Of a stretch of 64,000 bases of DNA, positions 1 through 64,000 are shown one piece after another. The stretch spans positions 2,942 through 66,941 of the forward strand of contig CALRBR010000001.1 in the NCBI GenBank assembly GCA_943354385.1, in the 5' to 3' direction. The translations under genes were made by a program, and so were the position numbers. A model generated the notes under the pieces. The model saw nothing but the letters and a program-made list of their open reading frames with translations. It had not been told where the DNA came from and did not search any database. The first letter of the stretch is position 1. Every line of letters begins with the position of its first letter. This DNA is from Candidatus Tayloriibacteriota bacterium. GTDB taxonomy: Bacteria; Patescibacteriota; Minisyncoccia; Phycocordibacterales; PALSA-1337.

Positions 1-724
1 GGAGTTCATTACTCGTCAGTTCGACCAGTACTCAATTGGTGCAATCGATAGTGCCAAAGAAGCAAGTCGTATCGATCCTCTCAACTATCAAAACAGGGCC
101 TCTCTCGGTCGTATTTTTGAAGCATTTGTTCCACTCGGAGTGACTGGAGCATATCAGGCTGCGACAAAAGTATATCTCGAGGCAGTAAAGCTCAATCCAA
201 ACAACCCAACACTTTTCCTCATTCTTGCTCGACTAGAAGTGACCAACAAAAAGCTAGCAGACGCTAAGAAATATATTGCTAAGGCTCTCGAAATAAAGCC
301 TGACTATGGTGAAGCGCTTTTCCTTAGGTCTCAGCTAGAATTATCAGAGGGGGATAGCAAGGCTGCAATTGCGACCATGATTACTGTGGCTTCTCTCTAT
401 CCAACAGATCCAAATGTGTTCTTCCGGCTTGGTCTATTGCAGTATAATAATAAAGACTATTCATCCGCAGTGCCATCTTTTGAGAGATCAGTCATTCTCT
501 ACAATTATTATTCCAACGCTCGATATTTCCTCGGACTTAGTTATGCAAATCTAAATCGGGACAAGGACGCGATCATCCAATTTGAAATTATTAAGAAAAT
601 TGATACGAATAGTAAGGGCGAAGTGGATCCAATTATCGCAAATCTAAAAGCCGGTCGCGCGGCTTTGGCAAAACCAGTAGTAGAAACAGTAGTAGAAACA
701 AAGACTAAGACCAAGAAAAATTAG
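1..724 (+). CDS. TPR-repeat protein, C-terminal part (reading frame open to window start)
   Basis: The frame is open from nt 2 with no stop codon. It contains repeated ~34-aa TPR-like units (AKALEIKPDYGEALFLRSQLEL etc.). The stop codon is at 722-724. Confidence 0.6.
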   Translation, partial: EFITRQFDQYSIGAIDSAKEASRIDPLNYQNRASLGRIFEAFVPLGVTGAYQAATKVYLEAVKLNPNNPTLFLILARLEVTNKKLADAKKYIAKALEIKPDYGEALFLRSQLELSEGDSKAAIATMITVASLYPTDPNVFFRLGLLQYNNKDYSSAVPSFERSVILYNYYSNARYFLGLSYANLNRDKDAIIQFEIIKKIDTNSKGEVDPIIANLKAGRAALAKPVVETVVETKTKTKKN

Positions 725-740
725 TTAGTTATCACAGATA

Positions 741-2423
741 ATGGTCAAAAAGATTTTAAATCTTTTGAGTAAAGAGATACGCGGACTCCATGAGGCTGCG
801 TATCTCTTAGGTTTTTGTGCTATTCTTGCCCAGCTTCTTTCTCTTGTTCGCGACAGGCTTTTCGCCTATTATTTTGGAGCAGGTCCAACACTAGATTTAT
901 ATTATTCTGCTTTTCGTATTCCAGACCTTATCTTTGTGACTATCGCGTCGATGGTTTCAATTTCAGTACTCGTGCCGTTTTTTATTGAGCGAGTGGAGAA
1001 AGATTTTGATGAAGGAAAACGCTTTATCAATAGTCTTTTTTCGACCTTCTGTATCAGTATCGTGCTTGTGAGTGTGATCGTGTTTTTCCTAGTGCCGTAC
1101 CTTTTACCGATATTTCTACCTGGCTTCAAGGGTAGTGCGCAGTTGCCAGAGCTGATCAATTTGACCCGTATATTATTACTTTCGCCAATACTTCTCGGTA
1201 TCTCAAATTTCTTGGCGAGTATTACGCAGATGTACAATAGGTTCTTTATATATGCGGTAAGCCCTCTTCTCTACAACTTTGGTATTGTATGCGGTACTGT
1301 GTTTTTATACCCACACTTTGGTGTATATGGGCTAGTGTATGGCGTTTTGTTTGGAGCTTTTCTCCATATGCTTATTCAGGTGCCTTTTGTAAAAAGTAAG
1401 GGTTTGCTCCCCTCATTTCGGTTTAAATTTGATTTAAAGCCGATTAAAGAAGTGGTCTTGGTTTCATTGCCTCGTACCCTTACTCTTTCCTCAAACCAGA
1501 TTGCTATCTTTTTCCTCATTGCCTTTGCGTCTCTTATGGGTATCGGTTCTATTTCTATTTTCAATTTTTCGCTCAATCTTCAGTCTGTCCCACTCGCTAT
1601 TATCGGAGTGAGCTATTCTTCGGCGGTATTTCCACTTTTAACCAGACTTTTTTCGGCCAAAAAATATGAAGAATTTGCCGAGCGCATGATCGTCTCGGCA
1701 CAGCATATTATTTTCTGGTCAGTGCCCGTCACGGTTTTGTTTATTGTGCTTCGTGCTCAGATTGTGCGCACTATTCTCGGCGCAGGGCAATTTAGTTGGT
1801 CAGATACTCGACTGACAGCTGCTTCACTCGCACTCTTTACGGTATCAGTAGTGGGTCAAAGCCTCGTGCTCCTTTTTGTCCGTGCATATTATTCTGGGGG
1901 AAAGACATGGAAGCCACTCGGTATCAATCTTTTTTCTTCGGCATTGATTGTGGTTTTGGCATACGGTCTCATCAAGCTTTTTGAGCAAGTCCCGCTATTT
2001 CAGTATTTTATAGAGTCATTGTTTAAAGTTTCTGATGTGTCGGGGACGGTAGTGCTCATGCTACCACTTGCATATTCTATCGGTGTCATGGTCAATACTG
2101 TTTTGCATTGGGTTGCTTTCCATCGAGATTTCAAAACCTCCTCAGCTCCCGTTGTCACTACTCTTTTTCAAAGTGTGTGTGCCTCGGTGATCATGGGGTA
2201 TGTGGCGTACTTGGGCTTAAATCTTTTTGACGCGATTTTCGACATCCGTACTTTGTGGGGTATTTTCTTGCAAGGTTTCTGTGCGGGTGTCATTGGTATT
2301 CTTGCTGGTGTTATTGTTTTGAAACTCCTGGACAGTAGGGAATTGGCAGAGGTGTGGAAGACGCTACATCAAAAGATTTGGAAAGTGAAGGTGCTTCCAG
2401 AAGAAGTTCACACATTGAGCTAA
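741..2423 (+). CDS. murJ: lipid II flippase MurJ/MviN family
   Basis: 560-aa polytopic membrane protein. Its N-terminus (LLGFCAILAQLLSLVRDRLFAYYFGAGPTLDLYYSAFRIPDLIF) matches the conserved MurJ N-terminal region. Confidence 0.85.
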   Translation: MVKKILNLLSKEIRGLHEAAYLLGFCAILAQLLSLVRDRLFAYYFGAGPTLDLYYSAFRIPDLIFVTIASMVSISVLVPFFIERVEKDFDEGKRFINSLFSTFCISIVLVSVIVFFLVPYLLPIFLPGFKGSAQLPELINLTRILLLSPILLGISNFLASITQMYNRFFIYAVSPLLYNFGIVCGTVFLYPHFGVYGLVYGVLFGAFLHMLIQVPFVKSKGLLPSFRFKFDLKPIKEVVLVSLPRTLTLSSNQIAIFFLIAFASLMGIGSISIFNFSLNLQSVPLAIIGVSYSSAVFPLLTRLFSAKKYEEFAERMIVSAQHIIFWSVPVTVLFIVLRAQIVRTILGAGQFSWSDTRLTAASLALFTVSVVGQSLVLLFVRAYYSGGKTWKPLGINLFSSALIVVLAYGLIKLFEQVPLFQYFIESLFKVSDVSGTVVLMLPLAYSIGVMVNTVLHWVAFHRDFKTSSAPVVTTLFQSVCASVIMGYVAYLGLNLFDAIFDIRTLWGIFLQGFCAGVIGILAGVIVLKLLDSRELAEVWKTLHQKIWKVKVLPEEVHTLS

Positions 2424-2489
2424 GTGGTCCCGATTATGATCTGAGAATGTTTGGTATTTTTACTCATTTCTGCTAGTATGAGTCCACTT

Positions 2490-4286
2490 ATGGAACTCAA
2501 GCATATACGCAATTTTAGTATTATTGCTCACATAGATCATGGCAAGTCGACTCTTGCCGATCGTATGCTTGAAATCACCAATACTATTGAAAAGCGCAAA
2601 ATGCAGGAGCAGGTGCTCGATAGTATGGAGCTCGAGCGGGAGCGAGGTATCACCATCAAAATGCAACCAGTACGCATGAAGTATCTTATGGATGGACAGG
2701 AATATATTTTGAACCTCATTGATACACCTGGGCACATCGACTTTTCGTATGAAGTGTCTCGAGCACTGAAGGCAGTAGAGGGTTCTATTTTGCTTGTCGA
2801 TGCAACACAGGGTGTGCAAGCGCAGACGATGACGACGCTCAACATGGCGCGAGAATCTGGGCTGACCATTATTCCCGTCATCAGTAAGATTGACTCACCG
2901 CTGGCCCGGGTGGCCGATGTGAAGGGAGAAGTGTCAAAATTACTCGGCGTCTCTTTCGACGACATTTTGGAAGTGTCTGGTAAGACGGGGCAAAATGTAG
3001 ACCTACTTTTGAAAGAGGTGATTCGCCGTGTGCCGGCGCCACATATTCCTGTAGGTGCGGAAAAAGCCTTTCAGTCCTTGGTGTTTGATTTTCAATACTC
3101 GAGCCATCGTGGGGTGATTGTGTATATTAGAGTGTTGTCGGGGAAAGTGTCTCGTAATACTGCACTGATTTTTAAGGTAGCAAATGAAACTTTTAATGCG
3201 ATCGAGGTGGGCATTTTTTCTCCACAGGAAGTGCCGATGGAATCTATTGGGGCAGGAGAGATTGGCTATATTGTGACAGGTATCAAACAGCCCGGTATTG
3301 CTTCGGTGGGAGATACGGTGGCATATGAGCGTGACACTTTGCCACCGCTTTCGGGATACATGAAGCCAAAGCCGGTGGTGTGGGCGTCGGTGTATCCTGA
3401 GGGGCAAGACGACTTCACTCTCCTCAAGCAGGCGCTCGGACGTCTCTGTCTTTCTGACTCATCGTTTACTCATGAGGAAGAGTCATCGGGCTCTCTTGGG
3501 AGAGGCTTTCGATGTGGTTTTCTCGGTATGCTTCATTTGGAGATCATCACTGAGCGTTTGCGACGAGAGTTTAACCTCGAGCTTATTGTCACCACGCCAA
3601 GTATTACTTATGAGATAGAATATCTAAATGGTAAAAGGGAGGTGGTCTATTCTCCCTCACGTTTTCCTGATGGTCATTTAATAAAGACGGTTTTTGAGCC
3701 GTGGGTGGATATTCGTATTATTGTCCCGGCTCAGTACCTTGGAGCTTTGATGCAGGCTTTGTATGAACACGAAGCGGAAATCGGTGATTCTGAAAACTTT
3801 GGAGACAATAGAAATGCGTTGACTATCAAAATGCCTTTGCGTGAGCTGATGCGTAACTTTTTTGATGAGGTAAAAAGTATTACATCTGGATATGCATCTA
3901 TTTCATATGAGCTCGGTGAGATGCGGGTGGCGGATGTTGTGCGACTAGATATCCTTGTGGCCGAGGAAGTGGTGGTGGCTTTTTCTCGAGTGGTGTCAAA
4001 GAGGCGGGTGCAGGAGGAGGCAGAGCAGGCGGTGGGGAAACTCTATAAAGTGCTTCCTCGGCAAATGTTTACTACTAAAATACAAGGTGTTGCGCTCGGC
4101 AGGATTCTTTCTTCCGAGACATTGACTGCGCTACGCAAAGATGTGACTCAGCATATGTACGGAGGAGATATTACTCGAAAAATGAAGCTTCGTGAAAAAC
4201 AGAAAAAAGGTAAAAAACGAATGCAAGAAAGTGGTAAGGTAAATATTCCCCATGATGTGTTTCTGAAGATGGTGAAGAGTGAGTAA
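2490..4286 (+). CDS. lepA: elongation factor 4 (LepA)
   Basis: MELKHIRNFSIIAHIDHGKSTLADR matches the E. coli LepA N-terminus. It has GTPase G-motifs (DTPGHIDF) and a LepA-type C-terminus. The start is moved to the ATG at 2490 within ORF 2451-4286. Confidence 0.9.
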   Translation: MELKHIRNFSIIAHIDHGKSTLADRMLEITNTIEKRKMQEQVLDSMELERERGITIKMQPVRMKYLMDGQEYILNLIDTPGHIDFSYEVSRALKAVEGSILLVDATQGVQAQTMTTLNMARESGLTIIPVISKIDSPLARVADVKGEVSKLLGVSFDDILEVSGKTGQNVDLLLKEVIRRVPAPHIPVGAEKAFQSLVFDFQYSSHRGVIVYIRVLSGKVSRNTALIFKVANETFNAIEVGIFSPQEVPMESIGAGEIGYIVTGIKQPGIASVGDTVAYERDTLPPLSGYMKPKPVVWASVYPEGQDDFTLLKQALGRLCLSDSSFTHEEESSGSLGRGFRCGFLGMLHLEIITERLRREFNLELIVTTPSITYEIEYLNGKREVVYSPSRFPDGHLIKTVFEPWVDIRIIVPAQYLGALMQALYEHEAEIGDSENFGDNRNALTIKMPLRELMRNFFDEVKSITSGYASISYELGEMRVADVVRLDILVAEEVVVAFSRVVSKRRVQEEAEQAVGKLYKVLPRQMFTTKIQGVALGRILSSETLTALRKDVTQHMYGGDITRKMKLREKQKKGKKRMQESGKVNIPHDVFLKMVKSE

Positions 4287-4489
4287 GTTGTCCGAAATTA
4301 TAAAATTCCTATAAATTTCTTTCTCAGCGTATCTTTCTAGTGGTACGAATAAATTCCTGCTGGAATTTTTCTCAGTCTCGGCTACCCGCCTTTCGAAGCC
4401 CACTAGAAAGATATGCTTTCGACGAAATTTATAAGAATTTTGTAATTTTGATAAGGGTGGTGGCAGAGGGGAGAATGCGACGATTTTAA

Positions 4490-4534
4490 GCCACGCTAAA
4501 CGGCTAAACACTGTGTTTAGCCGTTTAGCGTGGC
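4490..4534. repeat. perfect 45-bp palindrome (21-bp arms, 2-nt centre) with no following T-tract
   Basis: gccacgctaaacggctaaacac tg tgtttagccgtttagcgtggc, read directly. It lies in the 646-bp lepA-ftsB-like spacer. Confidence 0.8.
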
Positions 4535-4796
4535 TCTACTGAGACGTTTATAAAAAGTGACCTTGTTGAGCTATATTTGGCTATAGCCCCAGTCGTAAAA
4601 GGTGGACTTGGCTGTTTTAAATCGGGGATTTTTCTGTTTATCTATTGATACAAGAATGGAGAGTACAACATAATCATACTAATAATGATGAGTACACAGA
4701 TAATAATAGAAACGACATTGAGTACTTTCTTGGTTTTTTGGTGGAATAACATGGATATTTTTTTGGTATTATTGTAATAGATTCTAGTATATAATA

Positions 4797-4922
4797 TAGG
4801 ACTTACGCAATCGGCGCACTTCTTCGTTATTTCGGTCGTTTGCTCCCGTAACGTATTGTTATACGTTTTGGTCGCAAGCCTCGCTCGCGCCTCGAATTGC
4901 ATCCAATTACGTAAGTCCTATA
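4797..4922. other. 126-nt nested inverted-repeat structure (candidate structured RNA or attenuator)
   Basis: Outer arms are tataggacttacg...cgtaagtcctata. Second-level arms are gcaatcggcgc/gcgcctcgaattgc. There is an inner hairpin acgtattgttatacgt. Confidence 0.4.
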
Positions 4923-4932
4923 ATAACACATT

Positions 4933-5304
4933 ATGCTCGAATTTCAAGTTAAAAAACGAGTCAAAAAGATTCTCTATTCACGGGCGATGTTTGTGGTGCT
5001 AATTGTTCTCGTGGCGCTGGCTGGTCGGGCGACTTGGGGGGTGTATCAGAAAGAGAAGATTAGTCAGCTCAATCTGGATAGATTACAAGCAGAGATCACT
5101 GAGCTCAAAGGACGTGAAGAGTATATTACGTCTGGTATCGATCGTCTGGGCACAGACCGAGGAATTGAAGAGGAGATCCGGCAAAAATTTAAGGTGGTAA
5201 AAGATGGTGAGGTGATGGCTATTTTGATGGATGACGAAATGGCTATTACTGCTTCCTCGACTGAAAAAGGTTTTTGGTCTACAGTCGTTGATGTGTTTAG
5301 GTAA
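4933..5304 (+). CDS. septum formation initiator family protein (FtsB/DivIC-like)
   Basis: N-terminal TM helix, coiled-coil segment (LNLDRLQAEITELKGREEYI) and a C-terminal IEEEIRQKFKVVKDGEVMAIL motif resembling FtsB. Confidence 0.55.
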   Translation: MLEFQVKKRVKKILYSRAMFVVLIVLVALAGRATWGVYQKEKISQLNLDRLQAEITELKGREEYITSGIDRLGTDRGIEEEIRQKFKVVKDGEVMAILMDDEMAITASSTEKGFWSTVVDVFR

Positions 5305-5354
5305 GATGGCATGGTGACTCTGGCGGGCTTTGCTATGACGAAGCTTCAGCGAAG

Positions 5355-5425
5355 GCGAGTGTAGTATAGTGGTAATACGTGTGCTTCCCAAGCATATGAC
5401 GCGGGTCCGATTCCCGCCACTCGCA
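5355..5425 (+). tRNA. tRNA-Gly(CCC)
   Basis: Manual cloverleaf. Acceptor GCGAGTG/CACTCGC, D-arm GTAT-AGTGGTA-ATAC, anticodon loop TTCCCAA, T-arm GCGGG-TCCGATT-CCCGC, discriminator A. No encoded CCA. Confidence 0.85.
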
Positions 5426-5602
5426 CAAAATGAGCGTAGCGATTTTTAAGAGTAGCTGGAATCGGACCGGAAAGGGGTCGGGAAAAATGGCGTTTTCCCG
5501 TGGAGGAAGGATTGGGAGAACCTCGGCCCATCGGTAGATGATGTGCACCTGTAGACGGGGTTCCCCAGGCGTTCGATAATGAAATGTCCCGCCACTAGCA
5601 CA
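5426..5602 (+). repeat. tRNA-trailer composite element A (conserved core GGAAAGGGGTCGGG plus a hairpin plus GTGGAGGAA); ends in a 16-nt duplicate of the tRNA-Gly 3' end
   Basis: The core is shared with copies at 8718-8790, 13534-13613, 51896-51975(-) and 61240-61400(-). tcccgccactagcaca at 5587-5602 matches tcccgccactcgcaca at 5412-5427. Confidence 0.7.
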
Positions 5603-5639
5603 AAAAAGAGGAGTATTTTTTGCTATACTTACTCCACCA

Positions 5640-6899
5640 ATGTCCATCCAGTCTGAAATTAAAAAAGCTCGAAAAACAAAAGTAATTTTCCACATCGATG
5701 GAGATGCGTTTTTTGTCGGTGTTGAAGTTGCTAAAAATCCAAAGCTCAAAGGTCTCCCAGTAGTGACTGGAGAGGAAAGGGGGATTGTTTCCGCACTATC
5801 CTACGAGGCAAAGGCACTTGGTGTGTTGCGTGGTATGCCTATATTTAAAATTAAAAAAGATTTTCCAAAAGTAATTATTCTACCGGGTGACTATGCTTCA
5901 TATGCACGTTATTCAAGCCTTATGTTTGATATTGTGCGCCGATATGTGGATGATGTAGAAGAGTACAGTATTGATGAATGTTTCGGAGATCTCACCGGAC
6001 TTGATCGGCCATTAAAAATGACCTACCTGCAAATAGCTGAGAAAATTAAAAATGAAATAAATGCGGAGTTACAGCTCAGTGTATCTATCGGTATTGCGCC
6101 TACAAAAGTACTTGCCAAGCTGGCTTCAAAGTGGATAAAACCAAATGGTCTGACTTTGATAGACATAAAAACAGCCCAAGATTTTCTCGCAAAAACACCA
6201 ATAGAGAAGATCTGGGGTATCGGACCACAAACCTCAGATTTTTTAAAAAGACGAGGTATGGACACCGCGAAGGATTTTGTGAGCAAAGACCTTGCTTGGA
6301 TAAAACATAATCTCTCTAAACCATACGAGGTGATCTGGCAAGAACTTTCTGGTGTATCCATGATGCATATCGATCCGGTACAAAAGACGGTCTATTCTTC
6401 AGTGCAGAAAACTAGATCATTTCACCCTACTACCAATGATAAAGCCTTCCTTTTTTCACAGATTTCAAAACACATAGAAGATGCGTGCACCAAAGCTCGG
6501 CACTTTCACCTGGCCCCGAAAAAGATATCTATTTTTTTTAAGGACAAAAATTTTAAATTTACCACGGCTTCAATTCCTGTTTCGTCACCGACCAATGCTC
6601 CAGAGATATTGATTTCTCTTGTAAAAAAACAGTTTGAGAAAATGCATACCCCTAGGACTCTCTATCGTACTACTGGCGTTGTACTGCAAGACCTTGTTTC
6701 GGGTCTAGTATCGCAAAGCGACTTGTTTGGCGGTACTGACGAGGCCCACAAATTTGAACGCATACATGAGCAGATTGATTCACTCGAAAATAAATTTGGC
6801 CGACGAGTTGTTTATCTCGCGTCTACACACAAGGCTTTAAAGCAAAAGAAGGTGGGTACTGATTCTGATGACCTGGATAGAAACCTCTTGTTTCTATGA
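5640..6899 (+). CDS. dinB: DNA polymerase IV (Y-family, DinB)
   Basis: VIFHIDGDAFFVGVEV matches the DinB catalytic motif (HVDMDCFFAAVE). Palm, fingers and little-finger regions are present. Confidence 0.85.
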   Translation: MSIQSEIKKARKTKVIFHIDGDAFFVGVEVAKNPKLKGLPVVTGEERGIVSALSYEAKALGVLRGMPIFKIKKDFPKVIILPGDYASYARYSSLMFDIVRRYVDDVEEYSIDECFGDLTGLDRPLKMTYLQIAEKIKNEINAELQLSVSIGIAPTKVLAKLASKWIKPNGLTLIDIKTAQDFLAKTPIEKIWGIGPQTSDFLKRRGMDTAKDFVSKDLAWIKHNLSKPYEVIWQELSGVSMMHIDPVQKTVYSSVQKTRSFHPTTNDKAFLFSQISKHIEDACTKARHFHLAPKKISIFFKDKNFKFTTASIPVSSPTNAPEILISLVKKQFEKMHTPRTLYRTTGVVLQDLVSGLVSQSDLFGGTDEAHKFERIHEQIDSLENKFGRRVVYLASTHKALKQKKVGTDSDDLDRNLLFL

Positions 6900-6976
6900 C
6901 CCCCAATCAGCAAGGACAGTCCTTGCTAGCCAACAGAGTCTTTGGTATTTCAATTAGAAAATGCTAAAATAAGAAT

Positions 6977-8056
6977 ATGAAAAATTCACAAAAAGGGTTC
7001 ATTATGCTCTTGCCGATAATCATCGTAGTCGTAGTTGTAGGTGGTGGAATTTATTTATTCTCTCAAAACAGGCCTTTTGCAGGTACACCAAAAACACAAG
7101 TTTCTGGCACCACTCAAACGTCCCTGAGTTTCAATGACTCAGATTTAAGGATATTAGCTACGCGTATCTCAGATTCTGTAAATAGTGCCCCTGTATTTAA
7201 TACGATAAAGTCTGACGTAATCACAAAGACCGATCAAACCTTTCTAGTTAAATATTTGGGTAGATACTCATCCAATAGTCTTCCACCCATTGAGGAATCA
7301 CAAAAGATACTCGCCACATATTCCAACTTACTTGATATTTTTGATACCAATGTAAAAAAGCAATACCAATGTTTGTTCACATTGGGTGATGTTTGTTCAC
7401 TACAGTCGATAAGGAATATTCAAAACATTATAGGTCTTCGTGCAGTTACCTTTTTTCAGCAAAATAAATCTAGTGAGGCACAAAGCACAGCGTATGACAT
7501 TGTGTCTTTGGGTAGGAGTATAACTACTAATGCTGATAGTGCGAATACTTTGCTTGTTGGATGGTCTGTTCAAAATTTGGGCTATGATATTCTTACTACG
7601 ATCAAGCAAAAAGGAATAATTTCTGTAAATGACAAATTAGCTTTAATCGCCAATCTTCGAAAAGAGCAGAAAAAAGTTTTGCAGTATATGTATACAGGTA
7701 CGGCTGATGAAATTGATTACATTACTTCTCCGAACAATAAACCATCAAGACAACTTGATCATGACGAAGAAGATCTCGTAAATACTTATCGAAAAGGTGC
7801 TTCTGCAAATCCAACTGCTTGGAATCCCACAGAAACAAAAAAGTTTTTTTATTCCTCATACAAGATCGCTTTATCGAATGTTGATCTTGCTTGTGGGTCA
7901 ACTCCTGTGGACAGTATGCTAAATTTCGATTTTGATCCACAAAATCAACAGACTGAAAACTATGTAGGTAAGATGTTATATGCCACCACTTATGCTTCCT
8001 TAGACACCATGAGTCAAAAACGTTGTGTCATAGAGAATCTTATTCAGAATTTATAA
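6977..8056 (+). CDS. hypothetical membrane-anchored extracellular protein
   Basis: 359-aa ORF with an N-terminal TM helix (LLPIIIVVVVVGGGIYLF). The region is low-GC. No motif was recognised. Confidence 0.4.
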   Translation: MKNSQKGFIMLLPIIIVVVVVGGGIYLFSQNRPFAGTPKTQVSGTTQTSLSFNDSDLRILATRISDSVNSAPVFNTIKSDVITKTDQTFLVKYLGRYSSNSLPPIEESQKILATYSNLLDIFDTNVKKQYQCLFTLGDVCSLQSIRNIQNIIGLRAVTFFQQNKSSEAQSTAYDIVSLGRSITTNADSANTLLVGWSVQNLGYDILTTIKQKGIISVNDKLALIANLRKEQKKVLQYMYTGTADEIDYITSPNNKPSRQLDHDEEDLVNTYRKGASANPTAWNPTETKKFFYSSYKIALSNVDLACGSTPVDSMLNFDFDPQNQQTENYVGKMLYATTYASLDTMSQKRCVIENLIQNL

Positions 8057-8116
8057 AATACTAGGACGCCTATTAAAATCTTTGTGCTATAATATAATTA
8101 TATAAGCTAAAAATAT

Positions 8117-8350
8117 ATGAAAAAAATAACAATATACTCAACTCCAACGTGTCACTATTGCAATATGGCAAAAGATTTTTTTAAGGAAAATAAAATTGCA
8201 TATACAGAAGCTAATGTGGCGACTGATCTTGCAAAGAGAAGCGAGATGGTAGAGAGGAGTGGGCAGATGGGGGTGCCAGTGATAGATATTGATGGAGAGA
8301 TTATGGTGGGTTTTGATAAATCAGCTCTCTCGAAGGCTCTTGGGATGTAA
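8117..8350 (+). CDS. glutaredoxin-like small redox protein (CxxC)
   Basis: 77 aa. IYSTPTCHYCNMAKDFF carries a CxxC site in thioredoxin-fold context, and there is a C-terminal GVPVIDIDGE motif typical of Grx/NrdH. Confidence 0.7.
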   Translation: MKKITIYSTPTCHYCNMAKDFFKENKIAYTEANVATDLAKRSEMVERSGQMGVPVIDIDGEIMVGFDKSALSKALGM

Positions 8351-8363
8351 AAGGTGGAATAAA

Positions 8364-8400
8364 AGCCCCGCGGACGTACTCGTCCGCGGGGCTTTTAAAT
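8364..8400 (+). terminator. rho-independent terminator
   Basis: GC-rich hairpin agccccgcggacg-tact-cgtccgcggggct followed by TTTTAAATTT. Confidence 0.8.
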
Positions 8401-8450
8401 TTAGTAAAAAATGGTATAGTCTTGTGACAGAGCTTGTGTGTTCTGTACCC

Positions 8451-8590
8451 ATTCTCCCTTTAGGAAAGGCCGTCCACAGGTGTCGATCACAAACGATCGA
8501 CTCTGCACCGACAGTACTCTGGCGCGGAGGGATTTAAAATTTAAATCCCTCGGCTTGAAGCCTGCTCCCTTTAGAAAAGGGAGAATAATA
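8451..8590. repeat. modular hairpin repeat cluster R1 (CTCCCTTT..AAAGGGAG, GTCGATC..GATCGAC and GGAGGGATTT..AAATCCCTCC modules)
   Basis: The modules recur at 32243-32350, 33100-33313, 40963-41140, 50641-50672 and 56674-56805. Confidence 0.75.
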
Positions 8591-8596
8591 CAAATC

Positions 8597-8669
8597 GCTC
8601 CCGTAGTTCAATTGGATAGAACGGACCGTTCCTAATGGTTTGATGTCGGTTCAATTCCGGCCGGGAGCA
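8597..8669 (+). tRNA. tRNA-Arg(CCT)
   Basis: Acceptor GCTCCCG/CGGGAGC, D-arm GTTC-AATTGGATA-GAAC, anticodon loop TTCCTAA, T-arm GTCGG-TTCAATT-CCGGC, discriminator A. Confidence 0.85.
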
Positions 8670-8943
8670 CAGCATAAAAAGTATTTTTTGTGCTGTGCGA
8701 ATGGTCGGAATTGAACCGGAAAGGGGTCGGGAAAACAGGCGTTTTCCCGTGGAGGAAAACAACGAGTATTGGAGTGTTAGAAACCGTGGGCTGTACACCG
8801 AATGCTTGGAGGTGTACAGAGACGGAGACTGTCGAGTCGAGTCCGGGTCGGGGACATTTTTAGTAAAAAATGATTCCTGACTCGTAAGAGCCCTGAGTGA
8901 AGCGATGGGCGAGTTCAATAGCGAAGCGTCCGGCCGGGAGCAC
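8670..8943 (+). repeat. tRNA-trailer composite element B; bounded by a 15-nt duplicate of the tRNA-Arg 3' end
   Basis: It starts with an inverted copy of the tRNA T-arm (TCGGAATTGAACCGG). The conserved core is at 8718-8790. tccggccgggagcac at 8929-8943 equals 8656-8670. Confidence 0.7.
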
Positions 8944-8965
8944 CCAATTGTGTATTGTATTTCTT

Positions 8966-10267
8966 ATGCCCCACCTTAACCTAGAAAAAATCAAAAAAAT
9001 CTACTTCATCGGTATCGGCGGTATCGGTGTGTCTGCTATTGCTCGCATGATGGCACTTTCTGGAAAGGAAGTCAGTGGCTCAGATATGAGTCTCTCAGAG
9101 GTCACGCACGAGCTCACACAGTTCGGCATACATATAGACCACGGCCAGTCGATAGACCTCATACCAAAAGATACCGAGCTCGTGATCTATACTATCGCTG
9201 TGGCAACCTTTGATCCAAAGCTCATCGAAGCGATCGACGCTCGAGGTATTCCACGGAAAACCTATCCAGAAATGCTTGGTATTATTTCTGCTGACAGCTT
9301 CACTATCGCTATTTCCGGTACTCATGGAAAGACGACGACCACCGCTATGACAGCAAAGGTTTTTCTCGATGCAGGTCTCGATCCCACAGTCATTGTTGGC
9401 TCATTTTTGAAAGATCAAAAGAGTAATTTTATTGCCGGCAAAAGTAAATATTTCATCGTCGAAGCCTGCGAATATCGTCGCTCGTTTTTAAATCTCACTC
9501 CCACTATTTTAGTCATCACAAATATCGACAATGACCACCTCGACTATTACAAAGACATGGCGGATGTTCAGAGCGCGTTTGCAGAATTGATTGCAAAAAT
9601 CCCTCCGCACGGCGCGGTTATCTGTAATCCAAATGATCCAACTGTCGCTCCCGTCATTAAAAATGCGTCGTGTAAGATTATTGACTACACAGGTTATTTA
9701 TATCCAAACATCACCCTCAAAGTGCCCGGTATGCACAACAGAAAGAATGCTGGAGCTGTATCTGCGATAGCTGATTTGACCGGCATATCAGAGCGAGTTA
9801 CCAAAGCCTCGTTAGAAGCTTTTACTGGCACATGGAGACGGTTTGAGTACAAAGGTACTCTCAGCTCTGGGGCCATTGTCTACGACGATTATGGCCATCA
9901 TCCAACCGAGATAGAGGCTACTTTGGCAGGTACCAGGGAGCTCTTTAAAAAGGAGCGGATTATATTGGTTTTCCAGCCTCACTTATATAGTCGCACCAAA
10001 GACCACTTGGCTCATTTTGGCAAAAGTTTTAAAGAGGCGGATATGGTAATTATTCCTCCTATATATCCTGCTCGAGAAGTATTTGACCCAAGCATCACCT
10101 CAGAAATGGTAATGGAAGAAATAAATAAAAATGGAGGTAATGCGAAAGCTGTCGCAACTTTTGATGAAGTGATCACTCTACTCAAAAAAGAGGCAAAAAG
10201 TGGCGACGTGATTATGACTATGGGCGCGGGAGATGTGTATACGATAGGCGAAGCACTTTTGAAATAA
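8966..10267 (+). CDS. murC: UDP-N-acetylmuramate--L-alanine ligase
   Basis: IYFIGIGGIGVSAIARMMALSGKEVSGSD and a GTHGKTTTTAM P-loop. The start is moved to the ATG at 8966, because ORF 8897 begins inside the tRNA-trailer repeat. Confidence 0.85.
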   Translation: MPHLNLEKIKKIYFIGIGGIGVSAIARMMALSGKEVSGSDMSLSEVTHELTQFGIHIDHGQSIDLIPKDTELVIYTIAVATFDPKLIEAIDARGIPRKTYPEMLGIISADSFTIAISGTHGKTTTTAMTAKVFLDAGLDPTVIVGSFLKDQKSNFIAGKSKYFIVEACEYRRSFLNLTPTILVITNIDNDHLDYYKDMADVQSAFAELIAKIPPHGAVICNPNDPTVAPVIKNASCKIIDYTGYLYPNITLKVPGMHNRKNAGAVSAIADLTGISERVTKASLEAFTGTWRRFEYKGTLSSGAIVYDDYGHHPTEIEATLAGTRELFKKERIILVFQPHLYSRTKDHLAHFGKSFKEADMVIIPPIYPAREVFDPSITSEMVMEEINKNGGNAKAVATFDEVITLLKKEAKSGDVIMTMGAGDVYTIGEALLK

Positions 10268-10272
10268 ATTAT

Positions 10273-10962
10273 ATGGCTACTTTATACATCGTCGCAACAC
10301 CAATAGGTAATCTCAAAGATATCACTTTTCGCGCGGTGGAAATTTTAAAATCTGTTGATTGTATTTTATGTGAAGATACGCGCACGACAAAAGTGCTACT
10401 CAACGCATATGACATCCGTGTGCCGACCATGAGCTATCATGCGCAGAGCGCATTGTCTCGAACCGAGGAAATAATTCAAATGCTCAAGGAGGGTAAAAAT
10501 CTAGCTCTCGTGTCAGATGCGGGTACTCCGTGCATTTCTGACCCCGGTTCAGCACTACTTTCTCTGGTGCGAAAAGAATGTAATGAGGAAGAAGTTACTA
10601 TTGTACCTATTCCTGGAGCTTCAGCTTTCGTTACATTACTTTCAGCCGGAGGTCTAGACACTAGTGAGTTTGTCTTTCTTGGGTTTCTTCCACACAAAAA
10701 GGGTAGGAAGACTCTGTTTAAAGAAATCGCTGTTGCGCCTCGAACGGTGGTCTTTTATGAATCTCCACATCGTATTTTAAAAACACTAGCCTCGCTTGCG
10801 GAGGTTCTCATAGACAGTCCTCGAAAAGTTTTGATCGGTAGGGAGCTGACAAAAATGTTTGAGCAGATTATTTCAGGTACAGCATCAGAAATGATTACTT
10901 ATTTTGAAGAAAACTCAGATAAAGTACGCGGTGAGTTTGTAGTCGCTGTCGAGGCCATGTAG
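10273..10962 (+). CDS. rsmI: 16S rRNA (cytidine1402-2'-O)-methyltransferase
   Basis: LYIVATPIGNLKDITFRAVEILKSVDCILCEDTRTTKVLL matches the RsmI N-terminus. Confidence 0.85.
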   Translation: MATLYIVATPIGNLKDITFRAVEILKSVDCILCEDTRTTKVLLNAYDIRVPTMSYHAQSALSRTEEIIQMLKEGKNLALVSDAGTPCISDPGSALLSLVRKECNEEEVTIVPIPGASAFVTLLSAGGLDTSEFVFLGFLPHKKGRKTLFKEIAVAPRTVVFYESPHRILKTLASLAEVLIDSPRKVLIGRELTKMFEQIISGTASEMITYFEENSDKVRGEFVVAVEAM

Positions 10963-11283
10963 GTGCTATACTGTGTTCTGGAGCACCACATGAATATCCA
11001 GAAGGGAACTATAGAACGACTTCTTCTGAACAAGTGGTACGCTTTCGCTTTGCATTACGTGCATGATTTGCCCACCTCTACGGTGGCAGAGAGGTATCGA
11101 AAAGATAACTTTTTGATCTGTATCATTTCCGGATCACTTGCAAAGGATACAGAAGTAGATACACGCGTGGCAATACAAGCGGCGTATTTTTTGTCTGAAG
11201 TCGAGTCTGACAGCCGATTGAGAAAGAGGACGTATTTGGACGGACCGATAGCGACAAAGCGTATCAAACACCATCTTTTTTAA
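10963..11283 (+). CDS. hypothetical protein (GTG start abutting the rsmI stop); weak call
   Basis: 106-aa ORF with no recognisable motif. It may start at ATG 10990. Confidence 0.25.
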   Translation: MLYCVLEHHMNIQKGTIERLLLNKWYAFALHYVHDLPTSTVAERYRKDNFLICIISGSLAKDTEVDTRVAIQAAYFLSEVESDSRLRKRTYLDGPIATKRIKHHLF

Positions 11284-11358
11284 TCACTGCAATGAAGCTA
11301 GCACTCTCGTCATGAGAGTTTTTATTTTAGATTTAGAGCCAATGGTGATTTTTACAAA

Positions 11359-11643
11359 TTGTATTGTATACTATATGACATAGTAATAACTTCAATATAT
11401 TTTATGACAAGACAACAGACTCTCGGAATAATCGGTGTTTGGATGATTCTACTTCCTCTTTTGGGCATACCAAATGCATGGAAACTTAATTTGATGGTGC
11501 TAACTGGTGTAGTCGTCCTTGTTTTATACTGGCACATGAGAAGAGAATCTCAGTCAGTACCTAGTGTGAGTAAAAATGTGCACGGGCCAGACTTTATAGA
11601 AAACGTAGCTGTAGAAAAAAAGGAAGAAGTGACCGCGCAATAA
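11359..11643 (+). CDS. hypothetical small membrane protein
   Basis: 94 aa with two hydrophobic helices. Confidence 0.3.
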   Translation: MYCILYDIVITSIYFMTRQQTLGIIGVWMILLPLLGIPNAWKLNLMVLTGVVVLVLYWHMRRESQSVPSVSKNVHGPDFIENVAVEKKEEVTAQ

Positions 11644-11660
11644 TTTTTGATCATTACTAA

Positions 11661-12857
11661 ATGGTATTTATACAGAAACAAAAGCGAGATTTGTACACAA
11701 AGGGATCGATCACTTTTTTTTTGTTGTGTTTGGTAGGTATTTTGTTTGTGGGGTTTATTATTTTCTCCTATATTGGTGGCCCAGAGATTTTTTCGTATCA
11801 TTACAGGTCATCAACGAATGTACCTATCATTTTGCCTGAAGAACCAGCTGTGCAGAAACGTGTTGTTAAATACGTACCCACGCCACACGCAGTAAAGGGT
11901 ATATATATGACTGGTTGGGTGGCGGGTAGTAAAAAGTTGCGACAGCCACTGATTGATATTATAGATACAACAGAGATAAACTCAGTAGTGATGGACATCA
12001 AGGACTACACCGGCCGTATTTCTTTTGTAATGCAAGACGATATGGTAAAAAGCCTCGGTGCTTCAGAAAGACGTATCACAGACATAGAAGAGCTGATTGA
12101 TTCATTACATGCAAAGGGGGTATATGTGATCGGACGCATCTCCTCCTTTCAGGATGCGTATTTGGTAGTAAAAAGACCAGAGCTTGCAGTTCGTCGTAAA
12201 AGTGACAATGGGGTCTGGAAGGATTCCAAAGGCATCAGCTGGCTCGATCCTGGTTCGAAAGAGGTCTGGGATTATCTGATAGGAATTGGTGAAGAGGCTT
12301 ATAAGGTTGGTTTTGATGAACTCAATTTTGACTATATTCGTTTTCCATCTGACGGTAACATGAAGGATATTACATACCCACACAGTAACGGCAAATCGAA
12401 ACCGCAGGTGATAAAAGAATTTGGTGCGTATGTGATGGAAAAATTGGGTGGTACGGGAGCGGTACTCTCAGCGGATCTTTTTGGAATGACTACGACAAAT
12501 AAAGATGATTTGAATATTGGCCAGGTACTAGAAAACGCACTGCCGTATTTTGATTATGTAGCGCCGATGGTGTACCCATCTCATTATCCTACAGGCTTTA
12601 ACAATATTAAAAATCCTGCAACAAAACCATACGAGGTGATTAAATATTCGATGGACAAAGCGGTGGCAAGAGCGATAACGGCAAGCACTAGTCCACTCAA
12701 GCTCCGTCCTTGGCTACAGGATTTTAGTCTAGGTGCTGTGTATACTCCGGAAATGGTAAGGGCTCAAATACAGGCCACATATGACGCAGGGTTGACGAGC
12801 TGGATGCTTTGGAATGCTTCAAATCGGTATACCGTGGGGGCTTTGGAGAAGGAATAG
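11661..12857 (+). CDS. predicted TIM-barrel glycoside-hydrolase-like protein (GHL/DUF4015-like), membrane anchored
   Basis: N-terminal TM helix, then GIYMTGWVAGS...VMDIKDYTGRISF, which resembles the putative glycosyl-hydrolase-like family. The family assignment is from memory. Confidence 0.4.
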   Translation: MVFIQKQKRDLYTKGSITFFLLCLVGILFVGFIIFSYIGGPEIFSYHYRSSTNVPIILPEEPAVQKRVVKYVPTPHAVKGIYMTGWVAGSKKLRQPLIDIIDTTEINSVVMDIKDYTGRISFVMQDDMVKSLGASERRITDIEELIDSLHAKGVYVIGRISSFQDAYLVVKRPELAVRRKSDNGVWKDSKGISWLDPGSKEVWDYLIGIGEEAYKVGFDELNFDYIRFPSDGNMKDITYPHSNGKSKPQVIKEFGAYVMEKLGGTGAVLSADLFGMTTTNKDDLNIGQVLENALPYFDYVAPMVYPSHYPTGFNNIKNPATKPYEVIKYSMDKAVARAITASTSPLKLRPWLQDFSLGAVYTPEMVRAQIQATYDAGLTSWMLWNASNRYTVGALEKE

Positions 12858-12919
12858 AAAACTCTCATTTTAAAAAAGAGCAAATTATCATAAAATCACC
12901 AATATAGCCTCGAGCAGAG

Positions 12920-13047
12920 GCCTGTTTTGGCGGAAAGGCTCAACGGGCGAAGGCGAGGAAGATGTCGAGTTTAGTAAAACTCGCTACAAGCACGGTACGC
13001 CTTTGAGCTTATACCTCCCCGAAAATCTACCGATTTTCGGGGAGGTA
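12920..13047. repeat. composite repeat (GGCTCAACGG module, TTAGTAAAACTCGCTACA module, CCCCGAAAATC-N6-GATTTTCGGGG hairpin)
   Basis: The same modules occur at 31181-31321 and 45505-45626. The hairpin alone occurs at 22491-22526. Confidence 0.75.
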
Positions 13048-13135
13048 TTCCTATTCCCAAACCTTGTAAAACCATACTTTGTATATCAGTGCTAATAGGT
13101 CTTGGTTTTTCTTATTTTTATGCTATAATCACCCC

Positions 13136-13396
13136 ATGAATCCAGAAGATAAAGTTTTGTTACGGGAAGTACTTGAAATCTCAAAGGATAATCAAAATAT
13201 GCTCGAAAAGCTTCAGCGGAGTAACCGCTGGGCGGTCTTTTTTAAGATTGTGTACTGGACATTTATTATTATTGCTGCGGGTGGAGCGTACTATGCCATT
13301 AAGCCGTATACGGACCAGCTCGGCGATACATATACTGGATTCAAAACAGAACTTGAAGGGGTGCATACTGTCACGAATAAGATTTTAGGTCGGTAG
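13136..13396 (+). CDS. hypothetical small membrane protein
   Basis: 86 aa from ATG 13136 (MNPEDKVLL) with one TM helix (VFFKIVYWTFIIIAAGGAYYAI). Confidence 0.35.
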   Translation: MNPEDKVLLREVLEISKDNQNMLEKLQRSNRWAVFFKIVYWTFIIIAAGGAYYAIKPYTDQLGDTYTGFKTELEGVHTVTNKILGR

Positions 13397-13412
13397 TTTG
13401 GAAAATAATTTA

Positions 13413-13485
13413 GCCAAGATAGCTCAGTTGGTAGAGCATTCCCCTGAAGAGGGAAGGGTCCCCAGTTCGAACCTGGGTCTTGGCA
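13413..13485 (+). tRNA. tRNA-Phe(GAA)
   Basis: Acceptor GCCAAGA/TCTTGGC, D-arm GCTCAGTTGGTAGAGC, anticodon loop CTGAAGA, T-arm CCCAG-TTCGAAC-CTGGG. Confidence 0.85.
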
Positions 13486-13620
13486 CAGAAACGAACGCAG
13501 TGAGTCTGTGATAAGATCTAGGTTCGAACGTTGGAAAGGGGTCGGGAAAACCCTAGTTTTCCCGTGGAGGAAAACAACGAGTACTCGAGTGTTAGAAACC
13601 GTTGGTTTCTAAAGCATAGA
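13486..13620 (+). repeat. tRNA-trailer composite element C (core 13534-13613)
   Basis: ggaaaggggtcgggaaaaccctagttttcccgtggaggaaaacaacgagtactcgagtgttagaaaccgttggtttctaaag. A degenerate tRNA 3'-end-like stretch is at 13664-13690. Confidence 0.7.
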
Positions 13621-13622
13621 TA

Positions 13623-13658
13623 CTAAAAAGAAAAGGCTATGTAGCCTTTTCTTTTTAG
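13623..13658. terminator. bidirectional terminator hairpin between tRNA-Phe(+) and hsp20(-)
   Basis: ctaaaaagaaaaggctat/gtagccttttctttttag perfect inverted repeat flanked by A/T runs on both sides. Confidence 0.7.
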
Positions 13659-13697
13659 TATTGAGCAGTTCGATCTTGTTTTGGCGCCCGGTTTACC

Positions 13698-14156
13698 CTA
13701 CAAATTCGACTTCACCCGCACCTTTGTCTGTCTCCCCTTATCCACTTTAGTAAGTTTTAAAATAAGCAGCCCGTGCTTTTCTACAGCCTCGGCCGTGTCT
13801 ATTTCAACCTCCTGAGGTAGTGTAATAGTTCTAGAAAATGATCCCCAATAAAGCTCACGATAAAAGAAATCCTCATCTTTGACACTTCGCTCCTCCTCAC
13901 GCTTGCCACGAATAGTCACCATATCTCTGGTGATAGAAATATCAAGGTCTTCTGGACGTACTCCAGCGACCATCGTTTTTAATATGATTTTGTCAGCTGT
14001 CTGGTGTACATCTACAGTGAGTTCCCCCTCTTTTTCCTCCTCTAGCCAGTTGCCAGTTTGATTCTCAACTGCTATTTCAACCGCATCAGCAGTGTCCTCA
14101 TCGAGTCTGATGGTACCTGTTAATCTTTCAAAAAAAGATTTTTTTGTTTTTGACAT
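13698..14156 (-). CDS. Hsp20/alpha-crystallin family small heat-shock protein
   Basis: 152 aa. The alpha-crystallin domain fits: ELTVDVHQT...ILKTMVAGVRPEDLDISI...WGSFSRTITLPQEVEIDTAEAV. Confidence 0.8.
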   Translation of the reverse strand: MSKTKKSFFERLTGTIRLDEDTADAVEIAVENQTGNWLEEEKEGELTVDVHQTADKIILKTMVAGVRPEDLDISITRDMVTIRGKREEERSVKDEDFFYRELYWGSFSRTITLPQEVEIDTAEAVEKHGLLILKLTKVDKGRQTKVRVKSNL

Positions 14157-14172
14157 AATTGCAAATAAATAA

Positions 14173-14898
14173 TTAGATTGTAGTCGCTAAAGGCTTCGGT
14201 GAATCAATCGATCGTGCTTTTTCAAAAAATAGCAAGAGAAAGATAACACCAACCCATACTGAGGCGAATACTTTAAATGTATCCATCCCACTCGACTCTA
14301 TTATAAATAAATTAAAGGCGGTATGCAATGTGGTGGCAAGGATAACTCCACAAAAAACACTAAACTTTTTGAGCCACTTGCTCTTGTAGAAAGTTAGCGC
14401 GATACAAAAACCGATCGATGCTGAAGCAATCACATGAAGTAGCGTAGCTCCGATAAAACGCATATTTCCACTAATAAACGCTTGTATCGCATCACCAGTT
14501 TCAATGGGCTTTAGTATAAAAAAAGCATTTTCCATTGCTGCAAAACCAAGCGCCGCAGTGATGAGATAGATCATGGCATCCACAGGCTCATCGAGGAAGC
14601 GACTTCGTAAGGCAATAAAATATACCACAAGAAGTTTGATGATTTCTTCAATTCCTGCCCAGATCGTATATTTTAAGGAGACAGCATAGGGAATGGTGGA
14701 TCCGTCGAGCAGATTTAGTGTCCATTTTTGTAATGGCAAAACTAGTGCGACCGAAATCATGCCCCCGATAAAAGCGAGAAAAATGAGGAGCCGTGGTTCA
14801 GGGTGAAGATTATCTTCTTTAAGCCAAAACCAAAGCCAAAGGAGGGCGGGTAAAATACCGGCTATTAAAGCATAAATAAAAGCTGTGTAAGTATCCAT
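14173..14898 (-). CDS. PrsW-family intramembrane protease-like protein
   Basis: Polytopic membrane protein with EEIIK (EExxK), FAAME (FxxxE) and HTAFN (HxxxN) motifs. Confidence 0.6.
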   Translation of the reverse strand: MDTYTAFIYALIAGILPALLWLWFWLKEDNLHPEPRLLIFLAFIGGMISVALVLPLQKWTLNLLDGSTIPYAVSLKYTIWAGIEEIIKLLVVYFIALRSRFLDEPVDAMIYLITAALGFAAMENAFFILKPIETGDAIQAFISGNMRFIGATLLHVIASASIGFCIALTFYKSKWLKKFSVFCGVILATTLHTAFNLFIIESSGMDTFKVFASVWVGVIFLLLFFEKARSIDSPKPLATTI

Positions 14899-15024
14899 GA
14901 AGATAGTATACCCCGAATTTAGATTTTTGTAGAAATCTTTTCTCTACGGTATTTGCTGCACAGCTCTTGATTCTGGAATCTTATTTATTACTTGTCCCGC
15001 CGTAGCTTTAGTGATGGGGAAAAT

Positions 15025-17226
15025 CTACCTTATAATAGGCCACTTTTCTACCATGAGTAATTTTTGGTCGGTATTGTGGGGGAGAGTCAGCCAGATTTCT
15101 TCGGTCACAAAAGGGATGAATGGATGGAGAGTTTTGAGCACAATATGGAGAGTGTGGAGAAGAAACTGTGCTCGAGATTTTTTCTCAGCATCAGTACCTT
15201 TACCTTCGGCGACACCAGGAGTGCCTAGTAGTGGTTTACTTTCCTCGAGGATTTTGTCGGCGAGTGTGTGCCAAACATAGTGATAGAGTTTTTCACTCAC
15301 TAGGTAGAGTTTATATTCTTCCATTTCTTGGGTAATATCGACGATAAGTGCATCTCGCTCGGCCGTCAGTGTCTTATCGGTTTCAGTCCATTTGGAAAAG
15401 TCTGGATCAAATGAGTGTCCCTCAGTACTTGTGAGAATAAATCTTGTGATGTTCCAGAGCTTGTTGGCAAAGTTTTTATAGCCTTTGATTTTATTTTCAT
15501 CAAAGTTTATATCATTCCCAATAGCGGTACCTGTCAAAAGACCCATGCGCAATGCGTCAGCACCATATTTAGAAATCATATCGATTGGGTCGATACCGTT
15601 GTTTAGAGATTTGCTAAATTTCTGCCCATTTTTTGCTCGCACGAGGCCGTGAATCATAACTGTGCGAAAGGGGACTTGACCAAGATGGAAACCGCTCATC
15701 ATAATCATGCGCGACACCCACAAATTCAAAATCTCATACGCCGGTGACATAAAAGAGGTCGGGTGAAGTGTCTGCAAATCCTTGGTTTTTTCAGGCCAGC
15801 CCATGGTCGAAAATGTCCACAACCCAGATGAAAACCAGGTGTCTAGCACGTCTGCTTCCTGTACCCAGCCGACACCTTTTGGCGATTCCAATCCTACATA
15901 TATTTTAGAGTCTCGGTACCACACAGGAATACGATGTCCAAACCAGATTTGTCGAGAAATACACCAATCGTGGAGGTTTTCGATCCAGTGGAAATAGGCT
16001 TTTTGAAAACCTTCTTGCGGTATGCTTATTTCGCCACTGGCTACTGCGGTGCGCATAATTTCTTTTAGCGTCGTTTGGGAGCCACTCGCAATGCCGGGGA
16101 TTTCTGAGTGGGGAATGGCAAAGGATTTATTTACGGCCACCCACCACTGTTTCATAATTTGTGGTTCAATAGTAGCGCCAGTTCTTTCGGCCGTAGCGAT
16201 GTTGTGGGTATAGTCCTCTTCTTTTACCACCAAACCTTTGGCTCGGAGTTTTTCGACAATTTTTGGTCGCGCGTCGGTGATTTTTGTCCCTGCAAATTCT
16301 CCGGCGATCGCCAAAAGTTTTCCATATTTGTCGATGATCTGCTCTCTTTGTAGTTTATGTCTCTCGGCGATTTCAAAGTCTACTGCACTATGCCATGGGG
16401 TAATAGTCATGACGCCGGTACCAAATTCCATATCAATCGCAGTGTCCTTGATAACAGTCGCAATCAGTGGACCGTTGATCCATTCGATCTCTATTTTCTG
16501 ACCATGTTTGTATTCAGCATATCGAGCGTCGTCCGGATACATCACCACATATTTATCACCAAATTTGGTTTCTGGCCGAGCGGTCCCGATAGTAAAAGGT
16601 CCATATTTTAAATAATAAAATTTAGTCTTTTCTTCTTTGTATTCTATTTCGTCATCGGAAATAGTCGTCTGACCTTTTGGATCCCAGTTTACGATGCGAT
16701 CGCCCTGGTAAATGAGCCCGGCTTTGTACATGTTTACAAACGCAGTGGTCACGGCTTTGGTGCGAGTTTCATCGAGTGTATAGGCATAGCGAGACCAGTC
16801 GAGAGATGACCCCATCTTTCGTACCTGGCTTAAAATAGTGTTTTCGCTTTCTTTGGCAAATTTTTCTATACGTTTGACCAGCTCCTCCCGACCAAGATCG
16901 TGGCGACTTTTACCTTCTTCTTTTTGAATGTTTTTTTCAACACGAGCTTGGGTGGCGATGGCGGCTGAGTCGGTGCCAGGAATCCAAAGTGATTTTTTTC
17001 CACGCATGCGTTGAAAACGGATTACCGCGTCCTGAAGTGAGTCCTCGTAGGCGTGGCCGAGATGAAGTATGCCGGTCACATTTGGAGGGGGGAGGACGAC
17101 AGTGAAATGTTCGGTGGGTTTCCCAGGTAGATTGTCTGGATTAAAAAAACCACTTTCTTCCCAGAGCTTGTAGATTTTGTCCTCGGTTTCTTGAGGGTTA
17201 TATGGCTTGAGAAATTTGTCGTGCAT
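15025..17226 (-). CDS. valS: valine--tRNA ligase (short form, no C-terminal coiled coil)
   Basis: PPPNVTGILHLGHA (HIGH motif) and GQKFSKSLNN (KMSKS motif), with a ValS-type editing domain. Confidence 0.9.
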   Translation of the reverse strand: MHDKFLKPYNPQETEDKIYKLWEESGFFNPDNLPGKPTEHFTVVLPPPNVTGILHLGHAYEDSLQDAVIRFQRMRGKKSLWIPGTDSAAIATQARVEKNIQKEEGKSRHDLGREELVKRIEKFAKESENTILSQVRKMGSSLDWSRYAYTLDETRTKAVTTAFVNMYKAGLIYQGDRIVNWDPKGQTTISDDEIEYKEEKTKFYYLKYGPFTIGTARPETKFGDKYVVMYPDDARYAEYKHGQKIEIEWINGPLIATVIKDTAIDMEFGTGVMTITPWHSAVDFEIAERHKLQREQIIDKYGKLLAIAGEFAGTKITDARPKIVEKLRAKGLVVKEEDYTHNIATAERTGATIEPQIMKQWWVAVNKSFAIPHSEIPGIASGSQTTLKEIMRTAVASGEISIPQEGFQKAYFHWIENLHDWCISRQIWFGHRIPVWYRDSKIYVGLESPKGVGWVQEADVLDTWFSSGLWTFSTMGWPEKTKDLQTLHPTSFMSPAYEILNLWVSRMIMMSGFHLGQVPFRTVMIHGLVRAKNGQKFSKSLNNGIDPIDMISKYGADALRMGLLTGTAIGNDINFDENKIKGYKNFANKLWNITRFILTSTEGHSFDPDFSKWTETDKTLTAERDALIVDITQEMEEYKLYLVSEKLYHYVWHTLADKILEESKPLLGTPGVAEGKGTDAEKKSRAQFLLHTLHIVLKTLHPFIPFVTEEIWLTLPHNTDQKLLMVEKWPIIR

Positions 17227-17269
17227 GGGTTGTATAGTAGCAAAATAGAGTGGTTTTTGAAAGCCTCAG

Positions 17270-17400
17270 ATTTATAAGGAGCGGATCGACTATATAAATC
17301 GAGAACACCGAGGTATTTCCCTCGGTGCCGGTCAATAGAGCAAAGCAACCTTATTTCTTTCTTCTCCGTATGAGTCAAGACGATACCCTTTTTAAAGCAA
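17270..17400. repeat. repeat family C copy (GATTTATAAGGAGCGGATCGACTATATAAATCGAG plus GGTCAATAGAGCAAAGCAACCT)
   Basis: Homologous copies at 26875-27020 (+) and 31325-31490 (-). Confidence 0.7.
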
Positions 17401-17499
17401 TTAGGACAATTTTTAAAAATAAAAAGGTGTAAAAGTAATTCAGGCCCACCTCGCAAATTGCTTGGTGGGCCTGTATAGGGGAGGGATGGTCCAAGAATT

Positions 17500-17770
17500 G
17501 AACTGTGACGGACAAGATTGGTCTCGTGCCGTTCCGTTTTTCACTAGCTAGTGTTGCGGTCCCAGACCTCGTGCCTTGGGCATTTCGGTGGGATTTGTCT
17601 TCGTTGCCAATGACGCTGCCACACCTGAGTCAACACGTTTTTGTCTGTGTGTCCCTTCGAAGCTCTAGACCAGTTGCGAGCACTACTGTGTCGCGTTCGG
17701 TAGCTCCTACAGTGGGGCGTATGACCAATTGCCAATGAAGGGTGTGTTTTCCGGATACCCAAGAATTTCT
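17500..17770. other. GC-rich (~52%) non-coding stretch, candidate structured ncRNA of unknown class
   Basis: Overlapping short ORFs on both strands, which is typical of GC-rich noncoding DNA. Many local stems, and a direct repeat TATCCGGAA x2 on the - strand. Confidence 0.3.
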
Positions 17771-17868
17771 TAAACCATCCCCAAAAGTACTTCCGGATAC
17801 ACTATAGCATACCTTGGAAAAAAACCAAGCGTTTTGCTAGAAGGCATCAAAATACACTTGTTACAGCC

Positions 17869-19080
17869 TTATTTCGACAGTCGTAGATTTCCTTCCGCTC
17901 TCAGTGTAGTCGTATCGCCCCTTACTCCTGCTATATATCTATGATAGCCGGCAATACCGATCATAATGGCATTATCAGTGGTATGGGAGATACTAGGGAT
18001 TTGTAATTTTAGTCCAGGCAATGTGTCCGCTAGTATTCCAAATGACTTTCGTATGTAAGTATTTGCAACCACGCCACCACCGAGTATGAGGGTCTGTGCG
18101 CCGGTATGCTCGAGAGCTTTTTTAGTTTTGGAAATGATGACTTCAGTGACCGCGTCCTCAAATTGTCGTGCGATTTGCATTTGTATATCTGGGGTCATGG
18201 TCGGTATCTTTTGTGCCATATAGAGGACGGCGGTTTTAATTCCTGAAAAAGAAAAATCAAAATCTTTTGAATGGATCATTGGTCGAGGTAGAATGTATTC
18301 TGAAATTGTTCCATTTGGACGCACGTTTCTATCTTTTTCTGCAAGTTTCGAAATCTCTGGCCCACCAGGATAGGGAAGTCCGAGTATACGTGCGACTTTA
18401 TCAAAGGCTTCACCGAGTGCATCGTCTCGGGTTTGTCCGATGAGATCGTATTTTCCAGATTCAGGTATCAGTACAAGCTCGGTATGTCCTCCCGAGATGA
18501 GTATAGCGAGGGCGGGGTAGGAGACTGGTTTGATAGTAAAAGTTGGTTGACTCTTTTTTTCTGGTCTTTTTTCTTCGAGTAATGCCACAGCAACATGTCC
18601 CTCCATGTGATTGGTTGGAATGAGAGGAATATCCCAAAGTTTTGAAAGAGCTTTTGCAAAACCTACACCGACCCAAAGTGCTGGCTCGAGACCCGGACCA
18701 TGAGTGACCGCGATAGTGTCGATGGGCGGTTTTTCGATAGTGGGGATATATGCTAAAAAATGTTCCAGTAGACCGGATTCTCTTTCTAAAATTTGTTTGA
18801 TTTTTTCGAGTTGTGTATCCTGTTTGGTTATTGTTTCTTGTTTCTTGGTGTTTTCAAAACCCGCTTCCTCCAGCGCTTTTTTCATGAGTGGAATCAGGTT
18901 TCGACAATGCTCCCTCTTTGCAAGCATCGGAAAAACCCCGCCATATTCTTTGTGAATATCGACTTGAGAAAAAAGTGCATTACCGAGAATGGTGACGGTA
19001 GTCTCGCCAGCTTGCCCATCAAATTTAAGCAAGCTCACCGCCGTCTCGTCGCAGGATGTTTCGATTGAGAGGATTATCAT
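17869..19080 (-). CDS. tsaD: tRNA N6-adenosine threonylcarbamoyltransferase (Kae1/TsaD family)
   Basis: MIILSIETSCDETAVSLL N-terminus and the metal-binding NHMEGH motif. There is an insertion of ~60 aa relative to E. coli TsaD. Confidence 0.85.
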   Translation of the reverse strand: MIILSIETSCDETAVSLLKFDGQAGETTVTILGNALFSQVDIHKEYGGVFPMLAKREHCRNLIPLMKKALEEAGFENTKKQETITKQDTQLEKIKQILERESGLLEHFLAYIPTIEKPPIDTIAVTHGPGLEPALWVGVGFAKALSKLWDIPLIPTNHMEGHVAVALLEEKRPEKKSQPTFTIKPVSYPALAILISGGHTELVLIPESGKYDLIGQTRDDALGEAFDKVARILGLPYPGGPEISKLAEKDRNVRPNGTISEYILPRPMIHSKDFDFSFSGIKTAVLYMAQKIPTMTPDIQMQIARQFEDAVTEVIISKTKKALEHTGAQTLILGGGVVANTYIRKSFGILADTLPGLKLQIPSISHTTDNAIMIGIAGYHRYIAGVRGDTTTLRAEGNLRLSK

Positions 19081-19084
19081 TTTG

Positions 19085-19156
19085 TGACCCCACGGAGAGT
19101 CGAACTCCGCTTAACAGATTGAAAACCTGCTGTCCTAACCGATAGACGATGGGGCC
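19085..19156 (-). tRNA. tRNA-Glu(TTC)
   Basis: The reverse complement is GGCCCCATCGTCTATCGGTTAGGACAGCAGGTTTTCAATCTGTTAAGCGGAGTTCGACTCTCCGTGGGGTCA. Anticodon loop TTTTCAA. T-arm CGGAG-TTCGACT-CTCCG. It ends 4 nt before the tsaD start codon. Confidence 0.8.
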
Positions 19157-19236
19157 TTATTTGCAACAGGAACACTATAGCATTTTTTGTATATTTTGCA
19201 AAAAAGTGTTATTGTTTGTAAGCTGAAATAGAAAAA

Positions 19237-19329
19237 GGAAAGGTACCGAAGAGGTTATAACGGCGCCGATTCGAAATCGGATGGTCGGGTCAAACCGGCA
19301 CGAGGGTTCGAATCCCTCCCTTTCCGCCA
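19237..19329 (+). tRNA. tRNA-Ser(CGA), type II with long variable arm, encoded CCA
   Basis: Acceptor GGAAAGG/CCTTTCC, anticodon loop TTCGAAA, variable arm GGTCGGGTCAAACCGGCAC, T-arm GAGGG-TTCGAAT-CCCTC, then G-CCA. Confidence 0.75.
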
Positions 19330-19358
19330 ACACAAAAATCTGCTATCCTGAAGTTCTT

Positions 19359-19432
19359 GGGCGGTTAGCTCATTTAGCTAGAGCGCATCGTTGACGTCGA
19401 TGAGGTAATAGGTGCAATTCCTATACCGCCCA
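19359..19432 (+). tRNA. tRNA-Val(GAC) with an unusual T-loop (TGCAATT)
   Basis: Acceptor GGGCGGT/ACCGCCC, D-arm GCTCATTTAGCTAGAGC, anticodon stem-loop CATCG-TTGACGT-CGATG. The T-loop has G at the position that is normally U55. Confidence 0.7.
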
Positions 19433-19443
19433 CAGAAAGTATT

Positions 19444-20052
19444 TTGGAGATTGAAAAACATATGGAAGAATTAACTTTACTTTTTGCAGAATATAAACAG
19501 GTCTCTATTGGAGTACATGTCTTGGCGGTGGTTATCGGTATGGGCTCCGCTTTGATTTCGGACGCACTATTTAATCGGTTTATTGCAGATTTTAGGATTG
19601 ATAAAATCGAACACCGTGCATTTTCAACACTTTCAAAAATAATCTGGACTAGCCTGGTCATCATTGTAATAAGTGGGGTGGCTATTTTTCTGTCCGATGT
19701 GGCTGGATATAGTAGTTCCGATAAATTTCTTGCCAAGATGACTATTGTTCTTTTTATTATTATTAACGGACTTTTTTTTCGATTCCGTATCGACCCATCA
19801 TTAAAGAAAATTGATTTCTCTGATACTAACAATCGTCACAAGTATGTGAAAATAAGGAAATTATCTTTTGCTTTTGGTGCGATATCCGTCGTCTCGTGGC
19901 TATATGCTTGTGCTTTAGCTCTTTATAAAAACAACCAGTTCTCTTACGGCACCATTATGCTTGCATATCTTGCTTTTGTTGCTGTGGGTGTTTTATGTAG
20001 CCAGGTTTTGGATAGGATAATTGTGAAGAGGGCGATAAAAAATCAAAGATAA
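19444..20052 (+). CDS. hypothetical polytopic membrane protein
   Basis: 202 aa with four or five predicted TM helices. The region is low-GC. No motif was recognised. Confidence 0.4.
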   Translation: MEIEKHMEELTLLFAEYKQVSIGVHVLAVVIGMGSALISDALFNRFIADFRIDKIEHRAFSTLSKIIWTSLVIIVISGVAIFLSDVAGYSSSDKFLAKMTIVLFIIINGLFFRFRIDPSLKKIDFSDTNNRHKYVKIRKLSFAFGAISVVSWLYACALALYKNNQFSYGTIMLAYLAFVAVGVLCSQVLDRIIVKRAIKNQR

Positions 20053-20062
20053 GGAGAAAGGT

Positions 20063-20500
20063 CTATTTATGCTGTACGGTATGTCTCTTCTTCAAATCTG
20101 CAAACATACTGGCGGCGAGGCCGATGATGACTATGTTTTTTATAATGTATTGCCCCTCGAGAGTGGGGACAAGGAAACCTTGCCATGCGATTTCAGGTAG
20201 TAGAAAAAGTGGCATAATTGTCACGACCATGTGCGGGATGAGGAGTATCAGTGCCACCTTTTCCATTTTGGGAATGATAAAGAGAACACCGATGAGTACC
20301 TCCCAGGCACCCAAAAACATTATAAAGCTGTGAAAAGATATAAACGGCAAGGTTCGGTTGAGTAGAGCTTCGACAAGGGGATTGGCTGGACTGAGATCAA
20401 AAAACTTGAGCGAACCAAACCAAACAAACACAACAAACAGCGCAAAATGTGCAAACACAAACGCAATGTATTCTTTTTTCCTCATCATATCTGATGTCAT
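20063..20500 (-). CDS. DoxX-family-like small membrane protein
   Basis: 145 aa, about 4 TM helices. WFGSLKF...AWEVLIGVLFIIP resembles DoxX. The family assignment is from memory. Confidence 0.4.
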   Translation of the reverse strand: MTSDMMRKKEYIAFVFAHFALFVVFVWFGSLKFFDLSPANPLVEALLNRTLPFISFHSFIMFLGAWEVLIGVLFIIPKMEKVALILLIPHMVVTIMPLFLLPEIAWQGFLVPTLEGQYIIKNIVIIGLAASMFADLKKRHTVQHK

Positions 20501-20713
20501 ATCTACTAGTATAAAATGATTGGTGGATTATAGCTAGGAAGAAGTTGTGTATATGTCGTTTGGCGTTGATTTCAAGTCGAGGTATACTATAGAGTGAACT
20601 ATGAACCTCTCTCAAAAAAGATTATTGTGGACATTTTTCATCTGTGTGTGTTTTTCTATTTTCTACGCTTACTACAATCTAGTTGTATTGCAGAATTTTA
20701 ACGTTATCTACCC

Positions 20714-22462
20714 ATGATTGATTTCACTCAATTTTGTCAGTGGGAGCCGGTAAAGGCATTACTCTTCTCGGAAAATGTTCCTGACGCGCTCGTTTATTAT
20801 TCACATTTTACTTCCTTTGTTGCTGGAATAGCATATGCTGTTTGGTTTTATATAAAAAGTAAGGGAAGTGTGTCTGCAAAAATACTGGTAGTAGCGCTGG
20901 GAGCATTTTGCCTCTGGAACTTTTCTGATATGGTGCTTTTTGCAACCGACAGGCCAGAGTACGTCATGTTTTTTTGGTCGCTACTTTCACTTTTTGAGCC
21001 ACTCATTTATGCTGGGTTATTTTTCTTTTTTTACACCTACGCACTAAAGAGACCAGTTCCGTTTAAGGCACTCGAGGCAACATTTTTGGCTTTTATCCCG
21101 ATACTCATTCTTTTGGGCACAGCATACAACCTTGAGTCATTTGATCTGTCTTCGTGTGACCGTGACGCTATTGAGGGAGGGCTTATTGAGTATGTTTATT
21201 TTCTCGATATAATTTTCGCTTCAGCGATAATGATTACTGCGGTCTATGCGTATCGAAAGATGGAGGCGGTTATGCGACCAAAGATTTTGACTGTCGGTAT
21301 TGCCCTCGCTTGTTTTATGATTGTATTTGGGCTTGGAAATTTGATTGGTTCGTATACTGAGTTTCAGTGGCGTTTTGCTCAGTATGGACTGCTCGGGCTT
21401 CCGCTCTTTATTCTAATTATTTTGTTTGTATCGACGAGAATAAAGATTTTTGCTGGACAGACGATACGCCCGCTTTTGCTCGTGGCCATCATGTGGTTTA
21501 CCGTCTTCTCGCTTTTGTTTGCTGATCTGAGTTTGTTTACTCGAGTTTTGGTAGCGGTACTTTTGATTTTGGTCTCAATGTCATCATATGTTTTTGTAAA
21601 GGTATTGCGTGAAGATTCAAAAAAGTCACAAGAAATTAAAAAGCTTAACGCACAGCTTGGGAACCTCAATACACACCTTGAAGATAAGGTGAAGGAGCAA
21701 ACTCGGGAACTCCTCGGTGCGTATGAAATTGAAAAGAAAGCCAGAATAGAGCTCCAGAGAATTAGTGAGGAAAAGGATCGGTTTATAATGATTACTCAAC
21801 ATGAGCTTCGCACACCGTTGACTGCGATAAAATGGGGGATGGAGACAATGCTCTCTGGTGGGTTTGGGGAGATTAGCCAGGCACAGACCGACTATGGAAC
21901 CTCAGCAAAGGATAGTGCAGACCGGCTGATCAGGGTGGTAAACAAGATGGCAAACAGTAATGAAAAAAATCTCTATAGTGCAACGGGTTCTGTAGAGCAA
22001 TCATTCTTTGCCCCAGTGCTCGAGCGTGTTATGAGTGCATTTGAACTGTATAGGGAAGAAAAGAAAATCGAGATTAAAAAGGACATTCGTGTCAGTCGGG
22101 ATGTGGCACTTAAAATATCTTCAGAAAAGTTGTATCAGATCGTTTCAAACCTGATAGATAACTCACTAAAGTATACTCCAGTGGAGGGGAAGATCGCAGT
22201 TAGTCTATATAGTGAGGATCCAAAGACAGTGACCATGAAAATTTCTGATAATGGTATTGGTATTCCGCCTGAAGCAAAGGAGATGCTTTTTTCAAAGTTT
22301 TATCGTGCAAATAATGCGATGGCAATGCATCCAAACGGCTCTGGTCTAGGACTCTGCATTATCAAATCTCTGGTAGAACAGACAGGAGGCAAAATAGATG
22401 TGATAAGTGAAGGCGAGGGTAGAGGGACAACAGTGGTTATAGTGTTTCAGAGAGTTGTTTAA
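20714..22462 (+). CDS. sensor histidine kinase (membrane-embedded sensor region, HisKA, HATPase_c)
   Basis: ITQHELRTPLTAIKWGMETM (H-box). ISDNGIGIP...GSGLGLCIIKSLVEQTGGKI (N, G1, G2 boxes). About 8 TM helices at the N-terminus. Confidence 0.8.
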   Translation: MIDFTQFCQWEPVKALLFSENVPDALVYYSHFTSFVAGIAYAVWFYIKSKGSVSAKILVVALGAFCLWNFSDMVLFATDRPEYVMFFWSLLSLFEPLIYAGLFFFFYTYALKRPVPFKALEATFLAFIPILILLGTAYNLESFDLSSCDRDAIEGGLIEYVYFLDIIFASAIMITAVYAYRKMEAVMRPKILTVGIALACFMIVFGLGNLIGSYTEFQWRFAQYGLLGLPLFILIILFVSTRIKIFAGQTIRPLLLVAIMWFTVFSLLFADLSLFTRVLVAVLLILVSMSSYVFVKVLREDSKKSQEIKKLNAQLGNLNTHLEDKVKEQTRELLGAYEIEKKARIELQRISEEKDRFIMITQHELRTPLTAIKWGMETMLSGGFGEISQAQTDYGTSAKDSADRLIRVVNKMANSNEKNLYSATGSVEQSFFAPVLERVMSAFELYREEKKIEIKKDIRVSRDVALKISSEKLYQIVSNLIDNSLKYTPVEGKIAVSLYSEDPKTVTMKISDNGIGIPPEAKEMLFSKFYRANNAMAMHPNGSGLGLCIIKSLVEQTGGKIDVISEGEGRGTTVVIVFQRVV

Positions 22463-22490
22463 AGACTGTGAAGATTTGTGTTTTGGAATA

Positions 22491-22526
22491 ATCCCCCGAA
22501 AATCAGTAGATTTTCGGGGGATTATG
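22491..22526. terminator. bidirectional terminator hairpin (member of the CCCCGAAAATC hairpin repeat family) between the convergent HK and trxB genes
   Basis: atcccccgaaaatcagtagattttcgggggat flanked by A/T runs. Confidence 0.6.
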
Positions 22527-22576
22527 ATTCTATTAAAATAAGGCTCTACAGCATTATTTTAATATTGTCAGTAAAG

Positions 22577-23548
22577 TTATTTTGTGTGTAAAAAGTTGTA
22601 TATATCCTCGATTGCTTTTACAGCGTCTCCTGCCGCGATATTGTTTTGATGGAAGAGGCCATCCGTGCAGTCTCCCGCAGCCCAAATAGCGCCACCCCCT
22701 GAAACACCCTCACTTGCTGATGTTATTAAGTGCGCTCGTTGTGTTCGTGGATCTACAATAATATGATTCCTTTTGTCGAGTGTTACTACCTCTTTTGCAA
22801 AACTAGTGTTGGGAAGAAGACCGATTTCCACAAAAATACCGGTGGCTGGGATCTCTACTTTTTTTCCTGTTTTTGTGTCGGTATATAAGAAAGCATTTAC
22901 AAATTTATTACCTTTTACTTCGGTAGGGATAGAGTCGGTAATAGCGCGCATTTTTGGATTTGCAAGCACTCGTTCGACGGTGATGGGGTCAGCTCGAAAA
23001 ACTTCACTTCGGTTTACCAGAGTCACACTTTTGCAGTAGGCGAGAAGCTGGGACGCACTTTCAAAAGCAGCATTACCTCCGCCTACGACCACTACATCCT
23101 GATCAGCAAAAAGAGGTCCGTCACAGGTAGCGCAATAGGTAAGCCCTTTATGTTCAAAAATATCGGCTCCAGGCACCGTGAGCTTTTGGCGGTAACTACC
23201 GGTGCAGACTAGGATAGTTTTTGCGTTGTATTCTGTCCCTGATGTTTTCACTATAAATCCCCACTCAGTTTTCTTAATAGATTCACAGAGCTCACCTTCT
23301 TTGATGCTGAGTATTTCTCCCGCATACGATTTGAGGTGATTTTCAAGATTTTTAGCAAGATCATTGCCAGAAATTCGAATATTTCCGATCCAATTTTCAA
23401 TACCTTCAGATACAGCACTTTGACCCTGAAAGTCCTTGGTGATAAAAAGAGTTTTGAGTCGCTTGCGCGCTGCATAAACACCAGCCGCTACACCAGCAGG
23501 CCCCCCACCAACAATTATTAGATCGTATTGAGTAGAATCAAGATTCAT
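22577..23548 (-). CDS. trxB: thioredoxin reductase
   Basis: YDLIIVGGGPAGVAAGVYAARK FAD-binding fold, the redox CATCDG motif, and a second GGGNAA nucleotide-binding motif. Confidence 0.85.
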   Translation of the reverse strand: MNLDSTQYDLIIVGGGPAGVAAGVYAARKRLKTLFITKDFQGQSAVSEGIENWIGNIRISGNDLAKNLENHLKSYAGEILSIKEGELCESIKKTEWGFIVKTSGTEYNAKTILVCTGSYRQKLTVPGADIFEHKGLTYCATCDGPLFADQDVVVVGGGNAAFESASQLLAYCKSVTLVNRSEVFRADPITVERVLANPKMRAITDSIPTEVKGNKFVNAFLYTDTKTGKKVEIPATGIFVEIGLLPNTSFAKEVVTLDKRNHIIVDPRTQRAHLITSASEGVSGGGAIWAAGDCTDGLFHQNNIAAGDAVKAIEDIYNFLHTK

Positions 23549-23637
23549 GATAATTATGGGTAGAATTTATATTTAAGATTCATGAATATGGACAGGGAGA
23601 TGGTACATTTTTAATTCTTAAATCTGTTTTCGGGCCT

Positions 23638-24795
23638 CTATTTTTTATTTCTTCTCAAAAAAGCTGGTACTGCACCCCAATCATCGTCTACTTCAGGAGT
23701 TTCCTTTCTCTCTTCTGGTTTGTTTTGCATCACAATAGCAGATGGAACTGGTACTTGAGGTAGAGAGTTAAAGATTCTAAGCTTTTTTTCTTCATTTTGT
23801 GCGAGTGCGGGAGTCTGGAAGAGTGTTTTTTTGGTAGGAGATTCTGGGAAGCCAGATGCGATAACAGTAACCTTGATCTCGTTTTTCTTGAGCTTGTCAT
23901 CTTTTACTGTACCGAAAATAACTTTTGCTTGTGGGTCGATAGATTCAGTAATAACCTTTGCAGCATCCTGGATTTCAAACATGGTAAGGTCGTCTCCACC
24001 GGCGATAGAAAAGAGCACACCTTTTGCACCTGCAATTGAAAGATCAAGCAATGGTGAATTGATAGCCATTCGAGCAGCTTCTTCTGCACGTTTTTCACCG
24101 CTGGCACAGCCGATACCCATGAGCGCCGACCCAGCATTTTCCATAACAGCGCGAATATCTGCAAAATCGATGTTGATAATACCTGGAGTAGTGATGAGGT
24201 CAGAAATACCCTCGACTGCTGATTTGAGGATTTCATCACACATAGCAAAGGCGTTTTTAGCAGTGGTGTTTTTGTCGATAGTGCTGAGTAGACGGTCATT
24301 AGGAATGATAATAATAGCATCTACTTCTTTTCGTAGTTCCTCGAGAGCTTGCTCAGCTATTTTCATTCTCTGGAGACCCTCAAAAAAGAAAGGCTTGGTA
24401 ACTACCGCCACAGTAAGTGCCCCGAGTTCCTTTGCTGTGCGTGCTACGGCTGGGCTAGCACCAGAACCAGTACCTCCGCCGAGTCCACAAGCAATAAAGA
24501 CCATGTCGGCACCCTTGATAGCTTCTTGTACCTCTTCTTTTGTTTCCTCTACTGCTCTTTTGCCCAGCTCCGGATTCATTCCAGTACCGAGACCTCGGGT
24601 GAGATTTTTACCAATGTGGATTTTCTTTTTCGCTAGAGAATAGTGCAAGTCCTGCGAGTCAGTGTTGATCGCAATAAAATCAACCCCTTTCACTTTTGAA
24701 TTGATCATGTGATTAACTGCATTTTTTCCTGAACCACCGCAACCGAGTACTTTGATACGGGCGAAGGCTTCGATTTCTGGTGTGATGTGTGGCAT
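23638..24795 (-). CDS. ftsZ: cell division GTPase FtsZ
   Basis: IKVLGCGGSGKNAVNHM and the tubulin signature GLGGGTGSGASPAVA. Confidence 0.9.
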   Translation of the reverse strand: MPHITPEIEAFARIKVLGCGGSGKNAVNHMINSKVKGVDFIAINTDSQDLHYSLAKKKIHIGKNLTRGLGTGMNPELGKRAVEETKEEVQEAIKGADMVFIACGLGGGTGSGASPAVARTAKELGALTVAVVTKPFFFEGLQRMKIAEQALEELRKEVDAIIIIPNDRLLSTIDKNTTAKNAFAMCDEILKSAVEGISDLITTPGIINIDFADIRAVMENAGSALMGIGCASGEKRAEEAARMAINSPLLDLSIAGAKGVLFSIAGGDDLTMFEIQDAAKVITESIDPQAKVIFGTVKDDKLKKNEIKVTVIASGFPESPTKKTLFQTPALAQNEEKKLRIFNSLPQVPVPSAIVMQNKPEERKETPEVDDDWGAVPAFLRRNKK

Positions 24796-24903
24796 ATGAT
24801 TACGGTTAAGTTCCTAAATATAATATGAGTTCAATGATATCAAACTGCTGGAAAAAGGGAAGTATACAGATTTGTAATATATGGCCAGTGTTTTATGTCG
24901 GTC

Positions 24904-26091
24904 CTATGGTAAAAAAGGCCTGAGCCAAGAGCTAATCGTTCTTCCAATATTACCAATAATTTTTACACCTGGTCTTTTAATACCTGGAGCATCACCAGCA
25001 TTAAGTCCAAGGATACATAGTCCATAAGCTACTGCAGAAGAGGCATCCTTTATTTCTTGATTACTTTCCTTGAAATGAATACTCGCGATACGAGAAGGAA
25101 GTTTGAGTGCAACTCGAGCGAGGTCTTCAATAGTACCTATACCAGATCCACCCCCAGTGATAACGATTCCGGCAGGCAATAAACCATTTCGATTTATTTT
25201 TTTTAGATGGACCTCGATTAACTCAAAGATATCGGATAGCCGTGCGACAATAATTTCCTCTAGCTTTTTTCGCGGATAAGTCGCACTTGTGATAGCACCT
25301 ACTTTTACCTGTTCAGCTTCCTCGAGTGGAATCTTGAGTCCAAGGGCAATGTCGTTGGTAATGTCAGTACTGCCGATCGGTAATACCTCGAGGGAGATGG
25401 GAATATTGTTTTCGAATACAGCGATTGAGACCGTTTCAGCTCCAATATTGGCAAGCATGCAACCGGCTACTTTTTGCTGTTTTGTAAGGGTAACGAGGCT
25501 TGCCGCGATTGGGGATGGTATAATATCTTGTACTTCTACACCAGCTTCCTCTACTGCTTCTATAAGGTCATTTAAGTGGTGCTCAAGGCAGGTAATAAAA
25601 AGCGTTCGTACTTCAAGTTTGGTTCCCTTGGTACCTTCTGGTCGGCCGAGTACGGCTTTACCATCCACCTTGTATTGAAGTGGAATAGTGTGAATAATTT
25701 TCTTATTAAGGGACGCAGAATGAGGGATTTCGCTCTCGCTCGCTTCAATTACTTTTTGAATATCGAGCTCGCTTATTTCTGAATCTGCCCGAGAGATAAT
25801 GACGGAACCCTGAGATACGATACTAGAAAGCCCTATACCACCAACAGACAAGAAAGCTTTTCTTATTTTTATTTTGGCAATTTTCTCAGCCTCAGCAATT
25901 GCGGCTTTGATACTAGCTACAACTTCGTTTGGGTGGGTAATGTATCCGTGTCGTACGCCGTGTGTTTCAGCTGCTGCAGCCGCAATGATGCGAGGCATAC
26001 CATTAGAGTTTTTATCCACACGCTCCGCGACCAAGATTTTTACCTGGTAGGTGCCGATATCGATGCCGGTGACAATGGTGGTACGACTCAT
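24904..26091 (-). CDS. ftsA: cell division protein FtsA
   Basis: Actin-fold ATPase, IVTGIDIGTYQVKILVAE N-terminus. It sits immediately upstream of ftsZ in the same orientation. Confidence 0.85.
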   Translation of the reverse strand: MSRTTIVTGIDIGTYQVKILVAERVDKNSNGMPRIIAAAAAETHGVRHGYITHPNEVVASIKAAIAEAEKIAKIKIRKAFLSVGGIGLSSIVSQGSVIISRADSEISELDIQKVIEASESEIPHSASLNKKIIHTIPLQYKVDGKAVLGRPEGTKGTKLEVRTLFITCLEHHLNDLIEAVEEAGVEVQDIIPSPIAASLVTLTKQQKVAGCMLANIGAETVSIAVFENNIPISLEVLPIGSTDITNDIALGLKIPLEEAEQVKVGAITSATYPRKKLEEIIVARLSDIFELIEVHLKKINRNGLLPAGIVITGGGSGIGTIEDLARVALKLPSRIASIHFKESNQEIKDASSAVAYGLCILGLNAGDAPGIKRPGVKIIGNIGRTISSWLRPFLP

Positions 26092-26151
26092 GATGGGTGA
26101 TGGGAGTTGTCTCGAGGGAGCGCATTAAAAATCTAGTAATTCTGTGACGGA

Positions 26152-26547
26152 CTAGATGCTAAATTGCTTTCGGATTTTCTCCTCTTCATCCTCCATTGTA
26201 CTACTATGATCGAATCCTTTCAAATGGGTCAAACCGTGGATAAATAAAAAGGCCAGGAAATTCTCGTATTCACGGTCAAATTTTAACGCCTCTTTTTTGG
26301 TTTCTTCGAGGTTAATAAAGATTTCCCCCTCCGTAACTGAGATAGGAAAACTCAAAATATCTGTTGGCTTATTTAATTTTCGGTACTGAAGATTGAGTGC
26401 GGTCATATGGTCTATGTCAACAAACACCACACTGAGTTCATATTTCTTGCCGAGCACGGCTTCCTTCATTTCAACAAAAGACACGCGTGGAAGCGTGTCT
26501 TTTGTTGTGTTCTGGATACTGCAGTTTTTGTTACCCAATACAGCCAT
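26152..26547 (-). CDS. ybeY: endoribonuclease YbeY
   Basis: HGLTHLKGFDH zinc-binding motif (HGxLHLxGYDH). Confidence 0.85.
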   Translation of the reverse strand: MAVLGNKNCSIQNTTKDTLPRVSFVEMKEAVLGKKYELSVVFVDIDHMTALNLQYRKLNKPTDILSFPISVTEGEIFINLEETKKEALKFDREYENFLAFLFIHGLTHLKGFDHSSTMEDEEEKIRKQFSI

Positions 26548-26554
26548 CTTTTAG

Positions 26555-26809
26555 CTAACGTTTTGGAGCTCCGCGTCGTTCTGGCTTCTCTGGCATCTTT
26601 CCTAGCTTAATTAATTCTTGGATACCTTTCTTGTACTCAATACTCTCGAGAGTCTTCATTTTGGTTTTGTAATGGGAAAGTACTCGCTGATTGTAGCGAA
26701 GCGAGCGTACCTTTGGGAGAATACCTGATCCCTGGACACGTTTGGTAAACCTTCGGATAAGGTTGATTGGGTTTTCGTTGCTGTTCTTTGTTACTTCTAC
26801 ATTTATCAT
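26555..26809 (-). CDS. rpsU: ribosomal protein bS21
   Basis: From the internal ATG, MINVEVTKNSNENPINLIRRFTKRVQGSGILPKVRSLRYNQ aligns to the S21 N-terminus (V.V..NE...ALRRFKR....G.L.EVR....Y). Confidence 0.6.
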   Translation of the reverse strand: MINVEVTKNSNENPINLIRRFTKRVQGSGILPKVRSLRYNQRVLSHYKTKMKTLESIEYKKGIQELIKLGKMPEKPERRGAPKR

Positions 26810-26874
26810 AGTGGGATACATACTACCATGGTGGAATAAAAAAGGCAATCTTATAGTACTGGATTTATGATTTA

Positions 26875-27062
26875 TGTCCCCGATTTATAACGAGCGGACA
26901 CTGATTTATAAAGAGTGGAACGACTATATAAATCAAGTGGGCCTAACTACCTTCTTCGGCCAAGGCCAATAGAGAGGAGCAACCTCATAAATTCTGTTCT
27001 TCCGAGAAATTCCACAAATTTTCAGTTGAAAGGCTCAACGGTGCACCGTTGAGCCTTTCCGC
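26875..27062. repeat. repeat family C copy plus a GGCTCAACGG hairpin module
   Basis: ggatttatgatttatgtccccgatttataacgagcggacactgatttataaagagtggaacgactatataaatcaag ... ggccaatagagaggagcaacctc ... ggctcaacggtgcaccgttgagcc. Confidence 0.7.
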
Positions 27063-27144
27063 CAAACCAAGCCTTTGTTCAAAGCTATTTTTGCTATTTT
27101 ATATGATTCGTGAAGCTTAAATCATACTTCGTAAATCAAGAGTC

Positions 27145-28413
27145 TTATGCCCCCAATTTCTTCACGTACTGAACCAATTTTGAAAGTGGTACCGTCTCCT
27201 GTGATCTCGTACTCATATCTCGAACGATCGCAGATCCTTCCATGGCCTCTTTTTTACCAATCAAGATCATGTACGGCGTCTCTATTCGCTCGGCTACTGA
27301 AAACTGCCCAGCCAACTTATCTTTTGAAAGGGCCTGATGCACCATTACATTTTCCTTTCTTAAAATATTGATTACCTCGAGACTAAAGAGCTTTGCTTCA
27401 AATCCTAACTGTACAAAGTATAGGATTGGGCGCTTGATTTTTGCTACCACTTTCTCACGAGCAGGTCTTTTAAGGAGAAGTGAAATACCAACCCCAGAGA
27501 CTTCTTTTTTGAGTCCAATTTTTTTGGCTAGTCCATCATAGCGCACACCGAGTGCGAGTGTTTGACATTCAGGATGTTTCTTTCCTTCCGCGTGACTAAT
27601 TATTTCGAAGATGGTTTCTGAGCAGTATTTTCTATTACCAACCAAATGATGATTGATTTTGTAGGGGATATTTAATTTTTCTAAAAATTCGAGTACCTCT
27701 TTGAAGTGGATACGACTAGGTTCAGAAAGAAAGGTAATAGACTTGGGCGCATCTTCTTTTAGAGCCTCACTTTTTTTATCAGCAAGGCTAATAAGTTCAA
27801 AAACATCTTTTTTGAGCAATTGTCTGCCGTGAGCAGAAAGACCCTCGATATTTTTTCGGTAATAAGCAGTGAGTTCACGGGTAAATTTTGAAATACTTTC
27901 ACGGTCACCAATGCTATTTATCTCAACACACAAATTTTTATAGCCATATTCTTCAAGGATCGCAAGAGCTGTTTTGATTAGAGTTGCCTCGGCAATGCTT
28001 TTTGGATTACCTATAATCTCTAGATCACCATAGCGCGGATATGAATGGCTTTTTTTGCTCAGGGATCCCTTGAAAGGGCCTTTGAAATACATCATCACTG
28101 GCTGCGGCAAGCTGTACATATTTCGGTCAATGTATGTACGTAAGACAGAAATCTTTTCCTCCACATGTAGAGGAAGCAATGCTCCATTTTCACCTTCATT
28201 TTCAACAAAATCACCCTCAAGAAGAGCTTTTGAGTGATCGAGGTCTACTTTTTTTATTTCAGGTGTTTCATTTGGTGTAAAACCATAATGAAGTGCAATA
28301 CTTCCGCCAAGGTCAAGATTTTTATAAGGAAAATATTTCGATTCCTTTTCCATTTTTTGCCTTGGAACGCTCTTTTGCTCTATTTTACCGTGGCGTTGTG
28401 TGTATGGTGACAT
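27145..28413 (-). CDS. hisS: histidine--tRNA ligase
   Basis: RYGDLEIIGNP...VEINSIG (compare E. coli RQFHQLGCEVFG...LELNSIG). GVRYDGL motif 3. C-terminal anticodon-binding domain. The N-terminus is shorter and divergent. Confidence 0.75.
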   Translation of the reverse strand: MSPYTQRHGKIEQKSVPRQKMEKESKYFPYKNLDLGGSIALHYGFTPNETPEIKKVDLDHSKALLEGDFVENEGENGALLPLHVEEKISVLRTYIDRNMYSLPQPVMMYFKGPFKGSLSKKSHSYPRYGDLEIIGNPKSIAEATLIKTALAILEEYGYKNLCVEINSIGDRESISKFTRELTAYYRKNIEGLSAHGRQLLKKDVFELISLADKKSEALKEDAPKSITFLSEPSRIHFKEVLEFLEKLNIPYKINHHLVGNRKYCSETIFEIISHAEGKKHPECQTLALGVRYDGLAKKIGLKKEVSGVGISLLLKRPAREKVVAKIKRPILYFVQLGFEAKLFSLEVINILRKENVMVHQALSKDKLAGQFSVAERIETPYMILIGKKEAMEGSAIVRDMSTRSQETVPLSKLVQYVKKLGA

Positions 28414-28445
28414 GGATGATGTGTGAATAAATGACTGTGAATAAA

Positions 28446-29072
28446 CTACTCTATGTATCGGCCTGGGAATGTATTTACTTTTGTAAATGGAAATAGGCGG
28501 ACGAGCGGTCTACCTATCATAAGATCTCTTTTGACTGGTCCCCAAATGCGTGAGTCAGAGCTTTCTGCACGGTTGTCACCCATTAAAAAATACTCATCAT
28601 CTCCAAGTCTCATAGACATGCTGTCAGATTTTTTGTTGGCCGAGTCGATGTAGGGCTCTTTTAAAAGATGGCCCCTCGGATATTCTGGGCCAGTAACAGT
28701 GACAGCACCGCCCTCGATATTTACGGTCTCTCCAGGCAGACCCACAACCCTTTTGATGTAGAAGCGCTTGGTATCAAGTGGGTACTTAAAAATTACAACC
28801 TCTCCACGTTTAGGTGCGTTAAAATGATAGGATAGCTCGTCAACTATGAGGTATTGGCCATTTAAAAAAGTGGAATCCATTGATGCGCCGGAGACGACGA
28901 ATGGTCCGATGATATAAGTACGGATGAGGAGGACGATGGGCACAGCTATTAACGCAAACTTTAAGAGTTCCTTGAATTCATTTTTTTTCTTTGGTTCAGG
29001 AGTAAGGTTTTGTGGAGCGGAATTTTCTACACTTTCTAAATGATCAAGTTTTTTTTCTGTGAAATTTTCCAT
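28446..29072 (-). CDS. lepB: signal peptidase I
   Basis: GASMDSTF (Ser box) and GDNRAESSDSRIWGPV (box E). The start is moved to MENFTEKK (ATG 29072), because the longer ORF runs across the divergent pth promoter region. Confidence 0.8.
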   Translation of the reverse strand: MENFTEKKLDHLESVENSAPQNLTPEPKKKNEFKELLKFALIAVPIVLLIRTYIIGPFVVSGASMDSTFLNGQYLIVDELSYHFNAPKRGEVVIFKYPLDTKRFYIKRVVGLPGETVNIEGGAVTVTGPEYPRGHLLKEPYIDSANKKSDSMSMRLGDDEYFLMGDNRAESSDSRIWGPVKRDLMIGRPLVRLFPFTKVNTFPGRYIE

Positions 29073-29149
29073 ATTTTTATTTCTAGACCTATTGTATCTT
29101 GCACAGGTGGTTTGACGCAATAGATAGAAGCGATGTACAATGTTTTTAT

Positions 29150-29767
29150 ATGACATATATAATCGTTGGACTCGGAAATCCAGGAGAGGAATACAAAGAC
29201 ACACGGCATAATGCTGGAAGAATGGTGTTGGAGGAGTTTGCGCGAGCGATCGGTGCAGATGATTTTGTGTTTGATAAAAAAAGAAATGCATTGGTTTCAG
29301 AGGGAATGGTTAAAAAAGAAAAAGTAATGCTTTCGTCGCCAGAAACATTTATGAATAAGTCGGGCAGTGCGCTCGGGAAGCTTGTGAAAGTCACAAAGTC
29401 AAAGACATATAAAAAAGGTGTGGCGGGAAATCTAGTGGTGATACACGATGATCTCGACATACCGCTCGGTAAATTCAAAATTTCTTTTAATAAAAGCTCA
29501 GGCGGACACAAGGGTGTGGAGTCTATTATAAAAGCAGTGGGGACGGAGGCTTTTGTACGAGTGCGTATGGGTATTTCTCCAGAGACTGCGGGGGGTAAAT
29601 TAAAGAAGCCGACGGGAGGGGAAGTAGTCGGGGATTTTATTGTGGCACCGTTTAAAAAAGCCGAGCTCGAGCTGATCAAAAAGACCGCAAAAAAGGTGAG
29701 TGAAGGGCTTTCTGTACTAGTAGAGCATGGTCGGGAGAAGGCGATGAGTGAGTTTAATGGGTTGTAA
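29150..29767 (+). CDS. pth: peptidyl-tRNA hydrolase
   Basis: MTYIIVGLGNPGEEYKDTRHNAG matches the Pth N-terminus. The start is moved to ATG 29150. Confidence 0.85.
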   Translation: MTYIIVGLGNPGEEYKDTRHNAGRMVLEEFARAIGADDFVFDKKRNALVSEGMVKKEKVMLSSPETFMNKSGSALGKLVKVTKSKTYKKGVAGNLVVIHDDLDIPLGKFKISFNKSSGGHKGVESIIKAVGTEAFVRVRMGISPETAGGKLKKPTGGEVVGDFIVAPFKKAELELIKKTAKKVSEGLSVLVEHGREKAMSEFNGL

Positions 29768-29822
29768 AAATCCCCCAACAAAAAACCGCCTTTTGGGGCG
29801 GTTTTTTGTTGGGGGATTTTTT
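29766..29822. terminator. bidirectional terminator between pth(+) and rpsA(-)
   Basis: Nested perfect palindrome aaaaatcccccaacaaaaaaccgcc ttttgg ggcggttttttgttgggggattttt. Confidence 0.8.
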
Positions 29823-31035
29823 ATTTCTTCCCTCCCACAAACGACAACGCCATCTTCTGCTCCTTTGGATCAAAGAGAGTGATCTTGAAGCTGTACGTTT
29901 TGCCGAGTTCAAGTGTAGCCTTCATCTTTGCTTCGGTACCAAATTCAGAAATATGGACGAGACCTGCGATACCTTCTTCCACACTCGCGAGCGCGCCGTG
30001 CTTGTTGAATTTGATAATCACACCGTCTACCACACTATCCTTCTTGTACTTTGTTGAAGCCTCTACCCATGGATTTTCCTTGAGGGCTTTGAGTGATAAG
30101 GAGATTTTATTTTCTCTAATCTCTATAATCTTCACCTGCACTTTTTCACCAACTTTAAAGAGCAGTCGTGGGTCCTCCACGAGTGACCAGTTGATCTCCG
30201 AGATGTGCACGAGACCTTCGAGACCTTCTTCGAGCTTTACGAATACTCCAAAGTCCACCATGCCAGTGACAGTCCCTGAAACTTCGTCGCCGATTTTGTA
30301 TTTACCGATGATCTTTTCCTTTTCTTTGTGTTCAGGACTCTTTTCAGAGAAGATGAGCTTGCCTTCTTTTGGTAGTGCAGAAATCATACATACAGAAATC
30401 TTCTGACCTACCATTTTCTTGAGCTCTTCGAGGATTTTATCCTTGTCTCCATCAGCTACGCGAGGGTAGTGCTCAGTTTTGAGCTGAGATGCGGGGAGGA
30501 ATCCGACGATACCTTGCCATGAGATGATGAGACCTCCTTTGTTTGCTTCCTGTACAGGAAGCTCGAGGGCTGTTTTGTTCTTTATCAGCTCTTCTGCCTC
30601 ACTCCAGATGAGCGCTTGCCGAGCTTCCTTGAGGGAAAGTTCGATATAGCCCTCTTTGTTGTCTACGTCGACGACTTTGGCGCTCACTTTGTCGCCAATG
30701 TTCATTTTCTTTACGACATCTCGAGCACTGATGTATTCACGTCCGTAAATAATACCAGTACCGTATGGTGGCAAGTCGATATAGACGCCAGACTTTTCGA
30801 TGGCGATGACAGGACCTTCTACAATATCTCCAATACCTGGAGGGGTAACACTATCACTGACGATTTTTGACATCACAGTGTCCTTCTTGAGACGAAGCTC
30901 TTTTTCGGCTTCGGTTCCCTCATCAGCAACCATCTTTTTTGTCGAGACTTTTTTTGCGACAGTTTTTTCTTCAACTACTTCTTCTACTTTTGTACCTTTA
31001 ATGCCTGCGAGCTTCTCTTTTAATTTTTCTAACAT
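29821..31035 (-). CDS. rpsA: ribosomal protein bS1 (four S1 domains)
   Basis: Repeated S1 OB-fold units (GDIVEGPVIAIEKSGVYIDL, GQKISVCMISALPKEGKLIFSEK, etc.). Confidence 0.85.
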   Translation of the reverse strand: MLEKLKEKLAGIKGTKVEEVVEEKTVAKKVSTKKMVADEGTEAEKELRLKKDTVMSKIVSDSVTPPGIGDIVEGPVIAIEKSGVYIDLPPYGTGIIYGREYISARDVVKKMNIGDKVSAKVVDVDNKEGYIELSLKEARQALIWSEAEELIKNKTALELPVQEANKGGLIISWQGIVGFLPASQLKTEHYPRVADGDKDKILEELKKMVGQKISVCMISALPKEGKLIFSEKSPEHKEKEKIIGKYKIGDEVSGTVTGMVDFGVFVKLEEGLEGLVHISEINWSLVEDPRLLFKVGEKVQVKIIEIRENKISLSLKALKENPWVEASTKYKKDSVVDGVIIKFNKHGALASVEEGIAGLVHISEFGTEAKMKATLELGKTYSFKITLFDPKEQKMALSFVGGKK

Positions 31036-31180
31036 GTTTTTAGGGCAAATGCTCCGCTTTTTATTTAAAACAAGCCCGATTGGTATGTTTTATTGCTAAT
31101 AATCAAATGTGCGGGGTTACATCTACCGGTTGTTAATAACAGGAGGAGTATATACTAAAAGTGGGGGGATGTCTATGATA

Positions 31181-31490
31181 GCGATTTTAGCAAAACTCGC
31201 TACAGGCCAAGAGCTAGGTTCCAACGGCTCAACAGGCCTGTTGAGCCGTTGAGCGCTCCTATACTGAGCCGTTTTGACAAAATAGCTAATCCCCCCGAAA
31301 ATCAGTAGATTTTCGGGGGGAGGAATTTCGAGAAACAGGGTTTATGTGGTCGCTTCACCCCATTGGCCAACAGCTTAGGGGATACCTCGGTGTATAGGAG
31401 CCACGACGGTGGCGGACATACTGAGCTCAACAGAGCTAAGTGCTCGATTTATATAGTCGTTTCGCTCCTTATAAATCGAGGACATAAATC
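31181..31490. repeat. composite repeat block: GGCTCAACGG/CCCCGAAAATC-hairpin family copy (31181-31321) followed by a family C copy in reverse orientation (31325-31490)
   Basis: ttagcaaaactcgctaca, ggctcaacaggcctgttgagcc, ccccccgaaaatcagtagattttcgggggg. The reverse complement of 31440-31490 matches family C. Confidence 0.75.
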
Positions 31491-32192
31491 CTAAATATTC
31501 CTTCTTTTCTTCAAATACGCCAGCCAAAAGTTGCGTTTGTAGCTTTGATTATTGAACCTCGTATACTGAGTACTTTTTTCGAGTGATTGAATAGTAAAAA
31601 GAGGTGAGTAGGTGGCAAGAAAATCTTCGCGACTCCAGACTCTTTCGAAAAGATCGAGCTCCGGCATGTAATAGGTCTCTGGCTCTGGCCCAGGACTCTG
31701 TTTTAAAAGATTCTTTGCATTTTCATCTCCATCTTTGCAGAGGGCGCGGACAAAAAAGTGACCACCAGGGGCGAGGACACGATGACATTCTTTTAGATAG
31801 ATAGAGCGCTCACTTTGGTCGAGAGAGTTGGAGGAGGTGATATCGAGAAGGACATCGAAAGAGTGGTCGGTAAATGGATACGGTGCGCCAATAGAGTGCT
31901 TGAGAAAAGTGATAGATGAGATAGGGAGCCCGAGCTCGCGTACGCGAGCTCGGGCCTTTTCGATAGCTGTATCAGCGATCTCCATGCCCGTTACGATAGC
32001 TCCATGCTCAGCTAGGTAGACACTATTTTTACCTCCACCCGAGCCGAGGTCGAGGACCCGTAGTCCATCTAGATTTACCTTTTCTTCTTTTCTCAAGAAC
32101 CTCACAAAATCTTTCACGCACGTCTGAGGCTCGTCACCGCCGGTGACGAGTTTTGGTTTGCGATATTCTTTTTCCCAAGCCTTTTCTTGCAT
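31491..32192 (-). CDS. class I SAM-dependent methyltransferase
   Basis: VLDLGSGGGKNSVYLAEHGAIVTGMEI (motif I, GxGxG) and a post-I acidic residue. Confidence 0.6.
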   Translation of the reverse strand: MQEKAWEKEYRKPKLVTGGDEPQTCVKDFVRFLRKEEKVNLDGLRVLDLGSGGGKNSVYLAEHGAIVTGMEIADTAIEKARARVRELGLPISSITFLKHSIGAPYPFTDHSFDVLLDITSSNSLDQSERSIYLKECHRVLAPGGHFFVRALCKDGDENAKNLLKQSPGPEPETYYMPELDLFERVWSREDFLATYSPLFTIQSLEKSTQYTRFNNQSYKRNFWLAYLKKRRNI

Positions 32193-32242
32193 GTGTTTGT
32201 TGCTAGATTTACGAGGTACGATTCATGATTCACGAATAATTC

Positions 32243-32350
32243 AAAATCCTCCACCTGGAGTACCAGGCACCTCCTTTAAAAAAGGAGGAATGGGGATGGA
32301 TTATTCTCCCTTGGTAAAGGGAGTACCCGTAGGGGGAGGGATTTCTCTAT
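32243..32350. repeat. modular hairpin repeat cluster R6
   Basis: aaaatcctccacctggagtaccaggcacctcctttaaaaaaggagg...attctcccttggtaaagggag...gggagggatttc. Confidence 0.7.
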
Positions 32351-32428
32351 TCATGAATCTTGAATCGTAAATCATGAATCTGTTCAAGTATTCTTGAATC
32401 TCCTTCCATTTCTGCTATACTGTACCGC

Positions 32429-33064
32429 ATGATTATAACACATCACGGTGGCGAGTTTTTCAAAGTGCAGTTTGGCGACATCACGCTCGCGCTCAATCCG
32501 ATTTCCAAAGATTCAAAATTAAAGCCAAGTCGCTTTGGTGCGGATATCGCTTTGGTGACGACTAATCACCCCGATTTCAATGGTACCGATCAGGTAGCAC
32601 ACGGAGATAAAGAGCCTTTTGTGATTTCTGGTCCCGGAGAATATGAGACCAAGGGCGTTTTTATCAAAGGCTTTCTTTCCTCATCCGAATACGGGGGTGA
32701 AAAAAAGGTCAACACTATTTATTCTATTGCACTTGAGGGAATGAATATTTGTTTTCTCGGAGCACTAACGTCAAAGGATTTGAAAAGCGAGACTAAGGAG
32801 GCGTTTGATGAAATAGATGTTCTTTTTGTGCCGATCGGAGGTGCGGGGGTGCTCGCCCCAGCAGATGCTTACAAGCTCGCTGTGTCACTCGAGCCCAAAC
32901 TCATCATACCAATGAACTACGAAAGTGCTGGAGACAAAGATGCACTTAAACATTTCCTAAAAGAGGCGGGGGAAAATCCAGCTCCGGTGGAAAAGCTAAC
33001 CCTGAAGAAAAAAGACCTCGATGGCAAAGAGTGTGATGTGATTGTTCTTAGTTCGGTTGTTTGA
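32429..33064 (+). CDS. MBL-fold (metallo-beta-lactamase superfamily) hydrolase-like protein
   Basis: 211 aa. MIITHHGGEFFKV...VTTNHPDFNG and a general MBL-fold topology. The assignment is tentative. Confidence 0.45.
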   Translation: MIITHHGGEFFKVQFGDITLALNPISKDSKLKPSRFGADIALVTTNHPDFNGTDQVAHGDKEPFVISGPGEYETKGVFIKGFLSSSEYGGEKKVNTIYSIALEGMNICFLGALTSKDLKSETKEAFDEIDVLFVPIGGAGVLAPADAYKLAVSLEPKLIIPMNYESAGDKDALKHFLKEAGENPAPVEKLTLKKKDLDGKECDVIVLSSVV

Positions 33065-33099
33065 TATAATTTAGGTACTGTCACTAATATATTATTCTC

Positions 33100-33313
33100 C
33101 CTTTTTTAAAGGGAGCACCGCTAGTACTCTAGCGTGGAGGGATTTGAAATCCAAAATCCTCCGTCTCGAGTACGAGCCACCTCCTTTAGAAAAGGAGGAA
33201 TAAATCCCTCGACTAACGTCTGCTGAGTCGATCGTTTATGATCGACACCTGTAGACGGGCACATCGGTAGATGATGTGCACTTGTAGACAGCCTTTAGGA
33301 AAGGGAGAATAAG
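33100..33313. repeat. modular hairpin repeat cluster R2 (all five module types)
   Basis: attctcccttttttaaagggag, ggagggatttgaaatccaaaatcctcc, cctcctttagaaaaggagg, gtcgatcgtttatgatcgacacctgtagacgg, catcggtagatgatgtgcacttgtagac, ending in aaagggagaataag. Confidence 0.8.
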
Positions 33314-33341
33314 AAAAACACATCCTTAAATCTATCAAAAC

Positions 33342-33605
33342 ATGCTCCACAATCTTCGTCAAAAAACAGAATATCAAAAGAGAAAAATCGCAGTAGTGAC
33401 ATCTATTTTGGTCACAGGGGTTATTTTTGTATTCTGGATTTCTAGCACAATTCATTCTTTCTCGGCACTGGATGCTGAACCAGGTGAAGTAGCTGTTGTT
33501 TCAGAAAGCCCATTTAATATGGTCAAAGAAAATATTGCTTCGGTGTACGAAAGTATGACAAAAGAGGTGGTGAAGGTGAAACAACAGATTTTGAAAGAAG
33601 AGTAG
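33342..33605 (+). CDS. hypothetical small membrane-anchored protein (upstream partner of the giant gene)
   Basis: 87 aa with an N-terminal TM helix (VVTSILVTGVIFVFWISSTI). Confidence 0.4.
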   Translation: MLHNLRQKTEYQKRKIAVVTSILVTGVIFVFWISSTIHSFSALDAEPGEVAVVSESPFNMVKENIASVYESMTKEVVKVKQQILKEE

Positions 33606-33647
33606 TTTTTGAATAGGGGTAAAAAGTTTGTCGAGTATTGATTAAAA

Positions 33648-33694
33648 TAACTACAGCCCTAAAATTTTCAGTAGAAAATTTTAGGGCTGTAGTT
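33648..33694. promoter_or_regulatory. perfect 20-bp-stem hairpin in the leader or promoter region of the giant gene
   Basis: aactacagccctaaaattttc agtaga gaaaattttagggctgtagtt. No T-tract follows. tatataat lies 12 nt upstream of ATG 33746. Confidence 0.5.
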
Positions 33695-33745
33695 ATCCAC
33701 ACATACACACAGACTTTTCCTATTATTAGGTATATAATTGTACCT

Positions 33746-36700
33746 ATGCGTTTAGCAAAGTTATTTTTTGCTTCTATCCTTTTTATTTTCGGCTCGTTGT
33801 TTTTTGTATCTACGGCATCGGCGCAGTCTTTTCAGAATCCTCTTCTGTTTGTTCCATTCGAATTGGATTATGTCGACTATAGCTCCAATAAGCTCTATAG
33901 CAACTGGTTTACAGGAGGAGCTCCGGCCGACATTGATACAAGTATAAAAAAATTCGGTTCCGCTTCCGGCCATTTTCCAGCTACGGGAATAGATAGGGAG
34001 ATGTTATACAAAAGCCCTAATTTTGATTTCTCTAATCAAGATTTCACCATCGATTTCTGGTGGTATCCAACCACCCAAAGCGTGGGTTTTTTTAATAAAC
34101 CACTACTTTCTTTTTGGGATCTCAATGGAAGTGGTGGCATCAATAATGTTAAGTGGGCTTTAATCTATTTTAGTGAATATGATTTTTTTGCGGTGGTTGA
34201 TTACAATAAGGGAGTAATTCTACGTTCGATTGATAGTGGTGGACTATTAAATTTTAACCAATGGAATCATATATCTGTACAATGGAAGCAGGGGACAGGG
34301 GGTACCGATGGTGGCAGTGGGCTGGGTATTTCTATAAATGGCAAGATGCGTTCGTCAAACTCTTTTTATAACAATGGCATGATCCCGTCTGGGGTGGGTG
34401 CTATGGTGGTTGGAGACAGTGGTTCATCCTGGCCACGCGTCGATTATTATCTGGATGAACTTCGTGTTACAAAAGGTACAGCTCTATGGGGAAGCGTCGC
34501 CAATCAGAACGGTTCCTTTACCACTCCATCTATTAATGATTATCCAAAAATTGAAAACAAGACAGCGGAATCTGTTATAAGTACTACCGCTACACCCATG
34601 GTTCAAGGTACCATACCTCTTCTACTCGCGCATTTTGATAATAATTATTATGATAATAGTATAAATAATATTTACAGCAATTGGTTTATTGGCGGGGGAC
34701 CGTCTGAGATTGATTCGGCTATAAAAAAGTTTGGGATTGGGTCGGGACATTTTTCTGCAACAGGAATAGATAAGGAGAATCTATACCAAGACCCTCGGTT
34801 AGACCTTGCGAGCGGCGATTTTACTGTAGATTTCTGGTGGCGTCCGACAGGTGATTTGACTAGCTTTAATAAAATCCTATTGAGTTTTTGGGGTCTTGAT
34901 GCAAATAGTCTCATAAAAGATCGGAAGTGGTATCTAAAATATGACGGGAGTGGGGCGAACCCAGGTTTTGAAGTGGTTAATGATCAGGGTAGAATGCTTC
35001 GCTGGATGGGTAGCGATTCGCTTTTGAAGGTCAACGAATGGAATCATATTTCTCTACAAAAGAAACAGGGATCAGGGGGTAGTGATGGTGGTAGTGGTCT
35101 CGGTCTTTCTATCAATGGATATATGCGACCGTCCAATTCTTTCTATAACTACGGCACCCTTCCAGGAGGGGTTGGTGCGATGGTCCTAGGGTATAAAGAT
35201 ACAAGTTTCCCGAGAGTTGATTACTATATTGACGAACTTCGTGTCACAAAAGGTACAGCTCTCTGGGGGAATGTTAGTAATCAGAATGGTTACTTTGCTC
35301 CGCCCACAAAAGGTGATTATTCCAATCTAGTAGTAGATCAAAATAAAGTAACTACTCCTGTCGCTGGTCATATTGATACGCATACTGTCTCCCTTGGTAA
35401 CACCACTGATACTACTGAATCAAATGTTGCCTATTCTGCATGCCCTCCTGGATCGACCAGGCCATCTACACGCGAAGAGTATTTGATCAAACTCGACGGC
35501 ACCCCAAAGTTCACGAGCTATCTTGATATAAACAATAAGCTGATCTGTACGACGTATTGGGCAGGTAATGCGACAACCACTACCAGTAGTAAGCTAAAGC
35601 GTTTTGAGTACGATACTGATGGTCAGATCGCTCGAGAGATCTATTATGGTTTGGACGGTGCAAGTATTACTGATGTGGTGACTTATTTTTCAAAATCTGC
35701 CGGAGGTGCTCGTCAAAAGGAGATTCAAAATCGAAGCGGTACCGAATATTACAAGCGCTACTCGACTACCGGCAGACTTCTCTATGAGCACGAATATAAA
35801 AATAGTCAGTATGTAGTGTCGCGTAACTTTACGTATGATGGGGCAGGTAGACTCGCAAGCGAACTTATCTTTAACTCATCGGTTCAATATGAAAAAGTCG
35901 TTTATATACGAAATGGCAGTGGAGTCGTAACACAGACAGATAGTTACAGAGCGTATGCACCGATAGGTACAGATACGGCAAATTATGTCCACACCACCTC
36001 TACCTACGCAGGTACGGTGGTGACAGGTATTACTCGTACTTATTTCAATAAAGATGCTGGCTCACCGACGGCTTTGCGCACTGAAATAGCCCGATATAAT
36101 ACTTCCGGTGTAGCGATAGATCAGAGGACATTTGACTACGCTCAAAATAAACAAAAGTTGAGTACCTACATCACTACTGGCACAGCATCATTGCTTGGGC
36201 GACTGAAGACAGACGAGGAGTGGTCTACTGTGGATTATTCATACGCCTCATCTTCTCTTGCGTATAACACGACTACCGGCGAGCTCCTTTCTTGGACTAA
36301 AACCAACTATGACGATATGAGTGCTCAGGGCGCAAAAGCTGGATACTACGGGAAAAAATACACGGTGTATAACCCTAAAACAGGCTTACCCAAAACGGAG
36401 GATTTTATTGACTACTATTTACCTAGCTTAAATTGGAAACAATCCAACTCTGTTAAGTATGATGAAAAAGGTTTGGTGGATGCACGTCGGGTTCATCAGT
36501 ACAGAGATTCTGCTGCTGCAAGATTTAACTACATATCTACAGTATATTCAAAAGACGGGCTCATAAATGCGATTTCAAAGTATGACGATGTGACTGGTAA
36601 TGTTCTTTCTAACGAAACATATTATGGAAATGGCGAGCCTTGGTATCTTCAAAAATATAAGTACAATACTGCCGCTGGCCAATACGAAGTCAGTTCTTTC

Positions 36701-39700
36701 AGGGTAAATTATAGGGATGCTCTTTCTACCAGTACGGCGAGTGATCTTGTAGCTGACGGTACTGCCGTGAATACAAATCTCCTTGTTTTTGTGAGTCAGT
36801 CAGTCCCGAGAGACCCACTTAGTCAAAAGAAAATAGGTGATAAGATCTTGGCTAATATTTCTGATGTGTCTCTTCGTGGCCAAGCGGAGGGCGGTACTGA
36901 AAAGTTGGCTATTCGTGCGGTGCTCAAGGCTCTCTTACCAGAGTATAAAAACGCCCTCGTTACTGTTTCTGAAAGTGATCCACTCAAAAAGGAAAAACGT
37001 TACGAGATCTACGTGGCGTATTCCTCGAGAATATCTAGAGCGATTTATGCAATAGAGTATCGTATCCATAATATATCAAAAAATCTTAATACAGATAAGT
37101 CCTTAGAGGACACGGTGGTGGGATGGTATGGTATAGACGGTACTGATCTTTCAGGCAACACAGAATTCTGGGGTCTATATATACGACCGGGGGCAGTGGC
37201 GTATGCAGATCCAGAAGCTGTCTATGTAGACATGAGTATCATAGATCCATCTGCGGTTGATTTTGCCACAAACGCTTCTTCCTACGATGACCTCAAGAGT
37301 ACTGCAAAGAAAATAGAAAAATGGGACGCGCTCAGCCAGGGTGCGGGTGTCTCATATTCGAATAGTACTCTATCATTGTCATTGTTCAACCTATCCGGCG
37401 GCGACGGTAGATACATCACACTTGATGATATGACAAAAGCTGACCCAACAGTAAATCTTACATTGGATAGGTTTGAGGAGGACATGAAGACTTCGGGGGT
37501 AACACTCTCCACTCTTAGTGAGTCGGCGCTCATAGATAAGATGTATGAATACTTTAATAAACAAAGCTATTTCAGCTATTCGTACGACCTATCACAAGTA
37601 TCACAGACAGTAAATCAAACCTTGGTACGTAAAGGTGGAGATTGTGAAGATTTTGGTCTATTCTTCCTTAGTTTATTGAGGGGTGAATTTGCTAGACTCG
37701 GTAACACATCTATCACAAGCAGACTTGGTTTGGCGTTTGCGAATGTTGATAATAACGCTGCTATTTCGTCGAGTAACCGCGGAGGAGGTCATGCGTCTAT
37801 TGTGTATAGAAGTAATGCAGACAATCAGTACTACTATATTGATGCAAGCTTTATATTTTTGGGATCAGGGGCGGATCCTGCGAGACCTGTACCAGTAGCA
37901 CGTAATCTTGTAAACTCTGCCGGTGCCAGTACCGCAGGTGTATTGGGTCAGGGTGGCTGGTATGTAAAGGTTGCTGACTTCTTCCCAATAAACGGCCCAC
38001 TTGTCCCTTTTAATTCAGGACGTATTAGTACTTTCCACGATAACACCAGCCAGACTAATTCCGTAGATACCATTGTCGCCCAAGTTTCAAATATCTACAC
38101 CAAACTAGAACCATACAATCCGCTAGTCACCACACTTGCTTCGAGTACAGTCCAGACTATTCCTAACTTCAAAAATCAGTCAGCGGAGTTTGTGGTAGAA
38201 AGTACGCACAGCTTCTTTAATAAACTGAAAGATTACAGAGCCGATCAGGGAGCAGATATCTGGAGTGGTGTAGGTCAGACATTGCCAGCGGTTATAAAAG
38301 CAGACGGCACAGTCAATCTCGCTGGGAAGATTTCTGGCGACTGTGAGGACCTGGCTTTTGCTGAAGCGAGCCTCCTTGAAAATGTGCTTCTACGATATTA
38401 CCTTGCTGGTGGTGCCGTGCCACAAAATGCCGCCAATCAGGCAAAAAGTAATGTCATAATACTCGCTGAAAAGAATTACGGCTCATCGACAGGTCCCTCA
38501 CATCTCTATGTCGGCTATGTGACCCCTAAGACAGATACTTCTCCAGCTGTTGTCCGTCTCATTGATCCACAGCTCGGCACTATCGGCGCACCTCAGCTCA
38601 TGAGCGATTTGTATAACGACAAGTATCTATTCTTTTCTGACCGGGAAAAGGTGAGTGCGATTACTCCATACGATTGGAGTGCACTCAATTTTTCTTCTGC
38701 TGTAGCTGCCGCTGCTGCAAATGGTATCGTGTTAAATCCTGGTCCGGTAGATCCAAAGGCTCCGGTAAAGCAGAATCTCACCCCTAATCAACAGGAAGCG
38801 ATCATTAATGCGATAGTCACTGCAGACCCACCAAAGCCAAGTGCATTCAGTACATTTATTAGTTTTGTGTACGAAAAATCCGGACTAAAATCGATACTAG
38901 AGGCGAGTACTATTACAGAAACTTTTGTCCGAGCAGCAGCAACTTTGGCAGTGATGATAGGTGGTGGACCAGTAGGGACAGTAGTCACAGCATCTGGCAC
39001 TATTATTAATACAGCCTCAGGGTCACCAGCAGATAAGCCTATCATTCCTAGCGTAGGTGATGCAGCGGTTTCTGTTATAAATACTGCAGGGCGAGTCGTG
39101 GCGAGTGTTTTCGGTATCTTTACGGCACCAGGTGGACCATCTGATATGTCTGACGCACGAATGAACGCTGAGGCAGCTTTTGCTGCTGGGAGAATCAGTC
39201 CAGCTGGACCAATGAATTTCGGTTCCGGTGCTGGAGATGTAGGTTGCTCCGCGGCTTCATGCGGTACTGTTTTTGTCCAAAGAAATAATACTACAAATGT
39301 GGTATCTGCGATTGGCTATGGTGAAACATCTCGTACTAATCAGACTAGGTCGTATAACGAGTCTACTAATGTGATGACCATTACTACCAATACCACGATT
39401 GTACTACCTCTGTCGCCATATTTTCAGTCGCCAACAGCCCGTCTTATACCGCCAAAACCTACATGCCCCCTAGGCACCCAACTTTGTTCCGAGGTAACCA
39501 ATGAGATAGTTAGAGCTCCAGCAAACGCCACTCTTTCCGGTCCTCTGGCTACCTGCTATGTTTCTGGTGAAGCACCGTCTTGTCAGACGCGTCAGTACAA
39601 TACACAGTGGTCGTGCAATAACTCACTTTTGTATAAAAAAGATGCTACAGGTACAGGCTGTATCTGTGATGATCCAACAGCAACTGGTGTTAGTCCAGCG

Positions 39701-40576
39701 GGTGAGTGTCAGTACGGCGCGACGATATCCTGTGTGGGGGGTATTGATCCAAACGCCATACCGTCACCAGTAGGTGTTGGTGCGAAAGGGGTCAGTTCAT
39801 TCCCTGCTCCAGCTGGCCGAATTTCTTCTCCGCTAGCGTGGACACTTTCTAGTACAGCTGTTGCGGACGGTAATACCGAATGTAAATGGTCGTGTGGTAC
39901 CGGGTTTACTTTTGACGCTGGATTTTGTAAATCGAGTCAAGTATTTTCTTGCACGGATCCTGTCGGAGTTACACCGATGAATAGTCCAAAGATGACTTTG
40001 TGTCCAGAAGATCAGAGAGATCTTTCTTCAGACACACAAGGTGTAATTGTCACTAGCTGTACCATCCCTAAAAAATGTGAGTATACATGCAATCTTCCTA
40101 CGTATACACGTTCCTCGACACCACCATTTTCTTGTGTTTGCTCGATAGGGACAAACCCTGATGGATCGTGTACACTGCCCACCGTGACTTCTTCTAACGT
40201 GAGTATCTTTGCTACCCCTGGAACAAAAGTTACTGGTAATATTGTAACTCAATATCTGGATACTAATAAATCAACCGCTATTAATAAAAAGATTACCGTA
40301 AAAAAGAACCAGGAGTTTAAATTGAATTGGGAGCATACTACACCAAGCGCCTCAGGTAAATGTACGCCAACATTTACCAGTCCTATTACTGGCACTGGTG
40401 CGGAAGCACTATGGAAAGAAGTCCTACCTACTGGAGTGAATGGTTCAAAGGAGGGTTTGAAACTAGATAAAACCGGCCAGTATATCTTTGGAGTTTCTTG
40501 TGATTCAGGAGGTATAACTTCTGCAGATTCCGTAACTGTACAAGTAGCACCATCCGGTTCATTTGAAGAATTTTAA
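33746..40576 (+). CDS. giant secreted multidomain protein: signal peptide, 2x LamG-like (Laminin_G_3-type), YD/RHS repeats, 2x transglutaminase-like cysteine-protease cores, Cys-rich region, C-terminal beta domain
   Basis: Signal peptide MRLAKLFFASILFIFGSLFFVSTASA. Two ~230-aa units ending in LDELRVTKGTALWG (LamG-type). FEYDTDGQIAREIYYG and FTYDGAGRLASE YD repeats. GGDCEDFG...GGGHASIVYRS...YYIDAS and GDCEDLAFAEASLL...HLYVGY...IDPQ (transglutaminase-like Cys/His/Asp cores). More than 30 Cys between nt 39470 and 40190. Confidence 0.85.
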   Translation: MRLAKLFFASILFIFGSLFFVSTASAQSFQNPLLFVPFELDYVDYSSNKLYSNWFTGGAPADIDTSIKKFGSASGHFPATGIDREMLYKSPNFDFSNQDFTIDFWWYPTTQSVGFFNKPLLSFWDLNGSGGINNVKWALIYFSEYDFFAVVDYNKGVILRSIDSGGLLNFNQWNHISVQWKQGTGGTDGGSGLGISINGKMRSSNSFYNNGMIPSGVGAMVVGDSGSSWPRVDYYLDELRVTKGTALWGSVANQNGSFTTPSINDYPKIENKTAESVISTTATPMVQGTIPLLLAHFDNNYYDNSINNIYSNWFIGGGPSEIDSAIKKFGIGSGHFSATGIDKENLYQDPRLDLASGDFTVDFWWRPTGDLTSFNKILLSFWGLDANSLIKDRKWYLKYDGSGANPGFEVVNDQGRMLRWMGSDSLLKVNEWNHISLQKKQGSGGSDGGSGLGLSINGYMRPSNSFYNYGTLPGGVGAMVLGYKDTSFPRVDYYIDELRVTKGTALWGNVSNQNGYFAPPTKGDYSNLVVDQNKVTTPVAGHIDTHTVSLGNTTDTTESNVAYSACPPGSTRPSTREEYLIKLDGTPKFTSYLDINNKLICTTYWAGNATTTTSSKLKRFEYDTDGQIAREIYYGLDGASITDVVTYFSKSAGGARQKEIQNRSGTEYYKRYSTTGRLLYEHEYKNSQYVVSRNFTYDGAGRLASELIFNSSVQYEKVVYIRNGSGVVTQTDSYRAYAPIGTDTANYVHTTSTYAGTVVTGITRTYFNKDAGSPTALRTEIARYNTSGVAIDQRTFDYAQNKQKLSTYITTGTASLLGRLKTDEEWSTVDYSYASSSLAYNTTTGELLSWTKTNYDDMSAQGAKAGYYGKKYTVYNPKTGLPKTEDFIDYYLPSLNWKQSNSVKYDEKGLVDARRVHQYRDSAAARFNYISTVYSKDGLINAISKYDDVTGNVLSNETYYGNGEPWYLQKYKYNTAAGQYEVSSFRVNYRDALSTSTASDLVADGTAVNTNLLVFVSQSVPRDPLSQKKIGDKILANISDVSLRGQAEGGTEKLAIRAVLKALLPEYKNALVTVSESDPLKKEKRYEIYVAYSSRISRAIYAIEYRIHNISKNLNTDKSLEDTVVGWYGIDGTDLSGNTEFWGLYIRPGAVAYADPEAVYVDMSIIDPSAVDFATNASSYDDLKSTAKKIEKWDALSQGAGVSYSNSTLSLSLFNLSGGDGRYITLDDMTKADPTVNLTLDRFEEDMKTSGVTLSTLSESALIDKMYEYFNKQSYFSYSYDLSQVSQTVNQTLVRKGGDCEDFGLFFLSLLRGEFARLGNTSITSRLGLAFANVDNNAAISSSNRGGGHASIVYRSNADNQYYYIDASFIFLGSGADPARPVPVARNLVNSAGASTAGVLGQGGWYVKVADFFPINGPLVPFNSGRISTFHDNTSQTNSVDTIVAQVSNIYTKLEPYNPLVTTLASSTVQTIPNFKNQSAEFVVESTHSFFNKLKDYRADQGADIWSGVGQTLPAVIKADGTVNLAGKISGDCEDLAFAEASLLENVLLRYYLAGGAVPQNAANQAKSNVIILAEKNYGSSTGPSHLYVGYVTPKTDTSPAVVRLIDPQLGTIGAPQLMSDLYNDKYLFFSDREKVSAITPYDWSALNFSSAVAAAAANGIVLNPGPVDPKAPVKQNLTPNQQEAIINAIVTADPPKPSAFSTFISFVYEKSGLKSILEASTITETFVRAAATLAVMIGGGPVGTVVTASGTIINTASGSPADKPIIPSVGDAAVSVINTAGRVVASVFGIFTAPGGPSDMSDARMNAEAAFAAGRISPAGPMNFGSGAGDVGCSAASCGTVFVQRNNTTNVVSAIGYGETSRTNQTRSYNESTNVMTITTNTTIVLPLSPYFQSPTARLIPPKPTCPLGTQLCSEVTNEIVRAPANATLSGPLATCYVSGEAPSCQTRQYNTQWSCNNSLLYKKDATGTGCICDDPTATGVSPAGECQYGATISCVGGIDPNAIPSPVGVGAKGVSSFPAPAGRISSPLAWTLSSTAVADGNTECKWSCGTGFTFDAGFCKSSQVFSCTDPVGVTPMNSPKMTLCPEDQRDLSSDTQGVIVTSCTIPKKCEYTCNLPTYTRSSTPPFSCVCSIGTNPDGSCTLPTVTSSNVSIFATPGTKVTGNIVTQYLDTNKSTAINKKITVKKNQEFKLNWEHTTPSASGKCTPTFTSPITGTGAEALWKEVLPTGVNGSKEGLKLDKTGQYIFGVSCDSGGITSADSVTVQVAPSGSFEEF

Positions 40577-40584
40577 ATAAAATT

Positions 40585-40959
40585 ATGAAACAATCACCAA
40601 AAATTATTGTAGGAAGCATCATTACACTACTTGTTCTTATTATTATTGCCTGTATTATTTATTACTTTTTTCTTTTGAAACCAGATCCAGTACTACTCCA
40701 TCAGCCAGAATTTCGCCTATCAGAAGAGGTAGAAAAAGAAATAGAGAACACAGTGGCACAGATTGAGGTAATAGAAGATACGCAAGAAAAAACTGTTGCG
40801 GAGCAGGAACAACAACTTCAGCAAAATAGACAGGCTGTAAAAACTATTAATACAAAACAGTTTGTCGAACAGCAGAGAAGGGTAGAGCAGACGCAACAGG
40901 CTATGGATCGACAGGAAGCCGTACTGCCTGGTGGTCGTTTCGACTTTAACCCAAAGTAG
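40585..40959 (+). CDS. hypothetical TM plus Gln-rich coiled-coil protein (downstream partner, 9 nt after the giant gene stop)
   Basis: 124 aa. TM helix IIVGSIITLLVLIIIACIIYYFFLL, then EQEQQLQQNRQ coiled-coil. Confidence 0.5.
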   Translation: MKQSPKIIVGSIITLLVLIIIACIIYYFFLLKPDPVLLHQPEFRLSEEVEKEIENTVAQIEVIEDTQEKTVAEQEQQLQQNRQAVKTINTKQFVEQQRRVEQTQQAMDRQEAVLPGGRFDFNPK

Positions 40960-40962
40960 ATA

Positions 40963-41140
40963 AAATCCCTCGACCTGCTGGTCTGCTCCCTTTAAAAAAG
41001 GGAGAATGGATGCAGACCCCTTCATTCTTTGATAAGGTGGGCCGTCTACAGATGTCGATCAGCGAATGATCGACTTGTTTGCGTATCATTCTCCCTTTTT
41101 TAAAGGGAGCACCGCCAGTAATCTGGCGTGGAAGGATTTC
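40963..41140. repeat. modular hairpin repeat cluster R3
   Basis: aaaatccctcgacc, ctccctttaaaaaagggagaatgg, gccgtctacagatgtcgatcagcgaatgatcgac (inverted module), cattctcccttttttaaagggagcaccgcc. Confidence 0.75.
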
Positions 41141-41254
41141 GTCTTTTCTATACCTAAAGAGAAATACTTAAAATCTTTGACATTTATGTTTAATGGGTGT
41201 ATAATAGGGTTTGAAGTATAGGAATGGTTTCTATACGCACTCTTACATGTTTTT

Positions 41255-41665
41255 ATGAAAATAATGTTCTCGGCACTTGTTGCCACGGTCATGATCGGCC
41301 TCGGCACCGGCTGTGTTACAGCTGATCGCACCTCTTTGGTCGGTCTCCCAGTCCACACCACTCCTGTTGGCTCTACGGTTAAGACCAACGGAGTCGCTGT
41401 TGGAGTCACTCCGGTTACTATCACCTTGCCTAGAATGGCAGGGAAGAAAGGGAACGAAGTCGCGGTCACGGTGATCCTCGAAGGTTACCAGACACAGGAC
41501 TTCGTCATGCGGTCCCGCATATCCTGGGAGGGTTTCTTTTTCCTCCTTCAACGCTTCCCAGTCACACTTATTTTCGGGAAGTCAGCCTCCGAGCCAGGGT
41601 CAGCACTTGACCTGGTCCCTAGGCAAATAGACACAGTGCTTATCCCACTTCGTCCCGCAGATTAA
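41255..41665 (+). CDS. PEGA-domain lipoprotein
   Basis: Lipobox LGTGC. VHTTPVGSTVKTNGVAVGVTPVTITLP...VAVTVILEGYQ fits the PEGA consensus. Confidence 0.6.
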   Translation: MKIMFSALVATVMIGLGTGCVTADRTSLVGLPVHTTPVGSTVKTNGVAVGVTPVTITLPRMAGKKGNEVAVTVILEGYQTQDFVMRSRISWEGFFFLLQRFPVTLIFGKSASEPGSALDLVPRQIDTVLIPLRPAD

Positions 41666-41696
41666 GCTCGGTGAGAGGCTCATATCTCACCAAACT

Positions 41697-41728
41697 CCCG
41701 CGTACCCCAAGGTCGCGGGTTTTGTTTT
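41697..41728 (+). terminator. rho-independent terminator
   Basis: cccgcg-taccccaaggt-cgcggg followed by TTTTGTTTT. Confidence 0.7.
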
Positions 41729-41859
41729 ATCAATTTATGTATACATATACTTAAGACACAGGGCGCTATATGAATAGCTTGCCCAGTAAATAGACGCGCA
41801 CCTCGAGTGAGCGCCGCATTTTTAATTCTAAATATTTTTAACATAACACCTGCACCTAG

Positions 41860-41903
41860 TTCTTCTACATTAATATTGCGACCGCAATATTAATGTAGAA
41901 GAG
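41860..41903. repeat. 44-bp palindrome IR-L (21-bp arms, centre AC) immediately 3' of the PaaX-like gene
   Basis: ttcttctacattaatattgcg ac cgcaatattaatgtagaagagg. It is the reverse complement of the copy at 42589-42634. Confidence 0.9.
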
Positions 41904-41911
41904 GCGTGTAG

Positions 41912-42502
41912 TTAATTTTTTAAATTAAAATACTTACAAATCATCTTGTCACCCTCGAGTTGATCGACTATCATATAGAGAACATCTTTGCCGATACGCA
42001 AATCTGCCTTCAAAAGAGACACGAGTTTTTCGCACGGATATGGGTATATCCAGACGCTGTTCTGAAGTTTTATAAAGCCGATTGACATTAATGTTGATCG
42101 AAGTTTTTCCCGAATAAACTTCTTTCTTTCTGGAATATCGAAAATAATCACACGCCACTTCTTATCCCACCTTGGCGGATGGTTATTTTGTTTTGAAAAA
42201 AGAATTGCTCGGTCGAGCATCTTTTTGCCCCTTTCTGTGAGTTGAAGTACCTTGCCATGAACTGTGACCTCAACTTTCAGGAAGCCATTTTTGATAAGAT
42301 TATCTTTCGTTCTCAGTATACTTTTGTGTTTGTAATTATAGGCTTTCCTGTCTCCAGAACCGATCTTCAATAATTTTAAGGCATTTGGAGCAAGAAGTCC
42401 GAGTGCAAGTATTCCGGTGGCAGATACAGTTCCAAGTATTATCTGTTGGAGTTTTGTTGTTCGTATCTTGTTCCTCTCCCGTTTTTCTAGTAAGTTGTTC
42501 AT
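41912..42502 (-). CDS. membrane-anchored wHTH plus Cas2-fold (PaaX-family-like) putative regulator
   Basis: N-terminal hydrophobic helix. wHTH-like LIKNGFLKVEVTVHGKVLQLTERGKKML. C-terminal VIIFDIPERKKFIREKLRSTLMSIGFIKLQNSVWIYPYP resembles the Cas2/PaaX C-domain (VxxYDI...RR...L...G.R.Q.SV). Confidence 0.45.
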   Translation of the reverse strand: MNNLLEKRERNKIRTTKLQQIILGTVSATGILALGLLAPNALKLLKIGSGDRKAYNYKHKSILRTKDNLIKNGFLKVEVTVHGKVLQLTERGKKMLDRAILFSKQNNHPPRWDKKWRVIIFDIPERKKFIREKLRSTLMSIGFIKLQNSVWIYPYPCEKLVSLLKADLRIGKDVLYMIVDQLEGDKMICKYFNLKN

Positions 42503-42588
42503 TTTTGTATATAATTTTTCAGCTAAGACATCTTATGTACATATGTGCATATAAATGTTGCTGATACTAATACATAAAGTATATCATA

Positions 42589-42634
42589 CCTCTTCTACAT
42601 TAATATTGCGGTCGCAATATTAATGTAGAAGAGG
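42589..42634. repeat. 46-bp palindrome IR-R (22-bp arms, centre GT), 87 nt upstream of the PaaX-like gene start
   Basis: cctcttctacattaatattgcg gt cgcaatattaatgtagaagagg. Confidence 0.9.
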
Positions 42635-42734
42635 TAATTTTTAATTTTGTCGGACTAGAAGAGGGACGAGAAGAGTTTTGGATCCCATATTACTCTTGTA
42701 ATACGGGTGTTATTTTGCTATAATGGGTGATACT

Positions 42735-45227
42735 ATGGCTAAAGAAAAAGACGAGAAAGCAGTTCCCGAAATCAATCCAAAATTTGTACCCACTCGAGGA
42801 GTAATCGACCGAAACATCACGACCGAAATGCGTGAGTCATACCTAGACTACGCGATGTCCGTGATCACTTCTCGTGCACTTCCAGATGTTCGTGACGGTC
42901 TTAAACCTGTACATCGACGCATTCTTTTTGCGATGAATGAAATGGGTCTCACCTCGTCTTCTCGTTTTAGGAAATCAGCGACAGTTGTAGGAGAGGTGCT
43001 CGGTAAGTATCATCCACACGGCGATGTGGCTGTGTATGAGTCCATGGTAAAAATGGCTCAGACTTTTTCATTCAGGTACCCGCTTATTCTCGGTCAGGGA
43101 AATTTCGGCTCAATCGATGGAGATGGTGCCGCAGCCCATCGATATACCGAGGCAAAAATGTCTCGCCTTTCGAGTGAGCTTTTAAAGGACATAGACAAAG
43201 ATACAGTAGATTTTCGACCCAACTATGACAATACCAAAAAAGAGCCGACCGTACTTCCTTCGGCTGTGCCAGCACTTCTTTTAAACGGTACTCTCGGTAT
43301 TGCTGTCGGTATGGCGACCAACATCCCTCCACACAATCTAAGGGAAGTGGTGGATGCGACCGTACACCTCATCGAGAACAAAGAAGCAACCACTGATGAC
43401 CTCCTTCAGTTCATCAAAGGCCCAGACTTTCCAACTGGCGCTATTATTTACGGAGAAAAAGATATTCATCATGCTTACTCTACTGGACGCGGAGGTATTG
43501 TGGTGCGTGGCGAAGCTGAAATTATTGAAGACAAAAAAGAGAATTTTCAAATCGTCATTACCTCCATTCCATATCGCGTCAACAAGGCCGAGCTTATTAT
43601 GCGCATCGCAGACTTGGTACGAGAAAAAGAAATCGAAGGCATCAAGGGTCTTCGTGATGAGTCCACAAAAGATATTCGCATCGTGATCGATCTAAAAGGT
43701 ACCGCACACCCTCAAAAAGTTCTCAACTTTATTTACAAACATACTCAGCTCGAGGAGAAGTTTCACTTCAATGTGGTGGCTCTTGTCGACGGTGTGCCAA
43801 AAACTCTGTCCCTCAAATCTATTCTTGAGGAGTTCGTATTACATCGACAGATTGTGGTGCGTCGTCGCACTCAATTTGATTTAAATAAAGCAGAAGAGCG
43901 AGAGCATATCCTTCTTGGCCTAAAAAAGGCACTCGATTTTATCGACAGGATTATTAAGATAATCCGTGCTTCAAAAGATGCACCAGAGGCACATGTAAAT
44001 TTGATGAAGGAGTTCAAGTTTTCAGATAAACAGGCTACTGCTATCCTTGAAATGCGTTTACAAAAGCTCGCTGGCCTTGAGCGATTGAAAATAGAGGATG
44101 AGTTGAACGAGGTACAAGCACTGATTGTCGCTCTCAAGGATATACTTGGTAGTGCAAAAAAGATTTTGAGCATTATTAAAGACGAGCTCAAAGAAATTGC
44201 TGATAAATATGGGGACGATCGACGTACCAAGGTTATAAAAAGAGCAGTACAAGAAATGTCAGATGAGGACCTTATTCCTGATGTTGACTCAGTACTTGTT
44301 TTGACCTCAGGTGGATATATCAAGCGCACCGCTCCAGAGGAGTATCGCAGACAAAAAAGAGGTGGTGTTGGTGTGGTAGACCTTGATACCAAGGAGGAGG
44401 ATTTTATTACACATATTATCAATACAAATACCCACGCTGATCTTCTTTTCTTTACAGACAAAGGTAAAGCGTATCAGATAAAGATGCACGAGATTCCTGA
44501 AGGAAAGCGTGCCACAAAAGGGAAGTCAGTGGTCAACTTTATTCAGATTGCGGAAGATGAGCGAGTCACCTCTATTTTACCAATGTCAAAAGAGGTAAAA
44601 AAGAGTAGCCTCAGTCTTTTTATGGTGACTAAAAACGGCGTAGGTAAAAAGTTGAAAGCAGAATCATTCCATGATGTGCGTCGAAGTGGGCTCATCGCTA
44701 TTGGTCTCGATGCTGGTGACAGTCTGGTGTCAGTTCGATTTGTAGAAAAGGGAGATGATATGGTGCTTGCGTCTAGCGAAGGTCAGTCTATTCGATTTAA
44801 AGAATCCGATGTGCGAGAAATGGGCCGTACTGCCATGGGTGTGATCGCAATGCGTCTCGAAAAGGGTGATACGGTGATCGGTGCTGATGTGGTCAGAAAA
44901 AACATGAAAAATCCTGCGCTTCTCGTAATCATGTCAAATGGTTATGGCAAGCAGACTGAGCTTTCAGAATACAAAACACAAAAGCGCGGAGGTTCGGGTA
45001 TTCTTACCGCAAAGATTACAGATAAAACAGGGAAGGTGATTACCTCAAGTGTGGTAGAAGGCGACGTACCAGAAGAAGAGTCTGCTGAGCTTGTGGCTAT
45101 TTCAAAAAAGAGTCAGGTGATCCGATGTACAATTAAAGAAATACCGGTGCTCGGAAGACAGACTCAGGGGGTACGTATCATGAGACTGAGAGATGGAGAC
45201 TCTTTGGCTAGCGCCGTGTGCCTCTAG
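42735..45227 (+). CDS. gyrA: DNA gyrase subunit A
   Basis: [34 protein letters not shown] is near-identical to the GyrA N-terminal signature. The active-site Tyr is in context. The start is assigned to ATG 42735 (MAKEK), which has a GGGTGA SD-like motif upstream. The alternative start is 42723. Confidence 0.9.
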
Positions 45228-45504
45228 AAGAATGTCCAAAATTAGCTCATCTGCTTTGTCGCCGATTCCGTATTCTTCCGCAATGTCGATTTCGCGAAAT
45301 CGCGTCGCGCACCGTCCACTGAGACGCGACGTACATTTTGGTCGCATTACTCATCAGCTTCGCGCAGCTAATTTAATTTTGGGCATTCTTGATTCCCACC
45401 ATAGAATAAATTAAACGAGACTCCCACGAAATTTGCTAATACAAACTTCGGGAGATTTTCGCTCAAAACACAAAAATAGCCTCACGCAGTGGCCTAGTTT
45501 GGTG

Positions 45505-45626
45505 GAAGGGCTCAACGGTACTGTTGTGCTGATAATGAGTCTTGCTGGAATCGTTATCTTCGTCGTCTCCTCTTCGGGCCTTTTAATTAGAATTCCCCGA
45601 AAATCTGCTGATTTTCGGGGAGACTG
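45505..45626. repeat. GGCTCAACGG plus CCCCGAAAATC-hairpin family copy
   Basis: gggctcaacggtactgttgtgc ... ttccccgaaaatctgctgattttcggggag. Confidence 0.7.
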
Positions 45627-45701
45627 TCCTGTCTTTAGCTTTCCAAACCTATCCCCATTTTTCAGTAGCACTTCGCACGTGACTGCGTTATACTATGATA
45701 T

Positions 45702-46220
45702 ATGTTTTCCAATCCAGAACGGAATATTGAGCAGTTTGACATACAGTCTGGTATGTCCGTCGCTGATTTTGGCGCCGGATCGGGTTTCTATACTATTGCC
45801 TCGGCAAAAGCAGTGGGCGGTGCTGGCAGGGTTTTTGCCGTAGAGGTACAAAAAGAGCTTTTGGAAAAGCTCAAGGCACAGACAAAGCAACTTCATCTCG
45901 GTAATGTAGAAGTAATCTGGGGCGATATCGAAAAAATGGGAGGCACCAGACTTAAAGATTCATCTATAGACCGTGTCATTGCATCAAATGTTCTTTTTCA
46001 GCTTCATGATGCTCAATCATTTTGTAATGAAGTAAAGCGAGTACTAAAACCAGGTGGCAAAGTTCTTTGTATTGATTGGTCAGATACTAGCCCGCTCGGG
46101 CCAAAGTCTCTCGTCACCCCAGACTCAGCAAAAGCACTTTTTCACACTGCAGGATTTACCTACGGTACGTCTATTATCGCTGGCGAGCATCATTATGGAC
46201 TTATTTTTATAAAACAATGA
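45702..46220 (+). CDS. class I SAM-dependent methyltransferase (type 11-like)
   Basis: VADFGAGSGFYTIASAK (motif I) and VLKPGGKVLCIDW (motif III/IV region). Confidence 0.65.
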   Translation: MFSNPERNIEQFDIQSGMSVADFGAGSGFYTIASAKAVGGAGRVFAVEVQKELLEKLKAQTKQLHLGNVEVIWGDIEKMGGTRLKDSSIDRVIASNVLFQLHDAQSFCNEVKRVLKPGGKVLCIDWSDTSPLGPKSLVTPDSAKALFHTAGFTYGTSIIAGEHHYGLIFIKQ

Positions 46221-47503
46221 GTAATTTTCAAACAATTCTTCTCGGTATCTTTATCTTTTTTATTGTTATTGGTGTGGCTATATTTGCTACTTTAAAAGGC
46301 TCGTCAAATAAGGAGTCGATCGGTATCGTGATGTGGGGCACGGTCCCATCAGACACTTTTGGGCCATTTGTAAATAAAATAAACGAAGGTTTGGAAAAAC
46401 AACTTAAAATTACATACATTGAAAAAAGACCCGACACTTTTGATCAGGAGTATATCGAAACACTAGCAAAAGGTGGCGGACCAGACGCTATCCTGCTCTC
46501 GCAAGATTTAATTTTGCGACATCGGGACACGATTATTCCTGTTTCGTACGCCACATTCCCAGAGCGTGATTTTAGAGATACGTTTATTGCAGAAGGGGAG
46601 CTTTATCTTGCGCCACAGGGAATTATTGCTTTTCCATTTAGTATTGATCCTCTCGTGATGTATTGGAACAGAGATAGTTTTACTAATGCCGGTCTCGCTA
46701 CCTATCCTCGGACATGGTCTGATATAGCCGCCCTGACTGGTTTTTTGACCACACGAGACGCTGCTTCAAATGTTAGTACCAGCGCGGTCGCTCTCGGTGA
46801 GTTTAGAAATATAAATCATGCAAAGGAAATCCTTGCAGCTCTGATTATTCAAGCGGGTAATCCAATCACCAGCTATACCGCTGAGGGTGGGGTAGACAAT
46901 CTATTTGCAGACAGACTCAGTTTTGCTACTGCACCGACCGAGACCGCGCTATCTTTTTATACTAAATTTTCAAATCCTACAGATCAGCTATATTCATGGA
47001 ATCGCGCGCTACCTACTTCAAAAACCTATTTCTTGAGTGGCAACCTCGCAACCTATTTTGGTTTCGCTTCAGAACTTTCAGATATTCGTACCAAAAATCC
47101 AAATCTCAACTTTGATGTGGCTGTACTCCCACAGGCACTTTCAGGTAAAAATCGTGCGACATTTGGAAATATGTTAGGTTTGGCTATTTCAAAGAGCACA
47201 AAAAGTCCAGATAACACTCTCTCTGTGCTTGCAGGTCTTTTCAACAGAGAAGCGATCGCTATTTGGTCTGAGTCTACAAAGCTTCCTCCGGTACGACGTG
47301 ATCTGCTACTCACTCGTCCACAGGATCCATATCTTTCTATTTTTTATGATTCAGCTCTTATTTCAAAAGCATGGCTCGATCCTCGACCAGAATCGACGGA
47401 CACTATTTTCAGGGATATGATCGAGTCGGTCACTAGTGGCAAAAGTCGAGCAGGAGAAGCTGTCAGCACGGCGGGTATACAGATAGATAATTTGTTACAA
47501 TAA
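46217..47503 (+). CDS. extracellular solute-binding-protein-like (SBP family 1-like), membrane anchored
   Basis: N-terminal TM or signal anchor. GGGPDAILLSQD, PLVMYWNRDSF and TWSDIAAL resemble the SBP_bac_1 hallmarks. It overlaps the MTase stop by 4 nt. Confidence 0.5.
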   Translation: MSNFQTILLGIFIFFIVIGVAIFATLKGSSNKESIGIVMWGTVPSDTFGPFVNKINEGLEKQLKITYIEKRPDTFDQEYIETLAKGGGPDAILLSQDLILRHRDTIIPVSYATFPERDFRDTFIAEGELYLAPQGIIAFPFSIDPLVMYWNRDSFTNAGLATYPRTWSDIAALTGFLTTRDAASNVSTSAVALGEFRNINHAKEILAALIIQAGNPITSYTAEGGVDNLFADRLSFATAPTETALSFYTKFSNPTDQLYSWNRALPTSKTYFLSGNLATYFGFASELSDIRTKNPNLNFDVAVLPQALSGKNRATFGNMLGLAISKSTKSPDNTLSVLAGLFNREAIAIWSESTKLPPVRRDLLLTRPQDPYLSIFYDSALISKAWLDPRPESTDTIFRDMIESVTSGKSRAGEAVSTAGIQIDNLLQ

Positions 47504-47507
47504 AACT

Positions 47508-48002
47508 ATGAATATATTTGTTCTCACAAATACGCAAAAAACTTTTTTTAAGACTGGTGTGGTTTTTTGTTTAGCCCTTGTTCTTTTGGCAGTGCCTGTG
47601 TTGGCACTTGCTCAAGGTCCTTTACCTGGAGATCCAGACTTTGTGGGTCCAGTACAGCGTGGGGGACTCGTACCATGTGACGGGCCTTCTTTAGATAAGC
47701 CCGGATTGGTGTCACCACCCGGCTATGTTCCATGTGATTTTAAAGCTCTACTCAATGGTATCAACGGCATTATCAACTGGCTCTTTATTATTGCAATACC
47801 TGTCTCACTTGTCGCTTTTACTTATGCTGGTATTCTTTTTATGTCAGGCAAGGAGGGCAATATCACCGAGGGAAAAGAGATTTTCCTAAAGGTGGTGCAA
47901 GGAATAGCGATCATGGCGGTCGGGTGGCTTTTGGTTCACACGATTATCAGAGCCCTTCTCAATCCCAAGGCGGATCTGGGAGCGTATTTATTTGGGTTAT
48001 AG
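47508..48002 (+). CDS. small secreted 2-TM protein, paralog 1 (VirB2/TrbC-like architecture)
   Basis: Signal peptide (VLALAQG), Pro-rich linker, then two hydrophobic helices (WLFIIAIPVSLVAFTYAGILFM / GIAIMAVGWLLVHTII). Confidence 0.55.
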   Translation: MNIFVLTNTQKTFFKTGVVFCLALVLLAVPVLALAQGPLPGDPDFVGPVQRGGLVPCDGPSLDKPGLVSPPGYVPCDFKALLNGINGIINWLFIIAIPVSLVAFTYAGILFMSGKEGNITEGKEIFLKVVQGIAIMAVGWLLVHTIIRALLNPKADLGAYLFGL

Positions 48003-48048
48003 TGGGAAAAGGAGGAATAAGACCAAAAAGATTAAGCTTTAAATAACA

Positions 48049-48414
48049 ATGAAAATCACACAAAAATATAAGAGCATGTTATTGGCGACGGCAGTGATGG
48101 CAATGTTGGTTTCGGTGAGTATCGTCTCGGCTCAAAGCACAGGCTCGTTTACGCTACCCAATCCAATCAAAGCCAACAATATCCAAGATCTCGTTTTTCA
48201 GATTACCGATATTGTTTTGATCATCGCGATACCTATATCAGTTCTTCTACTCATTTATTCGGGTTTCCTTTTTGTAAAGGCACGGGGCAATGAGACTGAG
48301 GTCACTGAGGCAAAAAAAACATTTTACTACACCATCATCGGTATTGCGGTGCTTTTTGGTGCCCGTTTCTTGTCAGAAATAGTCCGTGGTACAATTGAGC
48401 AATTAAAGGGTTAA
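48049..48414 (+). CDS. small secreted 2-TM protein, paralog 2
   Basis: Signal peptide (VSIVSAQS). DIVLIIAIPISVLLLIYSGFLFV / YTIIGIAVLFGARFL. Confidence 0.55.
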   Translation: MKITQKYKSMLLATAVMAMLVSVSIVSAQSTGSFTLPNPIKANNIQDLVFQITDIVLIIAIPISVLLLIYSGFLFVKARGNETEVTEAKKTFYYTIIGIAVLFGARFLSEIVRGTIEQLKG

Positions 48415-48429
48415 TTATTATTAAGAAAT

Positions 48430-49029
48430 ATGAAAAAAAATACTTCATTTTTAGGGAAGGTAGCTATGCTAGGGGGAGCGCTCATGCCAGCGCTAGTTTT
48501 TGCTCAGGGCAAGATTACGACTTTTGAGGGTTTGGTAAATAAATTTATTTCGATTATCAAATATGTAGTACCACTTATTTTTGCTATTGCTCTCGTCGCC
48601 TTCCTTTGGGGGGTTTTCCAGTATTTCTTTTCTGGTGCAGAGAAAAAGGAGGAGGCCAAGGATTTTCTACTCTACGGTATTATCGGGCTGTTTATTATGG
48701 TTTCGGTGTGGGGACTAGTGCGAATATTGACCGGTACTTTTCTTTTAGAGAATGCTCAGCCGAATTTACCCGGCCTGGGTGCCGGTAGTAGTTCTTCTGG
48801 ATCTGGTAGCGGTGGATATTATCAGGGTTATCCAGGGGGTGAGAACTACCGACCTACTTCTGGAGCTGGTAGCGGGGCGTCTCCGTTTGATTCAAATGCG
48901 CCTATTAGTGGATCTGGATCAACAAGTGGCGGCAGTGGTGATGGTAGTGCTGACGGATCGGGAAGTGGGTCCAGAGATAACCCCGGAACAGCTGAATTGG
49001 ATAAGGCGGCAGGGGATTTTCCCAGATAG
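48430..49029 (+). CDS. small secreted 2-TM protein, paralog 3, with Gly/Ser-rich C-terminal tail
   Basis: Signal peptide (ALVFAQG). VVPLIFAIALVAFLWGVFQYFFSG / LYGIIGLFIMVSVWGLVRIL. The tail is GSGSGGYYQGYPGG...GSGSTSGGSGDGSADGSGSGS. Confidence 0.55.
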   Translation: MKKNTSFLGKVAMLGGALMPALVFAQGKITTFEGLVNKFISIIKYVVPLIFAIALVAFLWGVFQYFFSGAEKKEEAKDFLLYGIIGLFIMVSVWGLVRILTGTFLLENAQPNLPGLGAGSSSSGSGSGGYYQGYPGGENYRPTSGAGSGASPFDSNAPISGSGSTSGGSGDGSADGSGSGSRDNPGTAELDKAAGDFPR

Positions 49030-49134
49030 CTTATCCACAACAGTGTTTGTCGATAGGTCCCAGTATGCTACAATTAGTCCACAGACCTCGTGTCTCATTA
49101 ACAGATTTTATTATTAAGAAGTAATATATACAAT

Positions 49135-49494
49135 ATGAAAAAAGCGTTTATTGCACTTTCAGCGTTTGCACTTCCTGCCCTAGCTCTTGCTCAGGCAGTA
49201 CGAGATGCAAACACCCTTTTTAGTAAAGCGACCAACATTTTGAATGCAATCATCCCGATTGTTATTTCACTGGCGGTAGTAGTGTTTATTATAGGTATCT
49301 TCCGATACATCATTGCAGGAGATGAAGAGTCAAAAAAAGGAGCAAAAAGCTTGATTCTTTACGGTATTATCGGTATTTTTGTGATGATTTCTGTCTACGG
49401 GCTTGTGCGAGTATTGGTAAACACTTTTGGACTAGAGAAACAGCTCGATAACTCAGATATACCACAAGTGCTGCCATTCCGAGGAGGACTCTAA
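49135..49494 (+). CDS. small secreted 2-TM protein, paralog 4
   Basis: Signal peptide (ALALAQA). IIPIVISLAVVVFIIGIFRYIIAG / LYGIIGIFVMISVYGLVRVL. Confidence 0.55.
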   Translation: MKKAFIALSAFALPALALAQAVRDANTLFSKATNILNAIIPIVISLAVVVFIIGIFRYIIAGDEESKKGAKSLILYGIIGIFVMISVYGLVRVLVNTFGLEKQLDNSDIPQVLPFRGGL

Positions 49495-49498
49495 AGAT

Positions 49499-49777
49499 AT
49501 GTTTGAGTTAGTACCTATAACCAAAGCGAGTATGGTGTCTGACCTCATGGGTCGGGTCAATCAGTTTGTCTTGGGGCCGATTATGCAACTTCTGTTTGCC
49601 CTGGCTTTTATCTATTTTCTCTATGGTGTGCTAGTTTATTTTATAAACCCACTGGATACGGAGAAGCGAGCGGAGGGTAGACAGCATGTGATGTGGGGAT
49701 TGATCGGGCTATTTATAATGTTTTCGGTTTATGGGATTATACGCCTTGTGTTGGGGACATTTGGGATTTCTTATTAG
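49499..49777 (+). CDS. small 2-TM protein, paralog 5 (no signal peptide)
   Basis: LLFALAFIYFLYGVLVYF / MWGLIGLFIMFSVYGIIRLVL shares the family core YG(I/L)IG(L/I)F(I/V)M.SVYG(L/I)(V/I)R. Confidence 0.5.
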   Translation: MFELVPITKASMVSDLMGRVNQFVLGPIMQLLFALAFIYFLYGVLVYFINPLDTEKRAEGRQHVMWGLIGLFIMFSVYGIIRLVLGTFGISY

Positions 49778-49805
49778 AGAAAAGACTAGCAGGAGAAATA
49801 CAAAA

Positions 49806-49834
49806 CCCCCGCGACGTAGTCGCGGGGGTTTTGT
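49806..49834 (+). terminator. rho-independent terminator after the 2-TM array
   Basis: cccccgcgacg-ta-gtcgcggggg followed by TTTTGT. Confidence 0.7.
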
Positions 49835-49927
49835 ATTATGTGTTTATATATATCTAGCAAAAAATAAAAAACCAGGGTCTGAACAAATTCAGATGCACCT
49901 GGCTCGCGTTGTTTGGGGGACTCACAG

Positions 49928-50530
49928 TCAGAGGCCGGTAAAGACGACCCGGACTTCTTCCCGCTCGGTGCCGGAAGTGAATCGGAGTGCCCGCAGGACC
50001 TTGGGGTGTGACTCTCCCCGGTTATGGGTGTGCCACACAAGGTCGAAGTCCTGCCACTCGTTCAGCACCGTCCGCTGGGTTTCCCATCGAGCACTTGCTC
50101 CGAGGGGGACTACGACCTCGACGCTACTGTTTGGCGCCAGTTTCAGTGTTTCCCGAGAGGTCGACTTGACCTCGTGGGCGTTGGGATTGATGATCACATT
50201 CCGGCTAATGGCGTTACCATTGCCTGCTGTGAAAACGTCTCCTTCCGTGAAGTGCACCGTGGGCGTGGGTGGGACCTCGGCCTTGGCTGGCGCCGGAGGG
50301 TTTGTGGCCAACTGCTGAGTCGGTGCCGGTGACTGAGCCTGGGCACTCGCTCCCCACGAGGGGAGGGGCCCTTCATAAGACGACACCCTCCAGAGGAACA
50401 TCCACCAGAGGCATCCTGCCAGGACAATGCCCAGGAGTATTGCAACTCCTTGTGCGTTGTTGTGTTGCACCGCGGGCACTGCGATGACCGCCGGCTTTCC
50501 ACCGCAGATCCAAATCCAGATTTTTTTCAT
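49928..50530 (-). CDS. hypothetical membrane-anchored or secreted protein (GC-rich island)
   Basis: Start at MKKIWIWI. TM helix GVAILLGIVLAGCLWWMFLW, Pro/Ala-rich linker, then an unknown ~110-aa C-terminal domain. Confidence 0.45.
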   Translation of the reverse strand: MKKIWIWICGGKPAVIAVPAVQHNNAQGVAILLGIVLAGCLWWMFLWRVSSYEGPLPSWGASAQAQSPAPTQQLATNPPAPAKAEVPPTPTVHFTEGDVFTAGNGNAISRNVIINPNAHEVKSTSRETLKLAPNSSVEVVVPLGASARWETQRTVLNEWQDFDLVWHTHNRGESHPKVLRALRFTSGTEREEVRVVFTGL

Positions 50531-50640
50531 AGGCTTTTTTTTGAGTTTGATTTCCTCCGACACTGCCACGATGGACAGCCCTAATTCTGCGTGTGTATTG
50601 CCCACAGATATAGGAGAGGGGACGCTTCGTTGAGAGCGTA

Positions 50641-50672
50641 TCATTCCCCCTTTTCTAAAGGGAGAATGACTC
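50641..50672. repeat. single hairpin module (ATTCCCCCTTTTCTAAAGGGAGAATG) of the modular repeat family
   Basis: cattcccccttttctaaagggagaatgactcg. Confidence 0.6.
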
Positions 50673-50978
50673 GTCTGAAGTGCCTCTTCTTCTATATCTG
50701 TGACTTGTGTGCCAAAGAACTGTAATTTACCTCTACCTTCAATTATAGCATACTATGTATACATTTGTCAAGTGTTTATGTATAATATGGCTCAAATAAG
50801 CCAAAAAGCTTTGTTTTTAGGGGGGGGTAGAACTACTCTAAGAGAAAATAAGCAAAGCTTTTTTCAACTTCGACTCGAACGCTGTAAACGAGAGTACTCG
50901 CTTACGCGCTTCTCGCTTGTTGAAATAAAAAAGCCAACACTCGGGGCGTTGACCTGGGGGAAAGAAGAGTGGATCGGT

Positions 50979-51386
50979 CTAGGCCTGGGCCATGGCTGGC
51001 GTCGACCCTATGAGGCGGTCAGGAATTAGTATTGCAAAAGATTCGATGAGTTCGGCAAATGCGACCGGCTTCGTGAGGAGGAGATCCGCCTCATGTCCTT
51101 CGGCGTTATTTGGTCGACCAGTCCACATCATGACTGGCGTGTTCGGTGCGATGACCTTGATACGAGCCGCAAGCTCAATGCCATCCATTACCGGCATTTC
51201 CATGTCAGTTAAAACGGCATGGAATGGCTCACGTTGTTCAAGGATCGCCACTTTGGCCAACTGACCATTTTCTGCACAGACAACTGTGGCGCCACACATC
51301 TCCAGCATTCTTCTGGCGTTGACCCTGAGCGCATCATCGTCGTCAACGATGAGCAACCTTGTTCCTTCTACGAATCTTCTGGGCAT
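50979..51386 (-). CDS. single-domain response regulator receiver (CheY-like)
   Basis: LLIVDDDDALRVNARRMLEMCG...VLTDMEMPVMDGIELAARIK...TKP carries the phospho-acceptor Asp, the acidic pocket and the conserved Thr/Lys. Confidence 0.75.
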   Translation of the reverse strand: MPRRFVEGTRLLIVDDDDALRVNARRMLEMCGATVVCAENGQLAKVAILEQREPFHAVLTDMEMPVMDGIELAARIKVIAPNTPVMMWTGRPNNAEGHEADLLLTKPVAFAELIESFAILIPDRLIGSTPAMAQA

Positions 51387-51486
51387 AGTTTTGATTGAGT
51401 CGATTGTTTACCAATTTTGTAGACCGGCCATTTGTCAGTAAATCATGGATAAGGTATAAAGTCAAGTTTCGAAGAGCGAAATAAAA

Positions 51487-51527
51487 GTGGTGAGATGGAT
51501 ATGCTCTACCAGCTGAGCTATGGGCGC
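51487..51527 (-). pseudogene. tRNA 5' fragment (acceptor plus D-arm only)
   Basis: The reverse complement is GCGCCCATAGCTCAGCTGGTAGAGCA followed by a non-tRNA sequence. No anticodon or T arm is present. Confidence 0.4.
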
Positions 51528-51751
51528 ATAAAATAAGCTAGAGAATATAGCAGGTTTTACAAGAATTGGCAATCTAGCTGGGTGTAACTTTTCGGTTCTT
51601 GGAGGCGGGAAGTTCGAAACTTACAGTTTCAGTACCCCGATTGGATTTTTTCTTCATGTTTCGCAATTGAAAAAACGCTCAATCGGGCTTCGATTCCCAC
51701 CGAAAGCGTCCCCACGCTTTCTCCCGAGTACAATATCACTGCGTTCGTCTG

Positions 51752-51835
51752 TGCTCGGGGTGGGAATCGAACCCACACGGCCTTGCGGCCAACAGATTTT
51801 AAGTCTGGCGCGTATACCAATTCCGCCACCCGAGC
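51752..51835 (-). tRNA. tRNA-Leu(TAA), type II
   Basis: The reverse complement is GCTCGGGTGGCGGAATTGGTATACGCGCCAGACTTAAAATCTGTTGGCCGCAAGGCCGTGTGGGTTCGATTCCCACCCCGAGCA. The anticodon loop is CTTAAAA. Confidence 0.85.
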
Positions 51836-51859
51836 GTATGAATTTTGAAATTTAAAAAA

Positions 51860-52024
51860 GAGGCTTAAGGCGGGTATCTCACTCGGAGCAAAGCTCCTCT
51901 TTAGAAACCCACGGTTTCTAACACTCGAGTACTCGTTGTTTTCCTCCACGGGGAACTCCCGTTCCCCGACCCCCTCCCACGGTTCGAGACCGGCCTAGGG
52001 GCGGTAAACCGAACGGTTTACTTG
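51860..52024 (-). repeat. tRNA-trailer composite element D (3' of tRNA-Cys on the - strand); its core hairpin carries a compensatory change
   Basis: On the - strand: GGGGGTCGGGGAACgggaGTTCCCCGTGGAGGAAAACAACGAGTACTCGAGTGTTAGAAACCGTGGGTTTCTAAAG. A terminator-like hairpin gtaaaccgttcggtttac lies right after the tRNA-Cys. Confidence 0.7.
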
Positions 52025-52098
52025 AGGCGTAGGCCGGGATCGAACCGGCGCATAACAGTTTTGCAGACTGTCGCGTTAACCAGCTTCGCCACTACGCC
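52025..52098 (-). tRNA. tRNA-Cys(GCA)
   Basis: The reverse complement is GGCGTAGTGGCGAAGCTGGTTAACGCGACAGTCTGCAAAACTGTTATGCGCCGGTTCGATCCCGGCCTACGCCT. The anticodon loop is CTGCAAA. Confidence 0.85.
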
Positions 52099-52119
52099 GT
52101 GGTTGCACAGAGTATAGCA

Positions 52120-52446
52120 CTACTGAACACTATTTGAAATACGGTCAATCTTCTGACGGTTTTTCTCGCCAATATCAATAACAAAGTCGAAAAAGGGAAT
52201 ACGCATGAGGCGCGAGTTATCCTTTACATACTGACGAAACTCGCTTCTCTTGCGTCTAACAAAATCGAGTACACCCTCTTCCTTATTTTCAGGAAAGACC
52301 GAAAAAAGAATCTTGGCAGACTTACCATCATCAGAGATAATTACATCGGTGACAGTGATGAGTGAGGTGCGGTTGGACTCTATCTGCAAGAACTTTGCAG
52401 CAAGTATTTTGATAATATCTTTTATTTTTTCAGTTCGTACTTCCAT
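52120..52446 (-). CDS. rbfA: ribosome-binding factor A
   Basis: 108 aa. ITVTDVIISDDGKSAKILFSV and RIPFFDFVID fit RbfA. It lies immediately downstream of infB, as in the conserved operon. Confidence 0.75.
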   Translation of the reverse strand: MEVRTEKIKDIIKILAAKFLQIESNRTSLITVTDVIISDDGKSAKILFSVFPENKEEGVLDFVRRKRSEFRQYVKDNSRLMRIPFFDFVIDIGEKNRQKIDRISNSVQ

Positions 52447-52450
52447 AGTA

Positions 52451-53977
52451 TTATTTAGTTATTGTTCGGTAGGATTCTATTTTATCACCGACGGCTATTT
52501 CTATCTTTGACTCAATCATTGCACCAAACTCATAGCCTAATGCTACTTCCTCTGCACGTACTTTTTGTTGCTGTAATTCCTTAATCTTACCTCGGCCTAT
52601 CTCCGCGTCCCGTCGTAGAATGATCACGTCCCCACCGAGTGTAATACTACCTTCCTGGACTTTACCCCCGAGGATCTGACGGTCTTTGTTTTTGCTAAAG
52701 ACACGGAGGATTTTTGCTTTGCCAGTGACTTCTTCTATTTGGACTTTGGGAGTACGAGCAAGTATTACCCCCTCTAGATATTCTACAAGTTTGTAAATGA
52801 TTGTAAAAGATTCAACTTTAATCCCAAGTCTCTCCTGAGCGCTTTGAGCCTTTGGGTCAGTTTTTACGTTGAAGCCGAGAATAAGGGTCCCTGCGGTACT
52901 ACTTGCAGTTTTGATATCATTTTCCGAAACTTCGCCGATACCGGCGTGAACGATCTTTACGATTACTGGGCTATCTTTGATTTGTCTATCCGCAATCTTT
53001 TTAAATTCACTTTGAATTGCTTCGAGACTACCTCCTGCATCGGCTTTGATAACTAGAGGTATAAGGATTTTAGAATCATCGGTGGCAGAGATGTCCCTCG
53101 ATGTATTGACCTGACAGACACAGCCTTCATTATATTTCTCAGCTTCTTTTTTAGTAGCAAAAGCTCGAAATGGTGCACCTGCAGATGGCATGGTACTAAG
53201 GCCAATGACTTTTACTGGCATCGATATGGTTGCTTCAGATACTGTTTTACCCTGGGCGTTTTCGAGCATGCGGATAGGGGAGACAGCACAGTCGATGACC
53301 GTAAACATTTGAGTTTTTAGTGTTCCTTCTTTTACTATGAGCGTAGCAGAAACACCCTTTCGTTTGTCGAGTGTGGCTTCGAGTACTACTCCGTGTGTTT
53401 CGGCGCTTGCATCAGCGGTAAGTCCTTCGAGCTCGGCCATGAGTACGATCATATCGAGTAGGGCGGGAATACCTTCGCCAGTGATAGCGGATACTGGTAC
53501 TGCGGGAACGGTACCACCATATCCTTCGATATAGATTTCATTTTCAGCGAGCGCTTGTTTTGTGCGCTCAATATTTGCCCCAGGCTTGTCTATCTTTGTC
53601 ATTGCCACAATATATGGCGTGTTGCTTTCGGTGATACATTTTAGTGCTTCGAGAGTTTGCTTTTTGACACCATCTTCAGCGGAGACTACTAGAATAGCAA
53701 TATCTGCCACTTGGACTCCACGAGACCGTATACCACTAAAAGCTTCGTGACCTGGAGTGTCGAGAAAGGTGATGGTCTGGGCTTTGTCAGCTTCTCCAGG
53801 GTGCGCGACTTCATAAGCACCGAGATGTTGGGTGATCCCGCCCGCTTCCTTGTCCGTGATATTTATTTTTTTGATGTAGCCGAGAAGGGTAGATTTGCCA
53901 TGATCAATATGCCCCATGATAACTACCACAGGTGGTCGAGGAGAGAGCGTCGGCTTTTGTGCGGGAGTTTTTTTCAT
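52451..53977 (-). CDS. infB: translation initiation factor IF-2 (short form lacking N-terminal domains)
   Basis: PRPPVVVIMGHIDHGKSTLLGYI G-domain, DTPGHEAF, and the IF2 C-terminal beta-barrel domains. Confidence 0.9.
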   Translation of the reverse strand: MKKTPAQKPTLSPRPPVVVIMGHIDHGKSTLLGYIKKINITDKEAGGITQHLGAYEVAHPGEADKAQTITFLDTPGHEAFSGIRSRGVQVADIAILVVSAEDGVKKQTLEALKCITESNTPYIVAMTKIDKPGANIERTKQALAENEIYIEGYGGTVPAVPVSAITGEGIPALLDMIVLMAELEGLTADASAETHGVVLEATLDKRKGVSATLIVKEGTLKTQMFTVIDCAVSPIRMLENAQGKTVSEATISMPVKVIGLSTMPSAGAPFRAFATKKEAEKYNEGCVCQVNTSRDISATDDSKILIPLVIKADAGGSLEAIQSEFKKIADRQIKDSPVIVKIVHAGIGEVSENDIKTASSTAGTLILGFNVKTDPKAQSAQERLGIKVESFTIIYKLVEYLEGVILARTPKVQIEEVTGKAKILRVFSKNKDRQILGGKVQEGSITLGGDVIILRRDAEIGRGKIKELQQQKVRAEEVALGYEFGAMIESKIEIAVGDKIESYRTITK

Positions 53978-53994
53978 TGTGGTAGGCTTTTTTA

Positions 53995-54507
53995 TTATTC
54001 ATGACGAATCGACTTTTTTGCTGAAGCGATAGCCTCTTTTTCTTCCTTGGTGAGCTCGTATTCAGATGCGTGTTTTTTTAATGGTTTAGCAAAGATACTG
54101 CTGTGTTCGCGAGTATAAATCGTAGAGAGTACCGCACCGTCACCCTTTTCATCGATAAGAGCAGTAGCAAAGCTTTGATTGCCTCCTGATCCGGTACCTT
54201 TGAATGGGTTGAAACGGATGGTCTGTACACTTTGAATACTTCTACTGAGTCGTTTTTCTACATCTATTAGGTATGTTTCAAGTGATTTACGAAAATCAGC
54301 AACGTCTTTGAGCTCGCCTCTAAAGTGTTTGAGGGAGTCTTCGAGGTTCTTAGCTCCCCCGCCAGCGAGGAGTCGATGAATACGTATTTCCAAACAAATA
54401 ACCCAAATAAGGAGAAGGAAAGCGAGTATCCCAAGTCCTATTTCCACAATCTGTGTAGTATCAAAAATCATACTAAATGAGTGTACCATGTTTTTAGGAT
54501 TTTGCAA
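53995..54507 (-). CDS. hypothetical membrane-anchored protein (possibly DUF4446-like)
   Basis: N-terminal TM helix. RFNPFKGTGSGGNQSFATALIDEKGDGAVLSTIY. The family assignment is from memory only. Confidence 0.35.
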   Translation of the reverse strand: MQNPKNMVHSFSMIFDTTQIVEIGLGILAFLLLIWVICLEIRIHRLLAGGGAKNLEDSLKHFRGELKDVADFRKSLETYLIDVEKRLSRSIQSVQTIRFNPFKGTGSGGNQSFATALIDEKGDGAVLSTIYTREHSSIFAKPLKKHASEYELTKEEKEAIASAKKSIRHE

Positions 54508-54535
54508 AAAGTGTGATTATGACTATAATGGCGGG

Positions 54536-55744
54536 ATGAAACAGGTATATCTGGATAATGCTTCGATTACTCCCACCGATAAAAGGGTGTTAAGGGTGAT
54601 GAAAAAATACTATGGAGCGGAATATGGCAATCCGTCATCTATTCACAGTGTCGGGGTAAAAGCGAAGATTGTGGTAGAAGAAGCCCGCAAAAAGTGTGCT
54701 CACTTTTTGCGGGCCCATGCTGACGAAATTATTTTTACCGCGTCCGGTACGGAGGCGAATGTTTTGGCGATCGAGGGTACGGTGCGAAAGCTTTTTGAAA
54801 GTGGCCGAGCCTATGACGACATGCATATTATTACTTCGAGGGTTGAGCATCAGTCTATTTTGGAACCGGTAGCATATCTAGCACGTCTTGGGGTACAAGT
54901 AGATTATGTTGGGGTGGATCAAATGGGTCTTTTTGATCTCGTTGATTTGAAAAACAAACTTCGACCAGAGACGGTACTGGTATCACTCATGATGGTGAAT
55001 AATGAAATAGGTGCGATACAGCCGATTCGAGAGATTGCAAAAGTGATCCGACGTTTTTGTACTCACGACTCAGGACCTACAACTTTCGAATCAGGTATTT
55101 TGAACCCAAAACCCATTCTCCATACTGACGCTAGCCAGGCGCCACTTTACCTGGAGCTCGATACGAATATACTCGGGGTAGATATGATTACTCTCGACGG
55201 GCACAAGGTTTATGGGCCAAAGGGCATCGGTATGCTGTATATAAAGAGAGGTGAAGAGCTCGCGCCGATCATCTCTGGTGGTGGGCAGGAAAGTGGTCTG
55301 CGCTCGGGTACTGAAAATGTTCCGGCGATTGCAGGCCTTGCTGTCGCATTTGAAATCGCCGAAAAAGAAAGAGGAAAAGAATCTGCGCGACTTACTATTC
55401 TACGTGAGCTAGCTATCTCAAATATTATTTCTGAAATCCCTGGAGCAGTTTTAAACGGAGATAAAATTCATCGATTATCAAATAATATAAATATCTCTAT
55501 TCCCAATATCGACGCAGAATTTTTGGTTCTTCAGCTCGATGCTCGAGGGATATCTTGCTCGACAAAAAGTTCTTGTCTCAAAGATGAAAGCGAATCGTAT
55601 GTGATACGGGAGCTTGGGGGTGAACATTGGCGAGCCAAAAATTCTATTCGTCTTTCCATTGGCCGAAAAACAACAAAAAGCGATGTTGAGTATGTGGTAA
55701 AGGAGTTGGTGAAGGCGGTGCGGAAGCAGAATATTAAAAAGTAG
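54536..55744 (+). CDS. cysteine desulfurase (class V aminotransferase, IscS/NifS family)
   Basis: VYLDNASITP N-terminus. The PLP-lysine motif ITLDGHKVYGPKGIGMLYIKRG matches SGHKIYGPKGIGALYVRR. The start is moved to ATG 54536. Confidence 0.8.
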   Translation: MKQVYLDNASITPTDKRVLRVMKKYYGAEYGNPSSIHSVGVKAKIVVEEARKKCAHFLRAHADEIIFTASGTEANVLAIEGTVRKLFESGRAYDDMHIITSRVEHQSILEPVAYLARLGVQVDYVGVDQMGLFDLVDLKNKLRPETVLVSLMMVNNEIGAIQPIREIAKVIRRFCTHDSGPTTFESGILNPKPILHTDASQAPLYLELDTNILGVDMITLDGHKVYGPKGIGMLYIKRGEELAPIISGGGQESGLRSGTENVPAIAGLAVAFEIAEKERGKESARLTILRELAISNIISEIPGAVLNGDKIHRLSNNINISIPNIDAEFLVLQLDARGISCSTKSSCLKDESESYVIRELGGEHWRAKNSIRLSIGRKTTKSDVEYVVKELVKAVRKQNIKK

Positions 55745-55789
55745 TACATTTCCCTTGCACTTCGCTCCCCACTACTCTATTATAGTGGT

Positions 55790-56650
55790 ATGGAAGATCT
55801 CACAAAACAACAAGTTGTACTGCTTACACTTTTGGTGAGCATCATCACTTCTATTGCGACCGGTATTGTGACGGTTTCTCTCATGGATCAAGCACCGACT
55901 GGTGCTACTCATGTGATCAATCGTGTGATTGAAAAAACGGTAGAAAAAGTAATTCCGGCACAACAGGGTGCTGCAGTGATTACAAAAGAAACCATAATAG
56001 TGAAGACTGAGGACCAAGCGGTAGCAGTAGTAGAAAACATTACACCGAGTTTGGTAAAAATCTTTTCTAAAACCGAATCAACCGCAAAAGAGGTGTTTGT
56101 GGGGATGGGGCTGGTGATTTCGAGAGATGGCGTGATTGTAACAGATGGCACCCTTGTCTCGGCTACTGGTGGTGAGTATGTGATCGTAACTTCTACAGGT
56201 ACTAGGCACATGGTGTCTTCAGTACAGATCGAAAAAGATACTTTGGTCGCACGACTTATAGCCTCGAGTACTCCACTGGTGTCTGTAGATTTAGCCACTT
56301 CAACAAAACAAATTAAATCTGTGGTCTGGAAGCCAGCTGTTTTGGCAGGAAGTGAAGGGCTAAAACTCGGTCAAAGCATTATTACTCTGAGTGGAAGTGA
56401 AAATCTATCAGTATCACTGGGTAATATAAGAGCATTACAGGAAAAAGAAAATGTCGCTGGTGTAAAAGAAATTACATCAATACAAGTGAACGCTGATTCG
56501 TATGACGCAGTAACTGGCGGACCACTACTCAACCTCTCTGGTGAGGTGATAGGTCTCAAAGTTTCTCTCGGGGTGGACGGCACAAAGGATTATTATGTAC
56601 CGGTGAGTAGTATCAAAAGTCTAATTACAAGTTCTTCGAAAAAGCCTTAA
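55790..56650 (+). CDS. membrane-anchored trypsin-fold (HtrA-like) domain protein with substituted catalytic residues
   Basis: GMGLVISRDGVIVTDGTLV (where HtrA has ...TNNHVV) and DAVTGGPLLNLSGEVIGLKVS (where HtrA has GNSGGPLVNLNGEVIGIN). Both the His and the Ser positions are replaced. Confidence 0.5.
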   Translation: MEDLTKQQVVLLTLLVSIITSIATGIVTVSLMDQAPTGATHVINRVIEKTVEKVIPAQQGAAVITKETIIVKTEDQAVAVVENITPSLVKIFSKTESTAKEVFVGMGLVISRDGVIVTDGTLVSATGGEYVIVTSTGTRHMVSSVQIEKDTLVARLIASSTPLVSVDLATSTKQIKSVVWKPAVLAGSEGLKLGQSIITLSGSENLSVSLGNIRALQEKENVAGVKEITSIQVNADSYDAVTGGPLLNLSGEVIGLKVSLGVDGTKDYYVPVSSIKSLITSSSKKP

Positions 56651-56673
56651 GTAAGGTGTTGAGTTATTCTCCC

Positions 56674-56805
56674 TTTGTAAAGGGAGCACTTCACTACTGT
56701 GAAGGAGGGATTTCCTCAGTACTCAAAATCCTCCGCTCTCTATGGGGCACCGAGTCGATCGTTTGTGATCGACACCTGTAGACGGCCCTTAGGAAAGGAG
56801 GAATT
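56674..56805. repeat. modular hairpin repeat cluster R5
   Basis: attctccctttgtaaagggagcac, ggagggatttcctcagtactcaaaatcctcc, gtcgatcgtttgtgatcgacacctgtagacgg, ccttaggaaaggaggaat. Confidence 0.75.
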
Positions 56806-56853
56806 GAATACTCTACCCTTGCCGACACTAGACATTTAATGTATAAATAAACT

Positions 56854-59532
56854 ATGCCTCCATTCAATCATTTTACAACTAAAGCCAAAGAAGCCATCAG
56901 ACGAGCTCATGAGCTTGCCATAGAACGTGGCCAAAATCATGTCAGTCCGATGCACCTCCTTCTTTCCCTTATCTTACAGGAAGAAAGTATGGTCAACTCT
57001 ATCCTCGAAAAGCTCGAAGTGGATACTATCTTGTTGACAGACTCTATTCTTGAGACTATCGAAGCACCCCAGACTTCACAGACAGTTTCGCAATCATACC
57101 AGATATTTCTCACCCCTGACTTAGCTCAGATTATTGAGAACGCAAGCAAGGTGGCAGCAACCCTAAAGGATGAGTTTATCTCTACTGAACATCTCTTTAT
57201 ATCTATTTTTGACGTGGCTGGTGCGACACGTGATTTGGTGGGTAAATTTAAAATTGACCGCTCAGCTATCATTCGTGTAATCGATGAGCTCAAAACAAGT
57301 AAGGTGGCCGAAGTAGTACATCCAAAAAAGTTTCGAACACTTTCAAAGTATGCTAGAAGTCTCACCAAGCTTGCCAAGGAAAATAAACTCGATCCAGTCA
57401 TAGGTCGGGACAATGAAATTCTTCGTATCATTCAAATACTTTCTCGTCGTACTAAAAATAATCCGATATTAATCGGTGAAGCTGGCGTGGGAAAAACCGC
57501 TATTGTCGAGGGGCTAGCAATCCGTATCGCTATGGGTGACGTACCCGAGTCTCTCAAAGACAAGGAGCTCGTGTCACTCGATCTAGGCTCACTTATTGCG
57601 GGTACTAAATATCGCGGAGAATTTGAGGAGCGTCTCAAGAACATTTTGAAAGAAATCGAAAAATCGGACGGTAAGATTATTCTTTTTATTGATGAGATTC
57701 ACACTCTTGTCGGTGCAGGAGCTTCTGAGGGTTCAATGGATGCGTCAAATATGCTAAAGCCAGCACTCGCTAGGGGTGAGCTCCGTGCTATCGGTGCGAC
57801 CACTCTCAAAGAATATCAGAAACATATTGAAAAAGACCCTGCACTTACTCGCCGTTTTCAGCCGGTCTATGTCAACGAACCGTCACTTGAGGATGCCACT
57901 GCTATTTTGCGAGGGCTGAAAGAAAAATACGAACTATTCCACGGCGTGCATATTACCGACGACGCTATTTTGTCAGCGGTCAATCTAAGTAGTCGATATA
58001 TCACGGATCGATTTTTACCTGATAAAACAGTAGACCTTATTGATGAGGCGTCTTCGGCATTAAAAATATCTCTTGAAAATATGCCTCCTGTACTCGAAGA
58101 AACTCGCCGAAAAGTATTGCGTCTTGAGATAGAGCGAGAGTCTCTCAAAAAGGAAACAGGTAAGGTGGCAAAAGCACGCACAGCAAAAATAGACAAAGAA
58201 ATCGCCGATCACAAAGAACAGACCAGCGAGCTTGAGCTAAAATGGAAAAATGAAAAGGCGACAATTGCTGAAATAAAAGATATCAAAAAAGAATTAGAAA
58301 AACTACGTCTGGAGGCTGAGTCTGCTGAAGCGCACGTAGATCTAGCAAAAGCAGCGGAAATACGGTATGGCAAAATTCCCGCACTCGAAAAGGATCTCGA
58401 TTTAAAAGCCAAGCGCCTCAAAAAACTTCAGAGCTCTCGTCGTATCCTCAAAGAGGAAATCAACGAGCAAGATATTGCTGATGTTGTATCTCGCTGGACA
58501 GGTATTCCAGTATCCCGAATGCTCGAGGAGGAGGCGGTCAAGCTCACTCGCATGGAAGAGGATTTGAAAAAGCGTATCGTTGGTCAAAATGAAGCGGTCA
58601 AAAAGATCGCCGATACCATCAAACGTTCCCGGGCAGGTATTGCAGATCCCAATCGGCCGATCGGCTCGTTTATGTTTCTTGGTCCGACTGGTGTGGGTAA
58701 AACTGAACTTACGAAAGCTCTCGCTGAGTTCCTTTTCAATGATGAAAAATCACTTGTACGTATAGATATGTCTGAATATATGGAAAAGCATTCGGTTTCA
58801 AAGCTCGTCGGTGCGCCTCCAGGTTATGTTGGACACGATGAGGGTGGAGGACTCACAGAGATTGTACGACATCGACCGTACTCAGTGATTCTCTTTGATG
58901 AAATAGAAAAGGCACATCCAGAGGTGTTTAACATACTTTTACAGGTGCTCGATAACGGCCGATTGACTGATGCAAAGGGGCGAGTGGTAAACTTTAAAAA
59001 CAGTGTCATAATCATGACCTCAAATATCGGTGCCCAGTATATTCAAAGAATGGAAAAAATGGGTTTTGGCCATAGTAATGACGAAAAGAAAAATTATGAT
59101 GATGTAAAGACAAAGGTGACGAACAATCTCAAGGATTATTTCCGTCCAGAGTTTTTAAACCGTATTGATGACATTATTATCTTTGATATTCTTTCTCCTC
59201 ACGCGGTGGCAGATATCGTAAAGATTCAGGTGGAACTGGTAAAAGAACGTCTTGCCCTAAAAGAGATTTCGCTTGAGGTGACGCCAGAAGTCTTGGCGTA
59301 TCTTGCAAAAGAAGGATATGATCCCCAGTACGGTGCCCGACCACTCAAGCGACTCATACAAAATAAAATACTGACTCCAGTCGCATCTCTCATGGTTTCT
59401 CGTGGAGTGATGCAGGGAGGAACTATCGCAGTGACCCTCAAGGGTGAAGAATTTATGTTTGAGGTAAAAAAAGTAAAAAAGAATGGTAGGGAAGTGAGGG
59501 TTTTTGAGAGTAAGGAAACGGTGAGAGCATAA
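56854..59532 (+). CDS. clpB: ATP-dependent chaperone ClpB
   Basis: Clp_N repeats. Two AAA+ modules ([15 protein letters not shown]; [15 protein letters not shown]) separated by a long coiled-coil M-domain. C-terminal ClpB_D2-small domain. Confidence 0.9.
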
Positions 59533-59580
59533 AAGTGGAATTTAGCTAAAAAGTGTGCTATTTTAGTATGGTGCACTTTT

Positions 59581-59665
59581 GCGCCGGTCGAATAGCGGCC
59601 ATTTCAGGAGACTGTAAATCTCCCGCCTTCGGGCATCGTCGGTTCGAGTCCGACCCGGCGCACCA
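59581..59665 (+). tRNA. tRNA-Tyr(GTA), type II, encoded CCA
   Basis: GCGCCGG acceptor. Anticodon stem-loop GGAGA-CTGTAAA-TCTCC. Long variable arm CCGCCTTCGGGC. T-arm GTCGG-TTCGAGT-CCGAC. Then ACCA. Confidence 0.85.
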
Positions 59666-59667
59666 AA

Positions 59668-59693
59668 TAAAAAAACACCCTAAGGTGTTTTTT
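59668..59693 (+). terminator. rho-independent terminator after tRNA-Tyr
   Basis: aaaaaaacaccc-taa-ggtgttttttt. Confidence 0.75.
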
Positions 59694-59697
59694 TATT

Positions 59698-59849
59698 TGC
59701 GCCCGGAGAAACTGCTGGGGAGCAGTTTTGTGTTGGGCTTGAAGCCTCGCTGAGTACTTTTTTGAGTGTACTCATGAAGAAAAAGTCCAGCGACGGGGAC
59801 TGAAACTGTAAGTTTCGAGAAATGTAATCATGGTCCGACCCGGCACCCA
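59698..59849 (+). repeat. tRNA-trailer element F; bounded by a 17-nt near-duplicate of the tRNA-Tyr 3' end
   Basis: gtccgacccggcaccca at 59833-59849 matches gtccgacccggcgcacca at 59648-59665. The module GAAGCCTCGCTGAGTACTTTTTTGAGTGTACTCATGAAGAAAAAGTCCAGCGA (59739-59795) is shared with element E. Confidence 0.7.
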
Positions 59850-59892
59850 GTATTTTATTTTTCTTTCCCCGTGCTATAGTAATCTCATCTTT

Positions 59893-60732
59893 ATGAAAAC
59901 AAATTACTGCTATCTGAACGGAAAAATACTGCCAGTCCAAGACGCTATGGTTTCAGTGTACGATATCGGATTGCTTCGAGGATATGGTATCTATGAAGGT
60001 ATTACTACTTATAAAAACAAGCCATTTCGGCTTGCGGATCATCTGGCACGTTTCCGTTCGTCCGCAAAGGAACTCGATCTCGCGATTCCATCTTCTGATG
60101 AGGAAATAGAAAAAGCAGTCCTATCCTTGGTTGAAAAAAACGGTTTCGAGAGGACAAATTTACGTGTAATTCTCACTGGCGGAAACACAATTGCTGGGAT
60201 TGAGTTTGATGCAGATAAACCAACTTTCTATATTCTTGCAGAGGAGTATAAATCATTACCGAGTGAGATGTATGCTTCCGGTGCATCTCTCATTACTCAC
60301 GAGCACCAGCGAGCCTTACCAGAATACAAGACGATAAATTACATCACTGCAGTACAGGTACAGAATGAACGAAAGGCAAAAGGTGCTATTGAAGTGCTCT
60401 ATGTTTCAAACGGTAAAGTTCTTGAGGCTGCGACAAGTAATATTTTTATAGTAAAAGACGGTGTGGTAATTACGCCTAAAAATAATGTATTGGCTGGCAT
60501 TACTCGTAATGTGGTGATTGAAGTTGCTCAGAAAAAATATAAAGTGATTGAAAGGGAAGTGACCATCACTGATCTTTTGTATGCCGACGAAGTTTTTCTA
60601 ACGGCGAGTTATAAAGAAATCGTTCCAATAGTAGAGATTGACGGTAAAAGGATTGCTCAAGGAAGTGTCGGCAAGGTGACGCTGGTACTGATGAAAGATT
60701 TTCAAGAATATACCGAAAAAGGTGACTGGTAG
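59893..60732 (+). CDS. class IV aminotransferase (branched-chain / D-amino-acid aminotransferase family)
   Basis: LRGYGIYEGI, ERTNLRVILTGG, ATSNIFIVKDGVVITP and VLAGITR are class IV AT hallmarks. The start is moved to ATG 59893 (MKTNYCYL). Confidence 0.8.
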   Translation: MKTNYCYLNGKILPVQDAMVSVYDIGLLRGYGIYEGITTYKNKPFRLADHLARFRSSAKELDLAIPSSDEEIEKAVLSLVEKNGFERTNLRVILTGGNTIAGIEFDADKPTFYILAEEYKSLPSEMYASGASLITHEHQRALPEYKTINYITAVQVQNERKAKGAIEVLYVSNGKVLEAATSNIFIVKDGVVITPKNNVLAGITRNVVIEVAQKKYKVIEREVTITDLLYADEVFLTASYKEIVPIVEIDGKRIAQGSVGKVTLVLMKDFQEYTEKGDW

Positions 60733-60788
60733 GCAGAACAGTTGATTTTTCTAACTATATGCGGTAGACTATACCGACAAATAAATTT

Positions 60789-60953
60789 ATGTCACAAGAC
60801 CGACTATTAAGACTAAAGTGTAAGGATTGCAAGGAGGCAAACTATTACACCTCAAAAAATAAGAAACTCGTTGAGCGAAAAATCGAGCTCAAGAAGTTTT
60901 GTAAAACATGTAAGAAGACAACGATGCACAAGGAAGCGAAGATTACGGGGTAG
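60789..60953 (+). CDS. rpmG: ribosomal protein bL33 (54 aa; below the ORF-track length cutoff)
   Basis: Translated by hand: MSQDRLLRLKCKDCKEANYYTSKNKKLVERKIELKKFCKTCKKTTMHKEAKITG. The YxTxKNK...ELKKF...H.EAKI pattern matches L33. A terminator follows. Confidence 0.7.
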   Translation: MSQDRLLRLKCKDCKEANYYTSKNKKLVERKIELKKFCKTCKKTTMHKEAKITG

Positions 60954-60970
60954 GGAGGGGAGACGATTAC

Positions 60971-60997
60971 AAAAAAACCGCCTAGGCGGTTTTTTTG
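60971..60997 (+). terminator. rho-independent terminator after rpmG
   Basis: aaaaaaaccgcc-ta-ggcggttttttt. Confidence 0.8.
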
Positions 60998-60999
60998 TT

Positions 61000-61435
61000 G
61001 TCTTATAAATATGAATGCGGGCCCACCTAGACTCCTGGGGAACCCACGGTTGATAGTCCGCTGAGTACCATCCTTACAGGAGCTGTACACCTTTCGCTCT
61101 CTTTGGAGTACAAAGCGCTCAAGGTCTTGCGAAGCTCCAGGTATTCGCTTCTCACCTTACATGAGTAGTATCCATCGCTGGACTTTTTCTTCGCGAGTAC
61201 ACTTAAAAAAGTACTCAGCGAGGCTTCGAGTCTCAGACACCTCGTAAACCCACGGTTTTCCGACGCTCGTCGGGCTCGCTGCCTTCCTCCACGGGAAAAC
61301 GCCATCTTCCTTACAGGAACTGTACACCTTTCGCTTTTTGAATACAAAATACTCAAGGTCTTGCGAAAGTGTCCCACACTTTCTCACCCGACCCCTTTCC
61401 ATGTCTCATCGTCCATTTGTTCGCTTCGCTCTCTG
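61000..61435 (-). repeat. tRNA-trailer composite element E (3' of tRNA-Trp on the - strand), with an interrupted core and two ~62-nt internal direct repeats
   Basis: On the - strand: GGAAAGGGGTCGGG (61386-61399 on +) ... inserted unit ... GGCGTTTTCCCGTGGAGGAAGG. Units are at 61062-61124 and 61301-61360. The module shared with element F is at 61184-61240. tgcgggccc at 61016-61024 duplicates the tRNA-Trp 3' end. Confidence 0.7.
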
Positions 61436-61507
61436 CGGGCCCGCTGAGACTCGAACTCAGAACTTCAGTTTTGGAGACCGATGTTTTACCATTGAAACTA
61501 CAGGCCC
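61436..61507 (-). tRNA. tRNA-Trp(CCA)
   Basis: The reverse complement is GGGCCTGTAGTTTCAATGGTAAAACATCGGTCTCCAAAACTGAAGTTCTGAGTTCGAGTCTCAGCGGGCCCG. Anticodon loop CTCCAAA. T-arm CTGAG-TTCGAGT-CTCAG. Confidence 0.85.
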
Positions 61508-61723
61508 AGTAGGGCAATCATAGCATGTATTTGCTCTGTATCACAAGGGATATTTTACTAAATGGCTCATTAGAAGCCTATTTTGAGTAAATAAGGGAGC
61601 TGTCCTTGACTTTATAATTCAAGTATGCTATATTTAGGTTTGACAACACAGGGTCGGAGGATCCTGATTTTTGTTGGCTCATTGTCAGTTCATGTCGGTA
61701 AACGTTGTTTGAAGAAAAAGCCT

Positions 61724-61939
61724 ATGAAAAAATCGCTGTTGGCGCTGGGAACCATTGTGTTCCTGGCAATAATCGTTCTGATCGCCCGAAAGCATCAGAC
61801 GAAGCCACCCATCGCACTGGCCCAGCCCGCAAAGATTGCGGTCGGCAAGGGCGAATACATGCGGCCGCAGCGGACGAATTCCGTCCCGGCTCAAAACGGT
61901 CCGGTGGAGATTCACTCCAAGGTGCGCGTCACGCAGTAA
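61724..61939 (+). CDS. hypothetical small membrane-anchored protein (island 2)
   Basis: Start at MKKSLLALGTIVFLAIIVLIA (TM helix). 71 aa. GC-rich codon usage unlike its neighbours. Confidence 0.35.
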   Translation: MKKSLLALGTIVFLAIIVLIARKHQTKPPIALAQPAKIAVGKGEYMRPQRTNSVPAQNGPVEIHSKVRVTQ

Positions 61940-61996
61940 AAATGTCGGTAAAAGAAATAAACACAGAAACTCGGGAAAACAAAAAGAACTCAGAAA

Positions 61997-63001
61997 ATGA
62001 AAGCAAAACTCCTTGCAGTCCTCACACTGCTCAGTCTCATAACGGTCACTGCCTTCGCGCAGAACGACTTCACCATGATCACCTCGCCGGCCGCATTGCG
62101 GTCTTACGCCTACAGTCAGGTGGCTCGTGGGCAGGTCAGCATTGGCTCGCAGAGCATGTTGAACGGCAGTAAGAACTACGTCAACACCGAACCCCTCTCT
62201 GGAGGGGCCACGGTGGTGATGGACAGTCTGAACTCCCTCGCGGAGTTCAAATACTCGGTGGCGGATGTTCGCGACCCGGTCGGCTACTACGGTTATCTCA
62301 TGAATGAAGAGTGGGACACGCTGTTTAGTGGTGGCCAGCAAGGCAACTTTCAGTTTGACAAGGGACAGGGCCGGTGGGTTGTCCCTCCGGAACTGGAAAA
62401 CCTTAAACTCTCAACGATGGTCTCGCAAGTGCCTATCAAGGTGAAAGGAGTTCTCTCTGCTCGTGTCATTGTTCGCGATGCGAAGGGTAACGTCATCCGT
62501 GACGATTATCTGAATGTGCGGAATGAGAAGGTTTACTATCCTGAGGGTTATACCGAAAGGACTGGGGAAATCATTCTCACTAAGCGCGGTGCTGATGGTT
62601 CAGTCGTTGACGAGGTTTACGACCTCAAGACTGGCCAGCAGAACACGCCGACGTCGGTCTCAAGTCGGGCTTATGTCTCGATTGAAGGAGTGTTGAACTT
62701 TTACAACTCCTCGGTCATGCTGAATCAGCAGCCGAAAGACACATTGTCGATACTCACCGTCACGGTGGAGTCGATGATTGCTGCATTTTCGGCAACTGCT
62801 CCTGGCGGTGAAACTCCTCGAGCCGTGTTGATTCGCAAGTCTGATGGCCAGCGATGGTATCGTCAGGCTATCGAGATTGGCAACATCACCTGCATCAAGA
62901 TCCCTGCCGGCGAATGGCACGTGATCTTCGAATGGATCACGGATGAATATCGGGAACTGCCCATCGTCGAACACTGGGATTACGATGGTGGTCGGGGTTA
63001 A
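61997..63001 (+). CDS. hypothetical secreted protein (island 2)
   Basis: Signal peptide MKAKLLAVLTLLSLITVTAFAQ. 334 aa, beta-rich composition. No motif was recognised. Confidence 0.5.
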   Translation: MKAKLLAVLTLLSLITVTAFAQNDFTMITSPAALRSYAYSQVARGQVSIGSQSMLNGSKNYVNTEPLSGGATVVMDSLNSLAEFKYSVADVRDPVGYYGYLMNEEWDTLFSGGQQGNFQFDKGQGRWVVPPELENLKLSTMVSQVPIKVKGVLSARVIVRDAKGNVIRDDYLNVRNEKVYYPEGYTERTGEIILTKRGADGSVVDEVYDLKTGQQNTPTSVSSRAYVSIEGVLNFYNSSVMLNQQPKDTLSILTVTVESMIAAFSATAPGGETPRAVLIRKSDGQRWYRQAIEIGNITCIKIPAGEWHVIFEWITDEYRELPIVEHWDYDGGRG

Positions 63002-63111
63002 AATCCCAAGAAACAAACGCAAGCTGATGTACGCAAGTGCATCGGCTTTTTTATTTAGATAAATGTTATGTGTTTTTTTATGTTACATACATTCTAGTAC
63101 AATATATCGTA

Positions 63112-64000
63112 CTAGAATGTATGATTCAAAGGCTCAGTCCTTAAAAATAGTTTGACTTCTGTTTCCATTTTTTCCATTTCCCTCGGATTAAACCACTGAA
63201 TTCGTTTATCTTTTCTAAACCATGTCCTTTGTCTTTTCGCATAATGCCAGATTTCAGATAGAAGCTTTTCTTTCATTTCGCTTTCAGAGATTTCTTTTTT
63301 CAGGAAGCTTGCAACAGAGCGGTACTCGAGTCCAAAGGTGTGAAGGCGTTCCCATGAGACTCCTTGCTCGACGAGCTTCTCGACTTCCTCAACCATTCCT
63401 CTAGCCAGTCTTTTTTCTAGACGAGTTTTTATTTTTTCTTTGAGCTCTTCGTCAGGTAAATCGATACCGACTTGGAGAACATTGTGGGGTGAATTGTTGG
63501 AGATTGGAGGTACTTTTCCTAGTGCAGTTGCTATTTCTATAGCACGGATCAGCCGGACCGAGTTTTGAGCGTCTATACTATCAGCACGGTCTGGGTCGAG
63601 AGTTTGTAAGAGAGAAAATAGATCGGCTGGAGTTTTTTTAGATAGTTTCGATCGTAGAGTTTCATTTTGGGACACTTCGACCACAGATACATTATCAATG
63701 ACGTAATGTATATAAAAGCCCGTGCCACCACAAATGATGGGGAGCTTTTTTCTAGAAATAATATCGGCGATGGCTTTTTGGGCGAGAGTTTTAAACTTGT
63801 CTACACTAAAAATATCCTTTGGATCAGCTACATCGAGTAGGTGATGTGAGATGCCACCCATTTCTTCCTTAGTTATTTTCCCACTTCCAATATCTAGACC
63901 TCTATATACCTGACGAGAGTCGGCGCTGATTATTTCGCCATTAAATTTCTGTGCTAATTCTACCGCTAGGTCACTTTTTCCGGTAGCGGTGGGGCCACAT
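63112..64000 (-). CDS. miaA: tRNA dimethylallyltransferase (partial; N-terminus beyond the window end)
   Basis: The reverse-strand reading of 63862-64000 continues in frame with GPTATGKSDLAVELAQKFNGEIISADSRQVYRGLDIGSGKIT (P-loop), upstream of the ORF-track start. The HHLLD motif is present. Confidence 0.85.
   Translation of the reverse strand, partial: CGPTATGKSDLAVELAQKFNGEIISADSRQVYRGLDIGSGKITKEEMGGISHHLLDVADPKDIFSVDKFKTLAQKAIADIISRKKLPIICGGTGFYIHYVIDNVSVVEVSQNETLRSKLSKKTPADLFSLLQTLDPDRADSIDAQNSVRLIRAIEIATALGKVPPISNNSPHNVLQVGIDLPDEELKEKIKTRLEKRLARGMVEEVEKLVEQGVSWERLHTFGLEYRSVASFLKKEISESEMKEKLLSEIWHYAKRQRTWFRKDKRIQWFNPREMEKMETEVKLFLRTEPLNHTF

Follow-up and report, generated by a model that had tools for sequence, protein, structure and literature searches.

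In Patescibacteria, small structured units devoid of open reading frames (ORFs) sit at the 3′ ends of tRNA genes and, more rarely, at those of other genes, and we consider it an even chance that they form one phylum-wide superfamily of insertion elements, which on our best reading is undescribed. The units share a single anatomy, written here S-A-core-S*, in which S denotes the 3′ segment of the target itself, extending from the T-loop up to the end of the tRNA and in many cases through its trailer or terminator as well; A is an antisense arm of 10–25 nt, the reverse complement of S centered on the T-loop; and S*, which lies beyond a conserved core, duplicates the target segment. A is specific for its own target, sites that are filled in one genome are empty in another, and neither an ORF nor a linked enzyme accompanies the units.

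Trailer elements in the 64-kb window

ARAGORN locates 10 tRNA genes, rather than the nine counted in the earlier note, in the window, by which we mean the whole 64-kb stretch of DNA analyzed, and 7 of these 10 are trailed by 110–420 nt of conserved, structured, non-coding sequence. When up to 2 mismatches are allowed, GGAAAGGGGTCGGG matches the 64-kb window at 5469 (+), 8718 (+), 13533 (+), 51978 (−), and 61400 (−), that is, 5 times against a chance expectation of 0.28, and TTCCCCGTGGAGGAA likewise has 5 matches in the window against 0.07 expected by chance. In the five window copies, GGAAAGGGGTCGGG is followed by hairpin P1, CCCGTGGAGGAA, and hairpin P2, in that order. This core had been placed behind the Gly, Arg, Phe, Cys, and Trp tRNAs, on the tRNA strand, and all five copies do lie there, the tRNA being upstream on the same strand at a distance of 47–52 nt, or 34 nt for Trp. 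Nor is the core as common away from tRNAs as beside them in the window, where a covariance-model scan with filters off over the whole 64 kb found no sixth type A copy.

The order of parts, from tRNA 3′ part through trailer, 10–25 nt antisense to the tRNA's own T-arm, and core to a mutated T-loop copy and a directly repeated tRNA 3′ end, can be followed in the Gly element (+ strand). Its proximal repeat copy (5412–5430), part of the functional tRNA-Gly(ccc) gene (5355–5426), spans the T-loop end, the 3′ strand of the T-stem, and the 3′ strand of the acceptor, plus CAAAA. The trailer (5427–5457) is native downstream sequence, aligned as homologous to the empty site of the related locus L142, and leads into the antisense arm GGAATCGGACC (5458–5468), which pairs with the T-loop and T-stem of tRNA-Gly. 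The core (5469–5508), which scores 54.7–69.8 bits with the covariance model, consists of J0/1 GGAAAGGGGU, hairpin P1, and J1/2 GUGGAGGAA. It is followed by a degenerate P2 region (5509–5586) containing a 28-nt module (5529–5556) that also occurs in MITE-like repeats, GGGGTTCCCCAGG, and a mutated T-loop copy, GTTCGAT plus AATGAAATG, and then by the distal repeat, a direct copy of the tRNA 3′ end, TCCCGCCACTAGCACAAAA (5587–5605), with one mismatch that would break the acceptor stem. Such a closing repeat, seen again behind tRNA-Arg (8929–8943), was absent from the earlier note. Contigs of the source organism end within these repeats.

The Arg element (8671–8943, +) has a hairpin trailer, an antisense arm (8705–8718), a core (8719–8757), the 5′ half of P2 (8774–8790), broken by inserted modules, GAGTTCAAT plus AGCGAAGCG (8911–8928), and the distal repeat TCCGGCCGGGAGCAC. 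The Phe element with its trailer (13487–13688, +) comprises an antisense arm (13517–13530), a core (13533–13572), P2 (13589–13614), a terminator hairpin (13623–13658), and a degenerate copy of the tRNA 3′ end (13668–13688). The Cys element (51860–52023, −), again with a hairpin trailer, has its arm at 51980–51995, a core (51941–51978) with the P1 variant GGGGAAC/GTTCCCC, P2 (51899–51924), GAGTGAGATA (51875–51884), and a degenerate repeat (51860–51874). A long 3′ consensus proposed for all five copies, AACAACGAGTAYTCGAGTGTTAGAAACCGTGGGTTTCTAAAG, holds in Phe and Cys only; Gly and Trp lack it, and in Arg an insertion after CCGTGGG cuts it off.

The Trp element (61016–61434, −) is composite, while L145 carries a simple 135-nt version. 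P1 of its type A core is split by a nested 81-nt type C module (61306–61386), and P2 (61240–61265) is followed by a second antisense arm (61225–61236), a type B module (61172–61224), a second type C module (61068–61155), and the distal repeat GTGGGCCCGCA (61016–61026). Type B cores also define two elements of their own. The Tyr element (59666–59849, +), kept in L143, L144, and L145, contains a terminator (59669–59694), the arm GTTGGGCTTGAA (59732–59743) with 3 G·U pairs to the T-arm, a type B core (59744–59798), a P2-like hairpin (59799–59819), and a distal repeat (59833–59849). The module that the Tyr and Trp trailers had been said to share is indeed common to them, with 94% identity between 61175–61227 and 59741–59793. 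The same second module type, overlooked until now, trails tRNA-Leu(taa) in an element (51600–51750, −) made up of the arm GGTGGGAATCGAA (51689–51701), a core (51635–51688), a P2-like hairpin (51613–51633), and a degenerate repeat (51600–51612).

Core structure, antisense arm, and duplicated 3′ end

Covariation in the core is extensive. In an alignment of P1 and P2 among the copies listed, 97.4% of cells are paired, with double changes in 14 of 18 pairs and 239 compensatory cells; none of 500 shuffles was as good, and slid controls reached at most 67% paired. The joining strands NNGARRGGGGU and GUGGAGGAA and the P2 tip ACC-GNG-GGU are conserved, and optional peripheral modules sit in the helix tips. 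The change from CGGGAAAAC/GTTTTCCCG to CGGGGAAC/GTTCCCCG spotted in the Cys copy is real and is the commonest covariation of the family (AU in 67 and GC in 39 of 107 copies listed). Pairing-preserving covariation, the hallmark of a transcribed structured RNA, is therefore present, with the caveat that simple hairpins can be corrected as DNA palindromes. The earlier argument for selection on a folded structure holds and gains greatly from the strength of covariation in the larger alignment, subject to the same caveat on DNA palindromes. Thermodynamic support for the folds is weak (z = −2.65, 0.29, −1.72, and −0.94). Pairing is kept via wobble changes, as in the Tyr element, which is retained across four genomes, and G·U exceeds A·C by 30 to 9 in the family (25 against 11 in a second comparison). 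Hairpin covariation and G·U excess can both stem from DNA palindrome correction and transcription-strand mutation bias, so that any RNA-level function is putative. Moreover, about one-third of trailers, as judged by eye, have a terminator-like hairpin between tRNA and element, which makes efficient co-transcription of the two questionable.

The stretch antisense to each tRNA's own T-arm, also reported earlier, proved both real and specific: among the copies listed, A contains 12.7 nt of exact complement to its own tRNA and 6.0 nt to other tRNAs. Complementarity begins at G52/G53 and mostly stops inside the T-stem, with no preceding TGG. A lies directly 5′ of the core at a fixed distance of ~6 nt (NNGARR), and in the non-tRNA copies it likewise spans the left boundary of the repeat. 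In a retroviral-type primer-binding site, ~18 nt would pair with the 3′ end of the tRNA, CCA included; a relic of such a site is not supported, since the arm has its center on the T-loop instead of the 3′ end and in no copy contains a complement to CCA. We set aside a tRNA-minihelix mimic serving as a substrate for RNase P, RNase Z, or CCA addition, since the arm falls short of the acceptor strand in most copies, and a small-peptide reading of GGAGGAA followed by TTG, whose frame is not conserved.

An arm of this kind could act as a guide. In such RNA-guided homing, the element would be transcribed and its arm A would pair with the T-loop region of a tRNA, either in the gene or in its transcript; the three-way-junction core would act as a ribozyme or as scaffold for a trans-encoded enzyme inserting a copy beside the paired site, and S* would be a by-product, imperfect against re-targeting. 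The guide-like position of the arm immediately 5′ of a conserved scaffold is what this would predict, as are its match to its own target at 17 tRNA identities and at unrelated non-tRNA targets (among the copies listed), the pairing-preserving wobble changes of the Tyr element, a T-loop copy in S* that is nearly always disabled, and peripheral modules placed in helix tips, as in large ribozymes. We nevertheless regard it as unlikely. The window and ~1 Mb of related loci yielded no partner gene, no Rfam ribozyme or guide-RNA scaffold resembles the element, group II introns are reportedly absent from Patescibacteria (PMC13011429), and a functional tRNA leaves an intact target beside the element, so that the guide would target itself. 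Some copies, such as L030, have perfect repeats yet a non-cognate arm, and the tRNA-Arg site of L142 has an antisense arm alone, without a core. Flanks are donor-derived in some copies (A in L030, S* in L086), and there is no clear relation between perfect repeats and better-matched antisense arms (Spearman −0.23).

The direct repeat was found in 84 of the 110 copies listed, at most 100 nt from the core in 60 of these. The duplicated segment measures 14 to ~75 nt, its left end being fixed and its right end variable. In S*, the T-loop part is imperfect, TC being changed to GA or the loop split by a GCGAAGC mini-hairpin; among 54 copies listed, 26 have GTGA.., 16 have GTTC.. variants, 14 the mini-hairpin, and 7 the true T-loop side. 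The distal copies of the tRNA 3′ end carry stem-breaking changes, and the upstream tRNA scores 59–69 bits as an intact gene. S is kept intact, and the adjacent tRNA gene therefore stays functional.

A direct repeat from T-loop to tRNA 3′ end with a decaying distal copy is also the configuration of attL/attR, left where integrase-mediated genomic islands or prophages enter tRNA genes and duplicate their 3′ end. That our elements are scars of such att sites is nonetheless very hard to credit. While direct repeats are present at both ends, as in integrase-borne islands, the interval is only 110–280 nt and contains neither an integrase gene nor an ORF; one conserved core occurs at 17 tRNA identities as well as non-tRNA sites (among the copies listed), whereas integrases are site-specific; and the two copies do not share the same T-loop, where crossover usually takes place. 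Viral contigs contain no real matches, and a phage origin was rejected, as all 7 hits to such contigs fall on one high-GC phage terminator plus ribosome-binding site, a chance match. Autonomous long versions were discarded too: a search for distal repeats as far as 6 kb out gave few remote matches, each of them either another tRNA gene or unrelated sequence. Neither the 20 window ORFs scanned against Pfam, whose functions are all housekeeping, nor the genes called in the relatives' loci include a recombinase, reverse transcriptase, or nuclease, no ORF was found between core and nearby repeat, and the neighboring genes are housekeeping ones (DinB, MurC, HSP20, RbfA, and an aminotransferase).

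Distribution, gain, and loss

The element family is restricted to the phylum Patescibacteria. A pattern scan listed at least 118 genomic stretches, with at least 113 family copies in Patescibacteria genomes; the sources among the matches listed are Patescibacteria MAGs, except for 4 chance hits and a single contig assigned to a Bacteriovorax bin. In metagenomes, scanning from an independent 3′ anchor added 27 distinct copies, 22 of them behind a same-strand tRNA. The core is exact in 14 of the 27 and 1–2 bases off in most others, one copy has a large P1 insertion, and two are truncated. Among the matches listed from the pattern scan, 68 copies follow a same-strand tRNA at a distance of 15–130 nt, the tRNAs belonging to 17 amino-acid identities, and ~40% of hits have no upstream tRNA but keep the antisense-plus-repeat logic on other targets, including placements behind protein-coding genes and in convergent intergenic regions. 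Type B and E cores use the same flank arrangement at 21 more of 203 surveyed tRNAs. The units measure ~110–280 nt (median 165). Between genomes, elements that follow one tRNA type resemble each other no more than random pairs do (0.708 vs. 0.700), and core similarity is 0.73 within and 0.70 between genomes, an effect that is weak because the core is too conserved.

Orthologous sites are empty in L142 beside an identical tRNA-Gly and a near-identical tRNA-Phe, and in L144 beside an identical tRNA-Trp. The element is therefore dispensable and has been gained or lost. Empty sites are seen only in more distant relatives (80–89% amino-acid identity), and exact-protein look-ups via DinB and MurC recovered the same filled loci, with no strain-level polymorphism. 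The direction of these presence/absence differences, gain or loss, cannot be polarized; for Trp, an orthologous element is common to L145 and the window, which makes it probable that the L144 site was emptied when its repeats recombined. Tandem units in L006 are identical over 75 nt, from the T-loop through the end of A. Nested copies, insertions of further modules, and decay are observed among elements, and in related genomes the same P1 variants occur behind different tRNAs.

Could the units instead serve the host, as a cis-acting domain of the pre-tRNA in which arm and decoy copy toggle T-arm folding, or which guides 3′-end processing or turnover in organisms whose RNase set is reduced, multiplied by duplication and kept because it is useful? 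The tRNA orientation shared in nearly all cases, the phylum-wide conservation of the core, the compensating changes with which the Tyr element is kept in four related genomes, and an A able to pair with either the tRNA or S* in a switch-like layout would suit such a domain. This is improbable, however, since the identical tRNA-Gly and tRNA-Trp genes of close relatives work without the element, which makes an essential, purely host processing role unlikely, and any such trailer is present on only ~46% of the 203 surveyed tRNAs. Elements behind protein-coding genes and in convergent intergenic regions, copies that decay, stack, or are interrupted by other modules, and an inverted copy that persists in L144 likewise tell against it. 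Of the three readings offered in the earlier note, namely processing elements, small non-autonomous tRNA-targeting mobile elements, and primer-binding-site relics, the second fits best, given filled and empty orthologous sites, tandem and nested copies, P1 variants shared behind different tRNAs, and decaying repeats; the third is not supported, and essential processing is unlikely.

Proposed spread, known systems, and significance

How the insertion elements spread is inferred. An element would share the transcription unit of its tRNA, reading in the same direction, and we favor copy-and-paste spread between loci, with copies passing from one tRNA gene to another within a genome. Junction homology would come from the T-loop sequence, which is near-universal, and from the complement that A carries. 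Template switching or recombination would create the junctions where the long hairpin of S, terminator, and A has its base, and correction templated by this hairpin would then hold A to the sequence of its tRNA. As for the conserved core, it would be the functional module, either an RNA domain or a protein-binding site, that gives persistence. Since the non-tRNA targets have no T-loop microhomology, this T-loop-junction model cannot be the whole story, and hundreds of insertions with a core conserved across the classes of the phylum are not easily explained by error-driven spread. More speculatively, and with doubts that outweigh its appeal, the units could be a phylum-wide class of self-retargeting mobile RNAs, protein-independent or exploiting host enzymes, built around a three-way-junction core that would serve as ribozyme or as scaffold for recombination, with the arm rewritten to complement each new target and the target 3′ end copied so that the host gene is undamaged. 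Such a system for insertion at gene 3′ ends would be programmable, non-disruptive, and unrelated to CRISPR, ωRNA, or bridge RNA.

Searches of known families returned nothing comparable. With Rfam 15 at gathering thresholds, the window and 18 related loci yielded tRNAs only; permissive E-values added only noise, and neither Intron_gpI nor a group II intron matched at any threshold. The known small self-cleaving ribozyme classes gave no sequence match. A full-text literature search retrieved nothing describing the motif or arrangement; the group I introns reported in anticodon loops (PMC13011429) are distinct from these tRNA-trailer elements.

Several known systems resemble the elements in part. 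MITEs and REP-type repeats (Correia, RUP, ERIC, RPE) are also short, ORF-less, multi-copy, hairpin-rich, and intergenic, differ in presence between relatives, and may be co-transcribed with their neighbors. However, MITEs have constant terminal inverted repeats shared with a parent IS and short target-site duplications of fixed length, whereas here A and S* differ per target, from which they are copied, the flanking inverted and direct repeats vary from 17 to ~75 nt, no parent is known, and the conserved core covaries. Islands and prophages integrated by tyrosine integrases share the tRNA 3′ target, the regenerated tRNA, and the displaced, decaying copy at the far end; in contrast, our elements are ~165 nt long without an integrase, use many tRNAs per family, and have an antisense target copy and a T-loop that differs between repeats. 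The group I intron internal guide sequence, the group II intron EBS, the IS110 bridge RNA, and the IscB/TnpB ωRNA likewise combine a target-complementary segment with a structured scaffold and a changeable target. Unlike in group I and II introns, which interrupt genes whose exons are joined by splicing, the upstream tRNA is intact here and the target is duplicated, the Rfam models give no match, and the recombinase or nuclease gene that would lie beside a bridge RNA or ωRNA is missing from the 20 window ORFs scanned and from the relatives' loci. The arm is an inverted copy of sequence 20–75 nt upstream, whereas known guides are flank-derived or loop-embedded.

Two further parallels concern folded or rearranged targets. 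IMEX and CTX-phage also integrate without an enzyme of their own, through a stem (here A plus S*) that mimics the target duplex with a central imperfection and leaves one intact and one disabled site. Their folded single strand mimics the host dif, whereas the target here is the T-arm of many sequence-diverse tRNAs, and no evidence connects these sites with Xer or another recombinase. Archaeal non-canonical tRNA introns (including those at 59/60) and split tRNAs share the T-loop junction at ~59/60, exon-involving complementarity, and transposition between tRNA genes. The present elements differ in their complete upstream tRNA, lack of a bulge-helix-bulge motif, bacterial host, and mutated distal copy, which is hence no exon.

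The genomes of Patescibacteria are among the smallest and most streamlined of bacteria and, to our knowledge, these organisms lack many standard RNases. The repeats break assemblies and may confuse the annotation of tRNAs and pseudo-tRNAs in CPR genomes. If the elements are mobile, they would represent a new route by which a selfish sequence spares its host, settling behind an essential gene whose 3′ end is kept by duplication, with the spare copy disabled. Should the antisense arm truly act as a guide, the elements would add a new natural system of programmable insertion at gene 3′ ends. If instead the elements serve the host, they would constitute an unrecognized layer of tRNA maturation or control in Patescibacteria.

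Elements behind tRNA genes share one layout

The window holds 10 tRNA genes according to ARAGORN, not the nine counted in the earlier note; Rfam confirmed 9 of these and its search of the window returned no other family. Five are followed downstream, on the tRNA strand, by a copy of the main element family (type A), located at 5469 (+) behind tRNA-Gly, 8718 (+) behind tRNA-Arg, 13533 (+) behind tRNA-Phe, 51978 (-) behind tRNA-Cys, and 61400 (-) behind tRNA-Trp. The earlier claim of a shared core behind five tRNAs thus holds for all five copies, far above chance expectation: GGAAAGGGGTCGGG, with up to two mismatches, occurs five times in the window vs. 0.28 expected, and TTCCCCGTGGAGGAA five times vs. 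0.07. No sixth type A copy was found in the 64 kb with a covariance model run with its filters off. The conserved GGGGTCGGG starts 47-52 nt after the tRNA end in the Gly, Arg, Phe, and Cys copies, and about 34 nt after it in the Trp copy. The genome, a MAG of Paceibacteria type within the Patescibacteria, is identical to GCA_943356385.1, and the neighboring genes are housekeeping genes such as those for LepA, DinB, MurC, FtsZ/FtsA, GyrA, IF-2, and ClpB.

Reading the five window trailers together with about 115 from relatives revealed a common layout, S-A-core-S*, which is displayed by elements of one type or another behind 7 of the 10 window tRNAs. S is the target's own 3' part; in tRNAs it covers everything from the T-loop end up to the discriminator base and often extends on through the native trailer or terminator. 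A, the antisense arm, is a T-loop-centered reverse complement of the target (10-25 nt), with a constant 3' boundary at the complement of G52/G53, separated from the core by about 6 nt (NNGARR). The type A core opens with GGGGU, followed by a first hairpin, P1 (CGGG[R]AAAC...GUUU[Y]CCCG), and GUGGAGGAA(GG), after which come an optional insert and a second hairpin, P2, whose tip is conserved (AAACC-GNG-GGUUU). S* begins with a copy of the T-loop side, nearly always altered, and continues with a direct repeat of the tRNA 3' end. Among 54 copies, GTTCGAT has become GTGAGAT in 26, GTTC is followed by altered bases in 16, a AGCGAAGCG mini-hairpin is inserted exactly at the junction in 14, and only 7 are identical to the true T-loop side. 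The altered copy is target-derived, since it follows the target's own nucleotides 57-59 (GAT, AAT, GAG, GAC, AAG). Measured from the tRNA end through S*, the elements span a median of 165 nt (range 111-283). The direct repeats lie at 5412-5430 (proximal) and 5587-5605 (distal) for Gly and at 8656-8670 and 8929-8943 for Arg, all on the plus strand; the closing repeat is degenerate in the Phe, Cys, and Trp elements. An intron can be rejected, the upstream tRNA being intact and S* gathering stem-breaking changes.

Several further features lie in or near these trailers. The sequence GCGAAGC, an unusually stable DNA mini-hairpin, recurs throughout the elements. The motif GA(A/G)CGAAG(T/C)GAG recurs directly 3' of many tRNAs, for example in the window (13487-13505; 51735-51750, minus strand; 61415-61434, minus strand) and in loci of other genomes (L074, L076, L078, L080-L082, L104, L108); comparison of filled and empty Trp sites shows that it is native trailer, outside the element. 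A truncated tRNA 5' half (GCGCCCATAGCTCAGCTGGTAGAGCATATCC...), called as a tRNA by no tool, lies 3' of the tRNA-Leu(taa) trailer at 51489-51527 (-).

Antisense arm and core hairpins

As for the arm, we searched the 27 nt upstream of the core for the longest exact complement to the last 32 nt of the adjacent tRNA. It averages 12.7 nt against the element's own tRNA vs. 6.0 nt (95th percentile 10) against the other tRNAs of the set, which agrees with the earlier observation of a stretch complementary to each tRNA's own T-arm. The suggestion of primer-binding-site-like relics is not supported, because the arm is T-loop-centered and lacks a CCA complement. Mismatches within arm/tRNA duplexes are of G.U type in 30 cases and of A.C type in 9. 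For example, the Tyr element, which has a different core (type B) and was found in the window and three relatives, carries in L144 and L145 an arm, GTTGGACTCGAA, that is the perfect complement of TTCGAGTCCAAC; the window copy has an altered T-stem and the arm GTTGGGCTTGAA, with a G.U pair at each of the three differences. In copies at non-tRNA targets, often ORF 3' ends or convergent intergenic regions, the arm straddles the left boundary of the direct repeat, with 3-8 nt on the left side and 7-20 nt on the right. An arm can also exist without a core, since downstream of tRNA-Arg(cct) in the close relative L142 (14145-14196) there is just a terminator plus an antisense arm of 20 nt (CTACCCAGCCAGAATCGAAC); the MurC start codon lies 8 nt past this arm.

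P1 and P2 covary extensively. In a MAFFT alignment of 47 copies, 95.7% of their positions are paired and 9 of 18 pairs have changed on both sides; when 107 copies were aligned to the model, the paired fraction was 97.4% of cells, with double changes in 14 of the 18 pairs and 239 compensatory cells. None of 500 shuffles was as good as the real alignment, and sliding the partner by one column lowers pairing to 58-67%. The A-T to G-C compensatory change spotted earlier in the Cys copy proved to be the commonest covariation of the family (AU 67, GC 39). G.U mismatches outnumber A.C ones in these helices (25 vs. 11). Single-sequence folding gives P1, P2, and a closing stem formed by A and S*, with unimpressive z-scores (-2.65, 0.29, -1.72, and -0.94). 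As evidence for an RNA, these patterns carry two caveats: covariation in simple hairpins can reflect DNA palindrome correction, and a G.U excess can reflect transcription-strand mutation bias.

Distribution, other cores, and nested modules

A genome scan (one genome per species) with the exact pattern GGGGTCGGG N8-38 CCCGTGGAGGAA, in which the core is fixed by construction, returned at least 118 stretches. Among those listed, 4 are chance matches in high-GC genomes, and the others come from Patescibacteria MAGs and one contig binned as Bacteriovorax. The Patescibacteria listed include Yonath-, Ryan-, Campbell-, Nomura-, Taylor-, Kaiser-, Vogel-, Wolfe-, Azam-, Colwell-, Staskawicz-, and Berkelbacteria, as well as many MAGs labeled only Saccharibacteria or Patescibacteria. 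At least 68 copies sit 15-130 nt 3' of a same-strand tRNA, with 17 amino-acid identities among the matches listed, about 40% of which have no upstream tRNA. A metagenome scan used an independent anchor, P2 plus the GTGAGATAGCGAAGCG linker. It yielded 27 distinct copies, 22 with a same-strand tRNA upstream; the core is exact in 14, and most of the other 13 are one or two bases off, one having a large P1 insertion and two being truncated. Given this independent anchor, the joining strands are really conserved. The core is under purifying selection. Viral contigs yielded a single chance match and nothing else.

The Patescibacteria DNA collected here contains 203 tRNAs. A type A core is located within 170 nt of 72 of them, and at 21 more an antisense arm (at least 10 nt) precedes another conserved core; a reversed-sequence control gave one such arm. 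Type B consists of the arm, GCC, a covarying stem, GAAGAAAAAGUCC, a stem, GGGG, and ACUGAAAC-UGUAA-GUUUCGAG, and occurs in the window behind Tyr, behind Leu(taa), and within the Trp composite. Type E, found at 8 loci, runs from the arm through RGCCGGAGC, GAGGCGGGGUCGAGAGUAC, and AGUAACUCGUGACCGAU to the repeat, with intervening sequence before each of the last two motifs. Common to all types are the S-A-core-S* layout, a GGGGUC/GGGGAC motif, and the disabled T-loop copy. Optional structured modules occupy helix tips. Type C (TGAGAAA-hairpin-CGCAAGACCTTGAG-...-AGCGAAAGGTGTACAG-hairpin) is nested in P1 of the window Trp element (61306-61386, minus strand), with a second module further on in the same element (61068-61155, minus strand), and is inserted in the P2 5' strand in L099 and L104. 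Type D (CGAC-hairpin-GAAGTACTCYTGTGG) follows CCGTGGG in the P2 loop at L031:1844, L048:801, and L117:3068, and a different module, CTGTACACC...GGTGTACAG, follows CCGTGGG in the window Arg P2 loop (8791-8910). P2 loops are thus repeatedly hit by insertions.

The ends of a second, MITE-looking repeat family are inverted (ATTCTCCCTTT.../...AAAGGGAGAAT), and hairpins within it (GGAGGGATTT..AAATCCCTC and GTCGATC..GATCGAC) are followed by CACCTGTAGACGG. This family occurs at 8450-8589, ~33090-33310, ~40980-41140, and ~56670-56800; the Gly trailer contains a 28-nt module from it (CATCGGTAGATGATGTGCACCTGTAGAC, 5529-5556), and in L035, L040, L043, and L111 a type A core away from any tRNA lies within a larger conserved MITE-like unit. 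The elements themselves are not classical MITEs, their repeats being taken from the target and varying in length. Several metagenome contigs of the window organism (L132, L133, L135, L136) start or stop within the Arg element or the neighboring repeat, so these repeats fragment short-read assemblies. Elsewhere in the window, a cluster of MITE-like repeats precedes a 2312-aa ORF (33638-40576), and a row of small ORFs has T4SS-pilin (TrbC/VirB2-like) matches (47508-49777). Between the DinB and glutaredoxin genes sits a variable island; the 359-aa ORF at 6977-8056, which has no Pfam match, is absent from the close relative L137/L129 (DinB 93% identical, same filled tRNA loci) and is replaced in L142 by zeta-toxin, T5orf172/MUG113, and two unknown genes.

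Empty sites and spread between tRNA loci

Orthologous loci of relatives were reached through DinB and aminotransferase homologues. In L142 (DinB 89% identical), tRNA-Gly(ccc) is identical in sequence to that of the window and its site is empty, with a terminator and the DinB promoter directly 3' of the tRNA; this trailer is found on both sides of the insert in the window. The tRNA-Phe site of L142 is empty too. The tRNA-Trp site is occupied by a 420-nt composite in both the window and L143 and by a simple element of 135 nt in L145, and is empty in L144. Trailer and P2 details are common to the elements of the window and L145, so the empty L144 site probably arose when recombination between the repeats removed the element cleanly. 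tRNA-Leu(caa) carries forward elements in L143 and L145, and in L144 an inverted type A core directly after the antisense arm (~7420-7604, minus strand, downstream of the tRNA); three more convergent tRNA/element pairs occur in L079, L029, and L101. P1 variants recur at different tRNAs: AAATGGCG at Gly in the window, Leu-caa in L143, and Cys in L145, and AACAGGCG at Arg in the window and Leu-caa in L145. When elements at one tRNA type are compared across genomes, they resemble each other no more than random pairs do (similarity 0.708 vs. 0.700). Tandem arrays occur in L080, L044, L078, L024, L006, L117, and L028; in L006, the two units match perfectly over a 75-nt stretch that extends from the T-loop through A, so a duplication can have the T-loop and the A/core junction as its exact limits. 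Some flanks are donor-derived (the arm in L030, S* in L086).

We favor DNA-level copy-and-paste as the mechanism of spread. Junction homology would come from the near-universal T-loop sequence and from the complementary sequence with which A ends on its 3' side, template switching or recombination would occur at the foot of the long S/terminator/A hairpin, and the match of A to the constrained tRNA would afterwards be maintained by hairpin-templated correction. Such a model explains why the left end of the repeat is fixed in the T-loop, why its right end falls at the A/core junction in tandem units, why the T-loop copy is chimeric (family-specific in its 5' part, target-specific in its 3' part), why tRNAs of any identity are preferred, and why some flanks come from a donor. 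It leaves the non-tRNA targets and the strong core conservation unexplained, which keeps two rivals alive: an RNA-guided process, with the arm as guide and the core as ribozyme or protein scaffold, is unlikely, and a host function is somewhat less likely still.

No integrase, transposase, reverse transcriptase, or RNA-guided nuclease was found nearby among the 20 window ORFs scanned against Pfam and the gene tables of the fetched loci, no ORF was found within the elements, and they matched no Rfam family at any threshold. The group I introns described from the anticodon loops of tRNAs in Patescibacteria are a different element, and group II introns are reported absent from Patescibacteria (PMC13011429). 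A full-text search of the literature, including the motif itself, found no description of the element. The family appears to be undescribed, and it fits none of the known classes of repeats, introns, integrative elements, and guide RNAs. Overall, the earlier observation is confirmed and extended, and among its three proposals (processing element, mobile element, and primer-binding-site relic) a small non-autonomous tRNA-targeting mobile element is the best. The elements are insertions that spare the host gene by duplicating its 3' end, with the spare T-loop disabled and the arm matching the target, and copies move between tRNA loci and get lost again.

Follow-up and report, generated by a model that had tools for sequence, protein, structure and literature searches.

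Small protein-less elements bounded by direct and inverted copies of gene 3' ends trail tRNA genes in Patescibacteria

Genomic islands and prophages that carry an integrase classically leave direct repeats of tRNA 3' ends behind. Such repeats also lie behind tRNA genes in a 64,000-nt stretch of a Candidatus Tayloriibacteriota genome (assembly GCA_943354385.1, contig CALRBR010000001.1, positions 2,942 to 66,941; hereafter the window), and the question is what the short pieces of DNA between them are and how they came to sit there. Ten tRNA genes were called in the window (ARAGORN and Rfam), and seven of them (Gly, Arg, Phe, Cys, Leu, Tyr and Trp) are trailed by a non-coding structured element of 160–420 nt that contains no protein gene. 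This amounts to about one element per 8 kb, with most tRNA genes occupied.

The duplications of tRNA 3' ends are confirmed, and chance falls far short of explaining them. For tRNA-Arg(CCU) (8597–8670, + strand), the 15-nt exact repeat claimed in a sequence-only reading of this DNA is present: tccggccgggagcac at 8656–8670 recurs at 8929–8943 with 15/15 identity, and the chance of a 15-mer recurring within ~300 nt is ~3e-7. The repeat of tRNA-Gly(CCC) (5355–5426, +), claimed with one mismatch, extends to 19 nt with that single mismatch (5412–5430 versus 5587–5605), and the one of tRNA-Tyr(GUA) (59581–59665, +; CCA encoded in the gene), claimed with minor changes, consists of 12 exact nucleotides (59833–59844), a 2-nt deletion and then ACCCA. 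Behind tRNA-Trp(CCA) (61435–61507, − strand) a copy exists as claimed (61016–61034), although it measures 19 nt with 3 mismatches and not 9 nt. The degenerate copy reported after tRNA-Phe(GAA) (13413–13486, +) is found at 13666–13685, and degenerate copies also follow tRNA-Cys(GCA) (52024–52098, −; copy at 51860–51875, −) and tRNA-Leu(UAA) (51751–51835, −; copy at 51592–51618, −). As a control, each tRNA 3' end was compared with every trailer in a cross-tRNA matrix, which gave cognate direct scores of 30 (Arg), 25 (Gly), 24 (Tyr) and 21 (Trp) against a background of 12–18.

Each trailer also holds an inverted copy of the 3' third of its own tRNA (cognate scores 24–28 versus a background of 12–20). 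We call the gene end T, its inverted copy antiT and the downstream direct copy Tcopy. The antiT spans the T arm, the 3' strand of the acceptor stem and a few trailer bases, and it is imperfect; together with T it makes a long hairpin, at the tip of which there is often a stem resembling an intrinsic terminator. Single-strand folding gives z-scores from −4.9 to −10.3 for the T-loop-antiT hairpins. The order of parts is constant, namely the gene end (T), a loop or terminator, antiT, a conserved structured core, and Tcopy. The inverted copy, the structured core, the layering and nesting of elements, and the copies at Cys and Leu had gone unnoticed in the sequence-only reading.

Three modules can be told apart by their cores. 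Module A starts as GGAAAGGGGTCGGG-hairpin-CCCGTGGAGGAA, continues with another hairpin, GGGAAAACC-GWG-GGTTTCCC, and is found at the Gly, Arg, Phe, Cys and Trp sites. Module B, with a different core, is found at the Tyr and Leu sites and also forms the second half of the Trp trailer, and hairpin loops of the Trp trailer harbour a nested module C. In the Gly element (+ strand), T is the 3' part of the tRNA together with its trailer (5412–5430), the imperfect antiT (5442–5468) forms a hairpin with 5404–5430 (z = −4.9), the module-A core (5469–5569) comprises GGAAAGGGG-UC, the P2 hairpin, GUGGAGGAA and the P4 hairpin with a 35-nt nested insert, and the 3' end (5570–5605) contains a T-loop-like segment and a 9-mer (5570–5586) followed by Tcopy (5587–5605). 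In the Arg element (+ strand), T (8656–8670) is followed by an AT-rich loop (8671–8689) and antiT (8690–8717), which together occupy 8671–8717, and the long hairpin formed by the tRNA 3' third, this loop and antiT has a z-score of −10.3. Its module-A core (8718–8790) contains a triplex-like purine strand, P2, GUGGAGGAA, P3 and the 5' half of P4; a variable insert of 119 nt (8791–8909) occupies the P4 region; and the 3' end (8910–8943) consists of the T-loop-like CGAGTTCAAT with a AGCGAAGCG mini-hairpin (8910–8928) and Tcopy (8929–8943). The heptamer GCGAAGC was considered as an enriched motif, and its count in the window (10 observed versus 5.7 expected) is not significant.

The remaining sites vary this plan. 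At the Phe site (+ strand), T is 13463–13487, and the element (13488–13685) holds the loop ACGAACGCAGTGAG (13488–13504), antiT (13505–13529), the module-A core (13533–13614), a terminator (13623–13658) and the degenerate Tcopy (13666–13685). The Cys element (51860–51997, −) has antiT at 51980–51997, the module-A core at 51899–51978, GAGTGAGAT at 51876–51884 and the degenerate Tcopy at 51860–51875, and the Leu element (51592–51750, −) has a loop, a split antiT (51723–51730 and 51685–51701), the module-B core (51613–51684) and the degenerate Tcopy (51592–51618). In the Tyr element (59664–59849, +), a terminator hairpin (59664–59699) is followed by antiT (59692–59706), the module-B core (59738–59819) and Tcopy (59833–59849). 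The Trp element (61016–61434, −) is a composite: its module A (61241–61400) has a module C nested in the P2 loop (61301–61386), and the rest, also on the − strand, contains antiT (61225–61236), module B (61172–61224), a second module C (61068–61156) and Tcopy (61016–61034).

We searched for the module-A core in other genomes (one genome per species) with an exact pattern, GGGGTCGGG-hairpin-CCCGTGGAGGAA plus the second hairpin. The core is found in at least 118 genome stretches, nearly all of them titled Patescibacteria, Parcubacteria or related candidate phyla, and the carriers among the matches listed include MAGs of Kaiser-, Yonath-, Taylor-, Nomura-, Ryan-, Vogel- and Campbellbacteria. Among the matches listed, 63 of 121 copies lie at most 150 nt downstream of a tRNA gene on the same strand, and more than 15 tRNA identities host module A. 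The remaining copies follow other sequences, repeatedly the 3' ends of rpsI (S9) and rpmG (L33), at which the T/antiT/Tcopy arrangement is kept. Considering only the listed copies from other genomes, 65/105 have the inverted repeat, 56/105 the direct repeat and 46/105 both, as compared to 0/105 with an inverted or direct repeat in a swapped-flank control. Core segments of the window are 94–96% identical to those of distant genomes in which coding genes are ~72% identical, so by this measure of sequence identity the core has been conserved better than neighbouring genes; cores at different sites of one genome are nearly identical. We found no description of the element in a literature search, in which the closest paper dealt with group I introns in anticodon loops, and the family, which is widespread in ultra-small Patescibacteria, is apparently undescribed.

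Could the elements be eroded remnants of ordinary integrase-carrying islands or prophages, left between their flanking repeats? The direct tRNA 3' repeats are exactly what such islands leave behind, and yet small size is uniform among the elements, one conserved core recurs in at least 118 genome stretches and integrase fragments are missing from the surroundings, and an exact-motif scan of viral contigs gave only 7 matches, all from one high-GC phage, in terminator/RBS sequence and attributable to chance. We regard this origin as scarcely credible. The sequence-only reading had left open remnants or miniature elements mobilised in trans; the lack of any protein gene agrees with the latter, whereas the widely conserved core speaks against remnants of larger islands. 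An integrase, which that reading had suggested looking for, did not turn up among the 50 ORFs of the window or beside the 121 listed copies. In the window ORFs, Pfam and NCBIfam scans gave no integrase, reverse transcriptase or transposase, and intI is absent from the window ORFs scanned. When the ORFs adjoining the 121 listed copies were clustered, only housekeeping families were obtained, with no integrase as a shared neighbour. Autonomous copies were not seen either, as no distant Tcopy was found up to 4 kb downstream. Using Rfam at gathering scores, only the tRNAs were matched.

The core has the marks of a conserved structure. In P2 and P4, 95% of the cells are paired, double changes are seen in 8 of 16 pairs, and the observed pairing values were reached by 0 of 500 shuffles; P4 alone shows many compensatory variants among 82 distinct hairpins. 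The purine strand located 5' of P2 mirrors the 5' strand of P2 across a G-T-C turn (candidate triplex segment: GGAAAGGGG-TC-GGGGAAAC...GTTTCCCC). Antiparallel purine-motif triple helices follow the rules G.G-C, A.A-T and T.A-T. At mirror position 4 the combinations are A/A (56), G/G (38), T/A (10), A/G (6) and G/A (0), and at position 5 they are A/A (87) and G/G (13), with non-identical bases in 11 of 111 copies; these counts come from related sequences, and the events are not independent. The mirror-repeat covariation suggests a purine-motif triple helix, a structure that, to our knowledge, has been reported solely for DNA strands. In P2, G.U pairs hardly occur (2/376 cells), and they are rare in P4 (2.8% of pairs), which hints that the core structure forms at the DNA level.

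Relatives allow the sites to be compared. Synteny with the window extends over ~17 kb in two metagenome contigs, L120 and L121, whose MurC proteins are 91% (L120) and 89% (L121) identical to that of the window. The Arg element is orthologous in all three genomes, with a module-A core that is 88% identical to those of both orthologues; the 119-nt insert of the window is absent from both. Both the window and L121 have a complete Gly element, and the one in L120 is 5'-truncated. At the Phe site of L121, the tRNA-Phe gene with its encoded CCA is followed by the terminator and then by the common downstream gene, and the whole segment corresponding to 13488–13685 is missing, so the empty site that the sequence-only reading proposed to look for in relatives does exist. 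At the same site in L120 the arrangement is layered, with 2 or 3 layers, and the outermost copy is followed by native-like CCCA and a terminator. The Phe site is therefore polymorphic for presence and absence, being occupied in the window, empty in L121 and layered in L120.

These comparisons bear on the view that the trailers are not mobile now, and are host cis-acting 3' structures at the RNA or DNA level, which spread anciently and are now evolving in place, their alleles being shuffled by homologous recombination between lineages. Examples of the roles that come with this view are termination, stabilisation of transcripts and tRNA 3' processing. The strong conservation of the core with its covarying helices would be expected of such structures, as would its constant position downstream of, and co-oriented with, highly expressed genes, and the orthology of the Arg element in three related genomes. 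Against it stand the empty Phe site in L121, the layered one in L120 and the 5'-truncated Gly element in L120, the nested and stacked modules, and the decay of antiT and of many Tcopies in the window. Also, the gene and the core are often separated by a terminator, and transcription into the core is then not a necessity. We consider this view quite improbable. Selection at the RNA level on the T:antiT hairpin was rejected as a separate candidate, given that the mismatches (42 GT/TG, 27 AC/CA and 127 other) show no excess of wobble pairs.

The three gene-end copies have different histories, as can be read at protein genes. In 9 of 9 rpsI and rpmG sites, the reading frame and stop codon of Tcopy are intact over the last 4–14 codons, and the differences between T and Tcopy are almost only synonymous, including serine AGY/TCN switches. 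In 5 informative protein-gene cases, antiT is complementary, perfectly or nearly so, to the upstream T and not to Tcopy. T and Tcopy are thus different functional alleles, and T travels together with antiT. Stacked protein-gene loci have the order gene-T1-antiT1-core-T2-antiT2-other module-T3, in which T3 is decayed; older layers at protein-gene sites are more decayed, and third-layer copies carry stop codons. At tRNA sites among the matches listed, Tcopy is identical to T at 14/14 nucleotides (positions 60–73) in 39 of 63 copies, while no more than 2 of 63 have a fully complementary antiT, and the T:antiT mismatches lean towards A/T without a wobble signature. Hence antiT is older than Tcopy, as it should be if it is carried along by the element. 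The element can bring the loop behind T as well, as the loop motif ACGAACGMAGTGAG recurs behind different tRNAs in different genomes. Two other candidates were rejected on these data: a closing stem formed in RNA by antiT with Tcopy (the counterpart of antiT at protein sites is the upstream T and not Tcopy), and DGR-like mutagenesis (T/Tcopy differences in the rpsI/rpmG sequences we read are not adenine-specific).

The junctions with Tcopy are similarly regular. The 7-mer before Tcopy corresponds to the cognate T loop, with TC changed to GA at positions 55–56 in 27 of 52 cases; in other cases the T-loop 7-mer is split exactly at 59/60 by a 9-nt AGCGAAGCG mini-hairpin. The junction 7-mers GTTCGAT or GTGAGAT are paired with ATCGAAC in antiT, against which the GA change would place tandem G.A mismatches beside the presumed crossover. 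Across copies, the repeats range in length from 14 nt up to 46 nt or more. In L085, which looks the youngest of the copies, the near-identical repeat is 46 nt long with a native-like terminator inside it, and the 22-nt antiT is perfect. The expectation that the native CCA is always displaced to Tcopy was dropped as not general, with CCA following the discriminator in 10 copies after T and in 7 after Tcopy.

A break at position 59/60 could also be that of an intron-like insertion in the T loop, removed from the RNA so that Tcopy would be the real 3' end, and likewise at the 3' ends of protein genes. The block of identity does start at tRNA position 60, Tcopy is often perfect, the frame of the rpsI/rpmG Tcopies is intact, and introns are common in Patescibacteria (PMC13011429). 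But the upstream copy already completes the tRNA or ORF, Tcopies are defective at Tyr (2-nt deletion) and degenerate at Phe, Leu and Cys, and third-layer copies contain stop codons. Searching the trailers against Rfam even at E <= 10 gave nothing meaningful, i.e. spurious miRNA-like hairpins and no intron or ribozyme match. We judge splicing of this kind very unlikely.

A more serious competitor is duplication of the target site during insertion. A non-autonomous element would insert at the foot of a terminator or T-arm hairpin by a long staggered break or a template switch during replication, and the exposed single strand would be copied once in inverted orientation (antiT) and once directly (Tcopy). 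One conceivable route is target-primed reverse transcription in which priming is by snap-back, and another is the stalling of forks at the structured core. Repeats of 14 to 46 nt or more that can include a native-like terminator (L085, L020), an antiT in L085 that continues the complementarity of the terminator stem, and the lack of a recombinase among window ORFs or copy neighbours would all be accommodated, and a structure-prone core with triplex-like covariation could stall polymerases. Yet antiT and Tcopy should then be of the same age, which is hard to square with perfect copies in 2/63 versus 39/63 cases. At rpsI and rpmG, moreover, Tcopy is a synonymous allele distinct from T, whereas antiT is a perfect match to T, and conserved element-borne loops follow T at different tRNAs. 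A SINE-like retroelement using target-primed reverse transcription may be compared in the same terms: variable-length repeats and 5'-truncated copies are seen here, while the ages or alleles of T, antiT and Tcopy differ and no reverse transcriptase was found among the window ORFs. Patescibacteria are reported to lack group II introns together with the reverse transcriptases of these introns (PMC13011429). Overall, a target-site duplication made at insertion does not fit the T/antiT/Tcopy pattern read from these sequences, and we think it unlikely.

The reading we prefer, with a probability of roughly 0.55, is that these are small protein-less elements of Patescibacteria that integrate in a Campbell-type manner and carry a replacement gene end in a hairpin mimicking the target. 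From the architecture, conservation, polymorphism, layering and copy histories observed above, we infer a free form, its single-stranded nature and an enzyme acting on it. The free form would consist of a replacement 3' end of the target gene (T'), its inverted copy (antiT') and the conserved core, and T'-loop-antiT', with a loop that is often a terminator, would fold into a long hairpin in imitation of the target duplex. A Campbell-type exchange between T' and the chromosomal gene end, which at tRNA genes would take place near positions 59/60, at the T loop or immediately 3' of it, would yield gene-T-loop-antiT-core-Tcopy, with the upstream repeat completing the gene and the displaced native end becoming the downstream repeat. 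The free form would be single-stranded DNA, folded like the attP(+) site of CTXphi or the attC site of integrons, and the exchange would be catalysed by a recombinase or repair activity encoded elsewhere, Xer-like or other. One rule, that an imported end must keep the gene working, would explain both the alleles at protein genes and the identical Tcopies at tRNA genes, since it demands nucleotide identity for a tRNA and only amino-acid identity for a protein. The att-like footprint proposed in the sequence-only reading is thus largely right as to an upstream copy that completes the tRNA and a downstream copy that represents the displaced end, whereas its restriction to tRNA genes does not hold, given the ends of rpsI and rpmG, and what lies behind the footprint is more unusual than that reading had it.

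Several observations sit badly with the Campbell-type exchange. Targets are diverse (many tRNAs, rpsI, rpmG and others), which a sequence-specific recombinase would not explain, and no partner protein is seen among window ORFs or copy neighbours; nor was the element observed in a free or circular form. The 46-nt repeat and perfect antiT of L085 would also fit copying of the target, and the bases after the discriminator are similar after T and Tcopy (CCA, 10 versus 7). Near-identical cores at different sites leave the origin of new specificities unexplained, and the retention of the Arg element in three related genomes would also fit a fixed, possibly useful feature. A bolder form of the proposal, which we put forward as speculative, is that of a new class of protein-less mobile nucleic acids of ~150–250 nt, probably single-stranded DNA, for which the site is chosen by a hairpin copy of the gene end, the core (a triplex and two hairpins) recruits or replaces the recombination machinery, and the hairpin allows retargeting.

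Among known systems, prophages, ICEs and islands that target tRNA genes likewise have direct tRNA 3' repeats that start in or beside the T loop, an upstream copy that restores the tRNA with an end supplied by the element, and empty sites in relatives. They differ in being kilobases long and carrying an integrase (the elements here are 150–420 nt, without an integrase or any protein), and the family described here is found in many tRNA species and at protein-gene ends, and has an inverted att copy. In CTXphi, two inverted att copies fold the single-stranded phage genome into attP(+), and a host recombinase exchanges one pair of strands, with replication completing the integration (PMC4246890; PMC3442271; PMC4792948). 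As for IMEX elements and CTXphi, which rely on host XerCD (PMC4246890; PMC3442271), the elements encode no recombinase of their own. Other likenesses to CTXphi are the inverted attachment copies across a loop, whose hairpin would mimic the target duplex; the predicted product topology (repeat, loop, inverted copy, element, repeat); and copies in tandem or layered arrays. The imperfect centres of attP(+) and attC also have a counterpart, as mismatches lie near the presumed crossover (here TC to GA, or a 9-nt bulge, in T-loop positions 55–60). Unlike CTXphi, the elements do not target dif but many and varied sites, in which Xer-binding half-sites cannot be recognised, and they are at least 20 times smaller and lack replication and structural genes. 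A single-stranded intermediate as in CTXphi would be consistent with the lack of a wobble bias in T:antiT, the few G.U pairs in P2 and the covariation according to triplex rules.

As with integron attC (PMC4792948), the site would be set by an imperfectly paired folded strand and not by sequence, and like integron cassettes the units have no protein gene, would be mobilised in trans and are stacked with the newest nearest the entry point. In contrast to integrons, there is no intI/attI platform, insertion sites are dispersed and the hairpin copies the end of the target gene, and GTTCGAT does not conform to the attC R-box (GTTRRRY, and RYYYAAC). MITEs and the Correia, RUP, BOX, ERIC and REP/BIME repeats are also short, non-coding, multi-copy, structured and intergenic, and cause mis-annotated ORFs; unlike MITEs, the elements have neither constant terminal inverted repeats nor a short fixed target-site duplication, and their ends are direct and inverted copies of the target gene (14–46 nt).

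If active, these would be the smallest known integrative elements, held by the dozen in Patescibacteria genomes of <1 Mb, and their integration mechanism would involve no protein encoded by the element. The target-mimicking hairpin suggests that integration of a folded single strand, so far limited to CTXphi-type phages and integrons, may be far more general, and the triple-helix covariation would be a rare natural case of a conserved purine-motif triplex. The elements can replace tRNA 3' ends and trailers, and the displaced gene ends may serve as fossil alleles that record horizontal exchange in an uncultured phylum. There is also an effect on annotation, since the elements create false ORF extensions and spurious ORFs. 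The two false extensions pointed out earlier, with ORF starts at 8897 and 59830, do overlap elements, and for the first of them the murC ATG at 8966 is aligned with the start codon in the relatives.

Comparison of the tRNA-Gly(CCC) gene in the window (5355-5426) with its counterparts in the two syntenic relatives, L120 (3342-3413) and L121 (7944-8015), shows that the syntenic genes diverge in four stems (acceptor, D, anticodon and T), despite roughly 80% identity between the genes on either side. At this site the three parts of the trailer element that repeat the gene end (T, the gene 3' end; antiT, its inverted copy; and Tcopy, the downstream direct copy) match the local tRNA in each of the window, L120 and L121. 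Because these parts track the local tRNA and the stems differ despite similar flanks, the sequences suggest that the entire tRNA-Gly and its element were replaced as a unit. A cluster of tRNA-Glu, tRNA-Ser and tRNA-Val genes (19084-19433) is without an element in both the window and L121. Gene-encoded CCA is present in tRNA-Ser and tRNA-Tyr but absent from most element-occupied tRNAs.

Among 111 distinct copies of the conserved core (module A) in stretches L001-L121, mirror-repeat covariation across a G-T-C turn links the purine strand, GGAAAGGG, with the 5' arm of hairpin P2 (in the window at 5469-5490, 8718-8739, 13533-13554 and, on the minus strand, 51957-51978). The covariation agrees with purine-motif triplex rules (G.G-C, A.A-T and T.A-T), and P2 is nearly without G.U pairs.

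Core hairpins also host inserts. Module C, a unit of about 86 nt with the pattern TGAGAAA...GCAAGACCTTGAG...AAAGCGAAAGGTGTACAG...CTGTAAGGA, is found within hairpin loops of other modules (61301-61386 and 61068-61156 in the window, minus strand); its host is the P2 loop in the Trp element, and P4 in L097 and L102. In the Gly element, a 35-nt hairpin (CGGCCCATCGGTAGATGATGTGCACCTGTAGACGG, 5523-5557) is inserted into the loop of P4, and L054, a Taylorbacteria MAG, has a near-identical insert at the matching position.

GCGAAGC forms a very stable DNA mini-hairpin. It is included in the 9-mer AGCGAAGCG, which is found at 8920-8928, 61422-61430 and many other loci, lying in P3, 3' of tRNA-Trp and at the junctions of elements, where it falls exactly at position 59/60 of the Tcopy T loop; across the window GCGAAGC has no overall enrichment (10 occurrences against 5.7 expected). 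L121 has an orthologous Arg element (9975-9995) in which GTCCCCGTA comes directly after a Tcopy stub, TCCGGCC; GTCCCCGTA is identical to the beginning of that tRNA-Arg at its 5' end and not to its 3' acceptor strand. In the window, the 14-mer TTTAGTAAAAAATG is present both upstream of tRNA-Arg (8400-8413) and within the 119-nt insert that the Arg element carries (8856-8869), and may be a duplicated promoter-like sequence.

Mechanically called ORFs and ORF extensions of 80-140 aa overlap the elements wholly or in part (minus strand, 8571-8918, 5333-5749, 51629-51949, 61027-61377 and 61157-61402; also 8897-8965 and 59830-59893) and are almost certainly spurious; the true starts are probably 8966 for murC and 59894 for the class-IV-like aminotransferase. 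Other predicted proteins include a 2312-aa ORF (33638-40576) and a minus-strand ORF (41915-42502) matching the PaaX central Cas2-like domain (PF20803), the latter neighbored by several small ORFs with no family match. Near five module-A copies (L114 313-1047 and four other loci) lies a family of proteins of about 225 aa with a helix-turn-helix-like N-terminus, which might be homing-endonuclease-like.

Follow-up and report, generated by a model that had tools for sequence, protein, structure and literature searches.

Rickettsia palindromic elements (RPEs), reportedly described by Ogata et al. in 2000, are said to be repeats of about 100 nt in a reduced genome that lie both between genes and in frame within conserved genes, lengthening the product by about 30-35 residues and leaving the gene intact. 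The REP, REPIN and BIME elements are reportedly accompanied by RAYT transposases, an association attributed to Bertels and Rainey in 2011; in the REPIN-RAYT system, repeats lie on both sides of a cognate single-copy RAYT (Y1/HUH) gene. MITEs such as Correia/NEMIS may be co-transcribed with neighbouring genes. The REP/REPIN/BIME elements have been treated by Di Nocera et al. 2013 (PMC3733652), where RPE-4 and RPE-6 are cited as CGTC REPs. A GTAG-tagged REP is a unit of 20-40 bp with a stem of 6-13 bp and an unpaired GTAG at one end, and in the GTAG-1 and GTAG-2 REPs a 2-nt unpaired spacer separates the stem from the tag (PMC3733652).

The repeat known as BoxC, PIT or TMECO is an intrastrand triplex repeat of E. 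coli (Hoyne et al. 2000; Holder et al. 2015, PMC4666352). It has the class II pattern CCCTCNCCC-N3-6-GGGNGAGGG-N3-GGGNGAGGG, is always intergenic, shows neither strand bias nor association with mobile elements, and has no known transposase (PMC4666352). Its inverted pairs always combine a type A and a type B unit (five of five pairs in E. coli); its single strand forms a stable triplex in vitro, and the triplex was detected neither in vivo by DMS footprinting nor in duplex DNA (PMC4666352). Promoter and terminator activity are absent from PIT/BoxC, the loci of which are more rearranged between strains (PMC4666352). As defined for the ITxF finder, a class II motif consists of pyrimidine, purine and reverse-Hoogsteen purine blocks on one strand, with triads limited to C-G.G, T-A.A and T-A.T, loops of 1-6 nt, and a stem of 6-15 nt in which one mismatch at most is allowed; RNA does not form triplexes of the purine-motif type (PMC4666352). 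Work on intrastrand-triplex repeats has been confined almost entirely to E. coli.

The intergenic spacers of the window (the whole 64-kb stretch of DNA that was analysed) contain repeats comparable with these systems. In the reading that we favour, and hold with moderate confidence, the spacers are occupied by two families of non-autonomous palindromic DNA repeats that have inserted beside and into one another and that fold when single-stranded. The original prediction described mosaics of the same small modules, a to e, in these spacers, and direct reading of all seven of its sites found the modules in place; as it also claimed, their order and orientation vary from site to site, as in BIMEs, and elements adjoin the giant-protein locus, clpB, the MBL gene and tRNA-Arg. 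The features are as follows, Ua and Ub being subtypes of one unit with the segments s1, s2 and s3.

33094-33145, plus strand: Ua, class II Y-R-R, with 8 of 8 allowed triads; s1 ATTCTCCCTTT (33094-33104), a loop, s2 AAAGGGAG (33108-33115), the P2 hairpin CGCTAGTACTCTAGCG (33119-33134) and the tail s3 GGAGGGATTT (33136-33145).
33153-33201, minus strand: Ub, the inverted partner of Ua 33094-33145, with which it makes a 108-nt hetero-dimer doublet (fold z = -6.7); on the plus strand it reads AAAATCCTCC, the P4 hairpin GTCTCGAGTACGAGCC, then CCTCCTTT-AGA-AAAGGAGG-AAT.
33202-33226, strand not applicable: orphan tail AAATCCCTC and a spacer, CGTCTGC, that can pair with the downstream GTAGACG box.
33227-33258, plus strand: module d, hairpin GTCGATCG-TTTA-TGATCGAC, then ACCT-GTAGACGG; GTAG-tagged and REP-like.
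33259-33289, plus strand: module e, hairpin GCACATC-GGTAGAT-GATGTGC, then ACTT-GTAGAC, in the design of module d.
33292-33310, strand not applicable: truncated hairpin CCTTT-AGG-AAAGGGAGAAT, which closes the composite on the right; its junction is found again at 8451-8469 and 56786-56804.
32244-32291, minus strand: Ub, first half of a permuted head-to-head pair.
32303-32344, plus strand: Ua, which completes the permuted pair; a three-way junction can be closed by AAAATCCTCC and GGAGGGATTT, the outer tails of 32244-32344.
8451-8535, plus strand: Ua, its purine arm cut at AAAGG by an inserted module d (8470-8501, opposite strand), continuing with P2 CGACAGTACTCTGGCG and the tail GGAGGGATTT (8526-8535).
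8543-8586, minus strand: Ua, the inverted partner of 8451-8535, ending 10 nt before tRNA-Arg (8597-8670).
40963-41007, minus strand: Ua.
41024-41074, minus strand: degenerate hairpin arm ATTCTTTGATAAGG, then a minus-strand module d (CCGTCTACAGAT and GTCGATCAGCGAATGATCGAC).
41088-41139, plus strand: Ua, with 91% identity to 33090-33145.
50643-50667, strand not applicable: solo hairpin ATTCCCCCTTT-TCT-AAAGGGAGAAT, its tail absent.
56666-56713, plus strand: Ua.
56725-56804, minus strand: partner half with module d; its plus-strand order is tail AAAATCCTCC, weak hairpin, module d (56754-56785), truncated arm CCCTTAGGAAAGGAGGAAT.
5529-5558, plus strand: isolated module e, CATCGGTAGATGATGTGCACCTGTAGACGG.

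A regular-expression scan found seven hairpins of module a, CTCCCTTT-N3/4-AAAGGGAG, at 8565, 32306, 33097, 40986, 41091, 50646 and 56669; its loop measures 3-4 nt, not the 4-6 nt first claimed. Module c, CCTCCTTT-N3-AAAGGAGG, forms two hairpins (32270 and 33180), and module b, GGAGGGATTT / AAATCC(C)TC(C), stands at 8526/8543, 32335, 33136/33153, 33202, 40963, 41130 and 56704/56725. Module d, GTCGATC-N6/7-GATCGAC adjoining ACCTGTAGACGG, occurs four times (33227-33258, 56754-56785 and, on the minus strand, 8470-8501 and 41042-41074), and module e, the CATCGGTAGATGATGTGCACYTGTAGAC module, twice (5529-5558 and 33259-33289). The chance expectation is 0.08 per shuffled window for each hairpin type. 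The d box was found five times against 0.01 expected, a number reached in none of 100 shuffles, and the window holds eight complete hairpin-plus-mirror-tail units against none in 30 Markov resamples. The same module families were recovered by a repeat finder run independently on the window. Folded as single-strand DNA, the composites gave z-scores of -3.6 to -6.7, with fold predictions by ViennaRNA that comprise Watson-Crick and wobble pairs only.

The elements are neither contaminants nor confined to this window, as they occur in five other assemblies of the same species and in hundreds of unrelated contigs. On either side of the MBL gene, all five of the other same-species assemblies aligned there have the same elements in the same places, which excludes both contamination and assembly artefact. 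The host belongs to the Patescibacteria, in the Parcubacteria/Paceibacteria group. The best named relatives of its ClpB and MBL-fold proteins are found in 'Candidatus Taylorbacteria/Paceibacterota' MAGs.

Family 1 is built on unit U, which is 36-52 nt long (about 45 nt) and of which modules a, b and c are parts. From 5' to 3' it comprises the pyrimidine arm s1 (ATTCTCCCTTT), a loop of 3-4 nt, the purine arm s2 (AAAGGGAG), (C/T)AC, the variable hairpin P2 and the purine tail s3, (G)GAGGGATTT; it starts with ATTC, ends with ATTT, and has no terminal GTAG or CGTC tag. Subtype Ub, which is module c, has the arms CCTCC/GGAGG and the tail GGAGGATTT. Module b is formed by the pairing tails of two inverted units and is no module of its own. 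The idea that each module is itself a stem-loop consequently gives way to segments of one unit plus tail-tail pairing. Two units join tail-to-tail to make doublets of 90-115 nt, mostly hetero-dimers, in each of which a 7-9-nt motif, (A/T)TC(C/T)CCCT(T), is present in six copies of alternating orientation; permuted or truncated units are also found in the window. The core subtypes in doublets are CTCCC and CCTCC, with CCCCC in a further subtype, Uc. Among the matches listed in the genome and metagenome scans there are 87 distinct complete doublets, 60 of them Ua+Ub, about 14 Ua+Uc and just 5-7 homo-dimers, and the conserved Ua/Ub asymmetry is seen, again among the matches listed, across many Patescibacterial contigs.

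The region 33094-33201 is a doublet of Ua followed by inverted Ub. At 32244-32344 and 40963-41139 the halves stand in the reverse, head-to-head order, and this arrangement looks like a circular permutation. The elements at 8451-8590 and 56666-56804 are mutual reverse complements (87% over 53 nt), with module d placed between the purine arm and the remainder of one half. Copies within the genome diverge by 9-13%. Doublets can also extrude as cruciforms or long hairpins. The long hairpin is predicted as an alternative fold, and RNAalifold prefers it for 26 doublets, but, as the conserved arms show no variation, the program is unable to tell the folds apart.

Modules d and e are, by their shared design, a separate family (family 2) from modules a, b and c. 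Both consist of a 7-bp hairpin followed by AC(C/T)T and GTAGAC(GG), with a stem of 7-8 bp and a loop of 4-7 nt. The GTAG is present in five of five copies, 4 nt (ACCT/ACTT) off the stem and inside a longer conserved box, CCTGTAGACGG. Beyond this species, the two modules were seen in its sister species alone.

In every core variant of unit U the core of the tail is the reverse of the purine arm, and neither its complement nor a direct copy. The arm/tail pairs are GGGGG/GGGGG and GGAGG/GGAGG for the symmetric cores, and AGGGAG/GAGGGA, AGAGGGG/GGGGAGA, AGGGAGA/AGAGGGA and AGGGAGG/GGAGGGA for the asymmetric ones. Mirror and direct blocks were counted within 45 nt downstream of a pyrimidine-purine hairpin, each hairpin once per strand, at the genome-scan loci among the matches listed. 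There were 15 mirror against 2 direct blocks for core AGGGAG (16 hairpins), 4 against 0 for AGGGAGA, 3 against 0 for AGGGAGG, and 9 against 1 for AGAGGGG, a core type lying outside all search patterns; this evidence comprises four asymmetric core variants, perhaps two or three independent events. Over 174 half-units, the mean number of allowed triads is 7.6 in the antiparallel and 4.6 in the parallel register. The eight units of the window have 7-8 allowed triads each, and no such unit was found in 30 resampled windows.

By its sequence, unit U is a class II (Y-R-R) intrastrand triplex motif on a single strand: the window units have the Y, R, reverse-Hoogsteen R order, allowed triads and a stem within 6-15 nt, with a second loop longer than the 1-6 nt that ITxF sets for both loops and that most copies in other phyla keep to (at most 6 nt). 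The stems of the window units are 7-8 nt long, and two units include one non-allowed triad. The first loop is 3-4 nt, and every window copy has a hairpin of 12-21 nt as its second loop. The mirror symmetry has no Watson-Crick rationale and is precisely the symmetry required of an antiparallel third strand of the purine motif. From this we infer actual triplex folding of the unit, in which the arms would form a Watson-Crick hairpin and the tail would fold back antiparallel to the purine arm, making 7-8 G.G-C, A.A-T and T.A-T triads. The tail core follows the core of its own hairpin and not the tail of its partner, so that a bulged G is conserved in the stem formed by the two tails of Ua/Ub doublets.

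Against the triplex reading stand the long second loop of the Patescibacterial units, the negative in vivo result for TMECO (PMC4666352), and the Watson-Crick pairs that the tail also forms with the tail of the partner unit; that pairing is enough to conserve the tail and not to make it a mirror.

The six alternating copies of one 7-9-nt motif in each doublet would also suit an array of binding sites, (A/T)TC(C/T)CCCT(T) being recognised by a nucleoid-associated protein, gyrase or a regulator; according to PMC3479197, IHF and gyrase bind to the REP/BIMEs of E. coli. However, proteins that read duplex DNA do not equate a sequence with its mirror image, and the variable hairpins between the motifs are kept as structure, not as sequence. 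The same design is moreover found in at least 20 phyla, which are unlikely to share one specific binding protein, and protein-binding arrays are in our view very improbable.

For repeats that fold as single-stranded DNA, the reading preferred here, the linker between the purine arm and the tail is informative as well. The 171 linkers of at least 10 nt represent 139 distinct sequences, and their mean folding energy is -6.05 kcal/mol against -2.21 for shuffles, with 91% below -2 kcal/mol. On the Y-R-R strand the linker stems contain 553 Watson-Crick, 31 G.T and 7 A.C pairs. This excess of G.T over A.C (p = 0.003 against base composition) suggests that folding takes place on the Y-R-R strand. In P2, one pair of columns is C-G in 12 cases, G-C in 6 and U-A in 3, and a compensatory double change in P2, from CTAG/CTAG to CCAG/CTGG, distinguishes 33090-33145 from 41084-41139; template-switch correction of quasi-palindromes can yield such 'compensation' without selection.

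The tolerance of G.T pairs is likewise expected if the elements act as RNA, being terminators, shields of 3' ends against exonucleases, or signals for processing or attenuation, roles that have been suggested for REPs, with the conserved hairpins representing RNA structure. Every copy in the window lies between genes and would be transcribed along with them, one of them stands behind an extended -10 box, 10 nt before tRNA-Arg, and the copy upstream of clpB stands in place of the terminator-like hairpin of the sister species. Among the 52 doublets with both flanks called, 28 are in co-directional, 16 in convergent and 8 in divergent contexts, and the surplus of convergent over divergent contexts is a further point for an RNA role. 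Against it, a single element hairpin, the module d stem at 41054-41074, combined a hairpin with a T-run, so that canonical intrinsic terminators were rejected as an explanation; the recognisable terminators of the genome differ in look from the element hairpins. Orientation to the flanking genes is variable: Ua is upstream in 18 and downstream in 9 cases, a bias that is not significant, and window copies occur in both orientations. Nor does a mirror tail have a Watson-Crick rationale in RNA, in which purine-motif triplexes are absent, and PIT/BoxC has no promoter or terminator activity (PMC4666352), while in-frame copies survive inside coding regions. An RNA function is thus regarded as unlikely.

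Two related candidates were considered. Rfam searches of the window and 18 other loci returned tRNAs alone at the gathering level and chance-level microRNA-type matches alone with E-value thresholds, and a known RNA family was ruled out by the absence of a corresponding Rfam family. Sequestering of the Shine-Dalgarno sequence was rejected as well: CACCTCCTTT/AAAGGAGG resembles an anti-SD/SD pair, and no start codon lies at a usable distance in any doublet.

The spacer between the Trypsin_2 (trypsin-like protease) gene and clpB is 203 nt long here and contains an element; it is 90 nt long in the sister species (ClpB 93% identical), where it has an unrelated terminator-like hairpin, and 96 nt in a relative with ClpB 80% identical. 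The element upstream of MBL is absent in the sister species. Downstream, the distance from MBL to a small ORF is 277 nt here and 31 nt in another relative, L139, with the same neighbour genes, a 220-nt composite separating the two genes that are neighbours in L139; in the sister species MBL is followed by a differently composed element and then by a different gene, gatB. These three comparisons (clpB, MBL upstream and MBL downstream) show that the elements at the clpB and MBL sites are derived insertions. In six assemblies aligned at the two MBL-flanking sites the elements are essentially invariant in place, so their current mobility is low or absent. The composites were also considered as inverted ends of a giant-gene cassette, which was rejected since the 87-aa ORF that directly follows the left element was already next to MBL in the ancestral arrangement.

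All window copies are intergenic, and intragenic copies were found only in related Patescibacteria. Other Patescibacterial contigs have doublets within genuine genes and in frame, namely in those of an Mfd-like helicase, GT4, KsgA, PPDK_N and Dus. Two diverged homologs of the GT4 glycosyltransferases share the insertion site, as is also the case for KsgA, and in the PPDK_N protein the Pfam match spans a 33-residue insert. Clustering of the ORFs flanking about 220-240 sampled loci revealed no recurrent neighbour gene, and no transposase of any kind is present among the Pfam-scanned and called genes of the 64-kb window; a linked transposase or common neighbour was accordingly rejected. An association with particular gene classes, raised in the original prediction, was not found.

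Presence and absence at orthologous sites, dispersed 90-115-nt doublets with identical inverted ends, and in-frame copies inside genes, as known for some MITEs and RPEs, could all be accommodated by ordinary MITEs, that is, IS deletion derivatives with a DDE transposase reading ATTC(T/C)CCC...GGG(A/G)GAAT, whose internal hairpins would be incidental. Such an origin appears quite improbable to us. No complete copy shows a visible target-site duplication, and beside none of about 220 sampled copies is there an autonomous element or transposase. Half-units occur alone, permuted and hetero-dimeric, a behaviour that fits a hairpin-recognising mechanism better than one with two defined ends, and the 'TIR' is merely the outer part of a hairpin arm.

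The distribution of family 1 was surveyed in one genome per GTDB species with the hairpin-only pattern ATTCYCCCTTT-N2-4-AAAGGGRG, from which the tail was left out, giving at least 120 stretches. According to the record titles among the matches listed, the pattern is present in at least 20 phyla, including Patescibacteria, Nitrospirota, Omnitrophota, Ignavibacteria, Desulfobacterota, Bacteroidota, Chloroflexota, Planctomycetota, Bacillota and Proteobacteria (complete Acinetobacter lwoffii among them). A matching purine tail and then T follow within 40 nt in 103 of the 135 matches and 94 of the 120 loci listed. The linker is 6 nt long in most phyla (ATTCCCCCTTT-N-AAAGGGGG-ANNNAG-GGGGATTT) and a hairpin in Patescibacteria and a few other MAGs. 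A metagenome scan for the Ua tail-tail junction likewise placed family 1 in unrelated contigs, the matches listed being a lower bound. A phage or plasmid vehicle was rejected, given that the hairpin had just 20 matches in 2.9 million viral contigs and that BLAST against phage and plasmid collections gave 3 short Acinetobacter plasmid and 9 weak microvirus matches.

If the spacers do hold two families of repeats that fold when single-stranded, a doublet would insert by way of single-stranded DNA with the help of an enzyme whose gene lies elsewhere, an HUH/Y1-type enzyme being the obvious candidate, and the triplex-capable fold would be the thing recognised or selected. Like BoxC, the repeats would have little direct regulatory role and would mainly be structural obstacles and rearrangement hot spots. 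Mobilisation as single-stranded DNA by such an enzyme, and a structural, instability-promoting rather than regulatory role, are what we infer for them. Points against this reading are that the 64-kb window has no transposase, that no target-site duplication is visible, that the elements are invariant in place in the six aligned assemblies, and that copies within the genome diverge by 9-13%. A wider proposal, which we consider doubtful, is that family 1 is a pan-bacterial mobile element recognised and propagated as a folded single-stranded DNA triplex (hairpin plus reverse-Hoogsteen third strand) instead of by sequence-defined ends, moved by a structure-specific enzyme, repeatedly crossing phyla, and tolerated as an in-frame 'exon-like' insert in CPR housekeeping proteins. 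If this were true, the mirror covariation would be the first comparative evidence of a DNA triplex under selection in bacteria.

Because asymmetric cores covary as mirrors across phyla, the question of whether the triplex fold is conserved becomes testable. Such repeats are present and tolerated in the strongly reduced genomes of CPR bacteria, essential genes included, and the annotation of CPR proteins is affected by spurious inserts of about 33 residues. MAG assembly may likewise suffer, with contigs possibly ending at a repeat. A part in genome rearrangements is a further possibility: in the sister species, a different gene lies downstream of the MBL-adjacent element.

Set against the known systems, family 1 has its nearest known relatives in the BoxC/PIT/TMECO repeats and, for the copies inside genes, in the RPEs of Rickettsia. 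Like BoxC/PIT/TMECO, it consists of a pyrimidine arm, a loop of 3-6 nt, a purine arm, a second loop and a second purine block, and is multi-copy and intergenic without strand bias, linked transposase or gene-class association. Its loci also differ between close relatives, and its inverted pairs are made of two subtypes, about 74 of the 87 doublets among the matches listed being hetero-dimers. However, the cores are A/T-clamped (T)TC(T/C)CCCTTT with 7-8 triads here and CCCTCNCCC with 9 triads in TMECO, and the window units, CTCCCTTT-N3-AAAGGGAG-...-GAGGGATT, do not match the TMECO/BoxC pattern. The second loop is a variable hairpin of 13-21 nt in Patescibacteria and 3 nt in TMECO; with loops of 1-6 nt, the published ITxF finder would miss the Patescibacterial copies. 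Family 1 occurs in at least 20 phyla, including CPR, and also in frame inside genes, whereas BoxC is found in Proteobacteria. The TMECO core is mirror-symmetric, so that the register of its third strand cannot be read from the sequence, whereas the asymmetric cores found here expose the antiparallel register.

With the RPEs, family 1 shares palindromes of about 100 nt that are intergenic as well as intragenic in frame, in a small reduced genome, but the sequence family differs and RPEs have not been described as Y-R-R triplex motifs. The description of the elements as REP/BIME/MITE-like is borne out in that they are dispersed small hairpin repeats forming intergenic mosaics; their nearest relatives, however, are not classical REP/BIMEs or TIR/TSD MITEs. 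As in REP/REPIN/BIME elements, short palindromes stand singly, as inverted doublets or in alternating clusters with defined linkers, and as in REPINs two inverted units form a hairpin doublet. Unlike REPs and REPINs, family 1 has no GTAG or CGTC tag and some of its relatives are intragenic. No RAYT gene was seen within the 64-kb window. Modules d and e resemble the GTAG-1 and GTAG-2 REPs in carrying GTAG beyond the foot of the hairpin with unpaired bases between stem and tag, although their spacer, ACCT, is of four bases and not two. Like the MITEs Correia/NEMIS of Neisseria, the elements are small, non-autonomous and dispersed, with inverted ends; the lack of a target-site duplication and of a parental IS does not support strict membership, and the half-unit also occurs alone or permuted. 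What is new here in relation to these systems is triplex-motif repeats with a different sequence, a hairpin as the second loop, a wide range of phyla, intragenic copies and asymmetric cores.

Doublets of family 1, that is, two inverted units placed tail-to-tail, are found in frame within genes of other Patescibacteria, at the following locations (L-numbers denote compared stretches of other genomes or contigs):

L158:2111-4603, in-frame doublet
L166:31-1212, in-frame doublet
L181:3849-4652, in-frame doublet
L194:9841-10728, in-frame doublet
L202:957-2045, in-frame doublet
L235:954-2036, in-frame doublet

The host genes are Mfd-like, GT4, KsgA, PPDK_N and Dus, and the doublets contribute inserts of about 30-35 residues with motifs such as YSSFSKGGG...PF.KG. 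In two pairs of diverged homologs the insertion site is common to both members. Family 1 units of the short-linker type (6-nt linker) occur in the Nitrospirales chromosome OY820905.2 (L026:5209-6267), where a 274-nt tandem repeat holds three of them and a fourth lies close by.

A repeat family distinct from family 1, with the consensus GGAAAGGGG-TC-GGGAAAAC-N4-GTTTTCCC-GTGGAGGAA..., adjoins tRNA genes at every copy in the window:

5469-5541, 8718-8790 and 13533-13614, + strand, tRNA-adjacent repeat
51899-51955 and 61275-61308, - strand, tRNA-adjacent repeat

The copies are near-identical and, on manual reading with 6 allowed triads, the repeat is a predicted class I (R-R-Y) triplex motif; GGGAAA is the mirror of AAAGGG. 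The 3' half of tRNA-Arg and an inverted copy of it that comes next span 8647-8718, and the sister species, a close relative, has the same arrangement 3' of tRNA-Tyr (L011:12820-12900). The tRNA 3' half and its own inverted copy would thus form a long hairpin taking in the acceptor and T arms.

Element 32243-32350, a permuted unit pair, is bracketed by an outer 21-nt inverted repeat, ACGATTCATGATTCACGAATA / TATTCATGAATCTTGAATCGT (32217-32237 and 32349-32369). It lies where the methyltransferase gene is separated from the MBL gene by a region of divergent promoters, and more GATTCATGAATC-like copies follow.

The stretch 49800-50780 is GC-rich (0.51), and its two overlapping ORFs gave no Pfam match. 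ORF 49928-50644(-) has an ATG that overlaps with the solo hairpin at 50643-50667; a perfect match to a TTGACA-18-TATAAT promoter (- strand, 50771-50742) and a predicted strong bidirectional terminator (49797-49837) are present.

Directly upstream of gyrA, a PaaX_M-like regulator gene (41912-42502, -) is flanked by two 44-nt near-perfect palindromes, TCTTCTACATTAATATTGCGACCGCAATATTAATGTAGAAGAGG (41861-41904 and 42589-42634), which are operator candidates. The same block includes:

33638-40576, giant gene, 2312 aa protein, Laminin_G_3

Strains that otherwise match at 94-99% identity over the aligned region fall to 84-89% in this gene, and they show an indel that lies somewhere from 34512 to 35033. 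The relative L139 lacks the entire giant-gene-to-PaaX block between the small ORF and gyrA.

Two further repeat families are dispersed in the window, and long hairpins form another family, with a member in the sister species:

17269-17354, 26863-26988 and 31440-31496, intergenic repeat GATTTATAAGGAGCGG...TATAAATCGAG
12890-12946, 27046-27102 and 45471-45519, intergenic repeat ATAAAATCACCAATATAGCCTCGAGCAGAGGCC...
13009-13044, 22486-22521, 31285-31320 and 45587-45622, and L011:9916-9957, long A/T-extended hairpin

In the sister species an A/T-extended hairpin occupies the exact site of the clpB-upstream element of the window. These long hairpins, CCCCGAAAATC-N-GATTTTCGGGG, look like terminators.
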